From NCBI GenBank assembly GCA_000995065.1, contig LBWX01000002.1, forward strand, positions 1-60,585: a stretch of 60,585 bases of DNA, read 5' to 3'. The DNA comes from a candidate division CPR2 bacterium GW2011_GWC2_39_35 (GTDB taxonomy: Bacteria; Patescibacteriota; CPR2). The position numbers were made by a program, and so were the translations under genes. The notes beneath the pieces are model-generated. The model saw only the letters and a program-made list of their open reading frames with translations. It had not been told where the DNA came from and ran no database searches. This document shows, piece after piece, positions 1-60,585 of this stretch; within the stretch, counting starts at the first letter, position 1, and the number at the start of each line of letters is the position of its first letter.

Positions 1-1000
1 GTTGCCGCCAAATCTTGGTCTACCCCTTGATAGTTAATGGCAATGGTTGGAGTATCCGTCATGTCTTCATTAAAGACTGCTGTTACCCTTTGGGTGTCCG
101 CATCTCTCACTTTTCGGTTTAGGGAGTAGGTTAAATCTCCCGAATATCCGGGAGCCGTGTTATCAACCACAAAAGTATTGTTAGTCGCCTGAGTTGCCAA
201 GGCGTTTCCGGCGATGTCCGTGCCGGCGATGGTAATGGTGGCCGTGCCGTCATTGGCTGTCGGAATGTTAATGTCAAATGTCCAAACCGAGGCGTTGGCG
301 CCTTGGGTCATATTGGTTGCCGTAAGGTCCGACCCTGTACCGGCAAAGTCGATGGCGATTGTTGGATAGTTTGCCAAATCCTCAGAAAAGTTAGCGGTAA
401 CCGTTAGAGTATCGGCGTCTTTTACCTGATGATTAATAGAATAAGTAAGCGTTGTTGGATTATACACCGGAGCCGTATTGTCTACCGTAAAGGTGTTGTT
501 AGCCGCTTGAACTTCCAGGGCATTTCCGGCAATATCCGTGCCGGCAATAGCAATAGTAGCCATGCCGTCATTGTTTTCGCCGGATGGCACGTTTACGTTG
601 TAAGACCAAACACTGGCATTGGCTCCCTGAGTCATAGCAGTAGCGCTTAAGTCTTGATCAGCTCCGGCGTAATTGATGGCAATGGTTGGAGCGGAGGTTA
701 AATCCTCATTAAAGTTTGCCGTAACCGTTAGAGTGTCGGCGTCTTTTACGGCATGAATTATCCACCGTTACCCTTTGGCTGCCGTTACCGTCGTCATTAG
801 ACGTTACCGAATTTCCGGCCGCATCCGTAAGGATAACTTTGTAGGTATAGTTGCCGTCAGAAACAAAAGCCGCTAGGTCATCCTTGCCATTCCAAACGTC
901 TATTTGCGCCCCCTGCCCTCTAGATACGGCATTTACTAAAGTCCTCTTGAGGGTTAGACCCTCGTTAAAGATTTCTACCGTCACGGTTAGATTAGTGGCG
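1..1000 (-). repeat. Tandem Ig-like (about 108 aa, 324 bp period) domain repeats at the C-terminal part of the giant gene
   Basis: gtaaccgttagagt(a/g)tcggcgtcttttac occurs at 397 and 721. Translated units read VKDADTLTVTANF...GTDIAGNAL...NNTFTVDNTAP. Confidence 0.7.
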
Positions 1001-1419
1001 ACGTTATCCGAAATAGTGTAGTTAAGGCTTACATCATCCCTTCTTGTGTCAATTACCGAGGGCGAAAAAGGATCTAAAGAATCGGAAACAAGGGTAATTT
1101 CGGGATTAGTTTGATCGATGGTGATGGTATCGGTAGACGTTGCCTGATAGGCGATGTTTATATCTTGGATAATCGGCGTTGCCGAACCGTCAGAATTTAA
1201 TGTTGCCCGCCATCTTAAATCGCTTCCTCTGCCTGCCTCGGGAATAGTAAATTCTACTCCGGGCGTAACCGAATACCAATTAGTACCCCCGTTTGCAGTC
1301 ATTTCGTAAGTAATAGTCTGACCATTTAAAGTCTGGTTTGTTGTTAACGTTGCTTTGTAGATAGTGTCGGTAGTAGCGTTTAGTTTTATTGATTGGGCGA
1401 GCTTGGGAAATGTATAAAC

Positions 1420-2390
1420 TGGTCCCCACCCCCAAGTATCATTAACTAGTCCTGAGTCGGTAATTCCACCAAACAAAACTACTTTTTGGTTATAAATATC
1501 ATAAGCCATGGAAGATTCTTTCCTCCTAGCTGGTGATCCAGCGGCACCGTCAGCGGTCTTTTGAGTCCAGCTTGTACCATCCCATTCCCAAGTATCATTA
1601 ACTAGCCCTGCACAAAAACTAGCAGTACAGCCGCCAAATAAAAATGTTTTTTGACTCAAAGCATTATATGCTAAAGCATGGTACCCTCTTCTGGCTGGTG
1701 ATCCAGCGGCACCGTCAACGGTCTTTTGAGTCCAACTTGTACCATCCCATTCCCAAGTGTCGTTATTACGCGCTCCTCCTGCAGTAAACCCGCCAAATAA
1801 AACTGTTTTTTGACGATTAATATCATAGGCAATGCTTTGGCTGGTTGATCTTCTAGCTGGTGATCCAGCGGCACCGTCAGCGGTCTTTTGAGTCCAGCTT
1901 GTACCATCCCATTCCCAAGTGTCGTTAAAATAAGAACCGTTATACCCTCCAAACAAAACCGCTTTTTGACGCTGTGTATCATAAGCCATGGCGCCTGCAT
2001 ATCGCTTAGCCGGTGATCCGGCGGCACCGTCAGCTGTACGCTGTGTCCAACTGTTACCATCCCACTCCCAGGTGTCATTAAGATAAACAGAACCGGCGGA
2101 ATAGCCTCCAAAAAGCACTATTTTTTGACGCTGAGTATCATAAACCATGGAAGATTCTTTTCTTCTAGCTGGTGATCCGGCGGCACCGTCAGCGGTCTTT
2201 TGAGTCCAGCTTGTACCATCCCATTCCCAAGTGTCGTTTAATAAAGCTGACCCAGTTGCTTCTCCACCAAATATAACTACTTTTTGACTCTGTACGTCAT
2301 AAGTCATAGAAAAGCTCTTCCTCTTAGCCGGTGATCCGGCGGCACCGTCAGCGGTCTTTTGAGTCCAGCTTTCGGAAAATGGTAACTTAA
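1420..2390 (-). repeat. Six or seven Kelch-like blades with near-identical DNA cores
   Basis: Peptide NDTWEWDG(T/N)SWTQ(K/R)TADGAAGSPA(R/K)R...VLFGG repeats. The DNA word ggtgatccagcggcaccgtcagcggtcttttgagtccagcttgtaccatcccattcccaagt recurs about every 150-170 bp. Confidence 0.75.
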
Positions 2391-3859
2391 TCTCTCCACT
2401 TGTCCCATCCCAAATCGCCGTGGTTGCCCCGTCTTTATTATTAGTATTTGCAAAGGTGTCAAAATGACTGAACTGGTCGCTTACATTCCCGGCCGCATCC
2501 TTAAACCTGGCGTAAACTGTTTTTTCTCCGCCGCCGGCAAGTAAATTCCAGGAATGGTTGACCGTATCGTAGTCTAGCCAACCGGCATCAAGAATTGTGC
2601 CATCAGCATTGGTAGTCTTCCCCCAATCCGTGCCATTGTTACTAAACTGCATCTGCCCCGGAGTCATGCCGGATAGAGCATCCGTGGCCCCGCCGGCCTT
2701 TACGTTAACCTGAAAATCATTAGTATAATTATTACCGTCATTTATGGTAACCGTCCCGCCGGTTGGCGCGGCCGTATCCTTTAAAACCTTAAAGGCGTAT
2801 TCCGAAGAAACGGTTTCCCTTGCCGCATTGTCCACCACTTTTATCCAAACGTAATTCTCCCCGTCCTGCATGGCGCTCCACACGGCGGCGCTCAAAGACC
2901 AATCCGTGGTGTATGTATTGCCGGATAAATCCTGGTTTTTGGTCCAGACAAAGATAATGTTTTGGTCTACGGCCGTGGAGGCAGAAGTGGCCTGAATATA
3001 AAACTCTTTTAAACCCGAGCCAGAGTCGGCAAAGTCTACATTATAAGTGCCGGTATTGTCTTTATGATAAGTTGATTCATTGGACGCATGACTATTATGG
3101 TTGGGCTGTCCTGGGGGTAAGGTGTCGATGCCCACCGTCCAGGTGGAAGTAGACGCGGTTACGTTGCCGGCGTTATCCACCGCCTTTATCTGCCAGGTAT
3201 GGGTGCCGTCCGAAAGAGCGGCCGTTGGAGTAGTAGAAGTAACGGCATTAGAAATATTGTCTTTATCCAAACTGCCGTCTATAAACAACTGGTACTTAGC
3301 CATGCCGGAATAAGAATCGGACGAAGCGCCCCAAGAAAGGGTTGGATTATTAACCGTCTGCCAGGAATTATTAGCCGGCGTGGAAATATCAAAAGCAGCC
3401 GGGGCTGTTTGCAAATCGGAAAGAGTTGGGGTGTTAGCTCCATCGCCAACCAGTTCTAATCTTGTTTCAATTGTTTTAGTATTTGAAAAAGCAGATGACA
3501 AAGGAATGGTACCGGAATTGGAAGTTATTTCGTACCAAGTAGCGGTATTATCAGACGGATTTACATAGCCCGTGTCTCCGTTACCCCAATCATCAGCCGG
3601 ACGCACCTGGACTTTTATCTTATATGTGGCACCTATGCCACTGCCATTCCATTTTAAATTAAGCCATTTATATTTTTCGGGATTGGCTGGGTTCCCCATC
3701 CTAAGACCGGTACCGGTTGAGCCGAGAGTGCCGGAAGTTTGGAAAGTGGCCACAGGAGTAAACTGATGACTTGGAACAGTTGCTGAACCGTCTACCGGAC
3801 TACCGCCACTTCCTTTAACACCCCCGGACGATAGCGGCGTCCCACTAACTGCTGGCGCC

Positions 3860-4470
3860 TCAATTATAATTTGGCCGCCGCCGCCGCCGCCGCCGCCAGC
3901 CCAATTACCTCCACCATTACCACCAATAGCAGAAATATTATTAGCATTATTAACAGCGGTCTTACTAACAAGATAAACACTGCCACCGCTTCCGCCGCCG
4001 CCGCCACTACAATAAGTACCAGTACTGTTACCTCCCGCATTACCGTTAGCCAAAATATTACCATTTAATATTAAGTTTTCGGTTCGGACTTTAACTGCCC
4101 CGCCCCCGGATCCACCATTACCACCATTTTGGCCAGATGCAGCGCCACTGTCTCCTCCTCCCCCCCCGGAACCAAAAATACTGGTTGCATATCCATACGA
4201 AGAACCACCAAGAGCAACATCAGTAGTATAACAGCCAAAAGTACATCTTGTGCCGTTACCACCGCTACCCCCATAACCTCCGCCACTACCACTCCTATGA
4301 GTATGCGGCGTGGTGCCGATAGAGCCTATTCCTCCAATACCAGGACCATTACCATAACCATTTGTACCATTCGCAATACCACTACCAGGGAAAACGCCAC
4401 CATTACCGCCATTAAATCCTTTTCCCGAAGCATCAATTTTGCCTCCAACCTGTATGTCTAAAGTTCCCAT
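3860..4470 (-). repeat. Glycine-rich low-complexity segment (GGxGG runs, beta-helix-like) of the giant gene
   Basis: Translated GGNGGVFPGSG...GGNGGSGGGAVKV...NGNAGGNSTG...GGGGGSGGSVYL...GGNGGGNWAGGGGGGGGQIIIE. The antisense ORFs listed here are mirror artefacts. Confidence 0.6.
3874..3897. repeat. (GCC)8 trinucleotide microsatellite encoding Gly8 on the minus strand
   Basis: gccgccgccgccgccgccgccgcc read directly; corresponds to WAGGGGGGGGQ in ORF 709..4977. Confidence 0.9.
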
Positions 4471-5869
4471 TACTTTAAATTCGATTTTTACCCCAGATGC
4501 TGAACCAGATGGCCCATCAGTTGTTAAAATCCCTGTTCCGGTAATAGTAAAATTATTAAAATTAGGCACAGCCCCAGTTAATGGATTGTATGAACTAGCC
4601 CCGTGACCCAAATCTGTTTCATAAATTGTTTTAATAGTTTTAGAAGAAGAGAGGGTATAGTTACCATCAGCGCCAGTCCCTACATCTATACTTAAAGATT
4701 CAAGTTTCGTATCCCCCCCAGCTGTCAAATCAAGCTGGCTAGTTGTTGTCGCCGCCCCTTGGGTTGTGCCGTTCCAATCGGTTTGGGATGTAAATATCTT
4801 TGATGAAATATTCCCCGCATTATCCCTAAACCTCGCGTAAACGGTTTTTACTTCGTCGCCGGTGGGGATATTCCAATCCTGAAGCCCAACCCCATAAGCC
4901 AGCCAGCCGGGGTCTAAAATGGTGCCGTCAATATTAGTTGTCGATCCCCAATCCGTCCCGTTGTTAGAAAACTGCATCCACCTTAACGGCCGTAGCCTTG
5001 GCGTAAGTTGACGGGTTTAAACCGGTGGGGTCGGTTATGGTTATGGCCCCTCCGGACGGCGCAGTTTGCTCCACCGTAAAGTCGGTATTGTCGGCTCCGT
5101 TAAATTCCGTCCAAGTAGAAACTCTGGCAGCACTGTCTATAAGCCTTGAGCGCCACTTGTAAGTGGTGCTGGTTGGGAAATTAAGATCAAAAGTAACTTC
5201 TCCGTTTCCGCCTTCGGCGATGCCTGCATCAGTTGGACCATCATCTGTTTTACAAGCGCCATCAGTATTATATGGCGGACCACAAACAGCGTCATTCCAC
5301 ACATCAGCAGTCGGCCTTTTAAATTAGTGCCTTTAATTTTGATTTGGTTTTGATTTGTAAATCCCGTGCCCTTAGCGATAGCCGCATCATCATCCGCGCG
5401 ATGCTGGGAGATATAATTCTCCCCGCCGGAAGCCGTATCCTGAGGCGCGTCCATGGTGTTATAGGTAAGGGTTACGTTATCTAGGGTGGGCGTTGAGGTG
5501 CCGTCGGATTCCAACCGAACTAAAATTTCAAAATATTGTGCGGGAGAACTGGGCAGTCCGGATGCAGACATGGAAGTATAATGAAGCGGGGTCGGAGTAT
5601 TTTGCTGATCAGCATAAGTTTGGCCAAAATAATTATCCGTCCACGCCGTAGCAATATTGGCCACGTCAAAAGTGCCGCTCCGGCCGTAATAAGTCCAATT
5701 TGTTTTATTCGGCGAAGTCCGCACCAAAAACTTAACCGCCTCGCCCGTACTTAAAGCATTTTTAGTTGAAGTTATAGATTGAAAGTTTACATTTTCCGGA
5801 CTCGCCCCAAAATCTTTCCGCAACCCCACATCAGCAGCCCCAGTCCCGCCAAGGGAGCCGGGAGAAGTA

Positions 5870-6960
5870 AAGGTTTTACTAAGCTTTTCTACCCGCCACC
5901 GATTATTACCTAGACTGACATCATAGCCTGCTATATATAGCCCATCTCCACCCATTGCAATAGAATTGGCTTGATCAGAGCCAGTTGATGGATTGCTGGT
6001 ATATGTCCATTGGTTTTGGCCGGAGAAGTTTAACTTTTCCACTCGCCATTGGTTATTTCCTGGACTGATATCAATGCCGCCCACATAAAGACCATCGCTG
6101 CCGACGGCGATAGAGTTTGCAGAATCAAAACCGCCCGAAGGGTTACTGTTATATGTCCATTGGTTTTGGCCGGAGAAGTTTAATTTTTCCACTCGCCATC
6201 GGCTACTTCCTGAGATATCATAGCCGCCCACATAAAGACCATCGCTGCCGACGGCGATAGAGTTGGCCATATAAGCCGCAGTCGAAACATATGACCACTG
6301 GTTTTGGCCGGAGAGGTTTAACTTTTCCACCCGCCATTGTGGTGCGCCCATGAATCCACCGCCGCTACTTCCAGCTATATAAAGACCATCACTGCCAACG
6401 GCAATAGAACGCACCCCCTCATTACCCCCGTATGTTGAAGTTGTTGGGTTGTTGGTGTAAGTCCATTGGTGTTGGCCGGAGAAGTTTAGCTTTTCTACCC
6501 GCAACTGAAGATTGCCTAGGGTGCTCTGGTCGCTCCCGCCTATATAAATACCATCGCTGCCGACGGCGATTGCATAAAGAATATTTCCGCCATTGTTAGT
6601 TAAACTGTTATAAGCCCATTGTTGCTGGCCGGAAAAATTTAGTTTTTCTACCCGCCAACCAGATGAACCAACCCCACCCACATATATACCATCGCTGCCG
6701 ACGGCGATTGCGTACACTGTAGTAGAGCTAATATTATTAGTATAAGTCCACTGGTGCTGGCCGGAAAAATTTAGTTTTTCTACCCGCCACTGTGAAGCAA
6801 ATTGTCCTAACGCCTTATCAACCCCACCCACATATATACCATCGCTGCCTACAGCAACGGCAGTAGCATAATCGTCATAAGCCGTTGGATTGTTATTATA
6901 AGCAAAGGCAGCTGCTCCCGTATTACAACAAGCACCCGTTATGCCAACACTGCCGGCTGC
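5870..6960 (-). repeat. About nine tandem ~47-50 aa coding repeats, probably beta-propeller blades, inside the giant gene
   Basis: Recurrent peptide ...AIAVGSDG(I/L)YVGG...(Q/R)WRVEKLNFSGQxQWTY..., with a recurrent DNA word accatcgctgccgacggcgat at roughly 140-150 bp spacing. Confidence 0.7.
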
Positions 6961-7339
6961 TTGTATCTCCAAATTAGTCCGCGGATTCGTCTCCCAATCC
7001 GCATGACCGTCCGTTCCGCCGCTAACCGCATTATAATCAAAATCCGCCTGCGCGTCCCACGCAACAGTATGACTCCCCGCCTCCGCCATCCTCGGCTTGC
7101 CGGAAAAGTTAAAAGGGGAAATAAATTGCAGGGCCATAAAGGCTACAAAAGAAATACAAAAAGCATAAACAGAAGCTTTGTTTATAGAATGAGCGTAGGG
7201 CTTGGAATAGTATTTGTAGTAAGTTCTTTTCTTTTGAAAGGCATTATCGTGAAGTTTTCTAAATCTAATATGCAAAAAATACCGAATCTCCATAAAAAAC
7301 AACCGACCCAAATTCCAACGATAAACAATCCCCTTAAAA

Positions 7340-7373
7340 GGGTCTAACCCTTTTCTGGAGGGTTCGACCCTCC
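7340..7373. repeat. REP-like imperfect hairpin (GGGTCTAACCC / GGGTTCGACCC)
   Basis: Half-sites at 7340-7350 and 7361-7370 pair at 10/11 positions. Same word family as the hairpins flanking the RAYT gene. Lies just upstream of the preferred start of the giant gene. Confidence 0.6.
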
Positions 7374-7513
7374 CTGCGGGTTTACCAAATATCTTGTTAA
7401 ATATTTTTTTTATCATATCCCTTTGCACGCTCTTAATATCAACATTAACTCTATTCTATTGTATCCAAACAACCCTCGCCCCGCAAGCCCTTTTTAAAAA
7501 ATCCCAATACTCA

Positions 7514-7553
7514 AAAAGGGTTAGACCCTCCGGATGGAGGGTCTAACCCTTTT
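7514..7553. repeat. REP hairpin, perfect 18-bp arms
   Basis: AAAAGGGTTAGACCCTCC-GGAT-GGAGGGTCTAACCCTTTT, 4 nt from the stop of the RAYT gene. Confidence 0.85.
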
Positions 7554-7557
7554 CAAC

Positions 7558-8214
7558 TTAATCGATAGAAATATCCCCAATAATCATTTTGATATCTACT
7601 TTATCGGAAGCCATAAAATCAAAATAATTGCGATATGCCTTATTTTCATTATGACTAAGCATCTCCAAAATGAAATCAGTATTAAGCCAATTTGTCTTTC
7701 TTTTACCTAGGTAATCGTGAAGGCTTGAATAATCATAAGACGAAGCCTTGAGATCTAGATCTTTGGGATTTAAGTGAATATACCTTGAAACATGCAATAG
7801 GTACTCATCCGCTAAAACCGGAGCCGCCTTGTATGTACCTTGAAACAGAGAACCGACTCTATCATGGCGCTTATTAAAATACATGACGTAATTCGTAAGC
7901 AGTCCTCGCATAAATTCCGAAAGACCTTCGTCTCCTGTCTGACGAACCAACAGATGAAAATGGTTAGGCATCAAACAAAAGCAAAGCAGCTCAACCTCTC
8001 CATAAAACCTCCCCTTTTGAAGGGTCGAACCCTCCAGAAAAGGGTTAGACCCTTTTTCGGCATCTTCTTTTTTTAGGAGGTACATTTTTAAAATATAGAG
8101 GAACACCTTGTAATCTTTATCGTCAAGAAAAATATCCCTTTTTTCAACCCCGCGGTTAAAGATATGATAAGCTCCATTTTGTTCGAAGTTTTTAATCTTG
8201 TATTTAGCCGGCAT
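7558..8214 (-). CDS. IS200/Y1-type REP-associated tyrosine transposase (RAYT)
   Basis: HUH motif in LMPNHFHLLV and catalytic-Tyr region SRYIHLNP. N-terminus YHIFNRG is typical of the family. Flanked on both sides by REP hairpins. Confidence 0.8.
   Translation of the reverse strand: MPAKYKIKNFEQNGAYHIFNRGVEKRDIFLDDKDYKVFLYILKMYLLKKEDAEKGSNPFLEGSTLQKGRFYGEVELLCFCLMPNHFHLLVRQTGDEGLSEFMRGLLTNYVMYFNKRHDRVGSLFQGTYKAAPVLADEYLLHVSRYIHLNPKDLDLKASSYDYSSLHDYLGKRKTNWLNTDFILEMLSHNENKAYRNYFDFMASDKVDIKMIIGDISID
8019..8056. repeat. REP-like hairpin inside the RAYT coding sequence, in frame
   Basis: GAAGGGTCGAACCCTCC-AGAA-AAGGGTTAGACCCTTT with arms one mismatch from complementary. Encodes ...GSNPFLEGSTLQKGRF... 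just upstream of the HUH motif. Confidence 0.6.
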
Positions 8215-8254
8215 ATTTTTATGCTACTGCTAAATCCTATAAAACTCAAGCACC

Positions 8255-8292
8255 AAAGGGTCTAACCCTCCTACAGGAGGGTTAGACCCTTT
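8255..8292. repeat. REP hairpin, perfect 17-bp arms, opposite arm order to 7514-7553
   Basis: AAAGGGTCTAACCCTCC-TACA-GGAGGGTTAGACCCTTT, 41 nt upstream of the RAYT start. Confidence 0.85.
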
Positions 8293-8298
8293 TTGACT

Positions 8299-9168
8299 TT
8301 AAATGTATTTCTTTATTCTGGCTTGGCTTACTTTTTCTTTTACCCAGGTAGCGAAATCTTTTTGCTTTATAAGTATCTGTGAGAGATTGTATTTACCGCC
8401 TTTTTCGAAATTTAGCTTTAGGATCTGATACCCGTAAGAAGTTTTAACCACCTCTGAAACGCCGCCATCCTTAAGAGCTATGACCGCCTTTTGAGACTCG
8501 CCGGGGAGGGATTTAAGATCGACCTCCCCAAGGCCGCCACCTTTAGCGGCAGTAGATACATCCTGACTTTCTTTCTTTGCTAAATCTTCAAACTTAGTGC
8601 CGCTTTTTAGCTGTTTTAAAATCTCATCAGCCTTTGACTTAGCGCTATTATCCAATTCTCCCGAAGACACTAATTTTTCAGTTACTTTCTGTCTTAAAAT
8701 CTTAGGAGCTAAGTTGTAATTTTTAAACTCTGTTTCGGTATAGCCATAACTAGAAATTATTTCGCGAAGCTTATTTGTCTTATTTGCCCCTGCCATAGCC
8801 TCAAATTCTTTATTAATATCAGCCTCAATGACTTTTACACCAAATTTTTCAGCTTCGGCATCAATAACTTTTTCTTCAATTAATTGATCTAGCACTTGCT
8901 TCTCGATGGCCTCGGTTCTCTTTTTTCCTTCGTCACCATCAAAGCCAATCTCTTGCATTTCTTTTTGATACTTAATCTGGGCATTTACCCGATGTTGAAA
9001 ATCAGAGCGACTTACAAACCGGCCATTAACTCGAGCTATACTATTTAACCTCAAAAAAGCAGCAACACTAATAAATAAGACTAAAATTACAGCCAGAATA
9101 CCAAGCGGAATAAAGATCTTTTTATCCAATTTTATTTTTGCGGCTTTTTCTTTTATTTTATTTTTCAT
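8299..9168 (-). CDS. Membrane-anchored parvulin-type peptidyl-prolyl isomerase (PrsA/SurA-like)
   Basis: N-terminal TM helix. C-terminal parvulin-like stretch FEDLAKKESQD...GGGLGEV...GYQILKL. ATG 9168 is preceded by GGAGG. Confidence 0.7.
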   Translation of the reverse strand: MKNKIKEKAAKIKLDKKIFIPLGILAVILVLFISVAAFLRLNSIARVNGRFVSRSDFQHRVNAQIKYQKEMQEIGFDGDEGKKRTEAIEKQVLDQLIEEKVIDAEAEKFGVKVIEADINKEFEAMAGANKTNKLREIISSYGYTETEFKNYNLAPKILRQKVTEKLVSSGELDNSAKSKADEILKQLKSGTKFEDLAKKESQDVSTAAKGGGLGEVDLKSLPGESQKAVIALKDGGVSEVVKTSYGYQILKLNFEKGGKYNLSQILIKQKDFATWVKEKVSQARIKKYI

Positions 9169-9198
9169 CTGAGCCTCCAAACTATTTAAAAACTTAAA

Positions 9199-11751
9199 TT
9201 ACATAATCAAACTGGCGTCTGATTCTTCGGTGTCGCCTAAGAAAGTAGAAACGCCTCCAACTTCTACTCCATCTATAAATTCTTCTTTTTTAATACCCAT
9301 GATATCCATCGATGTGCTACAAGCAATCATCTTGACTCCCGCTTTTGTGGCCTCACTAATCATCTCTTCTAAGGTTCCAATATGTTTTTTGATCATTAAA
9401 TAACGGATGAGTTTGGTTCCGATGCCGCCCATGTTCATTTGCGACAAATGTAGATGTCTTGAGCCTCTTGGCATCATCAAGGCAAAAGCCTTAGAAATAA
9501 TATCTTTTTTTACCGGTACTGCTTCGGGACGCCTTATGACATTTAAGCCCCAAAAGGTAAAAAACATCGTTACTTTCCGGCCCATCGCCGCCGCCCCGTT
9601 AGCTATAATAAAAGAAGCGATAACTTTATCAATATCGTCGGAAAAAACTAAGATTGTTTTGGAATGGTTTTTCCCTGATTCGTCCTTGTGGTCGATATGA
9701 ATGGCGTGATCTGAATCGCCTTTTTGAATAAGAGCAGTAATAATATTGCTTTTCGAATTAAGAGATAAGAGCTTGTTTTCGGTTCGCTGACACCAAACCG
9801 GAACATCGCTTAAAAATGCTGGATCTGTTGCCCGTGCTTCTAAAACCTCTCCGGTTTTTAACTTCTTGACTCCTTCATTTACCCGCATTAAAGGGCCGGG
9901 ACACATGAGACCGCAAGCATTTACCTTTAGACTAACCTTAGTATGAATTGTTGGCATTTCTTTATCTATCCCCTCATCTTTATCTATCTCTTCATCTATT
10001 GTAACATCCGAAACCTCCATTGGGATACTGTTCGGAATGCCTCTTTCTTCCATTTCCAAGACGCTTTCTGTCTTTACCTGCTGGAATGCGCTCTCTGACT
10101 CACTGTAAATTTGTTCGTAAGTTTTATAGCCGCCCACGAGGCTTTTTACCTTAAAACCATGTTGAAATAGAACCCTGGAGGCAAGATAAGCCCTTAGGCC
10201 AACGGCGCAATAAACATAGATCTCTTTATTTTTAGGTAGTTTAGATAGCTTACTTCTTAATTCATCAATCGGAATGTTTATTGACCCATCGATATGGCCG
10301 CCTTTATATTCAAGTCTGGTTCGAACATCTAATAACGTGGTCTTTTCTTTATTTCGTTTTTCAATTTCCTCGTGGGTGTATGTTTTAACTAAGCCATCTA
10401 AAATATTAGCCGCCATATATCCCAGCATATTAACCGGATCTTTGGCCGAAGAAAATGGGGGAGCGTAGCACAAGTCAATTTTTTGTAAATCTCGAACCGT
10501 CATGCCGGCTCGCATAGCCGTGGCTATAACATCGATCCGCTTATCAACGCCGTCATACCCCGCCCCCTCGGCGCCTAGAATCTCACCCTTAGGAGAAAAA
10601 AGAAGTTTCAGCGTGATCGGAAAAGCGCCGGGATAATAGCCGGCATGAGAGATAGTATGAAGAATTGTCAATTTATAGGGTATATTAAACTTTTTTAGCA
10701 AGCGTTCGTTAAGTCCGGTTGAGGCGATGGTCATATCAAAGACTTTCAAAATTCCGGTCCCCTCGGACCCCAAAAACTTTTCCTTCTTACCTAGGATATT
10801 TCCAGCCGCGATCCGACCCTGTTTATTTGCCGGACCCGCAAGCGCAATGACCGCATACTCGCCAGAAACAAAATCCTTAACCTCGATCGCATCTCCAATG
10901 GCATAAATATTCGGGTCCGAAGTTTGCAGATATTCATTAACTGAGATCCCTCCGGTACCCCCCAATTTAAGTCCAGCCTCAAAAGCAAGAGAAGTTTCCG
11001 GCCGAACCCCGATTCCTAAAATAATAACATCGGCTTTAACACAAACATTGTCCTTGGAAATCACGGTCGATGTGCTTTCTTCATGCTCAATTTTTACAAC
11101 TTCCGTTTGAAGATAAAGCTTAATCCCTTTTGACCTAAGGTAATTATGGACAATGGATGCCATATCAAGATCGAGAGTAGCAACAACATGATCCGAAAGC
11201 TCGAAGATGGAAACCTCGAGACCTATGCCATAAAGATTCTCAGCCATCTCTAGGCCAATCGGCCCGCCCCCGAGGATGGCTACCCTTTTTGGTTTTTTGT
11301 CGCCGACATACTTCTTAATCTTCTCGGCATCCGGAATCGTTCTTAAGGTAAAAACCCTAAAATGATCAATGCCTGCCATTTGTGGTTTAAAGGGGCTTGC
11401 CCCCGGAGCCAAGATTAGCTTATCGTAACTTTCTTTATATTTATGACCTGTTTTTAGGTCAGTCGCCAGAATCTGCTTTATTTTGGGATATATCTTTAGT
11501 ACTTCGGTAGATATCCGAACATCAATATTAAATCTTTTTTTAATTCCTTCCGGAGTCTGCACCAAAAGCCGATCCCGCTCGACAATCTTCTCGCCTACAA
11601 AATAAGGAAGCCCACAATTTGCAAAAGAAACATACTTGCCCCGCTCCAATAAAATAATTTCAGCGTTCTCATCCAAACGCCTGGCTCTTGCCGCTGCTGT
11701 TGCCCCACCGGCAACACCACCTACAATTATGATCTTTTGCTTCTTTAACAA
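9199..11751 (-). CDS. CoA-disulfide reductase / NADH-dependent persulfide reductase fused to rhodanese, TusA-like and DsrE-like domains
   Basis: GGVAGGATAAARA FAD site and SFANCGLPY redox Cys. Rhodanese loop YVYCAVGLRAY. TusA-type CGLMCPGPLMRV. C-terminal DsrE/F-like module. Confidence 0.75.
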   Translation of the reverse strand: MLKKQKIIIVGGVAGGATAAARARRLDENAEIILLERGKYVSFANCGLPYFVGEKIVERDRLLVQTPEGIKKRFNIDVRISTEVLKIYPKIKQILATDLKTGHKYKESYDKLILAPGASPFKPQMAGIDHFRVFTLRTIPDAEKIKKYVGDKKPKRVAILGGGPIGLEMAENLYGIGLEVSIFELSDHVVATLDLDMASIVHNYLRSKGIKLYLQTEVVKIEHEESTSTVISKDNVCVKADVIILGIGVRPETSLAFEAGLKLGGTGGISVNEYLQTSDPNIYAIGDAIEVKDFVSGEYAVIALAGPANKQGRIAAGNILGKKEKFLGSEGTGILKVFDMTIASTGLNERLLKKFNIPYKLTILHTISHAGYYPGAFPITLKLLFSPKGEILGAEGAGYDGVDKRIDVIATAMRAGMTVRDLQKIDLCYAPPFSSAKDPVNMLGYMAANILDGLVKTYTHEEIEKRNKEKTTLLDVRTRLEYKGGHIDGSINIPIDELRSKLSKLPKNKEIYVYCAVGLRAYLASRVLFQHGFKVKSLVGGYKTYEQIYSESESAFQQVKTESVLEMEERGIPNSIPMEVSDVTIDEEIDKDEGIDKEMPTIHTKVSLKVNACGLMCPGPLMRVNEGVKKLKTGEVLEARATDPAFLSDVPVWCQRTENKLLSLNSKSNIITALIQKGDSDHAIHIDHKDESGKNHSKTILVFSDDIDKVIASFIIANGAAAMGRKVTMFFTFWGLNVIRRPEAVPVKKDIISKAFALMMPRGSRHLHLSQMNMGGIGTKLIRYLMIKKHIGTLEEMISEATKAGVKMIACSTSMDIMGIKKEEFIDGVEVGGVSTFLGDTEESDASLIM

Positions 11752-11870
11752 ATTAACCCCTATAGCCTTAAATTAAATCCCGACATAAAAATATTTCACT
11801 AAATTTCTAATTCCTAATTGCTCTAATTTTTAATTAAATCTCAACCAATAAATGCCTAATGCCATATAAC

Positions 11871-12002
11871 ACGACTTATGCACCTAAATAGTATTGTTCG
11901 ACTCCTCATAGAGGGTGGAAAACTTTCATTATAAATTAAGGTGCTTTTCCACAAGGTCTAAGAATATTAATGTATGTTTAATGTGTTAAGTGCGTAAGTC
12001 GT
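11871..12002. mobile_element. Nested hairpin element. The outer 13-bp stem has a G.U-compatible mismatch. The inner part is a solo copy of the TTCGAC...GTCGAAGAATA family.
   Basis: ACGACTTATGCAC (11871-11883) pairs with GTGCGTAAGTCGT (11990-12002). The inner sequence TTCGACTCCTCATAGAGGGTGGAAAAC...GCTTTTCCACAAGGTCTAAGAATA aligns arm-for-arm with 53450-53797. Confidence 0.6.
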
Positions 12003-12065
12003 GATAAGTATTTATTTTTGTTAATTAGTTATTGGGACTTCTTTAGTTTAATTAGTAATTAGATA

Positions 12066-13859
12066 TTAGAGATTTGAGAATACATACCGTTTTCCAGCAC
12101 TACTTTTCACCTGTTCTCTTTTAAACCCCTGCTTTCTTATATCCATATTCCAAACCAAGTAAATATAGGTGGAGGCTGAAAAGGCTTGGGTGCCGCAACC
12201 CCAGGAGTCTAAAGATTTAGCCGAGCTTATCTCGCCTGGCCGACCCACAAAATTATGCCACAAAATTTCATCCGTCGAGGCTTCGAGGATCTTTTTTATA
12301 ACTTTATGATATTTAAGCTTATTGGTGTTGTAAAGAACCAAGGCCGCAATATTGTTTACAAAAAACCAACTATCACCGTTATGATAACTCATGTTATCCT
12401 CACCGGTTGAAACTTCCGAATACTCGAGACATTTTTTATCTATTGATGAAAGACCGCCCCAATTTAACCATATATGAGGCAAAATCCTATCAAAAACTTT
12501 CTCCCATTCTTTTTTGGTTAGTATCTCCGGCGCAAAAAAAGCTGCTAGAAAAACGTTTGGCCTGATCGCCGGATCTTCTAGCCGGTCTGCAGAACAGTGT
12601 TTGGAATATAGGTAATACATCCTGATATTTTTTAAAACTTTTGCTCTTTTCTCGTCGTATCTTATGTCACCGGTAAGAGCATAGGTCAGTTCCAAGATCT
12701 TAGCATATAGCGCCTGGATCTCGATTAAATAACCTTCTCTATCAATACTATCCATCCAAGATTCATTAGTGTCAGAATAAACAAAGCCTAAATAGTCATT
12801 TTCTTCCAATAAACCAACAGCCTTGATTAACTTATCGGCCAGAGTGATTTTCTCATCAATTGATAATTTAATTCCCGTATTCAAGATCGCCCAGCATAAA
12901 GTTCCCAAAGCATCGGACGATAAGGCACTTCCTCCCAAGATAACGGGAATCTTACCGCTCGGCCAGGCAGCCTTCAAGTATTTTTTAATAATTGCCTTAG
13001 CCTTTTTGGGTTCTAAGGCCGGAATTGATAAAAGCTCATCTCGACTCCAAGTCTTGTTAAACCAAGGAAGCCCCGCCATCAAGCCATTACCTATAAATAA
13101 ATCCTCCAAAGCTTTATGAGAGTAGAAGGTAGCCGCTTTTACGGCATTTTTGTGAGCCGGTTTGACCGAAACGTTTTTGCCCTCTTTTAAAAGACTGATT
13201 TTTTTCTCATCGAATGAATTTTGAGCTCTTTTATTGGCTTCTTTTTCTGTCGCGCCAAAAGCCATCACCAGTTTGCTAGATTCAAAGCTGCCAACCTCAA
13301 ATTCGTATAAGCTCACTGGTGCCGAGTGCCTTTTTTCATCTCTTGAATAGCGGGTTTCTTGCCAGCTTTTGGTTTCGTTTATAGGGCCATCTGTAAGAAG
13401 CGCTACAAAATATTGTTCGTTCTTTCCTTCGTCTAGGTAACCCACCATAATCCCGTTTTCTATCCTCCAAGTAGAATAATTTCGCCCCCATTGCGGCTCG
13501 TCAAAAATATGTCTTATATCTAATCTGACCGTAAAATTCTTAGTTTGAGAAAGCTCATAAATAAGAACGGGTTCGTCTTTTAATAAAAAATAGCTTTCTT
13601 TAAAATCCTTGTACTTTCGTCCCACTAGCGAAAACAGAGGTTCTAAAATAATTTCTGTTGGGGTCTCTCCTGAAACTTCGATATTAGCCAGCACCTTTAA
13701 GTGATCATCTTTATGCTTTACGAACCAGCCTTCGTAACGACTGCAGGTCTCCCCATAAAAGTTGACAAAATCTTGACGGTCGTTTCCAAGCAAAAAGGCT
13801 TGGGGAACATCAATTTGTTTAGTAATTGCGGGGTTAGTTAACTTGTGGGTTACTTTCAT
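12066..13859 (-). CDS. Amylo-alpha-1,6-glucosidase / glycogen debranching enzyme (GDE_C type)
   Basis: SWMDSIDREGYLIEIQALYAKIL and YHNGDSWFFVNN motifs typical of the archaeal-type GDE C-terminal domain. ATGA overlap with the upstream gene. Confidence 0.7.
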   Translation of the reverse strand: MKVTHKLTNPAITKQIDVPQAFLLGNDRQDFVNFYGETCSRYEGWFVKHKDDHLKVLANIEVSGETPTEIILEPLFSLVGRKYKDFKESYFLLKDEPVLIYELSQTKNFTVRLDIRHIFDEPQWGRNYSTWRIENGIMVGYLDEGKNEQYFVALLTDGPINETKSWQETRYSRDEKRHSAPVSLYEFEVGSFESSKLVMAFGATEKEANKRAQNSFDEKKISLLKEGKNVSVKPAHKNAVKAATFYSHKALEDLFIGNGLMAGLPWFNKTWSRDELLSIPALEPKKAKAIIKKYLKAAWPSGKIPVILGGSALSSDALGTLCWAILNTGIKLSIDEKITLADKLIKAVGLLEENDYLGFVYSDTNESWMDSIDREGYLIEIQALYAKILELTYALTGDIRYDEKRAKVLKNIRMYYLYSKHCSADRLEDPAIRPNVFLAAFFAPEILTKKEWEKVFDRILPHIWLNWGGLSSIDKKCLEYSEVSTGEDNMSYHNGDSWFFVNNIAALVLYNTNKLKYHKVIKKILEASTDEILWHNFVGRPGEISSAKSLDSWGCGTQAFSASTYIYLVWNMDIRKQGFKREQVKSSAGKRYVFSNL

Positions 13860-14782
13860 ATTTCACCTCTGTAGATTTTAGCAGAATCTTCCGGGGTTGA
13901 CGCCACCACAGAGATTCCGGTCCCCAATTCAAAACCTGCCTTTATAGCATGGGATGATTGAGGGAAAATTTCTATATGAAAATGAAAACTCTTATCTTTA
14001 GGACCGATATTAAAAATCATATTGTAGTTATCGTTTGCTTTCTCCGCCACTGTTAAAGTATTTTTTAAAATCTCTGCGAGCGCCAACAGATCTTTATCAT
14101 CCATATCATCAAAATTTCGGAGATGTTTCTTGGAAACTATCCAAAGTTCGTGCATGTTTTGAGGTGCATAAGGCACAAATGAGACAAAATGGTTGTTTTC
14201 AAAGACCTTCCTCTTTGATTTTTCTTCTACTTCAACGATATGGCAATAAGCACAATCTCCTCCATAAGAATGGCTGATCTTCTCTTCGATTCTGGGAGGA
14301 ATTTTATTTAAAGAAATAATCTGAAAGTGATTGTGAATAATCGAAGCTCCGGCCAAGGGCCCGAAATTTTTAAATATTTCGATATAATCGCAATCCTTTA
14401 TCGTGCTTAAATGAGCCGCTCTGTCTCTAAAAACTTCTAAAAGCGTCTTTAGCTCTCTAATCTCTAACTCCGAAGTCCTTTTTGTGTGAATTGGGGTTTC
14501 TATTACAAGTTCATGATTACCTTTAACTTCTGCTTTCTTTAAGGATTTTTCATTGACATCCGAAACTCCTTCTAGAATAGAAAATCGATTCGGAAACACC
14601 CTTACCTGCCAGCTATTGCCATTAGAAACTCTGGTTATCTCTGGCGGAGTTAAGTGTTCATTTCCGGGACAAAAAGGACAATTTGCCGTATCTTTAATTT
14701 CCTGATCTGCAAACTCTTTTGGTCTCTCTCCCCTTGCGGGCGCGATAATTGTCCATAAATCTCTAAAATAATCTTTTCTCAT
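13856..14782 (-). CDS. galT: GalT-family (HIT superfamily) hexose-1-phosphate nucleotidyltransferase / NDP-glucose phosphorylase-like
   Basis: CPFCPGNE zinc motif, HNHFQIIS HxHxQ active site, second HFHIEIFP half. Confidence 0.65.
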   Translation of the reverse strand: MRKDYFRDLWTIIAPARGERPKEFADQEIKDTANCPFCPGNEHLTPPEITRVSNGNSWQVRVFPNRFSILEGVSDVNEKSLKKAEVKGNHELVIETPIHTKRTSELEIRELKTLLEVFRDRAAHLSTIKDCDYIEIFKNFGPLAGASIIHNHFQIISLNKIPPRIEEKISHSYGGDCAYCHIVEVEEKSKRKVFENNHFVSFVPYAPQNMHELWIVSKKHLRNFDDMDDKDLLALAEILKNTLTVAEKANDNYNMIFNIGPKDKSFHFHIEIFPQSSHAIKAGFELGTGISVVASTPEDSAKIYRGEI

Positions 14783-16575
14783 TTTTTAACCTTTGATCCC
14801 TTGATCTTTAATGCCATCTCATGTGCGTCAAAATATTTTCTGACCAGTATTTTCCAATCGAAGTTCCTGGCGGTCTGATTAGCATGAATCCTGGAAATCA
14901 TCCTCTCATCCTTATCAAACGTCAAAAATTTATGCATTAGAGATGCTAAATCCTTAACCTCTTTTTTATAATCAAACTTGCTTCTTTCTACCACATAAGT
15001 TCCGGGGAATTTCTTCTTACCCCCAAGAGCGTTGACCGCCAAACCAAAGCCGGACAAATCGGTTGTTATCGAGGGAACACTTAAAGCCCCAGCCTCGAGA
15101 GGAGTATAGCCCCATGGTTCATAAAAAGATGGGAACACTCCTAAATGAGAACCGGACATAAAATCGTAAAGATTCAGGTTTAAGAGCCCGTCGGCGCCGT
15201 TTAGGTAAACCGGAAAATAAACGACCTTAACCCGATCTTCCTCCCTATTAAATAAGCCCTGTTCTTTAAACCGGCCTAATATCTGATCCGAAGATTCATC
15301 CCCAATGTTGTGAGTAATAAGGAGGGGATCGCCCGTTCTCTTAAAGAGCTTGGTCTTGGTTGCCACCTTATTTCTGATTTCCTGCTTTAAGATGTTTTGA
15401 CCGGTAATATCAAACTCTCCAGTACAAGCTCTCACCAACCGTTTGTAAATATCATCGATTTCCGAATCAATACTTTGCTTTATGTTTAAATAAACTGATT
15501 TACTCTGAATTAATTCCGATTTTAGCGTATAGGATCCTGACGGTACCGCCACAAAAGCCACTACCGTTTTATCACTATGCTGATTTTTAAGCCGCCTATT
15601 AAGCTCTCCCAAGGCATCAATAAATGTATCAATACCCTTGGCGTGCATCTCGTAACGTCCAACTAAAAAGTAGATAAGAGCTTTATCCAAATTGAATTTA
15701 TAATGAGGGAAGAAGAAATACATCAGAAATTCTCTTATGATATTCTTAAACTCGGTATGTCTAAAGGTGGCTTTTTCCGTATCAGAGAAATGATTTATAT
15801 TTAAACCGTTCTCTAAGATAACTTCCGGTTTTCGGCCATAGAACGCCTTCGCCTCAGAAGCCGTAATATCGGAGACAGTGGTTAAAACGGTGGCGTTTAA
15901 GGCAATGGCTTTTTCTAAAAGAAATTTTGCATAAATCCCAAATTCATACGCCTTGCTCTCGGCATCGATTTCATTAAGGCTTTTATAAAAATCAACGCCC
16001 TTAGAAGCGAGAACCCGACCCATAAAAGTAGCGTGCGTGGTAAAAATGCTCGAGATCTTAACGTCCTGTTTTTTAAGATAAAGGATTGGGGCGCCGGCCA
16101 TCCACTCATGACATTGCAAAACTATTTCTTCTTTTGCTAACGGACCTTTCTTTAGAGCTTCGATCATCTTACCAACCGCAAAAGACCAGGCTACCGGCTC
16201 ATCAAATTCAAAATCAGAATTTAAAGAATCAACCTGATACCAATCCCAAAGTTTAGTTTTGGTCTGATTAATGTTGGCTGTCTCGCCCGTAAAATCCACT
16301 AAAATTACCTGGGGCTCGGCATCAATGAGCCAAGTGCCGTAAAACAACCTAATTCCTAGGTTTTCAAGTTCTTTGACGATACTTTTTAGAAAGTCAGGCA
16401 TTTCCTTTGCTTCAAAGACGATCTCAGAGGATTGACCCAAATATGGACCAACTAAAAAATATCCCTCCCCATATTGAGCTTTTATATACTCAGCTTTGGA
16501 TTCTAAAACAGTATGAATGCCGCCAACTTTATTGCAGACTTCCCACGAAACCTCAAAAACAAATGGTTTCTTCAT
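14779..16575 (-). CDS. GT3-family (eukaryote-type) glycogen synthase
   Basis: N-terminus FEVSWEVCNKVGGIHTV is the hallmark of GT3 glycogen synthases. SD GGAGGG upstream. Confidence 0.75.
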   Translation of the reverse strand: MKKPFVFEVSWEVCNKVGGIHTVLESKAEYIKAQYGEGYFLVGPYLGQSSEIVFEAKEMPDFLKSIVKELENLGIRLFYGTWLIDAEPQVILVDFTGETANINQTKTKLWDWYQVDSLNSDFEFDEPVAWSFAVGKMIEALKKGPLAKEEIVLQCHEWMAGAPILYLKKQDVKISSIFTTHATFMGRVLASKGVDFYKSLNEIDAESKAYEFGIYAKFLLEKAIALNATVLTTVSDITASEAKAFYGRKPEVILENGLNINHFSDTEKATFRHTEFKNIIREFLMYFFFPHYKFNLDKALIYFLVGRYEMHAKGIDTFIDALGELNRRLKNQHSDKTVVAFVAVPSGSYTLKSELIQSKSVYLNIKQSIDSEIDDIYKRLVRACTGEFDITGQNILKQEIRNKVATKTKLFKRTGDPLLITHNIGDESSDQILGRFKEQGLFNREEDRVKVVYFPVYLNGADGLLNLNLYDFMSGSHLGVFPSFYEPWGYTPLEAGALSVPSITTDLSGFGLAVNALGGKKKFPGTYVVERSKFDYKKEVKDLASLMHKFLTFDKDERMISRIHANQTARNFDWKILVRKYFDAHEMALKIKGSKVKK

Positions 16576-16659
16576 GTTCGCTTACCCTCCAAGCGATTTC
16601 TGGTAAAAATTTCTTATAACCGATATTTTACCAATCTATCGCTAGTTTTATTATACCCC

Positions 16660-16850
16660 ATAAATCAAATTTCTAAATCCTAATTTCTAATTTCTAAAAA
16701 GCCCAAATCCAAATTTCCTAACGTTTCAAACATTTGTCCCAATGGCATTTGGGCCAATGTTCTGCATTATCTAGTATTTGAAATTTGATGCTTAGGATTT
16801 TTTTCATTGGGATTTCATTAGATTAATTAGGTCAATTAGTAATTAGTCAT
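16660..16850. repeat. AT-rich long imperfect inverted repeat filling the GH57 / GT3 spacer
   Basis: Left arm AAATTTCTAAATCCTAATTTCTAATTTCT...; right arm ...ATTAGATTAATTAGGTCAATTAGTAATTAG. Inner pairs AAATCCTAA/TTAGGATTT, TTTCAAA/TTTGAAA, CCCAA-TGGCA-TTTGGG. Confidence 0.5.
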
Positions 16851-16853
16851 TGA

Positions 16854-18140
16854 CTACTCAACTCCTACTTTCTCCGGCTTCATCAATCCGTGTAGTACCT
16901 TCTCTAAACCGTCTTTCTGCTGTTCCACCTCATGGGCAAAATTTTCTTCCATTTCGGCCAACTTCTCCTCTACCCGATGCACAAAATCTACCAGAATATT
17001 TGTAAAATAAATATATGCATCATGAGGCCTGTCATAGGCGTTAAAATACTTGTGAACGTCACCATCCGAGAACCACTTGGTACACATATAATAGAAGTTA
17101 TCCGAAGTCTGAAGCCGGCGCCAATCTTCAATCATCTTTTTATCCCCGATCTTTTTTACCTTTTCCTCGAGATCATAAAGAGCTCTTATAGTGCCACTCT
17201 GCATATCGTTCCCCAGCCAAGCCGAGAGATCTCTCTCGGTATCCGCCCAAGAAACAGGATAAGGCATCGAAAGCTTGCCAACCGCCGGGTAACGATCAGC
17301 CTCTTCGCCCACAGTAATAAAGTCCATATCCGGATGCTTTAAGATTTCGTCCGGTACTTTATCCATAAAGTTAAAGATGCCGGTGTCTTCCCATTGATGC
17401 TCGCCAAAAGTCTCATAATCCATAAATAAGTTAATAACTTCGCCGCTGCCATTTACAGCATGCACCCACTGTGCAAATTTCTCTGCTGTAAGAGGCCACT
17501 CTTCCCAGCCTTTATTAGAAAACCGAAAGGCAACATCATCGGATAATTTATAGTTCTTTAAAAGTAGCTTGATTGGCTGATCGTTTGTCTCATAAACAAA
17601 ATTGGGACTTCTCCAGTGTAAGACCTTATCCCAACCCTCAGCTAAAACTGCTTTAAAACCAAGCTCGGAGATCAGGTTAGCCAAATGGTCAAAGTAAACT
17701 AGCTCCGTGTTTCTAAAAACTGTAGGGCGCTGACCAAAAAGTTCCTCGATGGTATCCATGTGCTTAGTTACCTGATCATAAAACTCCTGCTCAGAATACA
17801 AAGAGGTAAGGGAATGATAGTAAGTCTCACCCAAAAATTCCACACAGCCGGTTTTAGCTAAATTCTGAAAACTTTTTATAAGATCCGGCCGCCAGGCCTT
17901 AGCCTGGTCGATAAAAGTTCCGGTTATGCTATAGCTTATCTTAAACTTACCATCATGTCTTTTTATAAGATCTAAAAGAAGCCTATTGGTGGGCTCATAG
18001 CACTTAGAAGCCACTTTATCCAAGATAGTCTTATTATGTCGATCGTCAAAATAATCCTCGGATCTGCCAATATCTAAAACGCCGAATTTCTTAACCCTTA
18101 TTGGCTGATGAACGTGAAAATATAAACAAACACTAGGCAT
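16854..18140 (-). CDS. Glycoside hydrolase family 57 alpha-glucan enzyme (amylase or branching enzyme type)
   Basis: N-terminus CLYFHVHQPIRV plus internal FMDYETFGEH, both characteristic of GH57. Confidence 0.75.
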   Translation of the reverse strand: MPSVCLYFHVHQPIRVKKFGVLDIGRSEDYFDDRHNKTILDKVASKCYEPTNRLLLDLIKRHDGKFKISYSITGTFIDQAKAWRPDLIKSFQNLAKTGCVEFLGETYYHSLTSLYSEQEFYDQVTKHMDTIEELFGQRPTVFRNTELVYFDHLANLISELGFKAVLAEGWDKVLHWRSPNFVYETNDQPIKLLLKNYKLSDDVAFRFSNKGWEEWPLTAEKFAQWVHAVNGSGEVINLFMDYETFGEHQWEDTGIFNFMDKVPDEILKHPDMDFITVGEEADRYPAVGKLSMPYPVSWADTERDLSAWLGNDMQSGTIRALYDLEEKVKKIGDKKMIEDWRRLQTSDNFYYMCTKWFSDGDVHKYFNAYDRPHDAYIYFTNILVDFVHRVEEKLAEMEENFAHEVEQQKDGLEKVLHGLMKPEKVGVE

Positions 18141-19371
18141 GAACTTTACCCCCTGCGACTACTTTTTTATAAACTTGGGCCATCTCTTTTGCGGACTTGT
18201 CCCAAGTAAGCCCCTTTACTTCTGCCTTAGCCCCTTTTACAAGAGATGCGGCATATTTTTTATCCTTTAATAATTTGACGATTTCCTCAGCTTGCTTTTC
18301 GATATCCCAAAAATCAACTTTTACAGAATTATCTACCACTTCCGCAATGCCCGAGCTTTTAGAAACCACTACCGGCGTACCGTTCTGGATAGCTTCCAGG
18401 GGAACAATTCCAAATGGTTCGGTAACCGAAGGCATCACAAAGACATCGGCTAGCTGATAAGCCAGATCCTTATCCTCATCGGAAATCCAACTGTTAAACA
18501 AAAGCTTGCCCGTTAAACCTTGCTTCGCTCCTTCCTCAATCATTCTTGCTTGCATGTCGCCGCTGCCGAGCATCATAAATTTTACATTCGGATAGCTTTC
18601 TGTCACTTTTTTGGCCACCTTTACAAAATAATCAGGTCCTTTTTGATACGTGATCCGGCCTAAAAACATCACAACCTTATATTTTTTCTTAATAGGATTA
18701 CTGATTCTTTCCGTAATTTCTCTGGGATCGATGCCGTTATGAACAACACTGATCTTATTTTGGTCAATGCCGTAATAATTGACAATAGTACTTTTAGTAA
18801 TATTACTGACCGCTACTATGTGATCTGATCTTTGAAAACTGTCTTTTTCCGTGTGATAAATAAACGAGCCATCATGCCGATCGATCTCGGTAGCATGTGC
18901 CTGGATAAGAAGCGGCACCTCTTTTCCCTTAAGCTTAGAAACAGCTTGGGCCGCAAAACCAGCCGGAAAAGTCATCCAATCGTGAGCGTGAATCAGATCA
19001 TAATCGAGACCTTCCGCAAGCTCCTTAACACCCCTAGTATACAGATTGATATGAGCGTATCTGGAATTATCTAAAACTTTGATGCATGAATTACACATTT
19101 TTTTGGAATTGCTTTCCAAATTAACGCCTTGATAGCCGTTCACCAAAGAACATTGATTTTTTCTCGCGATCTCGACGCATTTGTGGCTAAAGCCGTTATC
19201 CAAAATTTTACTGGAAGCATCATGAAGGCGCATCCAGGGATAAGAACCCCCATAAATTTTAGGCAATACAAAATCAATATCCATTCCCAGCTTAGACAAA
19301 CTCTTAGTAAGGCCGGAACATGCGATTCCTAAGCCGCCGGAATGAAATGGAGGTAATTCCCATCCTAGCAT
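18133..19371 (-). CDS. GT4/GT5-type alpha-glucan (glycogen/starch) synthase-like glycosyltransferase
   Basis: N-terminal ELPPFHSGGLG (KxGGL-like) and C-terminal EPFGIVPLEAIQNGTPVV (E-x7-E region). Confidence 0.6.
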   Translation of the reverse strand: MLGWELPPFHSGGLGIACSGLTKSLSKLGMDIDFVLPKIYGGSYPWMRLHDASSKILDNGFSHKCVEIARKNQCSLVNGYQGVNLESNSKKMCNSCIKVLDNSRYAHINLYTRGVKELAEGLDYDLIHAHDWMTFPAGFAAQAVSKLKGKEVPLLIQAHATEIDRHDGSFIYHTEKDSFQRSDHIVAVSNITKSTIVNYYGIDQNKISVVHNGIDPREITERISNPIKKKYKVVMFLGRITYQKGPDYFVKVAKKVTESYPNVKFMMLGSGDMQARMIEEGAKQGLTGKLLFNSWISDEDKDLAYQLADVFVMPSVTEPFGIVPLEAIQNGTPVVVSKSSGIAEVVDNSVKVDFWDIEKQAEEIVKLLKDKKYAASLVKGAKAEVKGLTWDKSAKEMAQVYKKVVAGGKVHA

Positions 19372-19657
19372 TAAAATTCTAATAATTCCCTCCTAGAATC
19401 ATTTATATGTTACCTACCAATTATATACCTTGCGCCAAGTCTAGCGCAAGAAGTTTTTGCAAATTAAAATTACCTAAATTTTAGGTTCGATGGTATTTTT
19501 TATTAAGATTTAATTAAGATGGCTTGGAGAAGGGAAAATAGGTAGATGGCAAGATATAAGAAACCGTGAATCAAAAATAATGATCAAAAAATGGAAATGC
19601 ACTTACTAGGGATTTAAATCCTATTAACCCTATCGACCAATTAACCCATTCACCAAT

Positions 19658-20470
19658 CTAGTATTTCCTCTCATAACTCCCTAATGCCTTCACAAAGGCC
19701 ATTTTTTCGAGTGCTCCTAGAGCCTTTTTAACTTTCTCTTCTTTAATATGGCCTTCAAAATCGAGGTAAAATACGTAATCGCCGAGCTTTCCTTTAGAGG
19801 GACGGGATTCGATCTTCGTAAGATTAATCTTATTTGTATTAAAGATCCCTAAGATTTCCCATAACAACCCGGGGCGATCAATCTGAGGGTAAACGGTAAC
19901 GGACGTCCTGTCGTAGCCGGTCGGCTTGGTTTCTGTATTTGAGATTACAAAAAATCTGGTTACATTAAATCGATTGTCTTGAACCGCGCTTCTAATTACC
20001 TTCAGGCCATAGATATAAGCGGCAATTTCTGGACCCATACATGCTGAAGTGCCCCCATTTTCTTTAACCCGTTTTGCCGATTCGCCGTTCGACAAAGTCT
20101 CAACCACGTCGGCACTCGCCATATTCTTTCTAATAAAATCTTCGCATTGCGAAAAGGTTTGCTCATGAAGGTAGAGGGTTTTAATCTCAGAAAGCTCAAT
20201 CTCTTTTGGCGCCATCAAGTGGTGGATAACCGGAATTATTTGCTCCGCTTCTATATTTAGATCAAAATCCAGGAGAGCATCCAGGGTAAAGTTAACTGCT
20301 CCTCCAACCGAATTTTCCACCGGAACCACTCCTTTATCCGCTTTACCTTCGCTTACCGCCTCAAAGACGTCTCTGATGGTTTTTACAAATACAATTTCCG
20401 CCTTTTTGTCGATCAGGTTAGCTGCCTGATGCGAAAAAGTGCCTTCCGGACCTAAAACCGCAATTTTCAT
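19658..20470 (-). CDS. pheA: Prephenate dehydratase with C-terminal ACT domain
   Basis: MKIAVLGPEGTFSHQAA, TRFFVIS, ESRPSKGKLGDYVFYLDFEGH. Confidence 0.85.
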   Translation of the reverse strand: MKIAVLGPEGTFSHQAANLIDKKAEIVFVKTIRDVFEAVSEGKADKGVVPVENSVGGAVNFTLDALLDFDLNIEAEQIIPVIHHLMAPKEIELSEIKTLYLHEQTFSQCEDFIRKNMASADVVETLSNGESAKRVKENGGTSACMGPEIAAYIYGLKVIRSAVQDNRFNVTRFFVISNTETKPTGYDRTSVTVYPQIDRPGLLWEILGIFNTNKINLTKIESRPSKGKLGDYVFYLDFEGHIKEEKVKKALGALEKMAFVKALGSYERKY

Positions 20471-20733
20471 GACTTCTCTCCTTGAACTTCCCTCGAATAT
20501 TTAATTATGAAATTAAATAGCTGAGCCGTAAATCTAGAATTGAGATTTAGATTTTCAGCTGTCTTAACCCTCGACTCTATAACTTCTTCTTCCCTTTTAG
20601 AGTCAAAAATATCTTTGCCAAGGTTTTTTTTAACTTCCCCAGCTTTCCTTGCAAGTTCCATTCGCTCGGCTATCAAGTTTAAAATTTCGGCGTCGATTCT
20701 ATCAATTGCTTGTCTCACTTCATCTAAGTTCAT
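20467..20733 (-). CDS. Chorismate mutase (AroQ class)
   Basis: 88 aa. LDEVRQAIDRIDAEILNLIAERMELARKAGEVK pattern. Overlaps pheA by 4 nt. Confidence 0.8.
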   Translation of the reverse strand: MNLDEVRQAIDRIDAEILNLIAERMELARKAGEVKKNLGKDIFDSKREEEVIESRVKTAENLNLNSRFTAQLFNFIIKYSREVQGEKS

Positions 20734-21832
20734 CAGCCACCTCCTTTAGGATATTGGCGCCTTTGATTAAAACGTCTTTTGGCGCCGCATAAGAAATTCT
20801 TAAATATTCGTTACTTTTAGAAAATACTTGTCCCGGAACCACGATTAGGTCTTTCTCGATGGACTTTAGAGCCACCTTCTCACCATCACCCACCTTGGGA
20901 TAAATATAAAAAGCGCCTTCGGGCTTTTGAATCTCGAAAGTGTCCTTAAGCATGTCATAAATAAGATCCCGACGCTCTTTGTACTCCGAAACATAATTTG
21001 AAATATCAAGATTTAAATTCTGAAGCGCTGCCACTTGAGCTAAATGTGGCGCACAAACATATGTATACTGCTGTAACTTCGCCATCGCCATAAGGACTCC
21101 CCTCGATCCCGCCGCATAACCCACCCTTTGTCCGGTTAAAGCTAAATTTTTAGAAAAGCTGCTCACTAAAATAGTATTTTCATAAAAACAAAGCGGACTG
21201 ACATGCCCTACATCGTAAATAAAATCTTCATAAACCTCATCGGAAACTAAAAGAGTATCGTATGGATCTAAAACGTCAATTATATCCTTGATGATGCGTT
21301 CGGGATAAACCGCTCCGGTAGGATTATTGGGAGAATTAATGATTACCGCTTTAGTTTTCTTGTTTATATTCTTTTTTAGAGCCTCGATATCCGGCCAAAA
21401 CTCTTTTGTGGTCGGCAGAACTATAACATTTGCTCCAAGCATCCGCGGCAACTCGTGATAGAACATGAAATAGGGATCAAATATAATGATTTCGTCCCTC
21501 GGCTCGGTAATTACTCTAAATAAAAGATCAAGCGCTCCGGAAGCACCCGCCGTAATAAGCACTTCTTCCGGCAAAACATCGCTTTTTTTAGTCATCTTCA
21601 ACTTGGCGGCAACCGCAACTCTAAGCTCTGAAAGCCCCCAGGTGTTAGTGTATTTATAACACTTACTATCAATTGCCTCATGAAGCGACTTGGCAACATC
21701 GGGTATAAAACCAAAATCCGGCTCGCCGATTGATAAGTTAACAGGATCTTTGATTTTTGAAGCTAAATCGAACACTTTTCTTATTCCGGAAGTGTCGATC
21801 TTAGCAATTTGGCTGTTTAAATACTTGTCCAT
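20720..21832 (-). CDS. Class I/II PLP-dependent (aspartate/aromatic) aminotransferase
   Basis: NPNNPTG and SFSKNLALTGQRVGY (PLP lysine) motifs. Confidence 0.8.
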   Translation of the reverse strand: MDKYLNSQIAKIDTSGIRKVFDLASKIKDPVNLSIGEPDFGFIPDVAKSLHEAIDSKCYKYTNTWGLSELRVAVAAKLKMTKKSDVLPEEVLITAGASGALDLLFRVITEPRDEIIIFDPYFMFYHELPRMLGANVIVLPTTKEFWPDIEALKKNINKKTKAVIINSPNNPTGAVYPERIIKDIIDVLDPYDTLLVSDEVYEDFIYDVGHVSPLCFYENTILVSSFSKNLALTGQRVGYAAGSRGVLMAMAKLQQYTYVCAPHLAQVAALQNLNLDISNYVSEYKERRDLIYDMLKDTFEIQKPEGAFYIYPKVGDGEKVALKSIEKDLIVVPGQVFSKSNEYLRISYAAPKDVLIKGANILKEVADELR

Positions 21833-21852
21833 CTAAAGTCTCCATTAGACTT

Positions 21853-21886
21853 AAAAAACCTTCCGTCGGAAGGTTTCGTTTTTTTT
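21853..21886 (-). terminator. Rho-independent terminator, bidirectional in appearance
   Basis: AAACCTTCC-GTCG-GGAAGGTTT with T-runs on both strands. Lies downstream of the 22169..23080 gene. Confidence 0.6.
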
Positions 21887-22007
21887 CGTAACTTAACTTT
21901 TCCTTCCAATTAGTAAAGGCTTTTAAAGAAGAAAAAGTTGAAGAATTGGCTTACTTTCATTACCGATATGATAGCATATTGATAGAGATTTGTTAAGGGG
22001 CTTTAAG

Positions 22008-22132
22008 GTAACTGTTCACAACCCCCTCGTCACTCAGAGGAGTTCAGACGACGAAACAATCTCTTTTCGGTTCCAGACAGAGATCGCCACGCTCATTTCA
22101 TTCGCTCGCGATGACAGTTGTGAGCAGTTACG
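22008..22132. repeat. About 125-nt palindromic element of the GTCA...CAATCTC / GAGAT.GCC...TGAC family, enclosed by a 14-bp outer stem
   Basis: GTAACTGTTCACAA (22008-22021) pairs with TTGTGAGCAGTTAC (22119-22132), with one G.T. The core aligns with 50225-50305. Confidence 0.7.
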
Positions 22133-22168
22133 CTCTTAACCTATTATGCCGTTAAACTGTTAATCAAA

Positions 22169-23080
22169 CTAATCAAGCGGTGGTAATTTTTTAGGCACGT
22201 TCACTTTAGCGTATTTGTAGCCGATTATCAAAATTACTAGAGAAACAAAAAGCACACCAAAAAATTCAATTAAGGCCGCCTTAAATAGAGTGGTCTGGAG
22301 GTTGGCGGCTATCGGCATAAAAATGTCTGCTTTTATAAAATCCGGGATCATTTTTAATTCCGGCAAAACAATGACCTTTATAATGCTTGATATAGTGAGA
22401 AATAAAAATAAAGCAATCAAAAATAGCATGTTTACGATAAACGTGTACCAGCCAATGGCCCTAAAAATATTTTTCTTTGGAACCCCGTAAGTTCTAAAAA
22501 AAGCAAGTACAGTAATTATGACAAAAGGAATTATTGGTAGAAGTAATATTCCTGTTAAGGCAACTTGCACATTTTCTCTGATGTTCTCTAGCCTTTCCAA
22601 ACTAACACCGGATACCGCCATTTCATCGGGAATACTCTTTAATGACTCGTCTAGAACTAAGTTTACTATAGGCAGGCTAGCCGGAGTAGACCGACCCACT
22701 ATAGCTTTACGAATAGCCCCTTTATTCGAGGAAATGTCCGTTGCATGAAGCTCATCTTCTTTCCCCTCCATGAAGTCGAAAAAACCCTTAATTTGGGCTT
22801 CGGTTTCTTTCCTCACAAATTCAGGCGGAAAAGCTTCTTTAATAGCAACCGCAACGACATCCTCTGTAATAAAAGGATTCTCGTTATCTTTTAAGATTTG
22901 CTTGGCAAGATAATCAGTATTGTTCGAGATAACCTCATAGATTTTAGCATCATTTGCGGCCCTCAAGATATTTTCGGAATTAAAAAGAAACAGCCTTAAA
23001 TTAAATAAGACAATCATCACTAAAAAGACCGGAACCAAGCAAATAAAAGTAATGAGCGAAAGAAATCTTATTAGCTTCAT
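22169..23080 (-). CDS. Integral membrane protein, function unknown
   Basis: Long intact ORF with hydrophobic N-terminal helix and several C-terminal helices. No recognisable motif. Confidence 0.5.
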   Translation of the reverse strand: MKLIRFLSLITFICLVPVFLVMIVLFNLRLFLFNSENILRAANDAKIYEVISNNTDYLAKQILKDNENPFITEDVVAVAIKEAFPPEFVRKETEAQIKGFFDFMEGKEDELHATDISSNKGAIRKAIVGRSTPASLPIVNLVLDESLKSIPDEMAVSGVSLERLENIRENVQVALTGILLLPIIPFVIITVLAFFRTYGVPKKNIFRAIGWYTFIVNMLFLIALFLFLTISSIIKVIVLPELKMIPDFIKADIFMPIAANLQTTLFKAALIEFFGVLFVSLVILIIGYKYAKVNVPKKLPPLD

Positions 23081-23304
23081 ATAAAATTATTATGATGGAA
23101 TTTAAGAGCGAACGCAAGGAAAAAGTGTGCTAAGGCCCTATAGGTGTAATCACTTCAAATATAGGATTATAAATATCATTACACTCATTTTAAAAAAAGA
23201 ATCTAGGATTAAGAATAAAGTAATAAGTTAAGAAATAAAGGAACATCTATCTTAGCAGTTAATTCGGGATTCTTAATTCTCTATTCCCATTCTATATTCT
23301 TGAT

Positions 23305-23553
23305 TTATAATTCTTTATTCTGTCTCTCAACAATTTTCTCCTTAATCCTCGGCGGAAGTTTCCCTATTATATACCGGCTTAATTTTGTCTTTTCTCCCAG
23401 AAGCAAAACGCCAGCAATTATAAGAAGCCATCCTGGTAGAATTGGTAAAAAGAGGCTTAAAAGACCAATTAAAATTAACGTAAAACCACCAAGAATAATT
23501 AAGATGTAAGCTACGTTCTTAATAATCCGATCGATGTACTTCATTAAATCCAT
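23305..23553 (-). CDS. Small two-helix membrane protein (PGPGW-like)
   Basis: LFLPILPGWLLIIAGVLLLG resembles the PGPGW small membrane protein family (recollection). Confidence 0.4.
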   Translation of the reverse strand: MDLMKYIDRIIKNVAYILIILGGFTLILIGLLSLFLPILPGWLLIIAGVLLLGEKTKLSRYIIGKLPPRIKEKIVERQNKEL

Positions 23554-23619
23554 AAAACCGCCTTGATATTAATTTTACCAAGATTAACAAAATTGAGCCC
23601 AAAAAGAAAGAGATTTTAT

Positions 23620-25383
23620 CTATGCTTTCGGAGTTTCCGAATCACTCGGCTTTTCAACTACGTTGCCCGCTTTAAAATAAGCATTTAAGACATATTGATG
23701 AACCATGCGATGGGTATTAAAGAAAGAAGCGTTAATAGTAATGGCATTTTTCATGACCTTTACCCAAGATTTGCGATCTTTGTAATAAAACCTTACTATC
23801 ATTCCTAATTTCTTATAAAAATCATCCAATTCTCTTTGCTCGGCCGTTTCGCCGCTACAGCGATAATTTTCTTCCCCGATTGCCCAGCCGGTTACTCCTT
23901 CGATATGCCCCTCAATCCACCAGCCGTCTAAGATACTAAGGCTTGGGATACCGTTATGAGCCGCTTTCATGCCCGAGGTACCGGAGGCTTCCATCGGCCG
24001 CTGCGGATTATTAAGCCAAATATCTACTCCGGAAGTTAGATACCCGGCCAGCTCCATATTGTAATTTTCTAAAAAAGCCACTTTTATCTTTAAGTTCGGA
24101 TCTTTTACCTTCTCTATAACTTCTTTTAGAATTCCCTTGCCTTCGAAATCTTTTGGATGAGCCTTTCCGGCAAACACAATCTGAATCTTGCCGGAACGAC
24201 TTATGATATTTCTTAGAGCCGCTTCATTCTTAAAAATAAACATCGGCCGTTTGTATTGAGTGAATCTTCTGGCAAAACCGATGGTAAAAACGTTTTCTTC
24301 AAAATTCTCATTCGTTTTCTCATTTATGATTTCAATCAGCTTTCTTTTAGCTTCCAGATGTGCATCCCAAACCTCGTCAGAAGGAATACCCCAAGCCGAT
24401 CTTAAAGTAAAAGGATCCTCCCTCCAGCCAGGAATATATTTATCAAAGACTTTTTTAAAAGGTTTTGAGGTCCAGGTAACAGAATGAACCCCGTTTGTAA
24501 TATGATCAATCTCACTATCACCAAACATATCCCTGGAAACTTCTCCATGCTTTTTAGCAACCCCGTTTACATAGCCAGAATACATCAGCGCCATTTTGGT
24601 AACATTAAGATTGCCATCAGCTACCGCCGCTTCTACCATGTGATACGGATAATAGGCGCCCATAAAAGATTTGACTTTATCAAAACTAAAACGGTCATGG
24701 CCTGCCGCTACCGGCGTATGAGTCGTAAAAACACACATTTTCTTTACGAGTTCCGACTTATATTGCCAGCCAAATTCAGTTTCTAAAGCCGTTTTTGAAA
24801 GAAGCTCTAAGATAAGGAAGCTGGCATGACCTTCATTTAGATGGTACTTATTTATGACGGTATACCCTAAAGCTTGAAGCATTCTAAAACCACCGATACC
24901 AAGAATAATTTCCTGAGCTAAACGGTAAGACTCATCGCCACCATAAAGATGTTTCGTAAGAGATTGGCACCACTCCTCATTATGATCAAAGTCCGTATCC
25001 AAAAAATAAACTGGTAAGGTATATCCGCCAACACCTTTAACTTCTCTCTTAAAGGCCCTGACTTTTACCTCTCTATCTTGAATCCATATCGAAACAATCT
25101 CCGGACAAAGCGTGGTATAACCATGAGGCTCCCAAGGATCGGCTTCCTCAATCTGATTTCCATCTTTATCAATAACCTGTTTAAAATAACCGTCTTTATT
25201 TAAAAGGGTGACGGCTACCATCGGGATGTTTAAATCGGCACAAGCCTTAATAGTATCCCCGGCTAAAATACCCAAGCCGCCGCTGTAATTTGTCATTTTA
25301 GATGTTAAACCTATTTCCATAGAGAAATAGGCTATTGTTACATCTTCTTTATTAAAAGAATCTTTGGGTGCATATTTGCACAT
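23620..25383 (-). CDS. glgP: Alpha-glucan (glycogen/maltodextrin) phosphorylase, GT35
   Basis: EASGTSGMKAAHNG pyridoxal-phosphate lysine motif. N-terminal GGLGILAGD. Confidence 0.8.
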   Translation of the reverse strand: MCKYAPKDSFNKEDVTIAYFSMEIGLTSKMTNYSGGLGILAGDTIKACADLNIPMVAVTLLNKDGYFKQVIDKDGNQIEEADPWEPHGYTTLCPEIVSIWIQDREVKVRAFKREVKGVGGYTLPVYFLDTDFDHNEEWCQSLTKHLYGGDESYRLAQEIILGIGGFRMLQALGYTVINKYHLNEGHASFLILELLSKTALETEFGWQYKSELVKKMCVFTTHTPVAAGHDRFSFDKVKSFMGAYYPYHMVEAAVADGNLNVTKMALMYSGYVNGVAKKHGEVSRDMFGDSEIDHITNGVHSVTWTSKPFKKVFDKYIPGWREDPFTLRSAWGIPSDEVWDAHLEAKRKLIEIINEKTNENFEENVFTIGFARRFTQYKRPMFIFKNEAALRNIISRSGKIQIVFAGKAHPKDFEGKGILKEVIEKVKDPNLKIKVAFLENYNMELAGYLTSGVDIWLNNPQRPMEASGTSGMKAAHNGIPSLSILDGWWIEGHIEGVTGWAIGEENYRCSGETAEQRELDDFYKKLGMIVRFYYKDRKSWVKVMKNAITINASFFNTHRMVHQYVLNAYFKAGNVVEKPSDSETPKA

Positions 25384-25443
25384 TTGTTTACTACCCTCCT
25401 AGATAGATTATACACTCATGTCATTGCCACTAAAAGTCCACTT

Positions 25444-25899
25444 TTAAAAAGGGGCGTAAAAAATAAGGCTTGCTTCAGCCGAATCTTTTGAAACAACAGA
25501 CAAAATTTCCTCAGAAAAAGTCACCCTATATGACTTCTTGCAGTTAATGGTTCCTTTGCAATCGGATGATATTTCTTTAATCATAACGTTTGTTTTTTTA
25601 TCTTCAAGCATATTCCTTACATCAACTGATCTTCCAGACTGAAGCGTGGATCCTAAAGTTTGCCAACTCTCCGGAGGCAGGATGATTTCTCCCAACACCT
25701 GGCTGACTCTTACTCCTCCTTGCCAAATCATATTTTTCTGGGCCCCCTCGCTGATCGTATTTACACCCTTAACTTCTTCCTTTTTATTTTTTTTTATCGA
25801 AGAGCCGGGCATCTGAACCTGACTCGAGATGCCAATAAACATAAGTATCATTAAACTTGAACTAAGAAGTAATCTATGTGCTATTTTAAAGCTATTCAT
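25444..25899 (-). CDS. Secreted/anchored hypothetical protein
   Basis: Signal-like N-terminus LLLSSSLMILMFIGISS. No motif recognised. Confidence 0.45.
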   Translation of the reverse strand: MNSFKIAHRLLLSSSLMILMFIGISSQVQMPGSSIKKNKKEEVKGVNTISEGAQKNMIWQGGVRVSQVLGEIILPPESWQTLGSTLQSGRSVDVRNMLEDKKTNVMIKEISSDCKGTINCKKSYRVTFSEEILSVVSKDSAEASLIFYAPF

Positions 25900-26035
25900 A
25901 AAAGACCTTTCCCTTCATCATCATTATAGTTGAGCCTTGAGTTAATGCAAGAGGAAGAATGAATCGAATTAAAAACCCTTCCCCTTTAAAAAAAATTAAA
26001 TTATTATAGAAATAGCAACAAATTGGAGGGTAACT

Positions 26036-27058
26036 ATGGAAAAGGAAATAGAAGTTCCTATTAATACAACTAATTCTAATGAAATCGCAAACGACGGTTT
26101 CTCGCCAAATGACAGAGAAAAAGAGCTGGCCAACAAGATTTATAAATCCGAAACCTTAGATGAGCTTAGAGAAAATCTAAAGATGGCGATTGCCGAAGGA
26201 TTTAACAATAGCGCAATCCTCGCCGAGAAAGCCAGTCTCAGAAATAAGGAACTTACGGAAAATAACACTCAAAAAGTAGATACCCCACCCGAAGAACCTA
26301 AAACAGATAAAGCGATTGAAGATGAACTCATAATTGTCCCAACTACCACTGAATCAGAGATTCCGACAGCAAATGAGAGCGCTGACGATAGCCAAAACAC
26401 TATAACTAATGATGCCATCGATAATCCAACAATACTCGAACCTTCCAAAGAAGGCAACGAAGATGATAATTACAACTCGACTATAAAGGTTATGCCTCAC
26501 CAAGATTCTCTCGCAGAAGAAACATCGGAAAAAAATCCAGAAATAACAGATGGTCCAATCGACCTTCTTTCCATGAATGAAACTGAGGTGGTCTCAGAGG
26601 ACGACGATCTAGACACTGAGACTCCGATTCCAATTACACCAGAAACTGATGAGAAAGCAGAAGAACTCAAATTAGACACTACCATCTTGCCTTCAGCGGA
26701 AGAAACAGTAGTCCCAGCGTCAGAAAGTCTAACTTTAGAAAATAATGATTTAGAAATGACTGCAAATATCCGGAACTATGAACCCATTGCAGAAGAAACC
26801 GCGGCAAATGCAGGTTCGGATGTGGATTTGGATGCCCAAAAACTTGACTTTAATAAGCTCATGGGCGAATTAGTCTACATGGCAGCCGAAACAGATAATT
26901 TAACAGAAACCGATAGAGACAAAAGCGAAGATCTGGGCGACATGCTAAAAAAGATGTGGGCCGAAATTTGTCAGTCTACGCCCCGCGAAGATCATAAAAA
27001 CGACACCGAATACATCGAACATATAATTGACGATCAGATTAAAAAGATCAAGGTGTAA
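26036..27058 (+). CDS. Highly acidic, low-complexity hypothetical protein
   Basis: SD GGAGGG 6 nt upstream. 340 aa dominated by D/E/T/N/P, with no signal peptide. Confidence 0.5.
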   Translation: MEKEIEVPINTTNSNEIANDGFSPNDREKELANKIYKSETLDELRENLKMAIAEGFNNSAILAEKASLRNKELTENNTQKVDTPPEEPKTDKAIEDELIIVPTTTESEIPTANESADDSQNTITNDAIDNPTILEPSKEGNEDDNYNSTIKVMPHQDSLAEETSEKNPEITDGPIDLLSMNETEVVSEDDDLDTETPIPITPETDEKAEELKLDTTILPSAEETVVPASESLTLENNDLEMTANIRNYEPIAEETAANAGSDVDLDAQKLDFNKLMGELVYMAAETDNLTETDRDKSEDLGDMLKKMWAEICQSTPREDHKNDTEYIEHIIDDQIKKIKV

Positions 27059-27322
27059 ATAGAGAGGTACATAAAATACCTCCTGTAGTCGATCCCATTA
27101 TTACCTTTTCCATTTTTCCCTAAAAAACTCTTCTGAACTTAAAAGCCAATTATAAAAGTGCGTTTTGTAAGTGTGTAGTTAACCACTTATTTAAACGTAG
27201 ACCCCAAAAAAATTCACGCCCAAATTGAAGATGACTATTCATAACCCTAAGCGATCCCACCCCAAAAAACCTTTTTTTCGAACCTAGACACTCTAAATTA
27301 TAAGCAGTCGCAACAAAAAGCC

Positions 27323-27351
27323 TTGATTTTTATTAAGCTTATGGTTATACT
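27323..27351 (+). promoter_or_regulatory. Sigma70-like promoter TTGATT-17 nt-TATACT
   Basis: -35 at 27323-27328 and -10 at 27346-27351. The predicted start at about 27357 coincides with the 5' end of the structured region. Confidence 0.5.
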
Positions 27352-27356
27352 ACTTG

Positions 27357-27718
27357 GCGGCAGACGTGGTAGGCGAAACTTTTCACTACATATGGGGTAC
27401 AAAGGGTTTTATCGGATCAAAAGGTAATGCACCCTCTCGCCACATTCTATTTCTTTGTTTCGATATCTAAGTGACAACAGTCATTTGGCTAAACAAAGAA
27501 GTAGTACACGAGAGACAATTACCCAAACCAACAAAGCCGTCTAAGACTGCAACAGATTAGACGGCTTGCACTGATAGAACCACCCCCACGTCTGCACCAA
27601 AATTCCGGCCATGTTAGAAACATGTTAATCCGGCAAGGATTAACAAGGAAAGAATGGTGGTTTATAGATTAGTAAGGCATAATTGCCTCACTTGCAACTC
27701 ACCACCCTTCTTTCTTTT
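27357..27718 (+). ncRNA. Unclassified ~360-nt structured RNA candidate with its own promoter and intrinsic terminator
   Basis: Closing helix GCAGACGTGG (27360-69) / CCACGTCTGC (27586-95). Nested helices: 27423-28/27518-23, 27434-39/27509-14, 27453-60/27491-98, 27534-44/27557-67. Terminator GAAAGAATGGTGG...CCACCCTTCTTTC-TTTT at 27648-27718. No ORF of 60 aa or more on either strand. Confidence 0.5.
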
Positions 27719-27804
27719 AAAAACTAACCTCTGGCCTTTATTTTTTAAAAAACTGATGAAGAAACCAGACAAAAAAATTTACAAACTTTACAACAGACTA
27801 TCCC

Positions 27805-27848
27805 TTACTTAACAATATTTAAACGATCGTTTAAATATTGTTAAGTAA
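27805..27848. repeat. Perfect 44-bp palindrome with no loop
   Basis: TTACTTAACAATATTTAAACGA|TCGTTTAAATATTGTTAAGTAA; the halves are exact reverse complements. Confidence 0.95.
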
Positions 27849-27858
27849 TTTATCCGAC

Positions 27859-28083
27859 TTAGGATATCACTGCTTTTTCGATCCTTTTCACGTTTATTTT
27901 ACGAGGCGTAATTTTAAGTAGAATTAAGGCAGATGCAGCTCCAAGAACCGACAGAAGAGAAAAGGCTTCCTCATTTCCAAAAGTTTGCGCCAAAATTCCC
28001 GCAACCATCGGTCCAACTATGTACCCGACGTTAAAAGCCGAATCCTCAATCTCCTTTGAGATAACCGTAAGAACTAAAATAGA
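27859..28083 (-). pseudogene. C-terminal stump of a transporter gene (MFS-like last two helices), lacking its 5' part
   Basis: Open 74-codon frame ...SAFNVGYIVGPMVAGILAQTFGNEEAFSLLSVLGAASALILLKITPRK...* preceded by an in-frame TAA. No plausible start or upstream continuation. Confidence 0.4.
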
Positions 28084-28155
28084 TTAAATCATTACTGTTA
28101 AGCGTTGTGTAGTATAAACTCGAATAAAAAAGACGAAGCTATAAAAAATTTGAAT

Positions 28156-28185
28156 AAAGAGGGGATTGGGGCGAATCCCCTCTTT
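28156..28185 (-). terminator. Rho-independent terminator of the 28194..28658 gene
   Basis: AAAGAGGGGATT-GGGGCG-AATCCCCTCTTT 8 nt past the stop, followed on the minus strand by ATTCAAATTTTTT. Confidence 0.7.
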
Positions 28186-28193
28186 ATCTTTTC

Positions 28194-28658
28194 TTAGGCT
28201 TTCGTCTTCTTTGGAATCAAAACTTGAATCGTACTGGCGTTCTCAAATACTTCTTTAACAAGCTTGCCAACTTCGCCAGCACTCGGATGAACAAGCACTT
28301 TGATTTCATCCAAAAATACCGTAGGGCAGTGAGGGCAAATTGATTGTCCGCTCGTTTCCAGATAGCTTACCGGGATCACATGTAAACAGTTACCGCATCT
28401 TGCTACTACTGGTATGGTCAAACTCAATCCCTCAATCTGAGACCTAATCATTGCTGTCACCTCGGATGTCGTCAGGCAATAATCACCGTCAAAGCTAATT
28501 ATTGCTGAGGTTATTCCTGCAATGTCCGAATGCTCTAAGCTAAGGCTTTTTCTAGGAAATAGCCTAGCGGACACCGGACTATCAACAACAATGTGGCCTC
28601 CTTTCGTTTCTCCTTGAATCTCCTGAATCGGTTGCAACAGTGTAAAACAAGTATTCAT
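28194..28658 (-). CDS. Hypothetical protein with C-terminal CxxC...CxxC zinc ribbon
   Basis: CGNCLHV...16 aa...CPHCP. SD GGAGG upstream of the ATG. Confidence 0.5.
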   Translation of the reverse strand: MNTCFTLLQPIQEIQGETKGGHIVVDSPVSARLFPRKSLSLEHSDIAGITSAIISFDGDYCLTTSEVTAMIRSQIEGLSLTIPVVARCGNCLHVIPVSYLETSGQSICPHCPTVFLDEIKVLVHPSAGEVGKLVKEVFENASTIQVLIPKKTKA

Positions 28659-28851
28659 GCGTCACCTCCTTTTACTACGATTCTTGCTGCCTTTTTCCAG
28701 CCTACTAAAGACAAGTAAACTAGATTTGGGCAACAATTTTCTCGCCAAACAAAAAAGAGGTGATTTGAGATTTTAAAGTTCGCCCTCTAGCAAAGGATTC
28801 TACCATAAAAGCTTATATAGTAAAAGTTTTAAAAGAAATGAGAAATATTCG

Positions 28852-29811
28852 CTAATTATTATGAGATACTTTTGAACTTTCAAAAACTAGAGCGCCTGCA
28901 CCCAACATCCCAGCTTCATTGCCCAATTTGGAAATAACAATTTTGCAGACGTCTTTATTGGGCGAGATAGTTCTTTCCAGGATTACTTTTCTGACCGGAT
29001 CCATGATAAGATCGCCTGTTCCCGCCACACCCCCACCAAGAATAATCATTTCCGGATTACAAATATTAATAAGATTATTTATTCCTATCCCAAGCCAAAA
29101 TCCTACTTCATCAAAGCACTCTTTAGCTAATTTATCGCCATTCTCGGCCGCCTTGGTTATCATTGGCCCCTGAATATTTTCGATATTTCCATTGGCAAGT
29201 TTAAGGATTTGGGATTCTTTCCCTTTGTTAATTCTTTCTTTAGCTGCACGTATCAAGCCCGTACCCGAAGCCATCACATCAAGACAACCGCTCGAGCCGC
29301 ACCCGCATTTTGGCCCATTTGGCTGAACCACCATGTGGCCAATTTCCGCCCCCGTACCGGTAACGCCTCGATAAACTTTGCCGTTCAAAATAATTCCCCC
29401 ACCAATTCCGGTACCAACAGTTAAACCGATCACATTCTTATAGTCTTTCGCCATTCCAAAGGAGTGTTCGGCCAGAACTGCCAAATTGGCATCGTTATCT
29501 ATAAAAACTGGTAAATTAAATTTATCATGGATTGCTCCACGAAGATCAAAACCACTTAAAGACAAATTAGGAGTATTATAGATCGTGCCTTTTTCATGAT
29601 CCACCCAGCCGGGCACACCTAAACCAATCCCAACCACATCATTTGAAATTATTTCTTTAATGACCCCCGAAACAACATGGGCCGTGTCCGACGCTTCTCC
29701 TTGAGGAGTATCCACCTTAACAGATTTTAAGATATTGCCACCCTCAACAATTAAAGCCCCGCAAATCTTTGTCCCGCCGATATCTATACCGATTGATTTT
29801 TTATGAGTCAT
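28852..29811 (-). CDS. ROK-family glucokinase
   Basis: IGIDIGGTKI ATP site and CGCGSSGCLD ROK zinc motif. Confidence 0.85.
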   Translation of the reverse strand: MTHKKSIGIDIGGTKICGALIVEGGNILKSVKVDTPQGEASDTAHVVSGVIKEIISNDVVGIGLGVPGWVDHEKGTIYNTPNLSLSGFDLRGAIHDKFNLPVFIDNDANLAVLAEHSFGMAKDYKNVIGLTVGTGIGGGIILNGKVYRGVTGTGAEIGHMVVQPNGPKCGCGSSGCLDVMASGTGLIRAAKERINKGKESQILKLANGNIENIQGPMITKAAENGDKLAKECFDEVGFWLGIGINNLINICNPEMIILGGGVAGTGDLIMDPVRKVILERTISPNKDVCKIVISKLGNEAGMLGAGALVFESSKVSHNN

Positions 29812-30355
29812 TTTTGTCTCCCTTTTGGTTTATACTATCATACTTAAGCGTATCATAACCCTTAAAGACCCTATCTTCTCTCTTAACTCCTAAGCTTTCT
29901 AGAAAATTAAATAATTCTTCCTGAATAGCCTCACCATCTTCCGCCGAAGTCTTCTCTACCTCTATAAAACTTCCCAGTCCTTCTACCTCATCCAAACATA
30001 TCACCAAATCCTCAAATTTTCCTTTTCGCCGCTTTTTACTTACCGAAATCACTTTTTTATAACTCATCTGATCCAGCATATCTTCCAGGGCTTTTTTATC
30101 CGAAACTTTGGTTTCTTTCTCGATGCAATCCAATTCATTTGTTCTACTTCTTTTTAGGGTAAAGATAATTTCTTTACCTTGAGTTCTGACCCTAAGAACG
30201 TTCTTTTTTTTATTACCGCATAGATCTTCACCCAAAGCCACGTAAATATCATCTTGTTGGCTTAATGACGGAGACAATTTGATACCCGCTTCGGTCAACT
30301 TTTCTAAAACTTGCTTTTCATTATTGAGTTTCGCCTTTACTTCTATTTCGTTCAT
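29801..30355 (-). CDS. CYTH-domain protein (CyaB-like class IV adenylyl cyclase / triphosphate tunnel metalloenzyme)
   Basis: MNEIEVKAKL carries the ExExK signature. Start moved to ATG 30355, which is preceded by AAGGGAGA. Confidence 0.65.
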   Translation of the reverse strand: MNEIEVKAKLNNEKQVLEKLTEAGIKLSPSLSQQDDIYVALGEDLCGNKKKNVLRVRTQGKEIIFTLKRSRTNELDCIEKETKVSDKKALEDMLDQMSYKKVISVSKKRRKGKFEDLVICLDEVEGLGSFIEVEKTSAEDGEAIQEELFNFLESLGVKREDRVFKGYDTLKYDSINQKGDKNDS

Positions 30356-30475
30356 CTCGTCTCCCTTTAAGCCAAGTATAGCTAAACATAAACTATGGTA
30401 CAATAAATTCGTAAATTCATCCTCATAACCCGCCAAACTTAAGGCTGCTTCAAAAACTTAAGCTAATATAAATAA

Positions 30476-30511
30476 ATGGGGCTCCGGAAATTATTACATC
30501 CGGTGCCCCAT
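30476..30511 (-). terminator. Stem-loop terminator downstream of the TPR gene
   Basis: ATGGGGC(T)CCGGA-loop-TCCGG(T)GCCCCAT, followed on the minus strand by TTTATTTATATT. Confidence 0.5.
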
Positions 30512-30656
30512 AGACTGTCTTTACTTCTTACCCCCCTCTTTCTGTATAGTTCCTACCTGCTTCTTGCTTGAGCCAACTTTTGCCAGCAATATCCTTGCGC
30601 CCGCTGATGATTGCTCACCTTTTGGATTCACTGTAATATGTCTACCCTTCCCCACC

Positions 30657-31454
30657 TTATTTGCTCCTCTCCAAGTCTCTCAGAGCTTCTACAGCTCCCT
30701 TATAACCCCACTTTATCGACAATTTGAATGCTTCGGCAGCCTTTTCTTTATTGCCTAGCTCACGGTTTGCATCACCCATCCAATAATAAGCATAGGATTT
30801 ATCCTCAACTTTATCTTTATGGAAAAGGTCTACCGCAATTTTATGCATCTTGATACTCTCGTTGTACATCCCCTTCTCATAATAACAACCGCCTAAATTG
30901 TAATAAGCATTAGCCTTCTTGGGATCAATCTCGATGATCCTTCTGTAATACATTGCAGCTACATCGAATTGGTTACGATCAAAAACAATGCTTGCCAAAC
31001 CAAAGAGCGCTTTTGTCATTTTAGGATTAATATCCAGCGCTATTCCAAAATACCTCATGGCTTTTTCGTAATTATAGCGATCGTAGTATATACGACCGAT
31101 GAGAAACCAGCCATCATAGTTATCACGATTCATGGATATGGCTTGCCTCAAGTTGTAAAGCGCCTTATCAGGCTGTTTCAGCTCATAAAAGATCACTCCA
31201 AGCGCAAAATAATTTAGATCATCACTAGGATCTTGCGCTATAGCCTCTTCAATCTGAATTCTTGCTGACCTAAAATCGCCACGATATGTATATTTCTGAG
31301 CTGCAAGCTGATACTTATTGGGCTTATTTGGTCTCTTCTTTATCGCCTCGTCAATTGCAGCGATTACAAATATTGCCCCTAAAGCCAATAGAATGACAAT
31401 ATTTTCATGTCTAGCAATCCATTCCTGAGCTTCAGAAATATGTATTCCTAACAT
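30657..31454 (-). CDS. Membrane-anchored TPR-repeat protein
   Basis: TM helix IVILLALGAIFVIAAI followed by several 34-aa TPR-like units (AxxYxxxGxxYYxxxxYxxAxxxF). ATG 31454 follows GGAGGGGG. Confidence 0.65.
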   Translation of the reverse strand: MLGIHISEAQEWIARHENIVILLALGAIFVIAAIDEAIKKRPNKPNKYQLAAQKYTYRGDFRSARIQIEEAIAQDPSDDLNYFALGVIFYELKQPDKALYNLRQAISMNRDNYDGWFLIGRIYYDRYNYEKAMRYFGIALDINPKMTKALFGLASIVFDRNQFDVAAMYYRRIIEIDPKKANAYYNLGGCYYEKGMYNESIKMHKIAVDLFHKDKVEDKSYAYYWMGDANRELGNKEKAAEAFKLSIKWGYKGAVEALRDLERSK

Positions 31455-31680
31455 TGAAATCTTAACCCCCTCCTGCCGTAAAAATATGTTTCCCTTGATA
31501 AATTGTGTAGGTACGCGTTGACGGACGATTATCATACCATAATTATTCATATTTATCAAGTAAAAAGCGGCGCGGGTCTTAATCATTCTTGAAATGCACA
31601 CCTAAAAATAGTATAATAAGGCGTTCGCGAAGCTGGAAAGAATAAAATTGACAACCTATATGCACAGGAGGGATCGCAGA

Positions 31681-32124
31681 ATGGAATTGAAAACGGTTTT
31701 CAAAGAAAAAGATGGGTTGCTAGAACTCATCAAACAAAAAAACGGGCTCATGCATGAGATAAGATCGGTGATAGGCGCAATCGCCGAAATACCGACTCTA
31801 GACGCGCTATCTTTAACCCATCATAAAGGCTGCTCAAAGAGAGTTCCCTGCTCTCACACGGCATGGATCAAGCTGCCGCCCGAAGAGAGTAAGATCCGCC
31901 TCACGCTTTGCCAGCTCGCAAGAGAATTGAACACACACATAAACAACGCACGATGGCTCATAGATCAATGCGTAGTAATGATCGAGGCCGAAGATGAAAA
32001 AAAGGAAATCGAGACTATTTTTAACATTGCTCGAGTATCACTGGCTTACGGCAGAGACACCATAGTAAAAATAGAGGAGATATGGGCCAACAGACCCGAC
32101 TCTATGGAAAAATTGAGCGAATAA
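31681..32124 (+). CDS. Hypothetical protein (orphan)
   Basis: ATG 31681 preceded by GGAGGG. More G+C-rich than surrounding genes. No motif recognised. Confidence 0.45.
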   Translation: MELKTVFKEKDGLLELIKQKNGLMHEIRSVIGAIAEIPTLDALSLTHHKGCSKRVPCSHTAWIKLPPEESKIRLTLCQLARELNTHINNARWLIDQCVVMIEAEDEKKEIETIFNIARVSLAYGRDTIVKIEEIWANRPDSMEKLSE

Positions 32125-32297
32125 GTAAGGCATCTCAGACAGGGGAGCTGCAAAAAAGCAAATACAGCCCCCTGTTTTAATTCTCCCAAAATCTGCTATA
32201 ATGCAACAACGCCAAGCGTTCTTTGAAATCCGAAGGATTAAAAACTTTAATCTTTCTTAAATATATAAACCTTTTTAGTTCTAAGGAGGGGGTCAAG

Positions 32298-33110
32298 GTG
32301 CCGCAGGATTTGATTTGGGTAATGTTCTGTGAAGCATTAAGCGTAATTATCCTTACATTGACTATTTTCTCGTTAACAATTGGTTACCGTGAAAAAAGCA
32401 GGGAAAAAAGGCTCATCGACGGATACAAACGGTCCGTCAAAGTAACGACGTTAAACATCCAGGAAGCCAGCAAACCAATGATCGTAAATTATGCTGCACT
32501 ACTCAGGTTAGTCGTATGTAAGATTTGCAATGAAGACGAGCGAGACAAGATGACAGAGAGATGCAACAATATAAAGACAGAGTTCGAAAGTAAAAAAGCC
32601 AGCACCCCTAAGCTGCAAGAGCTATATAATCACCTGAGTGAGGACATCAAGAGGGTTACGGCGCTAATAATGGCATATGGCCTGCAAGAGAAAGCAAAAC
32701 CTTATCTGGATCCACTTATTAAAGGTGAATTAGACCTGAACACGGCGTTTCATAATGAGGTCAGCTTACAAGATTATGCCAAGATGACAGCAGGCATATT
32801 GCATTACGATAATCTGAGCTCAATCATTAATAGTTTTGGGTTATCACCACATTCGAACGGCCGCGCGGCCACAGTACTTAACCGTATAATAAACGATTCT
32901 ACCCCGGGCCATAGTATCTATAACTGCTTTATCGATTTACCGGAACAAGTAAGGTGCGCAGAATGCAAGGATTGTATAGATATCGGCCATCGAGCCGGTA
33001 TCAGCATACAGACAACGGAAACAGGTTACGACTACTCATGCGCAAAATGCGCAAAAGCACGAGAGTCTAGAAAGCCAAATTCGTCAATCGACAGTAAAGT
33101 CGCGGGATAA
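32298..33110 (+). CDS. Hypothetical membrane-anchored protein with C-terminal Cys-rich zinc-ribbon-like motif
   Basis: GTG 32298 preceded by AAGGAGGGGG. TM helix ALSVIILTLTIFSLTI. C-terminus CAECKDC...21 aa...CAKCAKA. Confidence 0.45.
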   Translation: MPQDLIWVMFCEALSVIILTLTIFSLTIGYREKSREKRLIDGYKRSVKVTTLNIQEASKPMIVNYAALLRLVVCKICNEDERDKMTERCNNIKTEFESKKASTPKLQELYNHLSEDIKRVTALIMAYGLQEKAKPYLDPLIKGELDLNTAFHNEVSLQDYAKMTAGILHYDNLSSIINSFGLSPHSNGRAATVLNRIINDSTPGHSIYNCFIDLPEQVRCAECKDCIDIGHRAGISIQTTETGYDYSCAKCAKARESRKPNSSIDSKVAG

Positions 33111-33200
33111 ATACTACCAGCAAATTTATAAGGGGGCCCATTTAAGAGGATAATTTACCTTAAAAAAGTAAACATCCTCGGGCCTCCAAAGTTTTTTAAT

Positions 33201-33225
33201 TAACCTAATTTCAGGTTATTTTTTG
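33201..33225 (+). terminator. Rho-independent terminator
   Basis: TAACCT-AATTTC-AGGTTA-TTTTTTG. Confidence 0.6.
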
Positions 33226-33226
33226 T

Positions 33227-34339
33227 TTATGCCATGAACCTCAAAAAAGCCCCGATACCACCCTCTCTTTTTAGATCTTCGCTATTGGTAAATTCCACAA
33301 CACCTTCATCCTCTAAAGCCTTTTCGATGATGACTTCATCAAGATGAATTTCTTTTACGGCCCTACTGCCACAGCTACAAGGAATCTGCATCTCATAACT
33401 GTCGCACAAAGAACATAGGTAACCCTCTGCTTTAAAATCCTCACTCACTATAAGCATCCCAACTTCCTTTTTATTTAGAGCCTTTAACATCTCCTTTAAA
33501 CCAAGAACCGCTTTTTTATGTTTCTTGGCGGTTGTTATCAGATTTTTAGCGTCAACCTCCTCGCTATGCTTCACTTTTCTATTTAAAAAATCATTTGTCT
33601 TCTCTTCGATCAAGTTAACATTACTTCTAATATACAATTCATCCGTACCAATTACTTTTTCTTTTAAAGACTTGGGAAGAAGGTTTAAAAAATTTTCCGT
33701 TAAATCATGATGGCCAAAGATTACCCAATCATTTTTATTATAATAATTATAAATTTTCTTCATTTTACTTGTCGCCGTCTTAAAATGCCACAAGATATGA
33801 TCCTCCACATGTCGCTCCCATTTCATCTGTGACCAACCGCCTCTTTTAATTCTTCCCGGCACATCGCTTTGAATCTCATTTCGAAAGATTATCTCTCCTA
33901 AGGTGTAATCAAAAAATTTGGCTTTTTTAGAATCAATTAGAAGAATGTTAACATCGGGGTGCTTTAAAGCCACCTCTTCCAGATAGGAAATGTAAGGATG
34001 CTTGGCAAAAATAAGCCTTGTCTCCACCGGAATCTTTAGTTCAAACTTCTTGATGTCCGAATCGAATCCCATAATAAACACGCCTCGATCCGACGCGGGC
34101 AAATTTTCGAACTCCCGCCAAAAATTCTCCCTGAATTTTGTGTAATTTTCTCTGGTCTCGCCATGCTTCGGCAAAGATTTAGCAATTTTCTGGAAGGATT
34201 TCCTGATAAATGCATTATCCTTTACATTTTGATTAAGGTCGCGGTGGTTGGTATTTAGATAGAGGTTAATAAATATATTCCCTTTGGGGACTTTTTCAAC
34301 AATCTCTTTTATTTCTTTTAAGATCTCTTCTTGGCTCAT
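33227..34339 (-). CDS. Bacterial eRF1/Pelota/Vms1-like (VLRF1/baeRF-type) release-factor homologue with zinc-ribbon insert
   Basis: RGGWSQMKWERH parallels the eRF1 GGQ / Vms1 GxxQ loop (RGGQSALRFARL). C-terminus EGGIGAFLRF matches eRF1/Pelota domain 3 (GGIAAILRY). Insert CSLCDSYEMQIPCSCGS. The start lies somewhere in 34339-34378. Confidence 0.65.
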   Translation of the reverse strand: MSQEEILKEIKEIVEKVPKGNIFINLYLNTNHRDLNQNVKDNAFIRKSFQKIAKSLPKHGETRENYTKFRENFWREFENLPASDRGVFIMGFDSDIKKFELKIPVETRLIFAKHPYISYLEEVALKHPDVNILLIDSKKAKFFDYTLGEIIFRNEIQSDVPGRIKRGGWSQMKWERHVEDHILWHFKTATSKMKKIYNYYNKNDWVIFGHHDLTENFLNLLPKSLKEKVIGTDELYIRSNVNLIEEKTNDFLNRKVKHSEEVDAKNLITTAKKHKKAVLGLKEMLKALNKKEVGMLIVSEDFKAEGYLCSLCDSYEMQIPCSCGSRAVKEIHLDEVIIEKALEDEGVVEFTNSEDLKREGGIGAFLRFMA

Positions 34340-34656
34340 CTTTTCTTCCTCGCCTTTCCCATCCATTTCCCAAACCAAAAACGGTTCTTTAGGTTATCCT
34401 TTTCTTCCGTAAGATGAATATATTTTCCTAACTTTCTCCTTAGAAGCACAATTCGATGCCATGGCGTTTGCAAATCACTCATACTAAAATAATACCTTCT
34501 TAAGGATTAATTGTATTCGTTCAGGGTGGCAAAATATTTTGACTTTTATATCTAAACTTCCTAAATCCCCTTACCTAGTTTTTAGATAATCATATTTTTT
34601 TACATTCTTAGAACATCAAATTACAAGTCGCTCTTCTACAAAAAAATTCCCTTCCT

Positions 34657-34665
34657 TGCTATAAT
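34657..34665 (+). promoter_or_regulatory. Extended -10 (TGCTATAAT) only 6 nt before the ATG; possible leaderless transcript
   Basis: Read directly. No SD between the box and ATG 34672. Confidence 0.35.
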
Positions 34666-34671
34666 ACTCCC

Positions 34672-36114
34672 ATGATAAACCCAGAGAAAAAGCTTTTTAG
34701 ATGGGGACCGATTGATGCCACGCTCTTGCCGCTCGGATATTCCATGGTCCCGATGTTCGATATGATGCACGAACTCTTTGGCATCTGCTGGCCGGAAGGT
34801 TTAGTAATTTATGATCATGATAAAGCACTTTGGATCTTAGAAAACGAGGCAGTTGTAGAAACTAGCCACAAATTTACCGAAAAAATCATTTTGCCACCCG
34901 CGGAAAGGGAACGATTTTATAAAATTTGGGATGAATATGTTGGTAAACTTTCCCAAATCGAGTCCGAAATTGACAAAATAAGTTTAAGCCACCTTAATGA
35001 CAACGATCTAGCTATCTTCTTTAAAAGATGGAGCCAAGCCTATCTTAATTATTGGGCTATCGGCATGACAGCCGAACTCATTAATTATTCCCTAGAAGAT
35101 AAGCTTAAAAAATCTCTTCGAGCTTATTTTGAGGACGAGAGAGATTTAAACAAAGCCTTTGCCACTCTCTCTACCCCAACGCAAATGAGCTTCTACAAGG
35201 AAGAAGAAGCCGATCTTGTGAAAATCGTTCTATTGGATGAAAGCGAGAAGGCTAAAGCCCTTAAAAAACATTCGGAAAACTATTTTTGGATTTATAATAA
35301 TTATTTTGATACCCAAATCTTAGACGAAATATACTTTGCCAACCAGATTAAACATAAAACCAGAGACGATGCCGAGAAGTTTCTCACCGAAATCAGAGAT
35401 TATAAGAACAAGGCTTTAGAAGGCAAAGACGTGTATAAAAAGAAGCTTAATTTGTCTGGTAAAGAGCTAGGAATCGTTAATCTTCTAAATGAGTCAATAA
35501 TATTTCAGGATGTAAGAAAAAAATATAACCTAAAAGCGGCTCATTATCTAGAAGAATTTTTAAGAGACTTCAGCGCAAGAAGAGATATCGAAGCAAGAGA
35601 CTTAAAGTGGCTTTTACCTAAGGAAATGGAAAGATTTGCCGATGGAGAAGATCTAAGGGAAGCCATCGAAAAAAGAAAACATCTCGCTACTGTTCAGATC
35701 GCTCTTGGATCATTGCAAATTGACGTCCAAAATACCGCTAGCAAAATAAGCTCTCAGTTTGATGTATTAGAGTTCGAGGAAAGCACCAACATTCAAGGTA
35801 CAGTAGCCTCAACCAGTAACAAAAGATATTTTAGGGGGATTGCCAAGATAATTTTAAGTCCCAGGGAAGGCAATAAATTAAAAGCAGGCGAAATTTTAGT
35901 GACCACCATGACGACACCCGATTTTGTAACCTGCATGAAACGAGCCGGTGCCATTATTACCGATATCGGCGGTGTCACTTGCCATGCTGCTGTGGTCAGC
36001 CGAGAATTCGGCATCCCGTGCATTGTGGGAACAGAATACGCTACCAAAATCATAAAAGACGGCGATATCCTAGAACTCCATAACTTACGAGGAACCGTAA
36101 AGATTGTTAGATAA
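34672..36114 (+). CDS. Protein with C-terminal PEP-utilising-enzyme mobile (phosphohistidine swivel) domain; N-terminal ~350 aa unassigned
   Basis: GEILVTTMTTPDFVTCMKRAGAIITDIGGVTCHAAVVSREFGIPCIVGT is the classic swivel-domain motif with the catalytic His. Confidence 0.65.
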   Translation: MINPEKKLFRWGPIDATLLPLGYSMVPMFDMMHELFGICWPEGLVIYDHDKALWILENEAVVETSHKFTEKIILPPAERERFYKIWDEYVGKLSQIESEIDKISLSHLNDNDLAIFFKRWSQAYLNYWAIGMTAELINYSLEDKLKKSLRAYFEDERDLNKAFATLSTPTQMSFYKEEEADLVKIVLLDESEKAKALKKHSENYFWIYNNYFDTQILDEIYFANQIKHKTRDDAEKFLTEIRDYKNKALEGKDVYKKKLNLSGKELGIVNLLNESIIFQDVRKKYNLKAAHYLEEFLRDFSARRDIEARDLKWLLPKEMERFADGEDLREAIEKRKHLATVQIALGSLQIDVQNTASKISSQFDVLEFEESTNIQGTVASTSNKRYFRGIAKIILSPREGNKLKAGEILVTTMTTPDFVTCMKRAGAIITDIGGVTCHAAVVSREFGIPCIVGTEYATKIIKDGDILELHNLRGTVKIVR

Positions 36115-36124
36115 TAATCTATAA

Positions 36125-37003
36125 TTAGGAAATCAGCTCTAGCAAAGCATCACGGTTTATTTCCCAATCGCTGGCTAAAAGCTCGGAAAGCTCCACCGTT
36201 AAGGCCGCATTCCCCGTGGTTTCTTTAAACCACCTGGTAGCCGTTCCTGAAAAATCCCAATCACCATCGCCGTAATACTTGTAACCGGTCATTTCGGCGT
36301 ACCATAACGAAAGCGCCAAAGAAGATTCGTGATTGTATTCCGGGTTTACAATACCGCCTTTAGCATGGTAAGAAATCATCCGTCTTGGCTTGTATTTCTC
36401 CACTATTTCTTTAATCACTCTGCTTTCCGGCTCCGAAAAAGGCTTTTCTCCGGCAAAGGTCCCTTCTCCGCCATACTGCTGCCAATCTGTGGTCGCAAAA
36501 TTTAGATTTAAATTCACCAAATTAGCATTTAATTTGTCCGTCCGATCATAATATCCGTCCGGATTTGCAATGGGTAAAACAATTAATTTCATCTTCTCAC
36601 CAACTAAATTCGGTTTAGCCCTAATCTCTGCGACTAGCTTGTTTAAAAGATCTGTAGTTCCCATTTCGTTGCCATGAATGGAGCCAAACATAAACAAGCA
36701 GTCATCCCCCGATCCGATCTCATACCCCTCTATTGGCTTGCCCTTTATCGAATAACCAAAAGCAACCTTCCTAAATACGTTTTCTTTTGGTGTCGCCTCT
36801 TCCTCTACAATGCTAGTTGAAGGAATTGGGATAGGAGTAGGAGTGGAAATAGGAGCAATAACAATCTTACCAGCCTCTGAAATTTCTTCTTTCTGAATTT
36901 TCTTTTTAGCATGTAAAAGTTTAGATGCATAAAATGCCAGAACGCAAACTAAGATAATAATGATTAGCTTAAATGGTTTTTTTGTTTTATTTTTTGATCG
37001 CAC
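36125..37003 (-). CDS. M14-family zinc carboxypeptidase (peptidoglycan peptidase-like), membrane-anchored
   Basis: FGSIHGNEMG HxxE zinc motif. N-terminal TM helix. GTG start preceded by AAGGGGA. Confidence 0.65.
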   Translation of the reverse strand: MRSKNKTKKPFKLIIIILVCVLAFYASKLLHAKKKIQKEEISEAGKIVIAPISTPTPIPIPSTSIVEEEATPKENVFRKVAFGYSIKGKPIEGYEIGSGDDCLFMFGSIHGNEMGTTDLLNKLVAEIRAKPNLVGEKMKLIVLPIANPDGYYDRTDKLNANLVNLNLNFATTDWQQYGGEGTFAGEKPFSEPESRVIKEIVEKYKPRRMISYHAKGGIVNPEYNHESSLALSLWYAEMTGYKYYGDGDWDFSGTATRWFKETTGNAALTVELSELLASDWEINRDALLELIS

Positions 37004-37064
37004 CAGATCCCCTTAAAACTTTATCTAGAAAAACATATTAACTTGCAAAGCATATATTAGCAAG

Positions 37065-37132
37065 CTGAGAAGAAACTTAGAATAAACGAATATTATTTCC
37101 TCAGTTGTTTCTCAGCTAAATTTTGTTAAAAT
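37065..37132 (+). promoter_or_regulatory. Promoter/operator region of the two-component operon
   Basis: CTGAGAA (37065-71, inverted), TCCTCAG (37098-104), TTCTCAG (37109-115). Then TGtTAAAAT (37124-32) lies 7 nt before ATG 37140 with no SD. Confidence 0.45.
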
Positions 37133-37139
37133 AGGTCAC

Positions 37140-37817
37140 ATGAGAATTTTAGTAGTTGAAGATGATATAAAAATAGCCAATGCCCTAAAAAAAGGTTTGG
37201 AGCAAGAATCCTGGGCCGTCGATTTGGAATTTGAGGGTGATGACGGATTGGGTGCCGCCCTTACCATCGACTACGATCTAATGATTCTGGATAGAATGCT
37301 TCCCGGCTCCGTAGACGGCATGAGCATTTGTGAGACTCTAAGAGAAAAAGGGGTAAAGACGCCCATCCTGATGCTGACCGCCAAAGATAAGATAGAAGAT
37401 CGGGTTTTCGGCCTTAATTGCGGCGCAGATGATTATCTGGTAAAACCCTTTGCTTTTGAGGAGTTAGTAGCCCGAATAAAAGCCCTCCTTAGAAGACCAG
37501 AAAATAATGTCGGCACGGTTTTAAAGATTGGCGACTTGAGCCTTAATGCTATTAATCATAAAGTGGAGAGATCGGGGAAAGAAATCATCCTTTCTCCTAC
37601 CGAGTTTAGCCTTTTAGAATATCTCATGTTAAATGAAGGGCAAATATTAACCAAAGAAAGTATAATAGGTCATGTCTGGGATTTTGACGCTGATGTTTTA
37701 CCAAACACCGTTGAAGTTTATATCGGCTACCTAAGAAATAAAATCGACAAACCTTTTAAAAAACCAACCCTAATTAATACAGTTAGAGGATTTGGTTATA
37801 AAATAGGACCCAATTAA
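37140..37817 (+). CDS. OmpR-family response regulator
   Basis: Receiver domain (DLMILDRMLPG, LMLTAKD) plus winged-helix output (VRGFGYKI). Confidence 0.9.
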   Translation: MRILVVEDDIKIANALKKGLEQESWAVDLEFEGDDGLGAALTIDYDLMILDRMLPGSVDGMSICETLREKGVKTPILMLTAKDKIEDRVFGLNCGADDYLVKPFAFEELVARIKALLRRPENNVGTVLKIGDLSLNAINHKVERSGKEIILSPTEFSLLEYLMLNEGQILTKESIIGHVWDFDADVLPNTVEVYIGYLRNKIDKPFKKPTLINTVRGFGYKIGPN

Positions 37818-38840
37818 ATGTCATTTAAGCGAGCTTATCTTAAATTAACCCTTTTTTATATCGTCATTGCGATGCTTATTAGCATATTTTTCAGTGTAGT
37901 TCTGTATAGAATTTCCGCAACGGAACTAAACACAGGCTCCATAAGACAAGGAAAGGTTATGCGGGAACTAACGAATGGTAAAAATATGCCGAGGACACTT
38001 GCTGAGCTAGAGAAAATGCGCTTAGATCAACTAGAAGAAAGTAATGATAGGCTCAAAATAGATCTCATCTATTTTAATCTTGTTATCCTGATCCTTTCCG
38101 GTGGAGCCAGCTATTTGCTCGCCAGAAGAACTCTAAAACCGATAGAAGAAATGGTAGATGTCCAGAATCGCTTTACGACTGATGCCTCCCACGAGCTACG
38201 TACTCCGCTTACGGCTATGAAAACTGAAATCGAAGTAAGCCTAAGAGACAAAAAATTTAATCTCGAAGGAGCTAAAGATTTATTACAAAGTAATTTGGAA
38301 GAAATCTCTAAACTTGAAACCCTCTCAAAGGGCCTGCTTTCTTTAGCTCAATATGAAGACCAAACAAAGGTCCCTTTTTCTAAAGTTTCTTTATCCAAAA
38401 TAATAGAGGATGCCTATAAAAAAATAGAAAGCCTATCTAAAAAGAAAGAAATCGAAATTGAGTTTGACGTAAACGATTTTTTTGTAAGCGGCATTTCGCA
38501 AAGCCTAACCGAGCTCATGGTAATTTTGATGGATAACGCCATAAAATACAGCCCTAACAGGTCTAAAATATTTGTCTCTACAAGCCTCGTCGGAAAACAT
38601 GCCGTTATTAAAGTAAAAGATGAGGGTATCGGCATCAAAGCTTCTGATCAACCTCACATCTTTGACCGCTTTTATAGGGCAGATCTATCTCGTACCAAAA
38701 ATAATGCCAGCGGTTATGGTCTAGGACTTTCGATCGCTAAAAAAATCTTGGATATTCACAAAGGAAAAGTCGAAGTAGACAGCACTCCTGGAAAAGGCAC
38801 CACTTTTATTATAAAACTCCCACTTCAACCTAACCCCTAA
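37818..38840 (+). CDS. Sensor histidine kinase (HisKA + HATPase_c)
   Basis: H-box FTTDASHELRTPLT. N, G1 and G2 boxes: DNAIKY, DEGIGI, GYGLGLSIAK. Confidence 0.9.
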   Translation: MSFKRAYLKLTLFYIVIAMLISIFFSVVLYRISATELNTGSIRQGKVMRELTNGKNMPRTLAELEKMRLDQLEESNDRLKIDLIYFNLVILILSGGASYLLARRTLKPIEEMVDVQNRFTTDASHELRTPLTAMKTEIEVSLRDKKFNLEGAKDLLQSNLEEISKLETLSKGLLSLAQYEDQTKVPFSKVSLSKIIEDAYKKIESLSKKKEIEIEFDVNDFFVSGISQSLTELMVILMDNAIKYSPNRSKIFVSTSLVGKHAVIKVKDEGIGIKASDQPHIFDRFYRADLSRTKNNASGYGLGLSIAKKILDIHKGKVEVDSTPGKGTTFIIKLPLQPNP

Positions 38841-38886
38841 ATTCTTTATCTACTACAATAGTATAGAAAATCTGATGATTATTAAG

Positions 38887-38908
38887 GATTCTTTAAGCAA
38901 TTTCTCAG
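38887..38908 (+). promoter_or_regulatory. Conserved 22-nt box GATTCTTTAAGCAATTTCTCAG upstream of the small secreted protein gene
   Basis: 15/15 identity (TAAGCAATTTCTCAG) with 39489-39503. Confidence 0.5.
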
Positions 38909-38957
38909 AAAACTGCGATAAACTGTGATCATTCCAATAAAGAAAGGGGGTGAAAAA

Positions 38958-39422
38958 ATGAAAAATGATAATTCTAAACGACTTATTGCCAGTTTAGCAA
39001 TCGCAACTGTCCTAGTTGGAGCTGGAGCCATAGCAGCCGGCAATATATTGGCAGCTACCACTAACAAGACAGTGTCTGATAGGCTTTCCGAAAAGCTCGG
39101 TATCGACAAAACTAAGGTTAACACAGCCTTTGATCAGATCCACTCAGAAAGACAAGAAGAAATGAAGACTGAAATGAGCTCTAAATTGGATAAGGCGGCG
39201 ACAGACGGCGTTATTACGAGCGACCAGAAGCAACAGATCTTAGACAAACACATTGAGCTTCAAAAGCAGCGCGAAGAACAAAGAACAGCCATGGAGAAAT
39301 GGAGAACCGAGAGCGGTATCGACTTTGATAAGCTAAGCGAATATGGTATTGGCGGCTTTGGAAAAGGAATGGGAATGGGCGGTCCGAGAGGCGGACATGG
39401 CGGCATGGGAATGATGAGATAA
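38958..39422 (+). CDS. Secreted small protein with helical repeats and a Gly/Met-rich tail
   Basis: ATG 38958 after AAAGGGGG. Signal-like LIASLAIATVLVGAGAIAAG. Tail GGFGKGMGMGGPRGGHGGMGMMR. Confidence 0.5.
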   Translation: MKNDNSKRLIASLAIATVLVGAGAIAAGNILAATTNKTVSDRLSEKLGIDKTKVNTAFDQIHSERQEEMKTEMSSKLDKAATDGVITSDQKQQILDKHIELQKQREEQRTAMEKWRTESGIDFDKLSEYGIGGFGKGMGMGGPRGGHGGMGMMR

Positions 39423-39482
39423 TTACAATTAAATACACAAATTTTTTAAAACAGTCTCTAAGGGGGGGCTGTTTTAAAAATT

Positions 39483-39503
39483 GATTTCTAAGCAATTTCT
39501 CAG
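39483..39503 (+). promoter_or_regulatory. Second copy of the GATTTCTAAGCAATTTCTCAG box, upstream of the ABC permease gene
   Basis: See 38887-38908. Confidence 0.5.
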
Positions 39504-39543
39504 TTTTTTAATATATTCTTTAAGACAGTAATAAAGGAGAATC

Positions 39544-41184
39544 ATGTTTTATTTACAGTACTTAAAAGCCGAACTCCTAAGGCGTTGGAGCAAAACACTA
39601 ACTATTTCTCTTGGCCTTGCCATTGCCGGCGCAATAATTATCGCCATCATTTCTGTCTCCCAGAGTTTATCTACGGCTCAAAAGACCGTTTTAAACCCGT
39701 TAGAAAACGTGGGTACGGATGTGATGGTCTCTAGATCGGTAGGAGCCGAGGGAGCCAGGCAGCTCGACGAAGCCACCAGGACCGAGTTTCTCGCCGACAA
39801 CAAAATAGAAACTGATCTTTCTAAATACGGTAATCCCGGCGATCAGTTTTCTCATGACAATTTCTTAAGCGGCAGCATGCTTACGTTTGCGGATACCGAA
39901 ACCAAAAAAATTGACGCGAACCTTATAAAGGACTATGCTTCCGGACTTATCTTAAGCGTCACCCATCAGGAGGGTAAAATTCCCAAAGTAACCGCCGAGT
40001 TCGAAACCGGTGGGGACAAAATTCAGATTAATAGAGCCATCGAGCCTATGACCGACACCGAAAGAGCCGCAGCTGATGCCGCCAGGCAAAACGCTGAAGC
40101 CGATTTAAAGGCAAAAGGCATTGATCCCAGATCGGAAGAAGGACGCAAAGCGGTTCATGATGCTTCGGATGCTGTTATTCCAGAAAGATTTAAGAATTTT
40201 AAAATGGAATATACCACCGAAAGAAAAACATATTCCCAAGATATCGGACCAATCGCTACCGACATTAAAACCGAAAATTTTACCGTTGCCGGAGTAGATA
40301 CTTCCAAACCTAACATCGGACTTATTTTACCTGATCAAATTGTGAATGGTCAGTATTTTAACGGTGCCGATCAAATTGTGGTAAATAGATCTTATGCCGA
40401 CAAGAAAAGTCTTCAAACCGACGGCAAACTGTCTCTTGGAGGCAAGGAGTTTACGGTTATCGGTATTGTCGAACCGAAATTATACACTAATACAGCCGAT
40501 CTCTATCTTCCATTATCAGATTTGCAAAAACTGGCCGGAAAAGATAGTCGAATTAATGTTCTATTACTTAAATCAACCAATTCCTATTCCGTTGAAGAAG
40601 CCAGTAAAAAGATAGCCGAACTTTTTCCGGGCGCTAAAGTTACCAACTCTTCCGACACCGCCGCGCAAGTTTCCGGATCTTTAGTATCAGCCGCTAATCT
40701 CACAAACAAATTTATCGGAATAACAAGCATCATTGTAGTCATCGCTTCTTTTATCATTGTAAGCCTTCTTACAGTTTTATCGGTTAATAAGAGGGTGCGA
40801 GAAATTGGCACCCTAAAAGCTATCGGCTGGAGTAACACTTCGGTTATCAGACAAATTCTTTTGGAAAATACGATGCTTGGAATCTTAGGAGCCATTATTG
40901 GCATCGGTTTTGGCTTGAGCATCATTGTTATCTTAAACCGATTTGGAATTTCTCTTTCGGCAACTATCGCTAGCATGAGTTCTGAGGGAGGCCTTATGAG
41001 ACGCTTTGCCGGTAATGCCACAAATAACCTCACAACCTCGGTGGAACTAAAAGTCGCTATTAACTACTTGATTTTACTCTTGGGGGCCGGTGTTGCCATA
41101 ATTGGGTCGATTCTAGCCGGCGGCTTAGCCGCCTTTAAAGCGTCTCGCATGAAACCTCAAGAAGCCTTAAGAAATTTGGAATAA
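39544..41184 (+). CDS. FtsX/MacB-type ABC transporter permease with large extracytoplasmic domain
   Basis: N-terminal TM helix, roughly 330-aa loop, then three C-terminal helices with the FtsX-like REIGTLKAIGW motif. Confidence 0.75.
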   Translation: MFYLQYLKAELLRRWSKTLTISLGLAIAGAIIIAIISVSQSLSTAQKTVLNPLENVGTDVMVSRSVGAEGARQLDEATRTEFLADNKIETDLSKYGNPGDQFSHDNFLSGSMLTFADTETKKIDANLIKDYASGLILSVTHQEGKIPKVTAEFETGGDKIQINRAIEPMTDTERAAADAARQNAEADLKAKGIDPRSEEGRKAVHDASDAVIPERFKNFKMEYTTERKTYSQDIGPIATDIKTENFTVAGVDTSKPNIGLILPDQIVNGQYFNGADQIVVNRSYADKKSLQTDGKLSLGGKEFTVIGIVEPKLYTNTADLYLPLSDLQKLAGKDSRINVLLLKSTNSYSVEEASKKIAELFPGAKVTNSSDTAAQVSGSLVSAANLTNKFIGITSIIVVIASFIIVSLLTVLSVNKRVREIGTLKAIGWSNTSVIRQILLENTMLGILGAIIGIGFGLSIIVILNRFGISLSATIASMSSEGGLMRRFAGNATNNLTTSVELKVAINYLILLLGAGVAIIGSILAGGLAAFKASRMKPQEALRNLE

Positions 41185-41193
41185 GGAGACAAA

Positions 41194-41880
41194 ATGAAAA
41201 TTATCGAAATAAAAAACCTCATGAAACAATACAAGCAAGGCACTAAAACCATCAGTGCTGTGAATGATATAAGTATTGATGTCAAAAAAGGCGACTTTTT
41301 GGTCATTATTGGGCCTTCCGGCAGCGGTAAAAGCACGCTTTTACAGCTTATTGGCGGCCTGGATAAACCCACTAAGGGAGAATTAAAGATCGAAAACGAA
41401 GATCTCGCCAAAATGTGCGATAAGAAAATAACGAATTTAAGACAAAAAAAGATCGGTTTTATTTTTCAAAGCTTTAATCTAATCCCAACTTTAACCGCAA
41501 AACAAAACGTGGAAGCCGCCATTGCCGAAAGATCAAAACAAGATACCGAAAAGACTCGGGAAGCTCTTAAAAGAGTGGGTCTTTTAGAAAGAGAGGGCCA
41601 TTTGCCGAGTCTTCTTTCCGGCGGCGAACAACAGCGAGTGGCTATTGCCAGAGCTCTCATCAATAAACCACAAATCATCTTAGCTGACGAACCGACAGGC
41701 AACTTAGATACCAAAACCGGAGAAGAAATCTTAGACATCCTGGAAGAGTTAAATAAAAATGGCGAAACCATCATCCTTATTACTCACTCCGAATACGCAA
41801 AAAAGTATGCTACCAGAATCGTGGAGATAAGAGATGGTAAAATTAGCGAATCGGCTAAATCTAAAGCGCCTCTAAACTAA
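41194..41880 (+). CDS. ABC transporter ATP-binding protein (MacB/LolD class)
   Basis: Walker [10 protein letters not shown], signature [15 protein letters not shown], Walker [12 protein letters not shown]. Confidence 0.9.
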
Positions 41881-42151
41881 CTACTGCGAACTGATCTCCT
41901 TCTTCTTTTCTAACCCGTTTAAAAAATTCGCACTTCTTACAACAGCCAATTTTTTTGGCGATCGTTCCCTCAGCTTGACCCTTACAGAGAGTACCGCTTA
42001 AGGCCCAACAAGCGCGACCGCCATATTTGCCTCCGTTAGTTCCATTAGTAACAATATCAATAGCGGCATAACAAACGCCGTATTCGTCAATTTTATTGCC
42101 ACTTGGCTGCCTGCCACATTTATGGAATTCCCAACAATTGGCTTTATCCAT
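41861..42151 (-). CDS. Small Cys-rich protein with a two-CW-like domain
   Basis: NCWEFHKCGR...GRACWALSGTLC...CCKKCEFF with eight Cys in 96 aa. SD GGAGGG upstream. 3' end overlaps the ABC ATPase gene by 20 nt, in convergent orientation. Confidence 0.5.
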   Translation of the reverse strand: MDKANCWEFHKCGRQPSGNKIDEYGVCYAAIDIVTNGTNGGKYGGRACWALSGTLCKGQAEGTIAKKIGCCKKCEFFKRVRKEEGDQFAVVSLEAL

Positions 42152-42421
42152 AATCCCTCCTGTATTTACCTAACTTTAGGTTACAGCAAAAAGATTAACG
42201 AAAGATAAAGATAAGGCCCTAGCTTAAATAATAATCCTTCCTAAAGTAGCAAAAGCATTTTTCATTGTTATGTCCTAATTGCATTCGGCAACAAATTTTA
42301 AAACCAAAAAATGATCCCTTAACGTCTCGAGGATCACTTTTCCTCCCAAATAAATCATCTTAATGATTTGCTTGGGAGGGAGCCGGAATTTTTAAACTCT
42401 GGGGGAGTTCTATAATCCGGC

Positions 42422-42844
42422 TTAGTCTGAATACAACTTACATTTTGCGTTGTCAGATTGCAATGCGTTGAAATTTGGGGCTTGAAGAATTACTTCAAGA
42501 AAGAGCATAAGAAGATCCAAAAGCCCACGGCTTTTCTCGAAATAGTTTAGGCTGTGACATTTTAAGATATCGTCTCCTCTTTGCTGTAAGGAAGACACGA
42601 TGCCTTTTAGTCGTTTTGGTTCTAAGTCCGAGATAAGAAGAAGCTGCGGGATGAGTTGAGCTAAATCCTTCTCTACTCCTAAGAGAATTAGATTGTCGCC
42701 GCTCTTTTTAAAGTACGCATAATCTTTGACTACTTGATCTAGAAGATCAGGATCAAATACCAACGGTGCTTCCCGATCCAGGCTTCTTAAAATATCTTGA
42801 GGGAACCTCCAGCCTTTTTTTGACACGCCTTCTATTTTTTTCAT
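42422..42844 (-). CDS. Hypothetical protein
   Basis: Intact ORF. Preferred start is MKKIEG at 42844. No motif recognised. Confidence 0.4.
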   Translation of the reverse strand: MKKIEGVSKKGWRFPQDILRSLDREAPLVFDPDLLDQVVKDYAYFKKSGDNLILLGVEKDLAQLIPQLLLISDLEPKRLKGIVSSLQQRGDDILKCHSLNYFEKSRGLLDLLMLFLEVILQAPNFNALQSDNAKCKLYSD

Positions 42845-43048
42845 AACTAACCTTTCTCTTCTAACGTCATCAAAACAGGGACAATAGAGTATGCCAAAAC
42901 TGTCGTTTAAGAAAGCAGCAATAAGAATCATTAATCAAGACTTGAACAGCAACATAGCGCTTTATGATTGTATTAAGGTACCTTGGCCACGAATTATAAT
43001 ATAAAATCGATAACATGTAAAGAAAAGTGGGGAAGAGGAAGGATGGTA

Positions 43049-43078
43049 AAGGGTCGAATTTCTAAGCATTCGACCCTT
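43049..43078. repeat. Hairpin AAGGGTCGAAT-loop-ATTCGACCCTT, related in word content to the REP family; possible terminator of the GT2 gene
   Basis: Perfect 11-bp arms, 33 nt downstream of the GT2 stop. Confidence 0.5.
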
Positions 43079-43110
43079 GCCTTCACTTAACCTTGTCTTT
43101 CGTATCTAAT

Positions 43111-43929
43111 TTATGCTGACTTTCGATAGTTTAGCCGTTTACGATTCTTAATAGCCCAGGCTATGCCTCCTATTATTTCCCGATACATTTTCATCCTGTA
43201 TCGAAATCCGCGAGCAAACTGCTCAAAACGTTTTCGAGCCCAAGCGGCATCGTCTTTGCCAACATCAGCTTTCTGTTCCTTTAAGAGCTGGCTAACACCG
43301 GAAAAAGTTACAATTCTAGTTCGGATGCCGTTTATCAGACAACAAGCTGTAATGGCAATCTCAATCCCGAAATTTGAAACATCAATCTTTTCAAACATCG
43401 CTTCCACATCTTTTCTGTAAAACGCTCTTGTACCGGAAAGGATTGGAAACATAAAGTTCGCAATCTTAGTAAAGCTTAGTCCAGGCCGAAAAATTCCGAC
43501 GACCATTATTCCCGGTCTTAGACCGTAGAGGAGCCCTAAAATATGATCTAATTTGAGGTTTAAAAGATCAGCGTCAAGAAAAATGATGATCTCCCCTCTT
43601 GAGGCTTCAACTCCCGTTTTTAGGGCTTGGCCCTTACCGTAATTTGAAAGATGATAAACCATCCTGGCCCCTGGAAGCTCGGGAAGGCGCCTAACCGAAC
43701 CGTCGCAAACTACAATCACTTCAAGGACGTAAGGCGCTAGCACATCAACAATCTTTTGAATAACTTGGGGAATTTCGTTGTAGGCAGGAATTATGACGGA
43801 AACCTTGGGAAGCAAAGCCCTGCTTTTTCCATAAGCATGTTTCTCTTTAGCTTTCTCTGCCTTCATAATTAGCTTGGTTATTGCAATCACAACGATCAAA
43901 GCCATAAGGCTTGCTACTAAAATCTCCAT
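43111..43929 (-). CDS. Family 2 glycosyltransferase, membrane-anchored
   Basis: VSVIIPAYNE and FLDADL (DxD) motifs. N-terminal TM helix. SD AAAAGGAG. Confidence 0.75.
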   Translation of the reverse strand: MEILVASLMALIVVIAITKLIMKAEKAKEKHAYGKSRALLPKVSVIIPAYNEIPQVIQKIVDVLAPYVLEVIVVCDGSVRRLPELPGARMVYHLSNYGKGQALKTGVEASRGEIIIFLDADLLNLKLDHILGLLYGLRPGIMVVGIFRPGLSFTKIANFMFPILSGTRAFYRKDVEAMFEKIDVSNFGIEIAITACCLINGIRTRIVTFSGVSQLLKEQKADVGKDDAAWARKRFEQFARGFRYRMKMYREIIGGIAWAIKNRKRLNYRKSA

Positions 43930-44091
43930 CTGACTCCTAAACTCCTTTTATCCGGTTTGCAGATATTCTTATTTTAACAGTAACGGACCCCTGCCGGCTA
44001 TTATTAAATAACGCTTTTCCCCCTACGACAACATTAACGCACAAATTTAGCCACAGATTGCGATAAAGAAATTTTACCCCAATAAATGGGA

Positions 44092-44433
44092 AAGCTCACA
44101 CATTCAATAATCGAAAGGTGAGCTTATAGGCTCAGATAATTCCACCCAGGTGATGATTATCTGTTAGTTTGCGGTTGGTGAACCGGTATGATAGCGTTGG
44201 ACGCGATATCATGGGTTGGTTCACCAACTTGCTTGAGGTGGCACATGTTCTCAGATCCGAAGATCTGCTAACATCCGGGCGGATCCAATATTAATCTAAA
44301 GGATCAGGTTGTTGGCTGGATCCGCCGCTAAGGAGGGTTGCACGCGCAACCGAGCCTACCGAGGGTAGGCATTTATATAATCTAGCGATTGTCGGGAATA
44401 AAGGTGCTTTAATGCTCTAATCGTACGATTAGA
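44092..44433 (-). ncRNA. Hairpin-dense structured region: a candidate long 5' leader of the GT2 gene or an independent ncRNA
   Basis: Eight perfect stems in plus-strand coordinates: 44092-99/44118-25; 44134-40/44156-62; 44174-84/44218-28; 44252-67; 44278-86/44318-26; 44336-51; 44354-70; 44416-33. On the minus strand one loop reads UUCG. No ORF of 60 aa or more. Confidence 0.45.
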
Positions 44434-44496
44434 CTTACAAAAACGCCCAACATGTTTACCGCTAGGATAAAGTACTAACCAAAACTGCGTATCGAG

Positions 44497-44525
44497 AGTT
44501 TACCACATCTTCTCAAAAAAGTCAA
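44497..44525 (-). promoter_or_regulatory. Sigma70-like promoter TTGACT-17 nt-TAAACT on the minus strand
   Basis: -35 at 44525-44520 and -10 at 44502-44497. Would start a transcript at about 44490 that runs through the structured region toward the GT2 gene. Confidence 0.4.
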
Positions 44526-44653
44526 TACTAAATCCGGGGAGCCCGCAACCGCCACCCTTAGCTGATTAAATGAGTAAGACGACATTTGTTTGAAGCTGAA
44601 GTAAAATTGCTTTACTGTCTGAACTTTTCTAAGTGATGCGGGATTACCAATAG

Positions 44654-44884
44654 TTACCTATCCATATCCCTGTCAGAATCTCTAAAGTATTTCCGAAATG
44701 CCCATCTTTTGTAACGCCTAGCCTTAGTGAAGGCAAGCAAAATGTAGGCCCCGACTAATATTAAAAGAAGTGGCCATAAAATATCTAAAAAACTAACCGG
44801 AAGAGTAATTAGATTTAAGTTTGCCAGAAGATAGATCAGGCCGATAATAAGAAGGGCTGTGCCAATTAACATATTTGACTCCAC
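44654..44884 (-). CDS. Small two/three-helix membrane protein with basic tail
   Basis: LIGTALLIIGLIYLLANL...ILWPLLLILVGAYILLAF then KARRYKRWAFRKYFR. Confidence 0.45.
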   Translation of the reverse strand: MESNMLIGTALLIIGLIYLLANLNLITLPVSFLDILWPLLLILVGAYILLAFTKARRYKRWAFRKYFRDSDRDMDR

Positions 44885-45066
44885 TAATTAATAAACTTAA
44901 ACTTATCTTAAGAAACTGGCAAGAGATTTTCATTGTCTAAACAAACAAACCTATAGCACTCTAAAAAATAATAAACCGTTTTAGTACGCATTTGATAAAT
45001 ATTTACTTCTGGTAAATAACTAATAAATTCCTTAACCCCTAACTTTATGATAAAATTAAGCCTGAA

Positions 45067-45816
45067 ATGAAAGAACAGGTTGTTATAAATGGCTTGCTTA
45101 TAAACTTTTACAAGTTTTCCGGTAAGGGCGATGGGGTCCTCATTTTTCTTCATGGCTGGCGGTCTAACGGCCTTGTTTGGCAAAATGCCGCCCTAAAGCT
45201 TGCAAAGGACGGTTTCTTAGTTTACGCCTTGGACCTGCCCGGTTTCGGCGAGTCAGCCCTACCCAAGAACGCTTTTACGTTACAAGATTATGCCGATATC
45301 GTTACCCAATTTCTAAAAAAGACGGGGATTAAGAAAGCGACTCTTATTGGCCACTCTTTTGGCGGCAGAATTTCCATCATGCTCTCGGCTACCAAGCCGG
45401 AACTGGTAGAAAAAGTCGTACTGGTGGACAGCGCCGGCCTCATCCTAAATAGAAGAACTGCTCTAAAAACAATCGCAAAGTTGGTAAAGCCCTTCTTTAA
45501 GCCAAAATTTATGAAAACAGTTAGGGAGAAAATTTATGAAAAAATCGGAGCAGAGGATTACGTGGCCACGCCGGAACTAAGAGAAACTTTTTTAAACCTT
45601 ATTAACGAAGACTTAACAAATTACCTCCCCAAGATAAAACAACCGGTTCTTTTGATCTGGGGCGATAAAGACAAGGATGCCCCGATTGAAGCGGCTGCGC
45701 TCATGCATCAAAACATTAAAAATTCTAAACTAGTAATCCTAGAAAATACCGGCCACTTTAGTTTTCTTGACAAGCCGGATCAGTTTTACAAGGAATTAAT
45801 TAAATTTATATGCTAA
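45067..45816 (+). CDS. Alpha/beta-fold hydrolase
   Basis: HGWRSNG oxyanion region, nucleophile elbow GHSFGG, C-terminal GHFSF. Confidence 0.8.
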   Translation: MKEQVVINGLLINFYKFSGKGDGVLIFLHGWRSNGLVWQNAALKLAKDGFLVYALDLPGFGESALPKNAFTLQDYADIVTQFLKKTGIKKATLIGHSFGGRISIMLSATKPELVEKVVLVDSAGLILNRRTALKTIAKLVKPFFKPKFMKTVREKIYEKIGAEDYVATPELRETFLNLINEDLTNYLPKIKQPVLLIWGDKDKDAPIEAAALMHQNIKNSKLVILENTGHFSFLDKPDQFYKELIKFIC

Positions 45817-47234
45817 TCATGAATCCAATACTAATCATAAAATATCAGCTTTATCTTTTGCAGCTCGAAAATTACGAGCTTGGAAGATATTGGAAATTAA
45901 TCCTTAAAAAAGGCTATTTTAGGTCCAAACAGCCCTTAAGAAAAGAACTGGTTTGGACTAATAAGACCAAAATCATTTTTCTTATCTCTGTAATCCTTAT
46001 TGGAGCCGGTAAGATAATCGCATTTCAATTTGGATTTTTTGCCGTCATTTTGTGGCTTGTCTTTGCCCTTTTGTCCCTGCCTCTTTTCTTTACCATAGCC
46101 CTCGTTTCTATTATACCAGTTGACCTGACCATTAAAAAATATCTCATTGGTAAGGCTAAAAAAATTATTAAGAGCAAGGAGAAATTAATAATCATCGGTA
46201 TTGCCGGCAGTTACGGCAAAACCACTATGAAGAATGTCCTAACGACTATCTTAGAGACCCATTATAAAGTTTTGGCCACTCCAGAAAGCGTTAATACTTC
46301 GGTCGGAATCGCCCGCTGGCTTCTTAATAAGTTCGACAATAATACCGAGATTTTAATAATCGAGATGGGCGAGCATTACAAGGGCGACATCAAATATTTA
46401 TGCTCCATAACCCCGCCAGATATTGCTGTCCTTACAGGCATTAACGAAGCTCATATCGAAAGGCTTGGCAGTATAAAGACTTCTATAAGTACGATGTTCG
46501 AACTAGTTGAAAACGCTCGAAAAGACGCTCTAATAATTCTTAACGCGGATGATGAAAACATCAAAAAGAATTATAAAGGCTTTACCGAAGGCAAAAATAT
46601 CTCTTTTTATAGCTATAAAAACGATGCCTTGGTCAAAATAAAGATAAAAAATAAAAAATTTGATCCCCGAAATCTGGTCTGGACATTTGATGCAGACAGC
46701 TTAGGCACCCTTAGCACTTCGGTATTAGGAGAATACATTTTAGGCCATATAATCAACGGGATAACGGTTTCTAAATATTTAAATTTAAACGATAAAGAAA
46801 TTAAAATGGGCATCTTTAGGATTAAACCGGTCGAGCATCGGCTCCAACCGATAAAAAGCAATGCCGATATTTTGGTGATTGATGACAGCTACAACGGTAA
46901 TCCTGACGGCGTCATGGAATCAATCGAGCTACTTGATAAATTTAAAGATAGACGAAAACTTTTTATAACCCCAGGCCTCGTTGAGACCGGCGACAAGGCC
47001 CCCGAAGTCCATCAAGAAATCGGCAGGAATTTGGCAAAAGTGGCAACGCAAGTTATTCTTATTAGAAATAGCGTGACACCGTTTATCGAAAAGGGCCTAG
47101 CAGAAGGAAATTTTGATACGTCTCAGATTATCTGGTTCGACACTGCCGAGGAAGCGCACCAGGCTTTAGGTGGTATACTAAAACCAAACGATGTTATACT
47201 TTTTCAGAATGACTGGGGAGACCAATATGTATAA
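45810..47234 (+). CDS. murF: MurF-type Mur ligase with an N-terminal membrane domain in place of the usual N-terminal domain
   Basis: GIAGSYGKTTMKN P-loop and DDSYNGNP (the MurF DxSYNANP motif). The first ~115 aa contain 2-3 hydrophobic helices. Confidence 0.6.
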   Translation: MLIMNPILIIKYQLYLLQLENYELGRYWKLILKKGYFRSKQPLRKELVWTNKTKIIFLISVILIGAGKIIAFQFGFFAVILWLVFALLSLPLFFTIALVSIIPVDLTIKKYLIGKAKKIIKSKEKLIIIGIAGSYGKTTMKNVLTTILETHYKVLATPESVNTSVGIARWLLNKFDNNTEILIIEMGEHYKGDIKYLCSITPPDIAVLTGINEAHIERLGSIKTSISTMFELVENARKDALIILNADDENIKKNYKGFTEGKNISFYSYKNDALVKIKIKNKKFDPRNLVWTFDADSLGTLSTSVLGEYILGHIINGITVSKYLNLNDKEIKMGIFRIKPVEHRLQPIKSNADILVIDDSYNGNPDGVMESIELLDKFKDRRKLFITPGLVETGDKAPEVHQEIGRNLAKVATQVILIRNSVTPFIEKGLAEGNFDTSQIIWFDTAEEAHQALGGILKPNDVILFQNDWGDQYV

Positions 47235-47293
47235 AAATTCAAAGTTCATAATGCAAAAGTCAAATGTAATTTTGATTTTTGACCTTTGAATTT
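47235..47293 (+). terminator. Long hairpin after the murF-like gene
   Basis: AAATTCAAAG...CTTTGAATTT outer stem and GTCAAA...TTTGAC inner stem. Weak T tail. Confidence 0.35.
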
Positions 47294-47362
47294 TGACTTA
47301 ATACGTGGCGTATATATCTTTAGTTCCCATTAAGGAATAAGATTGAATTAAAAGGAGATAGT

Positions 47363-48550
47363 ATGAATAGCAAGACTATTGGAGTTTTTTTTGGCTCAAG
47401 GAGCGCTGAGCATGACATTTCAATAATTACGGCTCAACTTGCCATATCCGGCCTAAAGGGGCTAGATTATAACATTGTCCCGGTTTACATTAGCCGAGAT
47501 GGAATTTGGATGATTGACGATGAGCTGGGGCGCCTTGCCACCTTTACGGACCCCAAAAAGGATGTAAGCAAGGAAAATAGATATAAACAGTATTATTTAG
47601 ACCTCGAGAATTCTAACGGTAAACTTACCTTTAAGAAAAAGGGTCTTAGGGGAAAATCTGTTACCATAGACCTTGCCTTCCCAACTTTTCATGGCACTTT
47701 TGGCGAAGACGGCACCATCCAAGGTCTATTTGAGATGTTTAATGTGCCTTACGTCGGTTGCGACGTTGCGTCTTCCGCCCTCGCCATGGACAAGGTACTG
47801 GTTAAACAAATGTGCGAAATTCATGGCATTCCTACCACCAAATATATTTATTTCTACAATAAAGATTGGAAAGAAAATAAAAAATACATTCTAGAAAGAG
47901 CCAAAAAGGAACTGAAATTCCCTGTTTTTGTAAAGCCTGTTCATTTGGGATCCTCAATCGGCATTGCTAAGGTTAACGATTTTAAAGATTTGGAAGACAA
48001 AATTGAGGTGGCGCTCTACTACGATAATAAAGTCTTAGTAGAAGAAGGTATTACGGACTTAATGGATGTTACTTGCTGCCTCCTCGGTAATGAAGATCTC
48101 GAAGCGTCTCTCTTGCAGGAATCCGTATTTAAGTCCGACTTCTTTGATTTTGATGAAAAATATATAAACGAAGGCGGTGCTCAAATTGGTAATAACGAGA
48201 ACGGTTTGGCTATCCCGGCCAGACTAGATAAAGAAATGACCAGAAACATCCAGGACACGGCCAAAGAAGTATTTAAGGTTCTTGGTTGCAGCGGTATTGC
48301 CAGAGTCGACTTTTTGATAAGCAAAAAGACCAATAACTTTTATATTGCCGAAGTAAACCCCATGCCAGGCACTTTGTATCTACACATTTGGGAACCAAGC
48401 GGCATAGATATTAATGAACTGCTAAAAAGGTTGATCGAACTAGCTGAAAATAAACACAAACAAAAGCAAGATATAAATTATAGTTTTTCTTCCAGCTTCT
48501 TAACCAACCTAAACGGCTCAAAGTTAGGGAAAGGAAAGAAGCTAGGATAG
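47363..48550 (+). CDS. ddl: D-alanine--D-alanine ligase
   Basis: FGSRSAEHDIS, HGTFGEDGTIQGLFE, and ATP-grasp C-terminal ARVDFLI...EVNPMPG. Confidence 0.85.
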   Translation: MNSKTIGVFFGSRSAEHDISIITAQLAISGLKGLDYNIVPVYISRDGIWMIDDELGRLATFTDPKKDVSKENRYKQYYLDLENSNGKLTFKKKGLRGKSVTIDLAFPTFHGTFGEDGTIQGLFEMFNVPYVGCDVASSALAMDKVLVKQMCEIHGIPTTKYIYFYNKDWKENKKYILERAKKELKFPVFVKPVHLGSSIGIAKVNDFKDLEDKIEVALYYDNKVLVEEGITDLMDVTCCLLGNEDLEASLLQESVFKSDFFDFDEKYINEGGAQIGNNENGLAIPARLDKEMTRNIQDTAKEVFKVLGCSGIARVDFLISKKTNNFYIAEVNPMPGTLYLHIWEPSGIDINELLKRLIELAENKHKQKQDINYSFSSSFLTNLNGSKLGKGKKLG

Positions 48551-48625
48551 AAAAATTGGGAGAAATAACTAAGGAGTTATGATAATGTCCTAGTATTTAA
48601 CTTAAATAATATCCATCCTCAAACT

Positions 48626-49552
48626 ATGCCCCAAGAATTAAAATTACTAACTTACGATAATTTTTCCGAACATCCGCAAGTATTAAATGCTATTACCACA
48701 AGGAAGGGCGGAGTGAGTAAAGGTGTTTATCATTCTTTAAATCTTGCTCTTCATGTTGGCGATAGCTATGGAATGGTTGTTAGAAACCGGGAAATACTAA
48801 GCGATGACCTGGGTATTGATCCCAAATCCCTTACTCTTGGAGAACAAATACATGGTTCTAATGTGTTTATCGTAAAAGAAGAAGACAAAGGCCGCGGCGC
48901 ATTAGGCCTCGAAGGCGCCATTAAGGGAGCGGACTCTCTTATAACAAACCTTCCCAACATACCTCTCGTTGTTTTAGTAGCCGATTGCGCCGCAGTGTCC
49001 TTATACGACCCCATAAAAAAAGTTGCTGCTATTGCACATGCCGGCTGGCGAGGCGCCTCCCAAAGAATCGTTTCTAAGACCACATTGAAGATGGTCGAAG
49101 ATTTCGGTTCTAAACCGTCAGATATAATTGTTGGCGTCAGTCCCGCAATCGGCCCCAGCCGGTTAGAAGTAGGCAAAGAGGTTTATAAAGAATTTAAAAA
49201 AAGTTATGGCCCCGACGTCCATCGGTTCTTTGCTGAAAGCTCCCTAATACGTCATTCTGAACTTGCCTGCCCGTCCGAAGCGCAGCGAAGTAGGGTTTCA
49301 GAATCCCATTCGGACTGGATTCCCGCCGCCGCGGGAATGACAGAAAAGGGAAATTCTGAAGAGAAGTATTATTTAAACCTTTGGTTAGCAATAGAGCATC
49401 AACTTATAAACACCGGGGTTTTAAAAGAAAACATCGAAATAATGGCGCATTGTACTGCTTGTGATACCGATAACTTTTATTCCCACCGCGCAGAACATGG
49501 CAAAACCGGCCGTTTTGCCGGCCTTGTCATGATTAAAGAGCAAATCCTTTAA
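48626..49552 (+). CDS. pgeF: YfiH/PgeF-family (laccase-domain) protein carrying an in-frame palindromic-element insertion
   Basis: ADCAAVSLYD, AHAGWRG, CTACDTDNFYSHR motifs. An extra segment SSLIRHSELACPSEAQRSRVSESHSDWIPAAAGMTEKG sits between conserved blocks. Confidence 0.75.
   Translation: MPQELKLLTYDNFSEHPQVLNAITTRKGGVSKGVYHSLNLALHVGDSYGMVVRNREILSDDLGIDPKSLTLGEQIHGSNVFIVKEEDKGRGALGLEGAIKGADSLITNLPNIPLVVLVADCAAVSLYDPIKKVAAIAHAGWRGASQRIVSKTTLKMVEDFGSKPSDIIVGVSPAIGPSRLEVGKEVYKEFKKSYGPDVHRFFAESSLIRHSELACPSEAQRSRVSESHSDWIPAAAGMTEKGNSEEKYYLNLWLAIEHQLINTGVLKENIEIMAHCTACDTDNFYSHRAEHGKTGRFAGLVMIKEQIL
49251..49341. repeat. About 91-nt double-hairpin palindromic element inside pgeF
   Basis: GTCATTCTGAAC...GTTTCAGAATC and GGATTCCCGC-CGCC-GCGGGAATGAC. 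The termini CGTCATTC...GAATGACAG resemble the 22008 and 50225 elements. Confidence 0.65.
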
Positions 49553-49555
49553 AAA

Positions 49556-49585
49556 GGGTTAGACCCTTTTTAAAGGATTGAACCC
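49556..49585. repeat. Degenerate REP copy between the convergent pgeF and pyrE genes
   Basis: AAAAAGGGTTAGACCCTTTTT followed by decayed partner GGATTGAACCC. Confidence 0.5.
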
Positions 49586-49605
49586 TAAAGAAAACTCAAA
49601 GTGCA

Positions 49606-50205
49606 TTACGCTACTTTATGTACCTTTATAAATTCGGTTGCTTTGTCATATTCTTCGCGAGTGATTTTTTTAAAAGTAAGCAAGGTATCTAATATCTCAG
49701 ATATCTTAGCCACACTATGAAGCTTATATCCTCTTTCGGCCAGTTTTTTATCCCCGCCTTGTTCTCTGTCTACCAGTACAATAAAGTCTTTAATAACGAT
49801 GCCTTCGGCTTCAAATGGCTCTGCGGTCTCGAACTTGGATTCACCGGTAGTAATAAGATCATCAACCACCACACAAACATCGCCTTTTTTATATATCCCT
49901 TCGATAAGTTTTTTAGTGCCGTAATCTTTTTTTTCTTTTCTAGCGTAAATCATTGGAATCTCGTTCTTTAAAGAAATAGCCGTCGCAATCGGGATCGCCG
50001 TATAGGGAATTCCGGCTACGAGGTCGTAATCTAAAGCATTCATCTTCTTTATCATAAGGGAGGCGATCTCTTTTAAAATTCTCGGATATGAAACTAAAAT
50101 CCTTAGATCGATATATATAGGAGACATCATGCCAGATTTAAGCTTAAACTCGCCAAACTTAACGGCGCCGATGTCAAACAAATCTAAGATTAGTTCTTCT
50201 TTCAT
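49606..50205 (-). CDS. pyrE: Orotate phosphoribosyltransferase
   Basis: MKEELILDLFDIGAVKFGEFKLKSG and the PRPP loop VVVDDLITTGES. ATG 50205 follows AAGGAG; the listed start 50229 lies inside a repeat element. Confidence 0.85.
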   Translation of the reverse strand: MKEELILDLFDIGAVKFGEFKLKSGMMSPIYIDLRILVSYPRILKEIASLMIKKMNALDYDLVAGIPYTAIPIATAISLKNEIPMIYARKEKKDYGTKKLIEGIYKKGDVCVVVDDLITTGESKFETAEPFEAEGIVIKDFIVLVDREQGGDKKLAERGYKLHSVAKISEILDTLLTFKKITREEYDKATEFIKVHKVA

Positions 50206-50224
50206 TTTTCTCCTTATAATTAAC

Positions 50225-50305
50225 GTCATTGCGAAGAGTGAAACGATGAAGCAATCTCATCCGTTATTCAAGAGATTGCCGCGCTCTCCGTTCGCTCTTA
50301 GTGAC
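50225..50305. repeat. About 81-nt palindromic element, same family as 22008-22132, at the pyrB/pyrE junction
   Basis: GTCATTGCGAAGAGTGAAACGATGAAGCAATCTC-loop-GAGATTGCCGCGCTCTCCGTTCGCTCTTAGTGAC. Confidence 0.7.
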
Positions 50306-51228
50306 AACTTCCTAATATCTATCTTTCCTAACACAAAAGCCAAGAGCGCCATCCTTACGTAAAGTCCATTTTCTACCTGATCAAAATACTTGGCTCGTCT
50401 ATCCTCGTCTACGTCGGTGGCAATTTCATTCACGCGAGGCAACGGATGCATAATTATCATATCATTTTTAGCATTTGCCAAAAGACTTTTATTTAGAATA
50501 AACGAATCCTTAAGCCGCAAATAGTCAGCCTCCTCCGCAAATCTTTCTTTTTGAATCCGAGTCATGTACAAAACATCCACTTCCGGCAAAACGCTTTTTA
50601 AATCTTCCGTTTCCTCATAGTCTGCCACATTTTCCAAATATTTAGATGGGGTCTTAAGCTCCTCCGGCGAGACTAGATAAAACTTTACATCGTTATAAAG
50701 CGATAAAAGCTGAATCGTAGAATGCATCGTGCGCCCATATTTAAGATCGCCTACCATCGCAATCTTAAGCCCCTCAATCGTTTTCTTTTCCTTTTTTATT
50801 GTGTAGAAATCCAGAAAGGCTTGTGTTGGGTGGTCGCCCGGGCCATCACCAGCGTTAACTACGGGAATTTTGGCCGCTCCTGCCGCTATTTTGGCTGAAC
50901 CAAGTTCCGGATGACGAATTACAATTACATCTGCATATCTTTCGATAGTTTTGATGGTATCTTCCAAAGTCTCCCCTTTAGCCATCGAAGAAAAATTGAC
51001 TCCCGTCGCCGAAACTACTTGGCCGCCAAGTTTAAACATCGCTGCTTCGAAAGAAAAACGGGTTCTGGTAGAGGGTTCGAAAAAGAGGGAAGCCAGGATT
51101 TTGCCCCTTAGAAGATCCAGACTACCTTTGGCGTTAACTTCTTCTTCCATCTTAAAAGAGGCCTCAAGAATAGCTTCCAATTCGTCTTTGCTAAAATCGC
51201 TGATGGAAATGATGTCCTGCTTTGGCAT
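50257..51228 (-). CDS. pyrB: Aspartate carbamoyltransferase catalytic subunit; the last ~16 codons are supplied by the repeat element
   Basis: STRTR, HPTQ and HPLPR motifs. The tail LSLRANGERGNLLNNG is encoded by 50257-50305. Confidence 0.85.
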   Translation of the reverse strand: MPKQDIISISDFSKDELEAILEASFKMEEEVNAKGSLDLLRGKILASLFFEPSTRTRFSFEAAMFKLGGQVVSATGVNFSSMAKGETLEDTIKTIERYADVIVIRHPELGSAKIAAGAAKIPVVNAGDGPGDHPTQAFLDFYTIKKEKKTIEGLKIAMVGDLKYGRTMHSTIQLLSLYNDVKFYLVSPEELKTPSKYLENVADYEETEDLKSVLPEVDVLYMTRIQKERFAEEADYLRLKDSFILNKSLLANAKNDMIIMHPLPRVNEIATDVDEDRRAKYFDQVENGLYVRMALLAFVLGKIDIRKLSLRANGERGNLLNNG

Positions 51229-51266
51229 ATTTGGAGTTCCCTTTTATCTTTAGAGATTGTATATGA

Positions 51267-51290
51267 TTGTTCGAGCGAAGTCGAGAATAA
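51267..51290. repeat. Minimal copy of the TTCGA...TCGA(A)GAATAA element at the pyrC/pyrB junction
   Basis: TTGTTCGAGCGAAGTCGAGAATAA. Confidence 0.4.
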
Positions 51291-51300
51291 TTAATAAATT

Positions 51301-51340
51301 AATAGCCACTTGTTAAGCGATCGCGTTAAAAGTGGCTATT
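51301..51340 (-). terminator. Perfect 11-bp stem hairpin between pyrC and pyrB; an attenuator or terminator candidate
   Basis: AATAGCCACTT-18 nt loop containing GCGATCGC-AAGTGGCTATT, followed on the minus strand by AATTTATTAATTATT. Confidence 0.4.
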
Positions 51341-51364
51341 AACAGAATTATTTTATACAAAATA

Positions 51365-52525
51365 CTAGATACTAATCACTCTACCCTTCAGTCCCATCCC
51401 TTCATAGGGACTCCAGCCGCACTTGGAATGGAGATCCTTGGCATTTACTTCCCAAATCTCGTTCATATCAACTATCGTTTCAGCGCCAGCGTTATCTAAA
51501 CCGAATATTCTTGAAGCGTTCGTGCTTGTGAGTTCAATTAATTTTTCCATCGTCAATTTTCCTTCATTTACTGCATTTAGTATAAGGGGTAACAAAGTTT
51601 CGACACCAGGGATTCCGGATGGCGCCTGCCAGTATCCTTGCTTTTTTTCTTCAGGGAGATGCGGTGCATGATCGCTGCCCAGGCAATCGATAATACCGGC
51701 ATCAATAGCGTCCCAAAGCGCCTTTACGTGGTCTTTAGAACGAATTGGCGGATTTACTTTTACAAAATTGCCCCATTTGTCGTAGGCCGATTCGTCTAAA
51801 AATAAATGATGAGGCGTCACTTCGGCATAAACCGGCAAACCCTCGGCCTTGGCTTTTTTAATTAGCTCCACTTCATCCTTAGTAGAAATATGGCAAAAAT
51901 AAACCGGATGATTGGTTTTTCGAACCAGATTAAGGAGTTTTTCTACGGCCGAGGCAGCCGTTTCCGGATTTCTAATAAGAGAATGGATTTTAGGATCAGC
52001 CTGCCCTTCATATTTTTTGGTATTTTTCTGAATCAGTTCTTCATCTTCGGCATGAACAGTAATTACTTTGGTTGTCTCTTGCATCATTTTTTCTATGATT
52101 TTAAGATCGTTTACCAAAAGATTTCCGGTAGAAGAACCGAAATAGACCTTAATAGAAGCAATTTTATCCTCGACTTTCTTAATTTCCTCCAAATTATTGT
52201 TTGTTGCCCCAAAGTTAAAACCGAATTTTAAGCTATTTACTGCTCGAGCCTGTCTGGAAATACCCACGAATATTGCACTTCTCGACTCACTTCGCTCGCT
52301 CGAAGAATAATTGCCGGCTATCTTTTCTGTTTCTCTAATCTTCCAATCAAGATCAGCCTCAGTGGTTGTTGCCGGATTGGTATTCGGCATATCCAAAACG
52401 TAAGTTACCCCACCGGCCAAGGCTGCCGCCGAACCGGAACGATAATCTTCTTTATATTCTGCTCCGGGAGTTCGAAAATGAACATGCGGGTCGATGATGC
52501 CGGGAATAGAAATCTTTTTAGACAT
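51365..52525 (-). CDS. pyrC: Dihydroorotase
   Basis: IDPHVHFRTPG metal site, CHIST, GSDHAPH. Contains a repeat-derived segment SSSERSESRS. Confidence 0.85.
   Translation of the reverse strand: MSKKISIPGIIDPHVHFRTPGAEYKEDYRSGSAAALAGGVTYVLDMPNTNPATTTEADLDWKIRETEKIAGNYSSSERSESRSAIFVGISRQARAVNSLKFGFNFGATNNNLEEIKKVEDKIASIKVYFGSSTGNLLVNDLKIIEKMMQETTKVITVHAEDEELIQKNTKKYEGQADPKIHSLIRNPETAASAVEKLLNLVRKTNHPVYFCHISTKDEVELIKKAKAEGLPVYAEVTPHHLFLDESAYDKWGNFVKVNPPIRSKDHVKALWDAIDAGIIDCLGSDHAPHLPEEKKQGYWQAPSGIPGVETLLPLILNAVNEGKLTMEKLIELTSTNASRIFGLDNAGAETIVDMNEIWEVNAKDLHSKCGWSPYEGMGLKGRVISI
52279..52310. repeat. Copy of the TCGACTC...TCGAAGAATAA element inside pyrC, in frame
   Basis: CTTCTCGACTCACTTCGCTCGCTCGAAGAATAA. 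The right half matches 52577-52600 (CTCACTTCGTTCGAAGAATAA). Confidence 0.5.
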
Positions 52526-52540
52526 AAAGCTCCTTCCTTA

Positions 52541-52605
52541 CTGTTCGAACTCTAGGGAGAACTTTTGATCTCGGAGCTTCTCACTTCGTTCGAAGAATAA
52601 ACTCT
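52541..52605. repeat. Solo hairpin copy of the TTCGA(A)C...GTTCGAAGAATAA element at the pyrF/pyrC junction
   Basis: TGTTCGAACTCTAGGGAGAAC-TTTTGATCTCGGAGC-TTCTCACTTCGTTCGAAGAATAAA. Stems TTCGAAC/GTTCGAA and GAGAA/TTCTC. Confidence 0.6.
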
Positions 52606-52619
52606 TTATTTCCTACTAA

Positions 52620-53432
52620 CTATTTTCGATACTTATTTATCTCATCCCTAAGCTGGATGGTGGCTTCTCTGGCCGCTTCGGCGAAGTCTTCACCGGAAGA
52701 AGCATAGATAATGCCCCTGGCGGAAACAATTACCAGCCCCTTTCCGTCTTCTCTTAAACCAGCTTTAAGGGTTTTTTCGACGTCCCCGCCTTGAGATCCG
52801 ATTCCGGGAACTAAAAAAGTGGTTCCTGGCGCCATTTTCCGAATTGCCCCTAACTCCTCAGGGAAAGTGGCGCCGGTGACAAGCCCAGCATTACCGTTCT
52901 CATCCCATTCGAGTACCTTTTTAACCACAGTTTCGTAAAGCGGCTTACCATCGCAAATTAAGTTCTGAAAATCTGCCCCTCCCGGATTAGAAGTTCTCGC
53001 AAGCACAAAAATCCCTTTATCTTTGTATTCCAAAAAAGGTTTTACAGAGTCACTTCCCATATAAGGATTAATAGTTAAAGCGTCTGAGCCGAGATTATCA
53101 AACATGCTCTTAGCATACATCTTGGCGGTATTTCCAATATCATTTCTTTTGGCATCGATAATTACCAAACCATCAAGCTCGTGAACATAGTCGATCGTTT
53201 TCTTTAGAGATTCTAATCCTTTTATCCCGTAAGCCTCAAAAAAAGCAATATTTGGTTTATAAGCGCAGACGAGATCGATGGTCGTATCAACTATCCCTTT
53301 GCAAAAAGAAAATATGGGATCTTCATCGCCTAGTAAATGCTTAGGGATTTTATCCATATCCGGATCAAAACCCGGACAAACGAGAGAATTATTTTTTTCC
53401 TGTAGTTGTTCAAGTTGTTTAAAAAAGGTCAT
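52620..53432 (-). CDS. pyrF: Orotidine-5'-phosphate decarboxylase (long, type 2)
   Basis: DAKRNDIGNTA motif and overall length. Confidence 0.85.
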   Translation of the reverse strand: MTFFKQLEQLQEKNNSLVCPGFDPDMDKIPKHLLGDEDPIFSFCKGIVDTTIDLVCAYKPNIAFFEAYGIKGLESLKKTIDYVHELDGLVIIDAKRNDIGNTAKMYAKSMFDNLGSDALTINPYMGSDSVKPFLEYKDKGIFVLARTSNPGGADFQNLICDGKPLYETVVKKVLEWDENGNAGLVTGATFPEELGAIRKMAPGTTFLVPGIGSQGGDVEKTLKAGLREDGKGLVIVSARGIIYASSGEDFAEAAREATIQLRDEINKYRK

Positions 53433-53449
53433 ATTGTCTCCTTTTTATA

Positions 53450-53797
53450 CTTCGACTCTACGGAGTAGGTGGAGAAGTACCTTAAGATATAATTACCAAT
53501 CCTTTCCCCAAACTCCCTTAATCCGTTTTTCTTTCTTTTCTTTACCCCAACCTTTAATCTGATTTTATCTATTTCTTGCTTCTCTTAAATCTTCATGCTC
53601 TTCTAAATATACCATTCTCTTAACACCGTGCTCGGCTGTATATTTACCACCTAAACCAGATATATGCTGATCATATCGTGAATCTGCAGCCAGTTAAACC
53701 AGTATAATATGTATCATCCTTACACCACAAAATATATACATACCATTTCCATTGTTTTTTCATTAATGTACTTCTCCACAAGGTCGAAGAATAAAAT
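53450..53797 (-). mobile_element. Inverted-arm unit enclosing a decayed GIY-YIG nuclease gene
   Basis: Left arm CTTCGAC...GTGGAGAAGTAC (53450-53480). Right arm GTACTTCTCCAC..GTCGAAGAATA (53768-53794). 12-bp and 7-bp perfect complementary blocks. The gene fills the space between them. Confidence 0.65.
53493..53763 (-). pseudogene. GIY-YIG (UPF0213/YhbQ-like) nuclease pseudogene with one frameshift (~53690) and one in-frame TAA (53565-53567)
   Basis: My own translation: MKKQWKWYVYILWCKDDTYYTGLT / (shift) AADSRYDQHISGLGGKYTAEHGVKRMVYLEEHEDLREARNR * NQIKGWGKEKKEKRIKGVWGKDW. This matches the YVYIL...YTG.T.D...R..QH.SG.G.KYT...V..VY.E......A...E..IKGW pattern. Confidence 0.75.
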
Positions 53798-53834
53798 ATA
53801 CTTAGCTCTCAACTCCTAACTCTCTACTCATTTT

Positions 53835-54764
53835 TTATACCGTCTCCACCGCTCCTCGAAGATCATTAATGTCAGCAATATTATTCTCGATTAAGTAATT
53901 CTTGATTCCTTCTATTATTTCAAACGGTGAACGAGGATTGACAAAATTATAAGTACCAACGGCGACGGCGGTCGCTCCGGCTAAGATAAACTCCAGGGCG
54001 TCATTTGCATTAGAAATCCCGCCCATCCCGATAATTGGAATCTTAACGGCGTTAAAACACTGCCAGACCATCCTTACCGCCACCGGTTTTACGGCGGGAC
54101 CGGAAAGTCCACCGGTAACATTTGCCAAATGAAATTTCCGGGTTTTGACATCAATTGAGGTGCCGAGAAGCGTGTTTATTAAAGAAATTGCGTCGCTACC
54201 GGCGCCTTCTGCCGCCTTTGCAATTTCCATGATATCCGTAACGTTTGGCGTTAATTTGGTAATAATGGTTAAATCCGTCGCTTTTCTAACTGCTTTAACC
54301 ACCTTTTCAGTTTCTTTAGGATCGCTTCCAAACTGAAACCCACCCCTTTTAAGATTTGGGCAAGACACGTTAATCTCGATTCCGGTTATTTTTCCGGTCG
54401 CAGTTAGCTTTTCGGCAAGCAATGCATATTCCTCGGCGCTCTCGGCCGAGATATTAATAATGATCGGGATGTCAAATTTTTCGTATCTTGGCAGAACTTC
54501 TTTTATAAAATGGTCAATGCCCGGATTTTGAAGCCCGATAGCATTAAGCATTCCGGATGGTGTTTCGATAGTTCTCGGCGGCTTATTGCCTTCTTTAGGG
54601 TTTAAGGTGATGCCTTTAGGAACAACGGCTCCCAAGACAGATAAATCAAAATAATTGTCACTCTGAAGACCAAAAGTTCCCGACGCCACCGTTACCGGAT
54701 TCTTCATTTTGATGCCGGAAACTTGAACGCTTAAATTTGGTTTAGCTAGTGTACTCATTACCAC
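53835..54764 (-). CDS. pyrD: Dihydroorotate dehydrogenase, class 1B catalytic subunit
   Basis: NPVTVASGTFG, NISCPN-like INVSCPNLK, GGISNANDALEFILAGATAV. Confidence 0.85.
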   Translation of the reverse strand: MVMSTLAKPNLSVQVSGIKMKNPVTVASGTFGLQSDNYFDLSVLGAVVPKGITLNPKEGNKPPRTIETPSGMLNAIGLQNPGIDHFIKEVLPRYEKFDIPIIINISAESAEEYALLAEKLTATGKITGIEINVSCPNLKRGGFQFGSDPKETEKVVKAVRKATDLTIITKLTPNVTDIMEIAKAAEGAGSDAISLINTLLGTSIDVKTRKFHLANVTGGLSGPAVKPVAVRMVWQCFNAVKIPIIGMGGISNANDALEFILAGATAVAVGTYNFVNPRSPFEIIEGIKNYLIENNIADINDLRGAVETV

Positions 54765-55525
54765 TCCAAGTCCTCGGCGTTAAATACCGGGCCGTTTAAA
54801 CAAACTGTTTTGTAACCTTGTTTTGTCTTGCAAACGCAAGCAAAACAAAAACCGGATCCACAAGCCATCCGCTCTTCCATGGTAACCTGACAAGGAATCT
54901 GATGATTTGCGGCAATCTCTGCCACGGCTTTCATCATCGGAATTGGGCCCACCGTTAAAACCTCATCAATTTTGTTCTTAACAATAATTTCTTCCACTCT
55001 TTTAGTCACTAAACCTTTGTCGCCATAGCTGCCGTCATCAGTAGCCACCAAAACTTTGGCACCAAGCTTCTTAAAATCGTCTTCTAAGAGAATGTTTTCG
55101 GCACTTCGGCCACCAATCGCCACAAAAATGTTTTTATCCTGATTCCGACTGGCAAAAAAATGCAATGGCGAAACTCCGAAACCTCCACCTACCAAAAGAA
55201 TATTTTTACTCTCCTTACTCACCGTAAAACCGTTGCCATGAGGTCCGGTTAAGCTTACTCGTTCTCCCTCAACTCTCTCCTTTAAGATATTGGTCCCTTT
55301 GCCTTTTATAAAATAGAGGGCTTTTATGATGCCTTTTTCCGGATCGGCGTCTAAAATCCCAATTGGACGTCTTAGAAGCGGATCGGTGCCAGGAGAAACT
55401 TTTACGTTAATAAACTGCCCCGGTTTTGCCTCGACGGCAATTTTTGGCGCTTTAAACGTAATTAAATAAAAATCCTTGGTTAAGGATATGTTTGAGACAA
55501 TTTGCGCATCTTCCAGCTTAAGCAT
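54758..55525 (-). CDS. pyrK: Dihydroorotate dehydrogenase electron-transfer subunit (FAD/NAD, 2Fe-2S)
   Basis: RRPIGI FAD motif and the C-terminal cluster CGSGFCFACVC...C. Overlaps pyrD by 7 nt. Confidence 0.8.
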   Translation of the reverse strand: MLKLEDAQIVSNISLTKDFYLITFKAPKIAVEAKPGQFINVKVSPGTDPLLRRPIGILDADPEKGIIKALYFIKGKGTNILKERVEGERVSLTGPHGNGFTVSKESKNILLVGGGFGVSPLHFFASRNQDKNIFVAIGGRSAENILLEDDFKKLGAKVLVATDDGSYGDKGLVTKRVEEIIVKNKIDEVLTVGPIPMMKAVAEIAANHQIPCQVTMEERMACGSGFCFACVCKTKQGYKTVCLNGPVFNAEDLEW

Positions 55526-55629
55526 AAGAACATTATAGCAAAAATCGGAAAACAGTAAACAAAAAGCAAGGTCACAAAAAGCAAGAATAAATGAAGATTT
55601 AATAATGCCCCAATTATTAACCCTAAATC

Positions 55630-55659
55630 ACGGTTTTAGCACGATCGTTCTAAAACCGT
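55630..55659 (-). terminator. Perfect 10-bp hairpin downstream of the DUF4342-like gene
   Basis: ACGGTTTTAG-CACGATCGTT-CTAAAACCGT. Tail only moderately T-rich. Confidence 0.4.
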
Positions 55660-55677
55660 CATAATAAATTTATATCC

Positions 55678-55968
55678 TTACCCTTTTTTCTCTACTATTA
55701 TCGTCGCTCTTGTTACTAAGGCGGCAAGAGCTCCCGCGGCCGCCAGTATTGGCGCAAGAACTGCCCCAACAATACCTACCGTTAACGGAAATTCCATCAC
55801 GGTTTCGCCTTTCTCATTTTGAACAATGATTCTTCTGGCATTTCCTTCTTTTATAATTTCGTTTACTTTATTTACAATTTGATCTTGACTCACCCGAAAA
55901 ACCTCTTCCCTTACTTCTTCCTTTTTTCCCTCTTCGTCCTTAAACGAGTTTTCTTTTTCGTAAGCCAT
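55678..55968 (-). CDS. DUF4342-like small protein
   Basis: GNARRIIVQNEKGETVMEFPLTVGIVGAVLAPILAAAGALAAL fits my recollection of that family's pattern. Confidence 0.55.
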   Translation of the reverse strand: MAYEKENSFKDEEGKKEEVREEVFRVSQDQIVNKVNEIIKEGNARRIIVQNEKGETVMEFPLTVGIVGAVLAPILAAAGALAALVTRATIIVEKKG

Positions 55969-56359
55969 TTAAAGTCCCCTTTATTTGCAGTTAATTGTAA
56001 TCTACTAGTATTTTAAACTATGAGCCAAATTTTTCTTCGTAAATTTCACCATATTTCGAGAGAATTTATACCCTAAAACTTAGCCAGATGGCCTTAAATT
56101 ATCTGCTACCCTCTCTTTATATGATGTATTTATATCGACCAAGTGACTCCTTAAACCCGACATTTCGGAAGGATGGTGATGGACTATGAGAAATGGCTAT
56201 TCCCAAAACAGCTGTTTGAGTCTGAGCTTGTCGAAGACGAGTTCTGCTTTTTGAAAAAGAATTAGCATTACGTCCTAATCCCATCCTGGAGATCCGTCAG
56301 GCAGTTTTACTTCATTTTTGCTGCCAAAAGTGGAAAGAAACAATTTTAACTATCTCCAC

Positions 56360-56983
56360 TTATGCTTCAGCTACGCAGTCAAATTCAGAATTATAGTTGA
56401 AGTTCAAAACCTCTTCCCTTATCCTCCTAAAACCCTCAATGCTCGAAGGCATTTTTTCTACAAACTGAATAAACTCCGGGTAAATTTCGTCATAAATCTT
56501 CCGAGATGATGAAAGATGAAGCACTTCGTCTCGAAGTTTTGGCAAAACGTCAACAATAACCCCTAAATGAGACGGGTCACGGGCTCCTAAGCAGCACCGC
56601 CACCTTTTTGGAGACAGAAAATCAAGCTTATCAGCGTCTCTTATAATCTCCCCTTCAAGCGTATCCGGCTGCATACTGTAACGATGATTAACAATCGCCC
56701 GATAAACCTCATGACAAAATTCCGGCTCAATCCCTATTTTTCTCAGGGCCTTTTGCGCCATACTTGCGCTAATTTCTTCATGATCTTCGCTATAGAGGCG
56801 TCCGACATCGTGCCACCAAGCAGCTACTTCCACCACATCCTTTCTTACCCCCGGATGGTTTTTAGCAATTCTCTCGGCAAAGCTGACTACGGCTTCCACA
56901 TGAACTGAGTTATGACAGCAATCGTGAATCTGATAAACATAGTGCTTGGCCTCAACAATGGCCTGTTTTAGTTTCGTATCCAT
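56360..56983 (-). CDS. HD-domain phosphohydrolase
   Basis: H...WWHDVGR...D pattern. Confidence 0.7.
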   Translation of the reverse strand: MDTKLKQAIVEAKHYVYQIHDCCHNSVHVEAVVSFAERIAKNHPGVRKDVVEVAAWWHDVGRLYSEDHEEISASMAQKALRKIGIEPEFCHEVYRAIVNHRYSMQPDTLEGEIIRDADKLDFLSPKRWRCCLGARDPSHLGVIVDVLPKLRDEVLHLSSSRKIYDEIYPEFIQFVEKMPSSIEGFRRIREEVLNFNYNSEFDCVAEA

Positions 56984-57040
56984 GAGTTAATTATATAAAC
57001 AAATAGGCCCGCTGTGAAGGTAGCTTATTTATTGTTTGTT

Positions 57041-57835
57041 TTACTTATAAATTACCGCCATTTCCCGCCCCTGACCCATCTTTGAAGTTTGAGCATCAAT
57101 AGCCGAAAATAAAATATCCCAAGTGTAAAAGTAGTTTTCCCCTTCTTTGACTCCCGGATCATTGGTAATAATGCCCTCCGGCTTATATCCCTTAATTATA
57201 AGCACATGATAAGAAGGCTGGCGCCCATAATGAGGGTTTTCTAGGGCATGAGTAATAACCGGCACCACCACCGGATGTCCGGCCGCAATTTCCTTTTTTA
57301 TGTCTTCCTTAGTGATGTTTTTAAACGTTTGAGGCTTATAACCATAATATTCCTGAGCAAATTTGCTCCAAGCTTCGATTGTAAGATCCGGTTCTCTGCC
57401 GTAATTTTTTACTTGCCAATTTTTCATAGCTAACATATCATTGGCTGCTCCATGCTGCTCAATGACTGAGCTGCCATTAAAATCCGTCTGACCCTCCAAA
57501 AAATAATGATACATAAGCAGCGCTGCTTCTTCGCATGATTCCTCATGAACCGCCCAATTGGCAAAGGGCGCCTGAACTGTATAAGGTGCGGTTAATGTAA
57601 CCGACTCCTTAACCTGAGCCGTCGGTAATGGCGAAGGTGTCGGTGTTGTTTTATTATCCTCTCCTTTATTTAGCTCAGCTTCCGGCGTTACTGAAATCAA
57701 ATTCGGCTCTCTTTTGTCTAATCCAATGTTTTCATTAGCCTTATTGAAACTAAGCCACATTCCAAATCCAACAATTATTAGAATTGCAAGAATGGATAAA
57801 ATGATTACTACGTGTTTTCGCTTAATACTACTCAT
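57041..57835 (-). CDS. Membrane-anchored C39-like (papain-fold) peptidase domain protein
   Basis: TM helix VVIILSILAILIIVGF. YTVQAPFANWAVHEESCEEAALLM carries the catalytic-Cys context typical of Peptidase_C39_2. Confidence 0.6.
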   Translation of the reverse strand: MSSIKRKHVVIILSILAILIIVGFGMWLSFNKANENIGLDKREPNLISVTPEAELNKGEDNKTTPTPSPLPTAQVKESVTLTAPYTVQAPFANWAVHEESCEEAALLMYHYFLEGQTDFNGSSVIEQHGAANDMLAMKNWQVKNYGREPDLTIEAWSKFAQEYYGYKPQTFKNITKEDIKKEIAAGHPVVVPVITHALENPHYGRQPSYHVLIIKGYKPEGIITNDPGVKEGENYFYTWDILFSAIDAQTSKMGQGREMAVIYK

Positions 57836-57900
57836 TGATACCTTTCTTGTTTCGAATATAGATGGTGAGAGCGCAATCAGCAATAGTCATTTTAAAAAAA

Positions 57901-57929
57901 TTGACAGATTATTACACCTCTGGTATATT
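57901..57929 (+). promoter_or_regulatory. Sigma70-like promoter TTGACA-17 nt-TATATT for the PadR gene
   Basis: Read directly. Consensus -35. Confidence 0.6.
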
Positions 57930-57954
57930 CCTTATGTATAATAAAGAGGAAGAA

Positions 57955-58518
57955 ATGGAGCTTTTATCTAATTCCGAGTTTGCGATCTTGCAGCTTATCG
58001 CTCAATCAAACGGCGTGTCGGGTTATGACATTAACAAGACCGTTGATAAGAGGGGTTATCGGGAATGGGCGAATATCGGCACCACCTCCATCTATGTCGG
58101 CCTCGAAAAGCTCGAAAAGAAAAAATTTGTAAAATCGAAGCTAGATAGTAAGAAAACCGGTCGCGGCCCCTTACCAAAGAAATTCAGCCTTACCCCTAGA
58201 GGCCGAGAAACACTTAAAAAAGAAATTATCGAAGGACTATCTTTAAGCCGGGAAAAGAGTCCTCAATTCGACCTCGCCCTTGCCTCCCTTCCCCTTGTCA
58301 CCAAAAAAGAGGCCGTAGCCTGCCTTAAAAAGCGAAAAAACTTTCTATCCAGTGAAGCCGATCGGATTCAGGATAAATTTGAGCAGCAAGGCGGCAAAAA
58401 CCTACCGATTTTTGTAAGCTCTCTCTTTTCCCATCCCCTTGCCATAATTAAAGCCGAGATAAAGTTCGTGGAACAGTTAATCGAAGACCTCGAAAAGGAA
58501 AAGGCATGGAAAAAATAG
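57955..58518 (+). CDS. PadR-family transcriptional regulator
   Basis: FAILQLIAQSNGVSGYDINKTVDKRGYREWANIGTTSIYVGLEKLEKKKFV winged-helix pattern. ATG 57955 follows AGAGGAAG. Confidence 0.7.
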   Translation: MELLSNSEFAILQLIAQSNGVSGYDINKTVDKRGYREWANIGTTSIYVGLEKLEKKKFVKSKLDSKKTGRGPLPKKFSLTPRGRETLKKEIIEGLSLSREKSPQFDLALASLPLVTKKEAVACLKKRKNFLSSEADRIQDKFEQQGGKNLPIFVSSLFSHPLAIIKAEIKFVEQLIEDLEKEKAWKK

Positions 58519-58645
58519 AGGGAGATGCTTTAAACGTAATAGGTCTTCAATTAGGCGCATTGGTTAATGACTTAAAAGAGTTTGGCATTGATATCTGGGA
58601 TTTAAGAAATTAAATTACTTTGTAAAGACTAAGAAAGGAAAATAA

Positions 58646-59263
58646 ATGAAAAAAGACATCGAAGTAGAAATAAGGGGTCCGATTGAAAAGGAAAAAATTG
58701 ATCAACTTGAGGATCTTTTCAAAAAAGAGGGCCATTTTAAGAAAACAAAAGAGAGAATTCTAATAGATTATTCAACTTTTTTACCGGAAGAAGGAATCGA
58801 AAACCGGCAAAAAGATATCCGTTTGCGAGTAACCAATGGAATTCCTGAAGTGATTGTTAAACTTGGTGGTTGGGGGGGTTCCGAAAACCGCAAAGAAATT
58901 TCGGTTCCTACCAACAAAGGTGAATTCGATAAACTAGTTCAGATTTTTGGCGCCATTGGGCTAAAAAAGGGTGTTCTTTGTATAAGAAAAAGCCAGATTT
59001 ATGACTACAAGGAAATTGAATTTGCTCTAGTAGAGGTACCTGGCCACAGTTATTTTTACGAGGCAGAAAAGATCTTGAATTCCGATGAGGATTCAGATAA
59101 AGCTAAAAAAGAAATCAAGACTGTTTGCAAGGAACTGGATCTAAAAATTTTTACCGATAAAGACTATTTTAGTTATATCGAGAAGTTAAATGATGAAGCA
59201 AATGAGATATTTGACTTTGATGAATACAAAGATAATTATTTTAAGAAAAGATTTGAACTGTAA
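58646..59263 (+). CDS. CYTH-like domain protein
   Basis: DIEVEIRG (ExExK-like signature with R), with beta-barrel-like alternating pattern to the end. Confidence 0.5.
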   Translation: MKKDIEVEIRGPIEKEKIDQLEDLFKKEGHFKKTKERILIDYSTFLPEEGIENRQKDIRLRVTNGIPEVIVKLGGWGGSENRKEISVPTNKGEFDKLVQIFGAIGLKKGVLCIRKSQIYDYKEIEFALVEVPGHSYFYEAEKILNSDEDSDKAKKEIKTVCKELDLKIFTDKDYFSYIEKLNDEANEIFDFDEYKDNYFKKRFEL

Positions 59264-59287
59264 TTATTTCAAAAGGGCCAATTACAT

Positions 59288-60136
59288 ATGAACTGGTTAT
59301 TTTTGTCTCTTTTAACTGCCTTTTCTTTTGCAGCCACAAATTTAGTAATGCGGGTTCTATCTGTTAATTCCGAAAATCCGCGCGCTTTTTCTTTTGTGGC
59401 TAACCTTTGGGGCGCATGCCTTGCCATCCTTATATTCTTTTCTTTGCCACATAAAAGCCAGATTACGGCAAGCAAGAACATCATTTTGTTAATAATCTTG
59501 GCTTCAATCATTTATGGCATTGTGGATCGGGTGCAATTTTACGCCCGGAAGCATATCGAAGCCTCGACTTTTGCCATCCTCTTTAGGACCACTCTTATTA
59601 TCACTTTTTTAAGCTCAATTATTTTTCTAAAAGAACCATTTACGCTAAACAAATTAATGGGGACTTTGCTTGTCCTTGTAGCATCTATCTTGGTTAGCTA
59701 TAAAAATAGCAAAATCGTAATTGAGAAAAAGTATCTTCTTCTAACCTTATTGTGTTCAACCGCTCTTGGTTTTGGCTGGATCATAAACAAGATGGTTATG
59801 AATAGTGGCTTTTCGCCCCTATTTTTCAACGTCATTCTCTGGGCTGGCGTCCTGCCAATCATCTATTTGCCGTCCATACCATTAAAAGATCTAAAAAGAG
59901 AACTTTCCCTTGGTTCGTGGAAGCTTCCTCTTCTTGCCGTTATTAGCGCCACCGGAACATATGCTCAGCTAATTGCCCTTACTTTAGCTGATGCCTCAAA
60001 AGTAATACCAGTCTCCTCAACGTCTACTGTACTTACCGTTCTGGGCGGCGTCATCTTGTTGAAAGAGAGGACAAATCTAACCAAGAAATTGATCGCTGGC
60101 GGCATCGCCTTTCTGGGCGTAATATTACTTAGATAA
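59288..60136 (+). CDS. EamA/DMT-family transporter
   Basis: Ten predicted hydrophobic helices in two EamA-like halves. Confidence 0.7.
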   Translation: MNWLFLSLLTAFSFAATNLVMRVLSVNSENPRAFSFVANLWGACLAILIFFSLPHKSQITASKNIILLIILASIIYGIVDRVQFYARKHIEASTFAILFRTTLIITFLSSIIFLKEPFTLNKLMGTLLVLVASILVSYKNSKIVIEKKYLLLTLLCSTALGFGWIINKMVMNSGFSPLFFNVILWAGVLPIIYLPSIPLKDLKRELSLGSWKLPLLAVISATGTYAQLIALTLADASKVIPVSSTSTVLTVLGGVILLKERTNLTKKLIAGGIAFLGVILLR

Positions 60137-60145
60137 GGAGAATAT

Positions 60146-60585
60146 ATGCAGCAAGAATTTGAAACGCAAATTTTAGACATTAATCCGGAAAAAATTGCCG
60201 AGAAATTGCGCTTACTTGGCGCAGAAGAGGAACCGGAAGTGATGCAGAAAAGATGGGTTTTTGATATTGAGCCTTGTACTGCTAAAGGCACCGGTAAATG
60301 GATAAGACTAAGACAAATGGGGGACAAAAAAACAACCCTCACTTTTAAAAACAGAAGTGGTAGGGGTATTTGTGACACCCGAGAACTGGAAACAGAGGTA
60401 AGCGATTTCGAGAAAACTGCTAGGATACTCTCCGAGGCTCCGTTTGAAGGCCGATATTATCAGGAAAACAAACGACATCTATTTATTCTAAACGACATCG
60501 AGTTTACCATCGACACTTGGCCCAAAATTCCCCCTTACCTAGAAATTGAAGCCGGAAGTGAGAAAAAAGTCCAGGAAGGATTAAA
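60146..60585 (+). CDS. CYTH-domain protein, 3' end off-window
   Basis: Unlisted open frame from ATG 60146, preceded by AAGGAG. MQQEFETQILDI...KWIRLRQMGDKKTTLTFK...LEIEAGSE is typical of CyaB/CYTH. Confidence 0.55.
   Translation, partial: MQQEFETQILDINPEKIAEKLRLLGAEEEPEVMQKRWVFDIEPCTAKGTGKWIRLRQMGDKKTTLTFKNRSGRGICDTRELETEVSDFEKTARILSEAPFEGRYYQENKRHLFILNDIEFTIDTWPKIPPYLEIEAGSEKKVQEGL

Follow-up and report, generated by a model that had tools for sequence, protein, structure and literature searches.

Retron non-coding RNAs are transcribed from a promoter of their own, measure ~150-250 nt and carry a1/a2 terminal repeats around hairpins, one of which is long and nearly perfect. 6S RNA opens into a bubble with roughly 13-20 nt on its 5' side, the template for product RNAs, and the omega and bridge RNAs of transposons are found at an element end, beside a tnpB, iscB or IS110 recombinase gene. 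Bacterial RNase P and 3'-end trimming recognise a helix of at least 7 bp with A-CCA directly after it. At the DNA level, MITEs combine terminal inverted repeats with a target-site duplication, and PATEs combine subterminal hairpins with a specific cleavage tetranucleotide.

The genomes of CPR-type groundwater bacteria are tiny and leave little space for DNA without a function. In a 60,585-nt stretch from one such uncultivated groundwater bacterium (the window), we analysed a non-coding candidate RNA unit of ~360 nt at 27357-27718 (+), which shares features with several of these systems; features below are on the + strand unless indicated.

A strongly folded, non-coding unit beyond an orphan gene

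The unit begins 300 nt 3' of the gene for an orphan acidic protein of 340 aa (26036-27058), in the same orientation, and lies convergent to an MFS transporter gene fragment (27862-28083, - strand; Pfam MFS_1, E = 1e-6). The preliminary description located it where this transporter gene had been truncated, but the C-terminus and stop codon of the fragment are intact, the RNA lies past that 3' end, and the breakpoint that took the N-terminal part of the gene falls at ~28084-28150, roughly 370 nt beyond the unit; arrival of the RNA together with the truncation is not supported. Orphan gene, RNA and MFS fragment make up a 2-kb segment that is lineage-specific and rearranged. The G+C content of the unit (0.38-0.48, compared with 0.24-0.35 in the flanking spacer) counts in favour of an RNA gene. 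The locus is 100% identical in more than 20 contigs from independent ENA, NCBI, JGI and Logan assemblies and is thus no assembly artefact but a genuine, stably maintained sequence; the whole 1,135-nt spacer is without any difference between contigs, including those of a strain that diverges by 0.14% elsewhere (L093 compared with L092).

The minimum free energy of 27357-27718 was -135 kcal/mol, compared with -78.5 +/- 5.5 kcal/mol for 100 dinucleotide shuffles (z = -10.4), and among ~1,000 windows of 240 nt slid along the whole stretch, 27361-27600 ranked second for structure. Each of the main helices had a pair probability of 0.95-1.0, the centroid was close to the minimum-energy structure, and the fold was the same after adding 300 nt upstream and 150 nt downstream (830-nt context). 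The reverse strand folds almost equally well (-130.8 kcal/mol, z = -7.7), which counts against an RNA gene.

The core domain of 236 nt (27360-27595; pair probabilities 0.99-1.0) is closed by P1 (GCAGACGTGG/CCACGTCTGC; 27360-27369/27586-27595), whose strands are 216 nt apart and which in the fold pairs 27360-27368 with 27587-27595, extendable to 10 bp. P1, P2 (27394-27398/27582-27586) and P2b (27405-27415/27571-27581) form a coaxial rod with a single unbroken 25-nt 3' strand common to all three, and a 5' side hairpin (GUAG..CUAC, 27369-27389; probability 0.97) branches off the rod between P1 and P2. P2b, P3 and P4 meet in a three-way junction with the A/C-rich linkers AUCAAAA, CAAACCAACA and GCA, the 5' strand of the junction being only 7 nt long. 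The long arm P3 (27423-27523, 101 nt; probabilities 0.98-1.0) stacks four helices of 6, 6, 14 and 9 bp, namely GGTAAT/ATTACC (27423-27428/27518-27523), CTCTCG/CGAGAG (27434-27439/27509-27514), a 14-bp helix that includes CTTTGTTT/AAACAAAG (27447-27460/27491-27504) and an apical 9-bp helix with the loop AACA; its internal loops are GCACC/ACA, CCACAUU/UACA and UCGAUAU/CU. The short arm P4 (27534-27567) is a perfect 11-bp hairpin (AAGCCGUCUAA/UUAGACGGCUU) with a 3-bp tip and corresponds to the AAGCCGTCTAA/TTAGACGGCTT helix (27534-27544/27557-27567). Every helix listed in the preliminary description was thus present where it had been placed; the minimum-energy fold adds GGGGU/ACCCC, GGUUUUAUCGG/CUGAUAGAACC, the 5' side hairpin and the apical helix of P3.

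Only six G.U pairs and three single mismatches occur among the ~130 pairs. Nearly all pairs are Watson-Crick and are arranged in long perfect helices of 9-14 bp, which we count against an RNA gene; such helices are no less typical of a young DNA palindrome than of an RNA under selection. Read from the sequence, internal G.U pairs outnumber 1x1 A.C mismatches by 6:1 on the + strand (5:0 in the core), the ratio being 1:6 on the - strand, a bias with a one-sided binomial p of ~0.06. The A/C-rich loops were rejected as evidence for the strand, as they merely mirror a regional strand skew. P1 can also be drawn as the inner part of a longer, imperfect inverted repeat, TTGG-CG-GCAGACGTGG/CCACGTCTGC-A-CCAA, whose 5' end lies before the putative start; the terminal repeat can be extended to TTGGCGGCAGACGTGG/CCACGTCTGCACCAA, 10-16 bp overall, and that it runs 4-6 nt upstream of the start again counts against an RNA gene. 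The ACCA noted earlier after the closing helix is indeed present (27596-27599), but since CCAA pairs with TTGG upstream of the proposed start it may be merely part of this longer repeat.

Transcription-like signals frame the core. A scan recovered the previously proposed TTGATT-17-TATACT site (27323-27351), with 9 of 12 matches and optimal spacing, ending 9 nt ahead of the first base of the closing helix and with a putative start at ~27357-27359. The region is rich in such sites (~3 per 1.5 kb in shuffles; ~1 per 500-900 nt per strand), and from this frequency the chance of such a placement is roughly 1-2%; the motif is a putative promoter. The linker (27596-27644) opens with ACCA and AAAUUCCGG and continues with two small hairpins, CAUGUU/AACAUG within CCGG/CCGG and UGUUAAUCC/GGAUUAACA. 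Both hairpins had been reported as mutually exclusive; they exist, but their overlap is only partial and shortened forms coexist in the minimum-energy structure, with probabilities of 0.53 and 0.96. Beyond the linker lies a 73-nt 3' hairpin followed by UUUU (AAGGAAAGAAUGGUGGU/ACCACCCUUCUUUCUUU; 27645-27718; probabilities 0.92-0.99), with the stem 27645-27661/27701-27717 around a 39-nt interior that contains an inner hairpin (27671-27692). In transcripts ending at 27700, ACCA..UUCC is predicted to pair with GGAA..UGGU, as a weaker, linker-confined competitor of the 3' hairpin.

In an intrinsic terminator, a G+C-rich stem of 5-14 bp carries a short loop and is followed at once by five or more U residues. 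The preliminary description saw a 13-bp terminator here, and the hairpin and U-run are there, but the stem is really 16-17 bp long and interrupted, it encloses 39 nt, only four U residues follow and the terminator scan made no call. The 3' hairpin is therefore a putative, atypical terminator, unlike the textbook one that the scan called 440 nt away in the same spacer (28153-28188), and its non-canonical form counts against an RNA gene. An AT-rich 44-bp palindrome lies 90 nt past 27718.

Coding capacity, known families and relatives

As previously stated, the spacer has no ORF of at least 60 aa: the largest in 27059-28193 is one of 52 aa (27654-27812), with an SD-like AAGGA and an AUG inside the 3' hairpin, and it runs through the U-run. 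No genuine homologue of it was found among 1.84e9 representative proteins, the one listing, weak matches summed over a protein with 11 repeats, being rejected as an artefact, and the concatenated six-frame translation had no match at E <= 10 among 5.8e9 proteins. In hok-like type I toxin mRNAs a small hydrophobic toxin ORF lies in a strongly folded mRNA with a sequestered RBS; the candidate was rejected as one because the 52-aa ORF has no transmembrane stretch or homologue and no gene call in any assembly.

At gathering score, Rfam gave no match in the whole window, and at E <= 10 its 4,227 families gave only chance microRNA-type matches in 27000-28000, on the 44-bp palindrome. This bears out the earlier statement, for which an Infernal-type check had been named, that the unit matches no tmRNA, RNase P RNA, SRP RNA, 6S RNA or riboswitch. 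ARAGORN found no tRNA or tmRNA in the window. A tRNA has a cloverleaf of D-, anticodon- and T-arms, a 7-bp acceptor stem, a discriminator base and CCA, of which only a helix and A-CCA are present here; with no T-arm and a negative ARAGORN result, a tRNA-like reading of ACCA is an over-reading. A tmRNA combines a tRNA-like domain (acceptor stem with G3.U70, T-arm) with an internal tag reading frame; here the closing helix has A-U as its third pair, and no T-arm could form from the 17 nt preceding its 3' strand. RNase P RNA is marked by a conserved P4 core (GGAAAGUCC ... ACAGAA-type strands) and specificity-domain motifs; no model matched 27000-28000 at E <= 10, and a resemblance by eye at AUAGAACC is not significant. 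The helix 8 of SRP RNA carries a GNAR loop and conserved symmetric and asymmetric loops, and the short arm here is a perfect helix without internal loops, with no Rfam match. A kink-turn partner of the L7Ae-domain protein encoded at 33.2 kb was likewise rejected, as the RNA has no kink-turn motif and the gene is 5.5 kb off. Literature searches on structured RNAs in these bacteria returned nothing relevant.

Searches for homologues were equally negative. The RNA had no blastn match in 50,697 phage and 72,556 plasmid records, and exact and degenerate DNA patterns returned from IMG/VR only two chance matches, an ordinary terminator hairpin (L087) and a coding region (L088), both discarded. A purine/pyrimidine-coded pattern found nothing in JGI metagenome contigs, a weak negative because the organism's own locus, present in a JGI contig (L102), was not returned either. 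We also built a covariance model (R1) from the single sequence and its minimum-energy structure, and searched with filters off in the window and the relatives' contigs and with default filters elsewhere: the window yielded only the RNA itself, and the relatives' contigs and a further 1.39 Mb from other loci yielded generic hairpins only. By blastn, pattern and covariance model the RNA was detected just once in the 60-kb window and ~9.5 kb beyond it, out of a genome of ~1 Mb. No search gave a homologue with any sequence difference, which counts against an RNA gene.

Relatives of the neighbouring genes are few. The orphan protein has only three distant ones (P0002, L007/L090 and L091); two contigs of this group (L089 and L091) end 36-92 nt past the gene, and two others (L007 and L090) have an IS200-like tnpA downstream of the orphan-gene homologue. 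In the nearest relative the ~820 nt available past the orphan gene contain no such RNA, which again counts against an RNA gene, and its tnpA carries an RBS-occluding hairpin. A phosphorylase search found a single close genome (L007, 80% amino-acid identity), in which synteny is lost, and the MFS fragment had no relative in our searches. As noted before, no reverse transcriptase, recombinase, TnpB or Cas gene is adjacent: Pfam and PADLOC revealed none of these, nor IscB or an IS110 recombinase, within about 10 kb of the RNA. No RVT domain was present in any ORF of at least 100 aa between 16.8 and 38.8 kb, and on five flanking ORFs, four of them without a Pfam match, PADLOC had no significant match (its sole listing, PDC-S06 on a 303-aa ORF, has E = 0.034).

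A candidate stable RNA gene and alternative readings

The fold, its statistical excess, its boundaries and the lack of coding capacity or a known family support the earlier view of a discrete, strongly structured, non-coding unit, with promoter-like and hairpin + U signals both on the + strand. A 360-nt element whose fold lies ten standard deviations beyond chance, framed by transcription-like signals and matching none of 4,227 families, is a concrete candidate for a lineage-specific RNA; as a single-sequence prediction, its value is that of a lead rather than a finding. We tentatively read it as a lineage-restricted, independently transcribed, rigid and stable non-coding RNA gene on the + strand, and infer its transcription, strand, stability and mode of action as follows. 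RNA polymerase would start ~7 nt past the TATACT box, at ~27357, and the nascent chain would adopt a rigid Y shape of ~240 nt, in which the 25-bp coaxial rod P1-P2-P2b, with its side hairpin and a 6-nt bulge, locks both ends of the domain and is capped by the three-way junction with the 101-nt and 34-nt arms. Termination would occur at the long 3' hairpin and U-run near 27718, or at the 44-bp palindrome 90 nt on. With its ends buried and its helices very stable, the molecule would be long-lived, and the exposed A/C-rich junction strands, the bulge and the internal loops would be its likely contact surfaces. Given such a long-lived fold with these exposed elements, its most probable role would be that of a trans-acting protein-binding scaffold or decoy, rather than a base-pairing regulator or ligand-sensing switch.

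A bolder version of the RNA-gene reading is doubtful as a whole: that the unit is the founding member of a new class, a ~240-nt stable RNA of ultra-small groundwater bacteria, in which the 25-bp rod ends in an acceptor-like helix and ACCA and would be processed by RNase P and by trimming of the 3' end, and which would serve as a dedicated protein-binding scaffold or decoy, so fast-evolving or so restricted that only genus-level sampling would reveal its relatives.

The same fold could be the by-product of nested inverted repeats in a DNA-level palindromic remnant without RNA function, left by a mobile element that has decayed or is non-autonomous (MITE- or PATE-like, such as one of IS200/IS605-type origin) or by local inverted duplications. 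The ~130 pairs with so few G.U pairs and mismatches, the strong folding of both strands and the extendable terminal inverted repeat would all suit such an origin, as would the rearranged, lineage-specific 2-kb segment, the IS200-like tnpA with its RBS-occluding hairpin in the corresponding spacer of the closest relative, and a second hairpin-rich spacer at 44050-44400, which has no similarity to the unit. We nevertheless regard a remnant as unlikely: there is no second copy in the window, the ~9.5 kb beyond or the relatives' contigs; although a 10-16 bp terminal repeat is present, the sequence has a direct repeat, as a target-site duplication would leave, at neither possible boundary; and no frame of the spacer holds a transposase remnant. 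Moreover, where a simple terminal inverted repeat would give a rod, the unit branches into independent arms and has a bulge and a hairpin on one side only, the 6:1 excess of G.U over A.C favours one strand, and the promoter-like and U-run signals flank the unit on that same strand. Were it a remnant, it would, together with the 44-kb spacer, document the accumulation and retention of structured junk at rearrangement sites.

It is improbable that the unit is instead a structured 3' UTR of the orphan acidic-protein gene, acting as an mRNA stabiliser or clipped off as a 3'-UTR-derived RNA. Its orientation and its position 300 nt downstream would allow this, the scan showed no canonical terminator from the orphan stop codon to the RNA, in the long-context fold 27320-27331 can pair with the last part of the orphan ORF (27043-27054), and the base helix extends upstream of the putative start. 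However, a well-spaced promoter-like site lies exactly ahead of the domain, and a GAGGUA/UACCUC hairpin with a U-rich tract follows directly on the orphan stop codon. Among the relatives, too, the orphan genes have 3' regions with structure, but these regions are unrelated in sequence, and that of L007 ends in a canonical terminator 60 nt past the stop.

Very improbable, too, is an orphaned cis-regulatory leader, with a P1-closed sensor domain and an expression platform of alternative hairpins and terminator, whose downstream gene has been lost or which controls read-through antisense to the convergent MFS gene. The order of promoter-like site, 240-nt closed domain, overlapping hairpins and hairpin + U-run is that of a leader, ACCAAAAUUCC can pair with GGAAAGAAUGGU in truncated transcripts in competition with the 3' hairpin, and the convergent gene encodes a transporter, a class commonly under riboswitch control. 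Yet that gene is already a fragment, no gene of the same orientation follows (the next ones are on the opposite strand), and no riboswitch or T-box family matched in Rfam at E <= 10. The helices are also far longer and more perfect than those of known aptamers, and the core is rigid: in the model, a forced core-invading antiterminator costs 35 kcal/mol, so that a riboswitch-like reading of the small hairpins would probably be an over-reading.

Least probable, and scarcely to be expected, is the RNA part of a protein-RNA system whose protein gene is lost or elsewhere (a retron msr-msd, a DRT-type template RNA, a transposon guide or bridge RNA, or a divergent 6S-like polymerase-binding RNA), since, although an inverted repeat closing ~240 nt around several hairpins behind an apparent promoter is retron-like (a1/a2), and a long rod at the closed end, a long arm at the other and a hairpin on the 3' side of an asymmetric junction are loosely 6S-like, none of the corresponding protein genes lies within about 10 kb, PADLOC and Rfam (6S, HEARO or other families, E <= 10) gave no match, and the 7-nt junction strand is far below the 6S central bubble.

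Comparison with known systems

The candidate RNA, tentatively a stable RNA gene, was compared with known systems. Transposon guide and bridge RNAs (TnpB/IscB omega, IS110) were rejected, with no such gene within ~10 kb, no HEARO- or IS605-type match in Rfam and no remnant in any frame. Riboswitch and T-box leaders are alike in having a promoter, a P1-closed multi-helix domain, competing hairpins and a hairpin with a U-run, but the candidate differs from them in its lack of a downstream gene or Rfam match and in a hyper-stable, rigid core with that 35 kcal/mol alternative-fold penalty. Like tmRNA, the 4.5S precursor and phage stable RNAs, which are RNase P substrates, it has a terminal helix and A-CCA, but no T-arm, GG-bearing D-arm, G3.U70 or tag reading frame.

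The likeness to retron msr-msd RNAs lies in the promoter-like site, the end-pairing repeats and the several hairpins, including long near-perfect ones; the candidate differs in the extra coaxial helices P2 and P2b between closing helix and arms, in having no recognisable branching-G context and in a locus with no reverse transcriptase gene downstream or within 10 kb. With 6S/Ms1-type RNAs it would share the character of a stand-alone stable RNA of ~200-300 nt, and it has in common with them ends paired in a long rod, an irregular long arm and an asymmetric junction with a 3'-side hairpin, but it has no 6S match in Rfam (E <= 10), a genuine three-way junction with a 7-nt 5' strand in place of the bubble, and a genomic context that is not conserved. 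MITEs and other palindromic elements (Correia, ERIC, BOX, IS200/IS605-derived PATEs) are alike in being 150-400 nt long and non-coding, with terminal inverted repeats, near-total Watson-Crick pairing and a very stable predicted transcript, and the candidate's spacer is variable and holds an IS200-like element in a relative; in contrast to these elements, it is single-copy in the available DNA, branched and strand-asymmetric in its ratio of G.U to A.C.

Fold and architecture of the RNA candidate

The RNA candidate (27357-27718, + strand) folds with a minimum free energy of -135 kcal/mol, compared to a mean of -78.5 ± 5.5 for 100 dinucleotide-preserving shuffles, none of which folds as well (z = -10.4). 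Pair probabilities are 0.95-1.0 for all main helices, folding all of 27040-27870 together leaves the structure unchanged, and 27361-27600 (+) ranks second among ~1,000 windows of 240 nt sampled by a sliding scan across the full 60 kb (folding energy regressed on G+C). These results establish the structure as real and far above chance. Inverted-repeat and fold analyses recovered every helix listed in the preliminary description, to which the minimum-energy fold adds P2 (GGGGU/ACCCC; 27394-27398/27582-27586), P2b (GGUUUUAUCGG/CUGAUAGAACC; 27405-27415/27571-27581), a 5' side hairpin (27369-27389) and an apical helix of 9 bp. In this fold, the closing helix P1 (27360-27368/27587-27595), P2 and P2b stack as a coaxial rod on a common unbroken 3' strand of 25 nt (27571-27595), with the side hairpin and a 6-nt bulge (ACAAAG) on the 5' strand. 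At its top, a three-way junction with strands AUCAAAA, CAAACCAACA and GCA joins the rod to a long arm of 101 nt (27423-27523) and a short arm that is a perfect 11-bp hairpin (27534-27567).

ACCA does lie directly 3' of the closing helix as described, but the tRNA-like hint fails, with no T-arm, no G3.U70 and a negative ARAGORN result. A longer-context fold pairs CCAA with TTGG (27354-27357), which precedes the proposed start, and the motif may be part of a longer imperfect inverted repeat. Two downstream hairpins taken to be mutually exclusive overlap only in part, and the minimum-energy fold contains shortened forms of both. An antiterminator forced between the core 3' strand (GAACCACC) and GGUGGUUU carries a penalty of 35 kcal/mol, and a weaker competitor pairing (ACCA..UUCC with GGAA..UGGU) involves the linker only. 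As modelled, the core (27360-27595) is a rigid body rather than a switch.

Strong structure also marks a second non-coding region, at 44040-44450 within a 1.1-kb spacer (43930-45066), which ranks first in the sliding scan (-145 kcal/mol; z = -6.4 on the + strand, -7.2 on the - strand). It is a row of near-perfect hairpins, among them one of ~27 bp (44171-44233), GGGCGGATCC..GGATCCGCC, GGTTGC..GCAACC and GCCTACC..GGTAGGC. Rfam gives no match for it at E ≤ 10, and its sequence does not resemble the 27.4-kb element.

Boundaries, strand and neighbouring spacer

The candidate occupies a 1,135-nt spacer between genes for a 340-aa protein (26036-27058, +) and a 154-aa protein (28194-28658, -), whose largest ORF (52 aa) agrees with the earlier statement that none reaches 60 aa. 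This ORF starts inside the 3' hairpin, and a search of 1.84e9 representatives yielded no genuine homologue of it. The proposed promoter, TTGATT-17-TATACT (27323-27351, +), was called by a promoter scan at the place described with 9 of 12 matches; it is weak taken alone, since the shuffled region yields ~3 sites of such score per 1.5 kb, but is well placed, its end lying 9 nt ahead of where pairing begins on that strand (chance ~1-2% by our estimate). What had been described as a 13-bp terminator with a T-run is indeed a hairpin followed by UUUU, but its stem is interrupted, of 16-17 bp (27645-27661/27701-27717, +), and encloses 39 nt with an inner hairpin; this non-canonical element was not called by the terminator scan, which did call a textbook terminator of the neighbouring gene at 28153-28188.

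Thermodynamics leaves the strand unfixed, because the reverse strand folds almost equally well (-130.8 kcal/mol, z = -7.7). The + strand is favoured by the transcription signals there, by a 6:1 ratio of internal G.U pairs to 1x1 A.C mismatches (5:0 in the core; reversed on the - strand; one-sided p ~0.06) and by a raised G+C (0.38-0.48 versus 0.24-0.35 in the flanking spacer). The loops are A-rich and G-poor (49% A, 8% G), which we discounted as strand evidence because it only mirrors regional strand skew.

Across all reading frames of the spacer, the one gene remnant is the C-terminal 74 codons of an MFS transporter (27862-28083, -; Pfam MFS_1, E = 1e-6). Its stop codon (27859-27861 region) is intact and faces the RNA candidate, and its missing N-terminal part lies toward 28084-28150, with the 154-aa gene's terminator directly upstream. 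The candidate is thus not at the breakpoint, contrary to the suggestion that it sits where the transporter gene was truncated: it lies beyond the intact 3' end. A perfect 44-bp AT-rich palindrome, TTACTTAACAATATTTAAACGA|TCGTTTAAATATTGTTAAGTAA (27805-27848), occurs once in the window, 10 nt past this stop and 90 nt past the RNA unit. Exactly at this position two Logan assemblies break; a bidirectional terminator and a protein-binding site are both possible roles.

Homologue searches, genomic relatives and competing readings

Collecting homologues had been proposed, and every route run returned none. Blastn against phages and plasmids gave no match, IMG/VR pattern scans two chance matches only, and six-frame translation against 5.8e9 proteins no relative; synteny via the phosphorylase, the orphan 340-aa protein and the MFS fragment reached no RNA homologue. 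A covariance model of sequence and fold found no relative in the window and relatives' contigs (filters off) or in 1.39 Mb of other loci (default filters). A degenerate-pattern scan of JGI metagenomes returned nothing, yet the same pattern matches the window's own RNA, and an identical locus reached by protein look-up (JGI 3300025011, Ga0209000_1011953) was missed; negative DNA scans of this contig collection are therefore weak and non-exhaustive. The spacer is 100% identical in >20 contigs from Rifle-type groundwater (ENA; NCBI, GCA_000995385.1 and GCA_001771075.1; JGI; Logan), leaving nothing on which to count compensatory changes; strains of this population differ by just 0.14% elsewhere (L092 versus L093, two retrieved contigs).

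Our leading, still tentative, reading is an independently transcribed, rigid, stable and lineage-restricted non-coding RNA acting as scaffold or decoy, whose exposed junction, bulge and loops would be putative contact sites.

The acidic, low-complexity 340-aa protein has conserved N- and C-terminal domains of ~75 aa each, joined by a variable Asp/Glu/Thr/Pro-rich linker. Its family matches nothing in Pfam, PHROGs or PADLOC, and very large databases hold only three distant relatives (P0002, L007 822-2033 (-) and L091); the segment is lineage-specific. In the closest genome, CG2_30_37_16, a canonical terminator comes after the homologue, then ~470 nt of unrelated spacer and finally an IS200-like tnpA (motif ..YHLVWTSKYRGKVL..; contigs L007 1-230 (-) and L090 6840-7002 (+), both ending inside the gene) preceded by an RBS-occluding hairpin. 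This spacer is evidently insertion-prone. That variable spacer and its IS, together with near-perfect Watson-Crick helices and folding of both strands, would suit a DNA-level palindromic or mobile-element remnant, which ranks second. It is unlikely: there is a single copy in the DNA searched, a target duplication is absent, the topology is branched, and the G.U pairs are strand-asymmetric. A structured 3' UTR of the orphan gene is less likely still, and an orphaned or antisense-acting leader is doubtful, ranking fourth.

Nearby, the glycogen phosphorylase (23620-25383, -) has one close relative (80% identity); the next best (50-56%) are scattered over archaea and many bacterial phyla, a spread suggesting that the glycogen gene cluster may have been acquired horizontally.

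Comparison with known systems

The absence of a known-family match holds: Rfam gave no family at gathering score in the whole window, and at E ≤ 10 within 27000-28000 only chance microRNA-type matches on the palindrome (27805-27848). The whole 60.6-kb window contains no tRNA, tmRNA or any Rfam-recognisable RNA.

Pfam analysis of ORFs of at least 100 aa over 16.8-38.8 kb bore out the reported lack of reverse transcriptase, recombinase, transposase, TnpB/IscB or Cas genes, finding housekeeping functions (GH57, glycosyltransferase, prephenate dehydratase, aminotransferase, glycogen phosphorylase, ROK kinase, CYTH, TPR protein, a two-component system and others); PADLOC and PHROGs gave nothing of substance for the unassigned neighbours. 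Least probable of the readings is a retron-, guide- or 6S-like system of which the candidate is the RNA half, with its partner encoded elsewhere.

A 383-aa protein (33227-34378, -) unusually fuses a baeRF (bacterial archaeo-eukaryotic release-factor-like) family 10 domain (E = 6e-20) to a C-terminal L7Ae/L30e RNA-binding domain (E = 8e-7); no kink-turn motif was seen in the candidate.

Set against known systems, the RNA candidate passes the membership test of no named family; the structural observation is confirmed, and as a discrete novel RNA gene, plausible but unproven, it is a worthwhile lead.

Follow-up and report, generated by a model that had tools for sequence, protein, structure and literature searches.

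What occupies the long non-coding gap ahead of a glycosyltransferase gene in a groundwater Patescibacteria (CPR) population? The window, by which we mean the whole stretch of DNA analysed (60,585 nt), holds at 43930-44653 a gap of 724 nt between two minus-strand genes. A preliminary description took most of it for a leader or non-coding RNA of about 560 nt upstream of the glycosyltransferase gene, with the layout of a riboswitch expression platform. The gap is indeed non-coding and structured, with a promoter-like site and no good terminator, but the riboswitch platform is not supported. What we find is a structured non-coding region that is present in a single copy and restricted to its lineage; we read it as an unconserved structured leader or a palindrome-rich spacer. 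The flanking genes are the following:

44654 to 44884, minus strand: upstream gene, a small membrane protein of 72-76 aa (annotated as 72 aa in public assemblies) with a LiaI/LiaF-like transmembrane domain (Pfam PF18917, E=6e-8; PF22570, E=7e-7).
43111 to 43929, minus strand: downstream gene, encoding a 272-aa GT2 glycosyltransferase that starts with a transmembrane helix at its N terminus (Pfam PF00535, E=8.5e-16).

The surroundings are envelope-related, comprising a two-component system, a MacB-type ABC transporter, the LiaF-like protein and the GT2 enzyme. The same sequence is present in GCA_000995385.1, GCA_001771115.1 and several ENA, JGI and Logan assemblies, all from one study. The gap had been described as free of ORFs of 60 aa or more, and the longest ORF on either strand is in fact no longer than 41 aa. 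A pseudogene remnant was dropped on the same count, and a leader peptide was dropped because the short ORFs lack a Shine-Dalgarno sequence. The GC content is 0.43 for the gap and 0.46 for the hairpin cluster within it, against 0.28-0.39 in the other intergenic regions of at least 200 nt (one exception, at 0.44); in our comparison the gap is, that exception apart, the GC-richest long intergenic region of the window. GC enrichment is the usual mark of structured RNA in an AT-rich genome.

The folding of the gap is far more stable than chance. For 44060-44500 on the minus strand, the minimum free energy (MFE) is -149.7 kcal/mol, against -107.5 +/- 5.4 kcal/mol for dinucleotide shuffles (z = -7.8). 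Perfect stems of at least 8 bp number 5 where 0.72 +/- 0.87 are expected, and none of 1000 shuffles reached 5. The cluster takes the shape of about nine stable hairpin modules (44075-44465) arranged in series and independent of one another. From the 5' end of the minus strand, with energies in kcal/mol, its elements are:

44382 to 44465, minus strand: domain 1, two longer-range helices (44465-44458/44389-44382 and 44452-44446/44396-44390, with one G.U in each on the minus strand) enclosing hairpin H1; pair probabilities of 0.98-0.99 in the full-leader fold; -26.8 on the minus vs -19.3 on the plus strand.
44416 to 44433, minus strand: H1, the 18-bp palindrome UCUAAUC-GUAC-GAUUAGA, from the inverted-repeat search.
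44354 to 44370, minus strand: H2, a 7-bp perfect stem (44354-44360/44364-44370) with a CUC loop; -11.4 minus, -11.7 plus.
44336 to 44351, minus strand: H3, a 6-bp perfect stem with a GCGU loop in the full-leader fold.
44329 to 44336, minus strand: CCUCCUUA, an anti-Shine-Dalgarno-like stretch between H3 and H4 (predicted pairing, P 0.5).
44278 to 44326, minus strand: H4, a 10-11-bp perfect stem (GGCGGAUCCA/UGGAUCCGCC; perfect 10-bp inverted repeat 44278-44287/44317-44326) with an A/C-rich loop of 27-29 nt; -21.3 minus, -24.2 plus.
44245 to 44274, minus strand: H5, AUGUU-AG-CAGAUC-UUCG-GAUCUG-AG-AACAU, with a tandem A/G internal loop and, on a 6-bp core stem at 44252-44267, a cUUCGg tetraloop (minus strand); -13.6 minus vs -10.3 plus.
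44174 to 44228, minus strand: H6, an 11-bp perfect outer stem (44174-44184/44218-44228) with 6-bp and 4-bp inner stems; -25.2 minus, -29.7 plus.
44133 to 44163, minus strand: H7, an 8-bp perfect stem (44133-44140/44156-44163) with a 4-bp inner stem, from inverted repeats and fold.
44092 to 44125, minus strand: H8, an 8-bp stem (44092-44099/44118-44125); -14.0 minus vs -12.8 plus.
44119 to 44134, minus strand: an alternative 5-bp helix overlapping H8; -5.8.
44063 to 44091, minus strand: H9, a weak hairpin (CCCA...UGGG, stem of 4-5 bp) with the U-rich UAAAAUUUCUUUAU behind it, read from the sequence; it fails the terminator scan.

The perfect stem-loops counted in the preliminary description were all recovered (stems of 11, 10, 8, 8 and 7 bp, the 18-bp palindrome and two 6-bp stems), as was its UUCG tetraloop on the minus strand, which is the cUUCGg within 44252-44267. 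Its statement that all stems are perfect and free of G.U pairs holds for the main local stems, which are Watson-Crick perfect, but not for domain 1, where two G.U pairs are found. The terminal loops read GUAC, CUC, GCGU, UUCG, UCCAA and UGG. The motifs CACCU, CAACC and CCAAC occur four times each in the region (p about 1e-4 to 5e-4, before correction for multiple tests).

Do these helices serve RNA, or are they palindromes of the DNA itself? The latter is the main rival explanation, which we regard as unlikely but of considerable weight: the palindromes would have no specific RNA function and be transcribed only incidentally, having arisen as inverted duplications in a slack, recently rearranged spacer (template switching in replication or repair is one possible source) and been tolerated since. 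On the plus strand, 44060-44500 has a z of -5.1 and a total MFE of -149.5 kcal/mol, equal to that of the minus strand, and the hairpins differ in the strand they prefer: the plus strand favours H4, H6 and H7, the minus strand domain 1, H5 and H8. Selection at the RNA level is thus not demonstrated. Watson-Crick-perfect local stems, moreover, are unusual for old RNA, and the caveat raised at the outset, that a cluster of young DNA palindromes would look the same, is valid. Against neutral palindromes stands the difficulty of generating, by neutral events, nine different adjacent ones, several of them with asymmetric internal loops and nested stems. The GC enrichment over other intergenic regions suggests selection, the G.U pairs of domain 1 function on one strand only, and the cUUCGg tetraloop with its tandem A/G is an RNA-type motif; in the predicted fold, H5 is the clearest RNA-like feature of the minus strand. 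The general tendency of small CPR genomes to shed DNA of no use argues in the same direction.

A different kind of DNA-level origin would be a cluster of dispersed REP/BIME- or MITE-type repeats, in which each hairpin belongs to a genome-wide family. The genome does have such families, one of them the AAAAGGGTTAGACCCTTTT palindrome and a second one with members at 44541-44659, 22006-22130 and 50224-50305. Yet no second copy of any cluster hairpin exists within the 60-kb window. When the contigs of two whole metagenome runs, which contain this genome at 25-36x, were searched with 43900-44700 at a likeness of at least 80%, only the home contig was returned, and the same was true of 44170-44330 in the contigs of one run (X1); copies of less than 80% identity outside the window, in the rest of the ~0.5-Mb genome, would escape such a search. 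As a positive control, a 40-nt REP-like palindrome (7512-7553) gave six records, with matches down to 19 nt, and repeats of about 20-40 nt are therefore detectable. In about 0.6 Mb of relatives, nhmmer (0.52 Mb) and a covariance model of H4-H7 (0.65 Mb) recovered self matches only. Window and metagenome thus contain the hairpin cluster once, and it is not a REP-like repeat cluster. The possibility that its stems are scattered through the genome as independent repeats, left standing by the preliminary description, is already largely refuted for 44075-44465 and is now scarcely credible as an account of the cluster.

A separate element makes up the first ~120 nt of the gap:

44541 to 44659, minus strand: decayed dispersed palindromic (MITE- or RPE-like) repeat, overlapping the stop codon of the small membrane-protein gene (nhmmer match to 22006-22130, E=1.8e-7).

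An HMM built from these two copies (44541-44659 and 22006-22130) also finds 50224-50305 in the window (E=0.0036) and L042 2238-2320 in a relative (E=2.4e-4). The copy at 22006-22130 carries a terminal inverted repeat of 15-17 bp. The element thus has what marks a dispersed repeat, namely multiple diverged copies and, in the 22k copy, a terminal inverted repeat. Public assemblies break or have an N-gap at 44541-44659, and the few variants within the population cluster in it (44629, 44646, 44650-51). A 14-nt long-range inverted repeat (44064-44077/44601-44614) was considered as the ends of a larger element and set aside; one of its arms lies inside this other repeat and the match is probably due to chance. 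A decayed mobile palindromic repeat in the same gap is in keeping with the DNA-palindrome explanation.

Is the gap exceptional in its density of hairpins? Eight of the 15 intergenic segments tested have a z of -4 or lower on at least one strand. One region, 27300-27860, is more structured than the gap (z = -12.75 on the plus strand) and has no Rfam match, and the regions at 27391 and 7371-7481 equal the gap in their number of perfect stems. Strings of hairpins other than tRNAs occur in relatives as well, at L035 3166-3464 (z = -9.4) and L056 8576-8874 (z = -8.1). Spacers dense in hairpins are a common feature of this genome and its relatives, and the gap is not unique. Its structure may therefore stem from a tendency of the whole genome and not from any function linked with GT2, and successive hairpins in other spacers, here and in relatives, count in favour of DNA-level palindromes. 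A gene remnant sits in the other large gap (27059-28193), which shows that the genome does retain decaying DNA and also speaks for that explanation.

The evolutionary record of the locus is short. Across the hairpin cluster the eight public copies do not differ at all; they come from one groundwater population and diverge by 0.07% or less over the locus. Exact-protein look-ups with GT2 and the small transmembrane protein returned the same population only. For GT2, no homologue above 37% identity was found, and a GT2 query among genome contigs yielded no relatives; the best homologues (37% identical) lie in a Firmicute-like context, with ispG upstream, polC or rimP downstream, and gaps of ~10-13 nt ahead of the gene. 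Relatives of MurF (at most 59% identity) keep the order abhydrolase-murF-ddl without the small-TM, GT2, hyp169 and two-CW genes, and the structured gaps adjoining their abhydrolase gene are tRNA genes, which several of these genomes carry upstream of it. A metagenome scan with the abhydrolase gave a best match of 54% identity. Viral contigs queried with GT2 and hyp169, and phages and plasmids searched by distant blastn, gave empty results. The absence from relatives of the block formed by the small-TM gene, the gap, GT2, hyp169 and two-CW, with tRNA genes in its place, indicates that the region is evolutionarily young and is a further point for palindromes in a recently rearranged spacer.

If the cluster is transcribed, where would its RNA begin and end? 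Two elements frame it:

44497 to 44525, minus strand: promoter-like site, TTGACT-17 nt-TAAACT, preceded by TG (extended -10); a consensus match only.
43930 to 44062, minus strand: linker without significant structure (z = -0.48 for 43925-44070), holding two Shine-Dalgarno-like sites, AAGGAG at 43947-43942 and AGGAG at 43938-43934.

The hexamers of the promoter-like site had been noted from the start, and the TG adds to them. The start would lie near 44490, by consensus match rather than mapping. The same hexamer pair, at 44875-44903 on the plus strand, precedes the neighbouring abhydrolase-murF-ddl operon. Promoter-like matches are, however, as common as chance, 6 being found against 4.3 expected in shuffles. 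A terminator scan of the gap picked out nothing better than weak sites, two on the minus strand (44466-44446 and 44134-44119) and one on the plus strand (44354-44370), close to what shuffles give. None of the large hairpins has a U-tract directly after its stem, as an intrinsic terminator would, whereas the evident terminators of this genome (for example 28154-28187, 43049-43078 and 49543-49579) have A-tract/U-tract flanks. The promoter scan found no separate GT2 promoter in 43930-44062. A plausible extended -10 promoter, the lack of a convincing terminator before the GT2 start and the strong structure together make a long minus-strand leader or non-coding RNA a reasonable proposal.

We tentatively favour an orphan structured 5' leader of about 560 nt for the GT2 operon, acting in generic mRNA stability or compaction and possibly in long-range masking of the Shine-Dalgarno sequence, and put its chances somewhat short of even. 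Minus-strand transcription from 44525-44497 would yield this leader, in which the roughly nine hairpins (44075-44465) would fold successively as the RNA is made. They would neither terminate transcription nor directly cover the ribosome-binding site, and their likely effect would be generic rather than ligand-sensing, giving the mRNA a compact, nuclease-resistant 5' end. In addition, upstream CUCCU (44335-44331) and CUUUAUC (44472-44466) could be brought to the Shine-Dalgarno sequence and the AUG, damping GT2 translation. The full-leader (591-nt) fold pairs CUCCU with AGGAG at 43938-43934, and CUUUAUC with GAUGGAG over the start codon, each with P about 0.5. This predicted anti-Shine-Dalgarno pairing is suggestive, yet could easily be chance, CUCCU being not improbable within a 560-nt leader. 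What counts for the leader is structure beyond chance, GC enrichment, a promoter-like site just 5' of the cluster, the lack of a terminator, the minus-strand features, the predicted long-range pairing and the single copy; what counts against it is the failure to find any homologue in which covariation could show, the equal MFE of the strands, the plus-favoured H4, H6 and H7, the perfect stems, the chance-level promoter matches and the commonness of hairpin-dense spacers. The only metatranscriptomes from the site, three tiny SOLiD sets of 2-3 Mb, gave no coverage of the locus.

Alternatively, the RNA could stop short of GT2. A stand-alone, trans-acting non-coding RNA of about 420 nt would run from the promoter at 44525-44497 to 44063-44091, with GT2 transcribed separately, and might function as a multi-hairpin scaffold or a protein sponge. 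We consider this rather improbable. It would account for the promoter-like site, for the length and GC richness of the region, and for H9 with UAAAAUUUCUUUAU, which closes the cluster on its 3' side and alone in the gap resembles a terminator. Beyond it, the 130 nt to the GT2 start are unstructured (z = -0.5). The recurring CACCU, CAACC and CCAAC motifs, with p values uncorrected for multiple tests, also count for such an RNA. But the stem of H9 is only 4-5 bp and fails the terminator scan, GT2 shows no promoter of its own in 43930-44062, homologues and Rfam matches were not found, and the terminal loops lack GGA-type sponge motifs (no GGA is present in any of them, as read from the fold).

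Could the leader instead sense a ligand or a tRNA? As noted at the outset, two helices overlap near the 3' end of the cluster, 44119-44134 sharing sequence with 44092-44125, and they had been read as competing in the manner of an expression platform. The overlap is real, but the alternative is weak (-5.8 vs -14.0 kcal/mol). No U-tract comes after either helix, and the Shine-Dalgarno sequence lies untouched about 150 nt downstream, so there is no logic of termination or Shine-Dalgarno masking at 44092-44134. A riboswitch or other ligand- or tRNA-sensing leader with these helices as its platform would fit the position in the 5' region of a gene, the two mutually exclusive helices and the strong structure, but is very improbable. 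Rfam 15 cmscan of the whole window gave no match at the gathering score, hence no conserved aptamer model, and at E<=10 the interval 43800-44800 gave one spurious lncRNA match and nothing real. The preliminary description, too, could match the core to no riboswitch or housekeeping RNA. The hairpins stand independently in series rather than forming a junction-organised aptamer, and the nearest GT2 homologues, with gaps of ~10-13 nt, have no leader. The ornate RNAs OLE, ROOL, GOLLD, HEARO and raiA, and the housekeeping RNAs RNase P, tmRNA, SRP and 6S, had no match among Rfam models and ARAGORN, the latter detecting neither tRNA nor tmRNA. Several other identities were tried and rejected. A T-box has no Rfam match despite a GGGUGG stretch; a decayed tRNA cluster has no tRNA-model match and its stems would be too long; an integron attC array is at odds with perfect stems and the lack, by eye, of R-box motifs; and oriC or parS is at odds with the lack of a skew change and with palindromes that are all different.

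More speculatively, the cluster (about 44065-44490, minus strand) may represent a new large multi-hairpin RNA class of a poorly sampled Patescibacteria lineage, either standing alone as a scaffold or sponge, or acting as a leader responsive to some envelope-related signal on behalf of the block of GT2, two-CW and LiaF-like genes. This too we judge improbable; were it true, the second orphan structured region, 27300-27860, would suggest that more structured RNAs await description in these genomes. To our knowledge, RNA-based regulation is almost unexplored in CPR/Patescibacteria, and a search of the literature on CPR structured RNAs and on the repeat motif found nothing relevant. A functional RNA in the cluster, if it is one, would add to a very short list of candidate regulatory RNAs from this group, and would lie in an envelope-related neighbourhood. 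The broader and better-supported point is that strong, near-perfect hairpins often crowd the long spacers of these small genomes. Folding of single sequences will therefore flag many 'ncRNA candidates' in them, which is an issue for annotation, and such spacers raise the question of why small genomes keep these regions. The gap itself is an orphan, of practical use chiefly as something to look for when new metatranscriptomes of the aquifer community are made.

How does the gap compare with known systems? It resembles riboswitches and T-box leaders in its 5' leader position and alternative helices, and differs from them in matching no aptamer model, in having no terminator or Shine-Dalgarno-sequestering logic and in consisting of serial hairpins rather than a junction. 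OLE, ROOL, GOLLD, HEARO and raiA are large ornate bacterial non-coding RNAs that were found as long GC-rich intergenic outliers. The gap is likewise a GC-rich outlier in an AT-rich genome, several hundred nucleotides long with many helices, but it has no Rfam match and no evident conserved long-range architecture or pseudoknots, and is known from a single population. With CsrB/RsmZ sponges it shares independent hairpins in series and an RNA of about 400 nt; unlike in those sponges, the loops of the cluster carry no repeated GGA-type motif, and no partner protein was identified. The REP/BIME clusters of enterobacteria and the Rickettsia palindromic elements (RPE) likewise string together stable, near-perfect palindromes between genes. 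Here, by contrast, the hairpins are mutually different and single copy in window and metagenome, so that the multi-copy property is absent, whereas the family of the neighbouring 44541-44659 element is RPE-like, with members in-frame inside murF of a relative.

The closest analogy for the leader that we favour lies in mRNA stabilisers. Long structured 5' leaders stabilise or tune bacterial mRNAs, as do the 5'-terminal stem-loops of ompA, aprE and ermC. Compared with these, the putative leader is far longer, with many more hairpins (about nine) and no homologues. Like them, it lies between a promoter-like site and a gene start, with hairpins at the 5' side, no terminator and a Shine-Dalgarno sequence that stays outside the hairpins.

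The gap between the LiaI/LiaF-like small membrane-protein gene and the GT2 glycosyltransferase gene lies in a neighbourhood related to the envelope (37140-44884), with the following members:

37140-38840, OmpR-type response regulator and histidine kinase
39544-41880, MacB/FtsX-type ABC transporter
41861-42151, two-CW domain protein (NF045718, E=3e-27)
Remaining members within 37140-44884: an unannotated 169-aa protein, GT2 and the LiaI/LiaF-like membrane protein

How did the small membrane-protein gene, the gap and the GT2 gene come to stand here? In relatives the abhydrolase-murF-ddl genes are kept and are immediately preceded by one, two or three tRNA genes (L014, L016, L017, L026, L027, L031, L054), whereas no tRNA gene was found in the whole 60-kb window, and the block formed by the two genes and the gap occupies their position. 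This difference suggests that a site once occupied by tRNA genes was rearranged or received an insertion. A further relative, L036, carries a group I intron (1888-2122; Rfam RF00028, 84.5 bits) flanked by two tRNA-model matches (1770-1843 and 2204-2277), the whole (1770-2277) being located downstream of a 16S rRNA end.

A second intergenic stretch, the 1135-nt gap at 27059-28193, contains two features:

27300-27860, second orphan structured region
27859-28050, minus strand, ORF fragment (MVAGILAQTFGNEEAFSLLSVLGAASALILLKITPRKI...)

On folding, the first forms nested helices that span long distances and is more strongly structured than the gap upstream of GT2: its MFE is -186 kcal/mol, and its z-score is -12.75 for the plus strand and -7.4 for the minus strand. 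Its GC content is 0.43, and A accounts for 50% of the unpaired bases on the plus strand. The region matched neither Rfam at E<=10 nor the relatives by nhmmer, and is a candidate plus-strand ncRNA. The ORF fragment, judged by eye, resembles the C-terminus of a transporter of the MFS type, the rest of the gene being absent. It is followed by a perfect 20-bp palindrome (27805-27848), and together they suggest a gene remnant, which would mean that the genome keeps decaying DNA. Elsewhere in the window, a protein encoded on the minus strand (33227-34378) joins an L7Ae domain to a release-factor-like domain of the bacterial archaeo-eukaryotic type (baeRF family 10).

Two palindrome families are present:

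950-979, 7336-7355, 7514-7553, 8038-8057, 8255-8292 and 49543-49579, REP-like palindromes (AAAAGGGTTAGACCCTTTT)
22006-22130, 44541-44659 and 50224-50305, dispersed palindromic repeats
2238-2320 and 2730-2827 of relative L042, further dispersed copies

The REP-like palindromes sit at gene ends, some as 17-18-bp double palindromes, are multi-copy in metagenome contigs (6 records matched) and are probably bidirectional terminators. At positions 1-7000 the minus strand also carries very long ORFs, of 1423 and 764 aa; units of ~150-165 nt are repeated in tandem inside them, and GC content there (0.47-0.50) is above that of the rest of the window.

The dispersed repeats are ~85-125 nt long with terminal inverted repeats. 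Within the copy that opens the gap on its 5' side, the segment 44580-44651 contains ends, starts or N-gaps of several independent public assemblies (L003, L005, L006, L073, L077, L078) and three of the few population variants (SNPs at 44629 and 44646, a 2-nt indel at 44650-51). In L042, murF holds two copies in-frame, read as ...SVIARSQTTKQS...ARND..., resembling the Rickettsia palindromic elements, which insert in-frame.

Follow-up and report, generated by a model that had tools for sequence, protein, structure and literature searches.

The closest described counterparts of the locus analysed here are the Ssn nucleases, single-domain GIY-YIG proteins of ~94 aa whose genes have cognate hairpin repeats on both sides (Chenal et al., 2025, Nat Commun 16:2388; PMC11893778). 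The cognate repeats, known as NTS or Ssn-related motifs (SRMs), are present in hundreds of copies, 81% of SRM-rich genomes have an Ssn gene, and the arrangement has been likened to an insertion sequence (PMC11893778). Ssn enzymes are ssDNA-specific; they bind and cut one strand next to the hairpin and act on neither double-stranded DNA nor RNA (PMC11893778). Membership of the family was defined by placement in the cd10448 clade or by a BLASTP E value below 1e-10 to N. meningitidis SsnA (CAX49033.1), and the survey covered the NCBI reference/representative bacterial genomes (PMC11893778). That study established the activity of the enzyme and the association of gene and repeat; the multiplication of the repeats and the mobility of the repeat-gene-repeat arrangement were left open (PMC11893778). 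Another described group, the CGTC-tagged REPs, frequently forms head-to-head dimers, in many cases from two variants of the unit (heterodimers), and is said to 'lack a dedicated transposase' (Di Nocera et al., 2013; PMC3733652).

The window, a 60,585-nt stretch of contig LBWX01000002.1 from the candidate division CPR2 bacterium GW2011_GWC2_39_35, holds a comparable arrangement in the 402-nt spacer between pyrF and pyrD. This locus is probably a dead, TATT-tagged Ssn-type cassette with the order unit, nuclease gene, inverted unit (element A); three gene-less dimers (elements B, C and E) and a solo unit (element D) would be its dispersed non-autonomous form, comparable to REPINs. The sequence-only reading of this DNA correctly stated that the spacer is not empty, and it took a hairpin-bounded GIY-YIG unit to be undescribed, a claim that does not hold because the architecture is that reported by Chenal et al., 2025 (PMC11893778). 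The features are as follows.

53493..53763, minus strand: GIY-YIG (Ssn-like) pseudogene; repaired product of ~89-90 aa
53676..53691, minus strand: frameshift lesion, 16 nt against 18 nt in intact homologues (codons WKPELR)
53565..53567, minus strand: in-frame TAA at the position of the catalytic Glu codon, which is GAA in the intact homologue L031
53771..53793, minus strand: upstream unit of element A, TATTCTTCGACCTTGTGGAGAAG, C-type; identical to the left unit before the intact gene in L004
53446..53477, plus strand: downstream unit of element A, TATACTTCGACTCTACGGAGTAGGTGGAGAAG (plus strand), C-type, with an 11-nt internal mini-hairpin
11892..11966, minus strand: element B, gene-less head-to-head dimer of 75 nt, intergenic
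52539..52599, minus strand: element C, gene-less dimer of 61 nt in the pyrF-pyrC spacer
52238..52309, minus strand: element E, gene-less dimer in frame inside pyrC
51265..51288, minus strand: element D, solo unit ATTCTCGACTTCGCTCGAACAATC in the pyrC-pyrB spacer, near the canonical right unit GTTCTCGACTTCGCTCGAACAATA

The local nuclease gene is dead. It runs on the minus strand from an ATG at 53763-53761, which lies ~10 nt behind a GGAGAAG tract of the upstream unit, to a terminal TAA at 53495-53493. Both this gene and its in-frame TAA had been recognized in the sequence-only reading and are borne out by our reading and by Pfam. The frame effect noted there near 53690 is also real; the lesion itself, measured against an intact homologue, is a deficit of 2 nt and not one extra nucleotide. 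As that reading had proposed, the repaired 89-aa translation was compared with GIY-YIG models, and residues 6-77 match the Pfam GIY-YIG family with 48.8 bits (E 8.6e-13; cut-off, 22.6 bits), the sole GIY-YIG signal within the whole window. The protein is a single GIY-YIG domain of ~90 aa with the catalytic Tyr, Tyr, Arg, His and Glu. In alignment A3, no sequence departs from Y10, Y20, R29 or H33, and E66 is nearly invariant; the TAA of the window copy falls on this Glu, within the RExQIK motif. The pseudogene recurs unchanged on L217, a JGI contig independent of the window, and its lesions can therefore not be blamed on misassembly.

Two relatives, L218 and L219, were found via pyrC homologues. 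Since their pyrD and pyrF genes overlap by 4 nt (ATGA), the 402-nt spacer, and with it the cassette, is an insertion relative to them. Such an orthologous empty site had been suggested as a check, and it is empty of any dimer as well. A pyrF search of JGI metagenome contigs returned relatives at best 52-55% identical, useless for the empty-site test. Inside pyrC, ~26 extra residues lie exactly at element E, from which most of the additional peptide, (G)NYSSSERSESRSAIFVGISRQARAV, is translated; they are absent in 7 of 10 aligned homologues and in the solved dihydroorotases. In L218 and L219, the orthologous pyrF-pyrC spacers contain dimers with the GTCAT tag, and hairpin dimers occupy orthologous sites, in this spacer and inside pyrC, in relatives at 66% protein identity. 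Their retention across ~34% protein divergence implies long persistence and a turnover that can be slow. The earlier proposal of a gene-bearing unit with many gene-less copies stands, but the latter, persisting for so long, are more than fresh MITE insertions. At the same pyrC site and in the same pyrF-pyrC spacer, one lineage has TATT dimers where another has GTCAT dimers, which suggests that a dimer of one tag may take the place of a resident dimer of the other. The pyrC-pyrB spacer contains a GIY-YIG cassette in L218 and only the solo element D here. In L218, a small GIY-YIG gene of a second type lies between GTCAT-tagged units, again in the layout of unit, gene and inverted unit.

Nine loci with intact homologues, 55-70% identical, were read; the pseudogene product is 60-70% identical to the intact proteins P0001-P0035. 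The sequence-only reading had asked whether intact copies carry the same arms, and in 7 of the 9 loci (L001, L002/L003, L004, L005, L011/L012, L031 and L216) the gene is nested between them, with its stop codon abutting the right unit. The right arm is decayed in L213, and the gene of L215 is flanked by two complete arm pairs, that is, by dimers. The left and right units of L004 are of different core types, and in L216 the units face the opposite way with respect to the gene. Each homologue locus has flanking genes of its own, in chromosomal operons, and this speaks against a regulatory element tied to one locus. A nuclease 69% identical to that of the patescibacterial window is encoded in an Omnitrophota MAG, which points to horizontal spread.

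The nuclease matched no family in NCBIfam; a plasmid collection yielded only six weak, uninformative relatives with at most 39% identity. Viral relatives reach at most 54% identity, the top one over 36 residues only, and the longer viral matches at most 44%. The best solved relatives are the UPF0213 proteins 1ZG2 and 1YWL. Scored with an HMM of the window subfamily, UPF0213 protein BH0048 obtains 67 bits, the GTCAT-associated GIY-YIG protein of L218 obtains 59 bits, and EF2693 obtains 56 bits; pairwise identity to the L218 protein is 30% (E 9e-11).

The arms of element A, which the earlier reading had rightly seen to enclose the gene, form a 17-nt inverted repeat that is 94% complementary (53469-53485 and 53763-53779), and an outer CTTCGAC/GTCGAAG pair adds to it. 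Treating the arms as the two halves of one hairpin was mistaken. Each arm shows compensatory base-pair changes of its own and is, on this evidence, a self-contained, putatively self-folding hairpin unit, and the gene-less copies are head-to-head dimers like REPINs. A unit spans ~23-45 nt and reads TATT[C/G]TTCGA(C/G)C, a variable loop, and GT(G/C)GAGAA[G/C]. The case for unit folding rests on covariation: alignment columns 9 and 36 of the outer stem are occupied by UA in 6 units, CG in 5 and GC in 4, with none unpaired, and overall 88% of cells are paired compared with 66% in shuffles (0 of 500 shuffles reach the observed value). At the closing pair, the mixtures C...C and G...G occur in no unit. 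The core variants CGACC...GTGGAG and CGAGC...GTCGAG are always coupled within a unit; no single consistent helix fits them, and we do not count them as base-pair covariation. Thermodynamic prediction lends single units little support (-2 to -4 kcal/mol, no better than shuffles), and the folding z-scores of the gene-less copies on the gene strand are unremarkable.

The TATT units align colinearly, base for base, with the CGTC/GTCAT-tagged units of relatives. Terminal inverted repeats TATT[C/G]TTCGAG of ~11 bp are found at both ends of ~50 copies. The flanks of ~60 copies show no consistent target-site duplication; a TA duplication is indistinguishable from the terminal TA of the repeat. Of the 33 gene-less dimers with loops, 10 have a TAG immediately ahead of the right unit, about three times the ~10% that a rough composition-based expectation gives.

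In the window, the terminus pair TATTCTTCGA...TCGAACAATA was matched at 4 loci, against 0.1 expected in simulations, when at most 2 mismatches in total were permitted. This limit was adopted in place of 2 mismatches per end, with which the looser search was no better than chance (21 matches observed, 20.3 simulated). Chance alone should produce ~3 perfect 12-mer inverted pairs within 400 nt in each window, and one such pair is thus not significant by itself; CTTCGAC alone shows no enrichment in the window. The four other arm loci listed in the sequence-only reading all proved to be true members of the family, with two corrections of extent: 51265-51288 is a single unit and not a pair, and 52279-52310 is only the left half of the dimer at 52238-52309. 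A right-arm-like match at 22918-22928 falls within the ORF of a membrane protein and lacks a partner arm; we regarded it as partial or due to chance. All five window copies of the unit family are co-oriented with the genes, and three sit in pyr operon spacers. An apparent true Y1-transposase/palindrome unit is located at 7335-8290 of the window. At the gathering score, Rfam gave no matches in the whole window, the PyrR binding site and small ribozymes included; at E values up to 10, the region 51200-53900 gave only a chance-level rhtB match (24 bits, threshold 55). A PyrR attenuator, a small ribozyme and a known riboswitch were dropped as candidates for lack of a relevant Rfam match. No tRNA or tmRNA genes were found.

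A scan of GTDB species genomes yielded 52 distinct gene-less dimers on 42 contigs. The hosts are CPR/Patescibacteria, Omnitrophota (including a single-cell genome), Stahlbacteria, Auribacterota and others, and one Omnitrophota MAG has copies on at least 8 contigs. Gene-less dimers vastly outnumber gene-bearing ones, with a GIY-YIG gene nearby at only 2 of the 42 dimer-bearing 8-kb loci. Among 51 dimers, polarity agreed with the flanking coding strand in 26 and opposed it in 20, and the counts for GC skew were 24 versus 20; the idea that the direction of transcription or replication sets polarity was rejected accordingly. No dimers were found in the viral contigs searched, which, together with the distance of the viral nuclease relatives, provides no evidence for a phage vector.

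By homology to SsnA (PMC11893778), the intact enzyme would bind the folded unit on ssDNA in one strand orientation only and would cut a few nucleotides 5´ of the unit, next to the tag. With less confidence, we propose that cuts on exposed single strands could lead to units, dimers and the cassette being copied to new sites or converted in place, and that gene-less dimers may rely on nuclease supplied in trans. With the local nuclease inactivated, the local repeats would, again less confidently, be relics unless an intact copy lies outside the window. Mobility of the cassette is supported, and we infer that the nuclease drives it, the GIY-YIG protein acting as the transposase. A more general proposal is tentative and somewhat doubtful: small stand-alone GIY-YIG nucleases would be the transposases of prokaryotic ssDNA hairpin-dimer transposons, a GIY-YIG counterpart of IS200/IS605 with its REPINs, in which the tags TATT and CGTC/GTCAT mark specificity pairs, copies insert in frame into essential genes, and a resident dimer is overwritten by one of the other tag type.

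The main competitor of the cassette reading, itself unlikely, is a form of homing. The dimers would be pre-existing host or selfish repeats, and a separate nuclease gene would invade the dimer loop by cutting and repair copying, so that gene-less copies are its targets and not its offspring. The exact position of the gene between units, with the stop codon abutting the right unit, at 7 of 9 loci would follow from such an invasion, as would the mixed core types of L004, the reversed polarity of L216 and the two complete dimers around the gene in L215. The great excess of gene-less dimers and the pyrC-pyrB spacer, with its cassette in L218 and its solo unit here, fit too. However, the empty pyrD|pyrF site without a dimer means either that units and gene arrived together or that an earlier dimer left no trace, and the TAG before the right unit in 10 of 33 looped gene-less dimers fits a relic stop codon from internal deletion. 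Known Ssn enzymes, moreover, cut ssDNA and not dsDNA (PMC11893778), unlike the enzymes of classical double-strand-break homing.

It is far less probable that the hairpins serve polycistronic host operons in regulation or structure, for instance in stabilising or processing mRNA or in attenuation, as REPs do in E. coli, with the GIY-YIG gene as an unrelated passenger. The three copies in pyr operon spacers, the dimers in the orthologous pyrF-pyrC spacer of two relatives and the co-orientation of all five window copies with genes speak for such a role, yet the polarity of the 51 dimers is unrelated to coding strand or GC skew, some copies lie inside coding sequence, and Rfam gave no match, not even to the PyrR site. 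The flanking genes change from one homologue locus to the next, and units or complete dimers bracket the gene at all nine (with the decayed right arm in L213), which is unlike a chance passenger. A co-opted regulatory role of the dimers is compatible with the cassette reading. Finally, the inverted repeat around the decayed gene could be fortuitous, with unrelated low-complexity matches at the remaining loci, as the ~3 perfect 12-mer pairs expected per window and the lack of CTTCGAC enrichment might suggest. The probability of this is negligible: a chance origin is refuted by the same arms around intact homologues from unrelated samples, by dozens of copies in other genomes, and by the 4 loci at which both termini match against 0.1 expected.

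For the dead cassette and its dispersed relatives, the filled site and the cleanly empty one between two overlapping genes offer comparative evidence on the mobility of repeat-gene-repeat units. The in-frame insertion in an essential gene, retained across the ~34% protein divergence, the gene-bearing and gene-less forms with the same ends, and the two tag types that seem to replace each other at the same sites bear on the same question. The Ssn-type system is extended to Patescibacteria and Omnitrophota, with a new putative repeat/nuclease specificity pair, TATT[C/G]TTCGA...GAGAA[G/C], and a candidate sequence-specific ssDNA nuclease. For annotation, the family accounts for odd 60-90-nt palindromes in these small genomes and for insertions of ~25 aa in the products of their genes. 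If the GIY-YIG protein is indeed a transposase, the counterpart of IS200/IS605 with REPINs would be a distinct transposon class.

Among other known systems, GIY-YIG homing endonucleases (I-TevI and Seg proteins) have the same catalytic domain as the nuclease found here and a selfish-gene lifestyle. In contrast to the bare domain of ~89 aa found here, they possess a separate DNA-binding domain and cut dsDNA at one cognate gene site, and they reside in introns or as free-standing phage genes, whereas the present element is a dispersed repeat in chromosomal operons. Insertion sequences with MITEs are similar in their terminal inverted repeats (~11 bp here), in gene-less copies that outnumber gene-bearing ones and in the polymorphism of filled and empty sites. 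The elements described here differ in that no target-site duplication is visible, the ends are putatively self-folding hairpins and not plain protein-binding repeats, and the encoded protein is outside the established prokaryotic transposase families. REPs and REPINs with a RAYT resemble the present family in one protein gene between inverted repeat copies, dispersed gene-less dimers (REPINs), long vertical persistence and, presumably here, hairpin recognition on single-stranded DNA. The RAYT is, however, a Y1 HUH transposase of the IS200/IS605 type, and the protein here is a GIY-YIG nuclease.

The CGTC-tagged REPs (including Neisseria dRS3 and the Rickettsia palindromic elements RPE-4/-6) are likewise short tagged palindromes with copies inside genes and with the head-to-head dimer form, and their tag and stem sequence are unlike those found here. 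In-frame insertion into protein-coding genes is said, in work of Ogata and colleagues from 2000, to be the hallmark of RPEs. Whereas these REPs were described as having no transposase, a GIY-YIG gene is associated with the repeats both here and in the Ssn study (PMC11893778).

The likeness to the Ssn/SRM system extends to the single-domain GIY-YIG protein of ~90 aa, the hairpin repeats, which flank the gene 5´ and 3´ and have many further dispersed copies, the polarity conferred on the repeat by a short unpaired 5´ tag, and the insertion-sequence-like arrangement of gene and repeat. The tag is TATT[C/G] here and not (C)GTCA. The published SRM pattern HGTCWYN(0-2)YYVSBRHN(0-5)WNVSBRGN(0-2)RNCYNB matches no arm, and its single match in the window, at 51815, is unrelated to the arms; even the GTCAT units of L218 and L219 escape this pattern, which is therefore narrow. 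Identity of the nuclease to the GTCAT-associated enzyme of L218 is only 30%, and the subfamily is as close to UPF0213 proteins. The window copy is dead, and the activity of its family, known here from sequence, is putative. The hosts are Patescibacteria, Omnitrophota and similar lineages, known mostly from MAGs. Such lineages are expected to be poorly covered among NCBI reference/representative genomes. The locus thus appears to be a TATT-tagged variant of the Ssn nuclease/SRM system, with a known architecture, a new tag, a distinct subfamily and new hosts.

The 402-nt gap between pyrD and pyrF in the window is filled by a small GIY-YIG gene which, together with two inverted arms, forms element A.

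53835-54764, minus strand: pyrD
53763 (ATG) to 53493 (TAA), minus strand: small GIY-YIG gene
52620-53432, minus strand: pyrF

The gene is inactivated by two lesions. The codons for the conserved YYTGLT and YDQH motifs are separated by 16 nt, compared with 18 nt in the intact Omnitrophota homologue L031, which shifts the frame at about 53676-53691, and a TAA at 53567-53565 stands in place of the nearly invariant Glu of RExQIK (GAA in L031). The sequence-only reading had placed this stop codon correctly; it had attributed the frame shift to one extra nucleotide near 53690, which is right as to the shift and wrong as to its size. The repaired 89-aa product matches the Pfam GIY-YIG model with 48.8 bits (E 8.6e-13), in agreement with the proposed decayed GIY-YIG gene, and no second GIY-YIG signal was found elsewhere in the window. 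An independent JGI contig, L217, is identical to the window across the entire pyrD-pyrF spacer, indicating that the lesions are real. Among named proteins, those closest to the neighbouring pyrC product carry the label 'Patescibacteria group bacterium'. The L217 pyrC (P0054), 96% identical to that of the window, is missing 16 residues near the C-terminus (KDLHSKCGWSPYEGM region); this is either a genuine deletion or stems from a difference in assembly or gene calling.

In gene orientation, element A reads TATTCTTCGACCTTGTGGAGAAG, gene, CTTCTCCAC..GTCGAAGTATA from 53793 down to 53446. The arms form a 17-nt inverted repeat (94%) with an outer 7-nt pair and enclose the gene, as had been proposed, and the four further loci named as carrying the arms all belong to the family.

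11892-11966: element B, gene-less arm pair
52539-52599: element C, gene-less arm pair
52238-52309: element E, gene-less arm pair inside pyrC
51265-51288: element D, single arm (solo unit)

A lone 12-mer inverted pair is not significant, with about 3 expected per window; matching termini at four loci, against 0.1 expected, are significant. Rfam families and tRNA genes were sought in the window and none was found. A separate palindrome, TTAATAGCCACTT...AAGTGGCTATTAA, adjoins solo unit D in the pyrC-pyrB spacer (51299-51342) and overlaps an Rfam rhtB hit of no more than chance level (24 bits, threshold 55).

Every arm constitutes a separate unit. The fifth and last bases of roughly 100 units are always C...G or G...C and never mixed. 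In the typical pair an inverted G-type unit comes after a C-type unit, and pairing the two arms with each other would give conserved C.C and G.G mismatches. The within-unit rule is still kept in L004, a homologue locus that is a chimera of two core variants. When 15 hand-picked units from the window, L005, L027, L052, L218 and L219 were aligned, units with the 5´ tag TATT[C/G] (TATT-type) were colinear with GTCAT-tagged units. A 5-bp outer stem inside the unit exhibits compensatory changes (columns 9/36: UA 6, CG 5, GC 4); 88% of cells are paired compared with 66% in shuffles, none of 500 shuffles gets as high, and slid registers give lower scores. Single units have weak predicted energies, and the predicted folding of the unit therefore rests on covariation.

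With the repaired protein as query, 53 protein clusters were retrieved, the best 70% identical and some named Candidatus Daviesbacteria. The same arms accompany intact genes: the ORF is nested between them in seven of the nine homologue loci read (L001, L002/L003, L004, L005, L011/L012, L031 and L216), the right arm is decayed in L213, and two complete arm pairs flank the gene in L215. Flanking genes are different at each locus. L004 has the same left arm as element A, and the left arm of L001 is identical to the left half of element E. In L011 the changes in one arm are compensated by changes in the other (CCTGAGCG pairs with CGCTCAGG), and in L002/L003 a gene-less copy lies directly 3´ of the gene-bearing one. 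The left unit is closed by a purine tract (GGAGAAG/CGAGAAG) 2-18 nt upstream of the start codon, which may serve as a ribosome-binding site. L002 also contains a perfect Neisseria-type NTS, TGTCATTCCCGCGAAAGCGGGAATCCAG, at 1401-1428, on the same contig as its TATT-associated GIY-YIG gene. In an Omnitrophota MAG (L072, 4429-4704), a GIY-YIG gene of another subfamily is nested in different inverted arms, TCCCGCACCTTTT and AAAAGGTGCGGGA, suggesting that such nesting of small GIY-YIG genes may be general.

Relatives found through pyrC homologues (66% identity), L218 (GCA_023473595.1, Patescibacteria) and L219, share the gene order pyrK-pyrD-pyrF-pyrC with the window and provide the orthologous empty site that an inserted element predicts. 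Their pyrD and pyrF genes share 4 nt (ATGA), which indicates that the 402-nt spacer with its cassette was inserted in the window's lineage, with boundaries that are not nucleotide-exact owing to divergence. Element E is inserted in frame within pyrC: the alignment to solved dihydroorotases covers residues 4-63 and 100-382 and leaves about 26 extra residues between them, and the segment is absent from 7 of 10 aligned homologues. At this site L219 has a well-preserved TATT-type pair and L218 a GTCAT-tagged pair, and the pyrF-pyrC spacers of both hold GTCAT pairs where the window has the TATT pair C.

pyrC site, TATT or GTCAT pairs by lineage: L218 7001-8173; L219 5180-6373; window 52238-52309
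pyrF-pyrC spacer, TATT or GTCAT pairs by lineage: L218 6908-7000; L219 5106-5179; window 52539-52599

L219 carries both tag types. Between pyrC and pyrB, L218 has a different small GIY-YIG gene (GFTKKY...NPDWKDLY type) in a unit-gene-inverted-unit layout with GTCAT units. In-place replacement, repeated hot-spot insertion and re-tagging are candidate causes of the TATT/GTCAT difference at shared sites.

The pattern TTCTCSAC-N(0-25)-TCGAACRATA was scanned against one genome per GTDB species (596 Gb) and matched at least 120 loci, where by our own estimate chance alone would give well over a thousand; the partner arm is missing at 78 of the matches listed, which fits this expectation. Among the matches listed, complete arm pairs of 46-126 nt, at least 52 of them distinct, occur at 42 or more loci. 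Their hosts are Patescibacteria (Daviesbacteria relatives, Curtiss-, Roizman-, Doudna-, Berkel- and Portnoy-bacteria, WWE3, Saccharibacteria and Paceibacterota), Omnitrophota (several MAGs, at least 8 contigs of one MAG, and a single-cell genome), Stahlbacteria, Auribacterota, Eisenbacteria and MAGs deposited as 'uncultured Gammaproteobacteria'. Nucleases about 69% identical to each other occur in different phyla. TATT-type units also occur clustered or nested, as a pair within another pair's arm or as tandem pairs, resembling BIME-like mosaics.

L031, reverse strand, about 1440-2020 (reversed coordinates): TATT units, clustered or nested
L032, 1574-1691: TATT units, clustered or nested
L097, 13-116: TATT units, clustered or nested

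Pair polarity shows no bias: 26 pairs are co-oriented with the flanking ORFs and 20 opposed to them, and the split by GC skew is 24 versus 20. The uniform orientation seen in the window therefore does not hold generally, and a role as RNA that depends on orientation is unlikely. By analogy with SsnA, the intact enzyme would bind the folded unit on single-stranded DNA and cut beside the tag on one strand only, and through such cuts units, pairs and cassettes could be copied or converted. Only 2 of the 42 pair-bearing 8-kb loci among the matches listed contain any GIY-YIG gene. Gene-less pairs may be internal-deletion derivatives: in 10 of 33 looped gene-less pairs among the matches listed a TAG stands immediately before the right unit, a suggestive frequency about three times our rough composition-based expectation (about 10%), with no matching left-side signal. 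Homing, in which the nuclease gene enters pre-existing arm pairs, is also possible. The window itself holds a dead cassette copy with relic repeats.

A REP/RAYT-like arrangement was observed elsewhere in the window. A 218-aa minus-strand ORF (7558-8214) matches Pfam Y1_Tnp, the IS200-like transposase family (36 bits), has inverted AAAAGGGTCTAACCCTTTTCTGGAGGGTTCGACCCT copies as arms (7335-7370 plus, 8024-8060 minus) and is also bracketed by palindromes at about 7514-7553 and 8255-8290, so that 7335-8290 looks like a REP/RAYT-type unit. Positions 1-8000 have a G+C of 44-49% (37-42% elsewhere) and encode a 1422-aa Kelch/Ig-like repeat protein and a 763-aa ORF without a Pfam match.

Single-domain GIY-YIG Ssn proteins of ~94 aa (CDD cd10448) are nucleases that cut single-stranded DNA with site and strand specificity and bind to a tagged hairpin, the NTS/SRM repeat (CGTCATTCCCGCG...), which can number hundreds of copies and lies near 71% of Ssn genes, on both sides for 42% (Chenal et al. 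2025, PMC11893778). NTS-ssnA-NTS resembles an insertion sequence and parallels REP/RAYT, with mobility not shown there (PMC11893778). CGTC-tagged REPs, including Neisseria dRS3 and Rickettsia RPE-4/-6, form dimers and are also present within genes, and no dedicated transposase was found for them (Di Nocera et al. 2013, PMC3733652). The sequence-only reading, an autonomous element with miniature derivatives, was right in outline, but its claim of novelty fails, since this architecture had been described (PMC11893778). The window element shares the gene-repeat architecture of the Ssn system, and its units are homologous to GTCAT/CGTC units. Unlike the Ssn system, its tag is TATT[C/G] and the published SRM pattern gives no match. 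Its nuclease subfamily is only 30% identical to the GTCAT-associated L218 enzyme, and UPF0213 proteins are about as distant (scores on the subfamily profile: BH0048 67 bits, L218 enzyme 59 bits). A literature search found no published description of the TATT-tagged variant. Architecture and unit homology identify element A as a TATT-tagged Patescibacteria/Omnitrophota variant of the Ssn/hairpin-repeat system, to which it adds comparative evidence for such cassettes inserting as units and an unexplained substitution of one tag type for another at shared sites.
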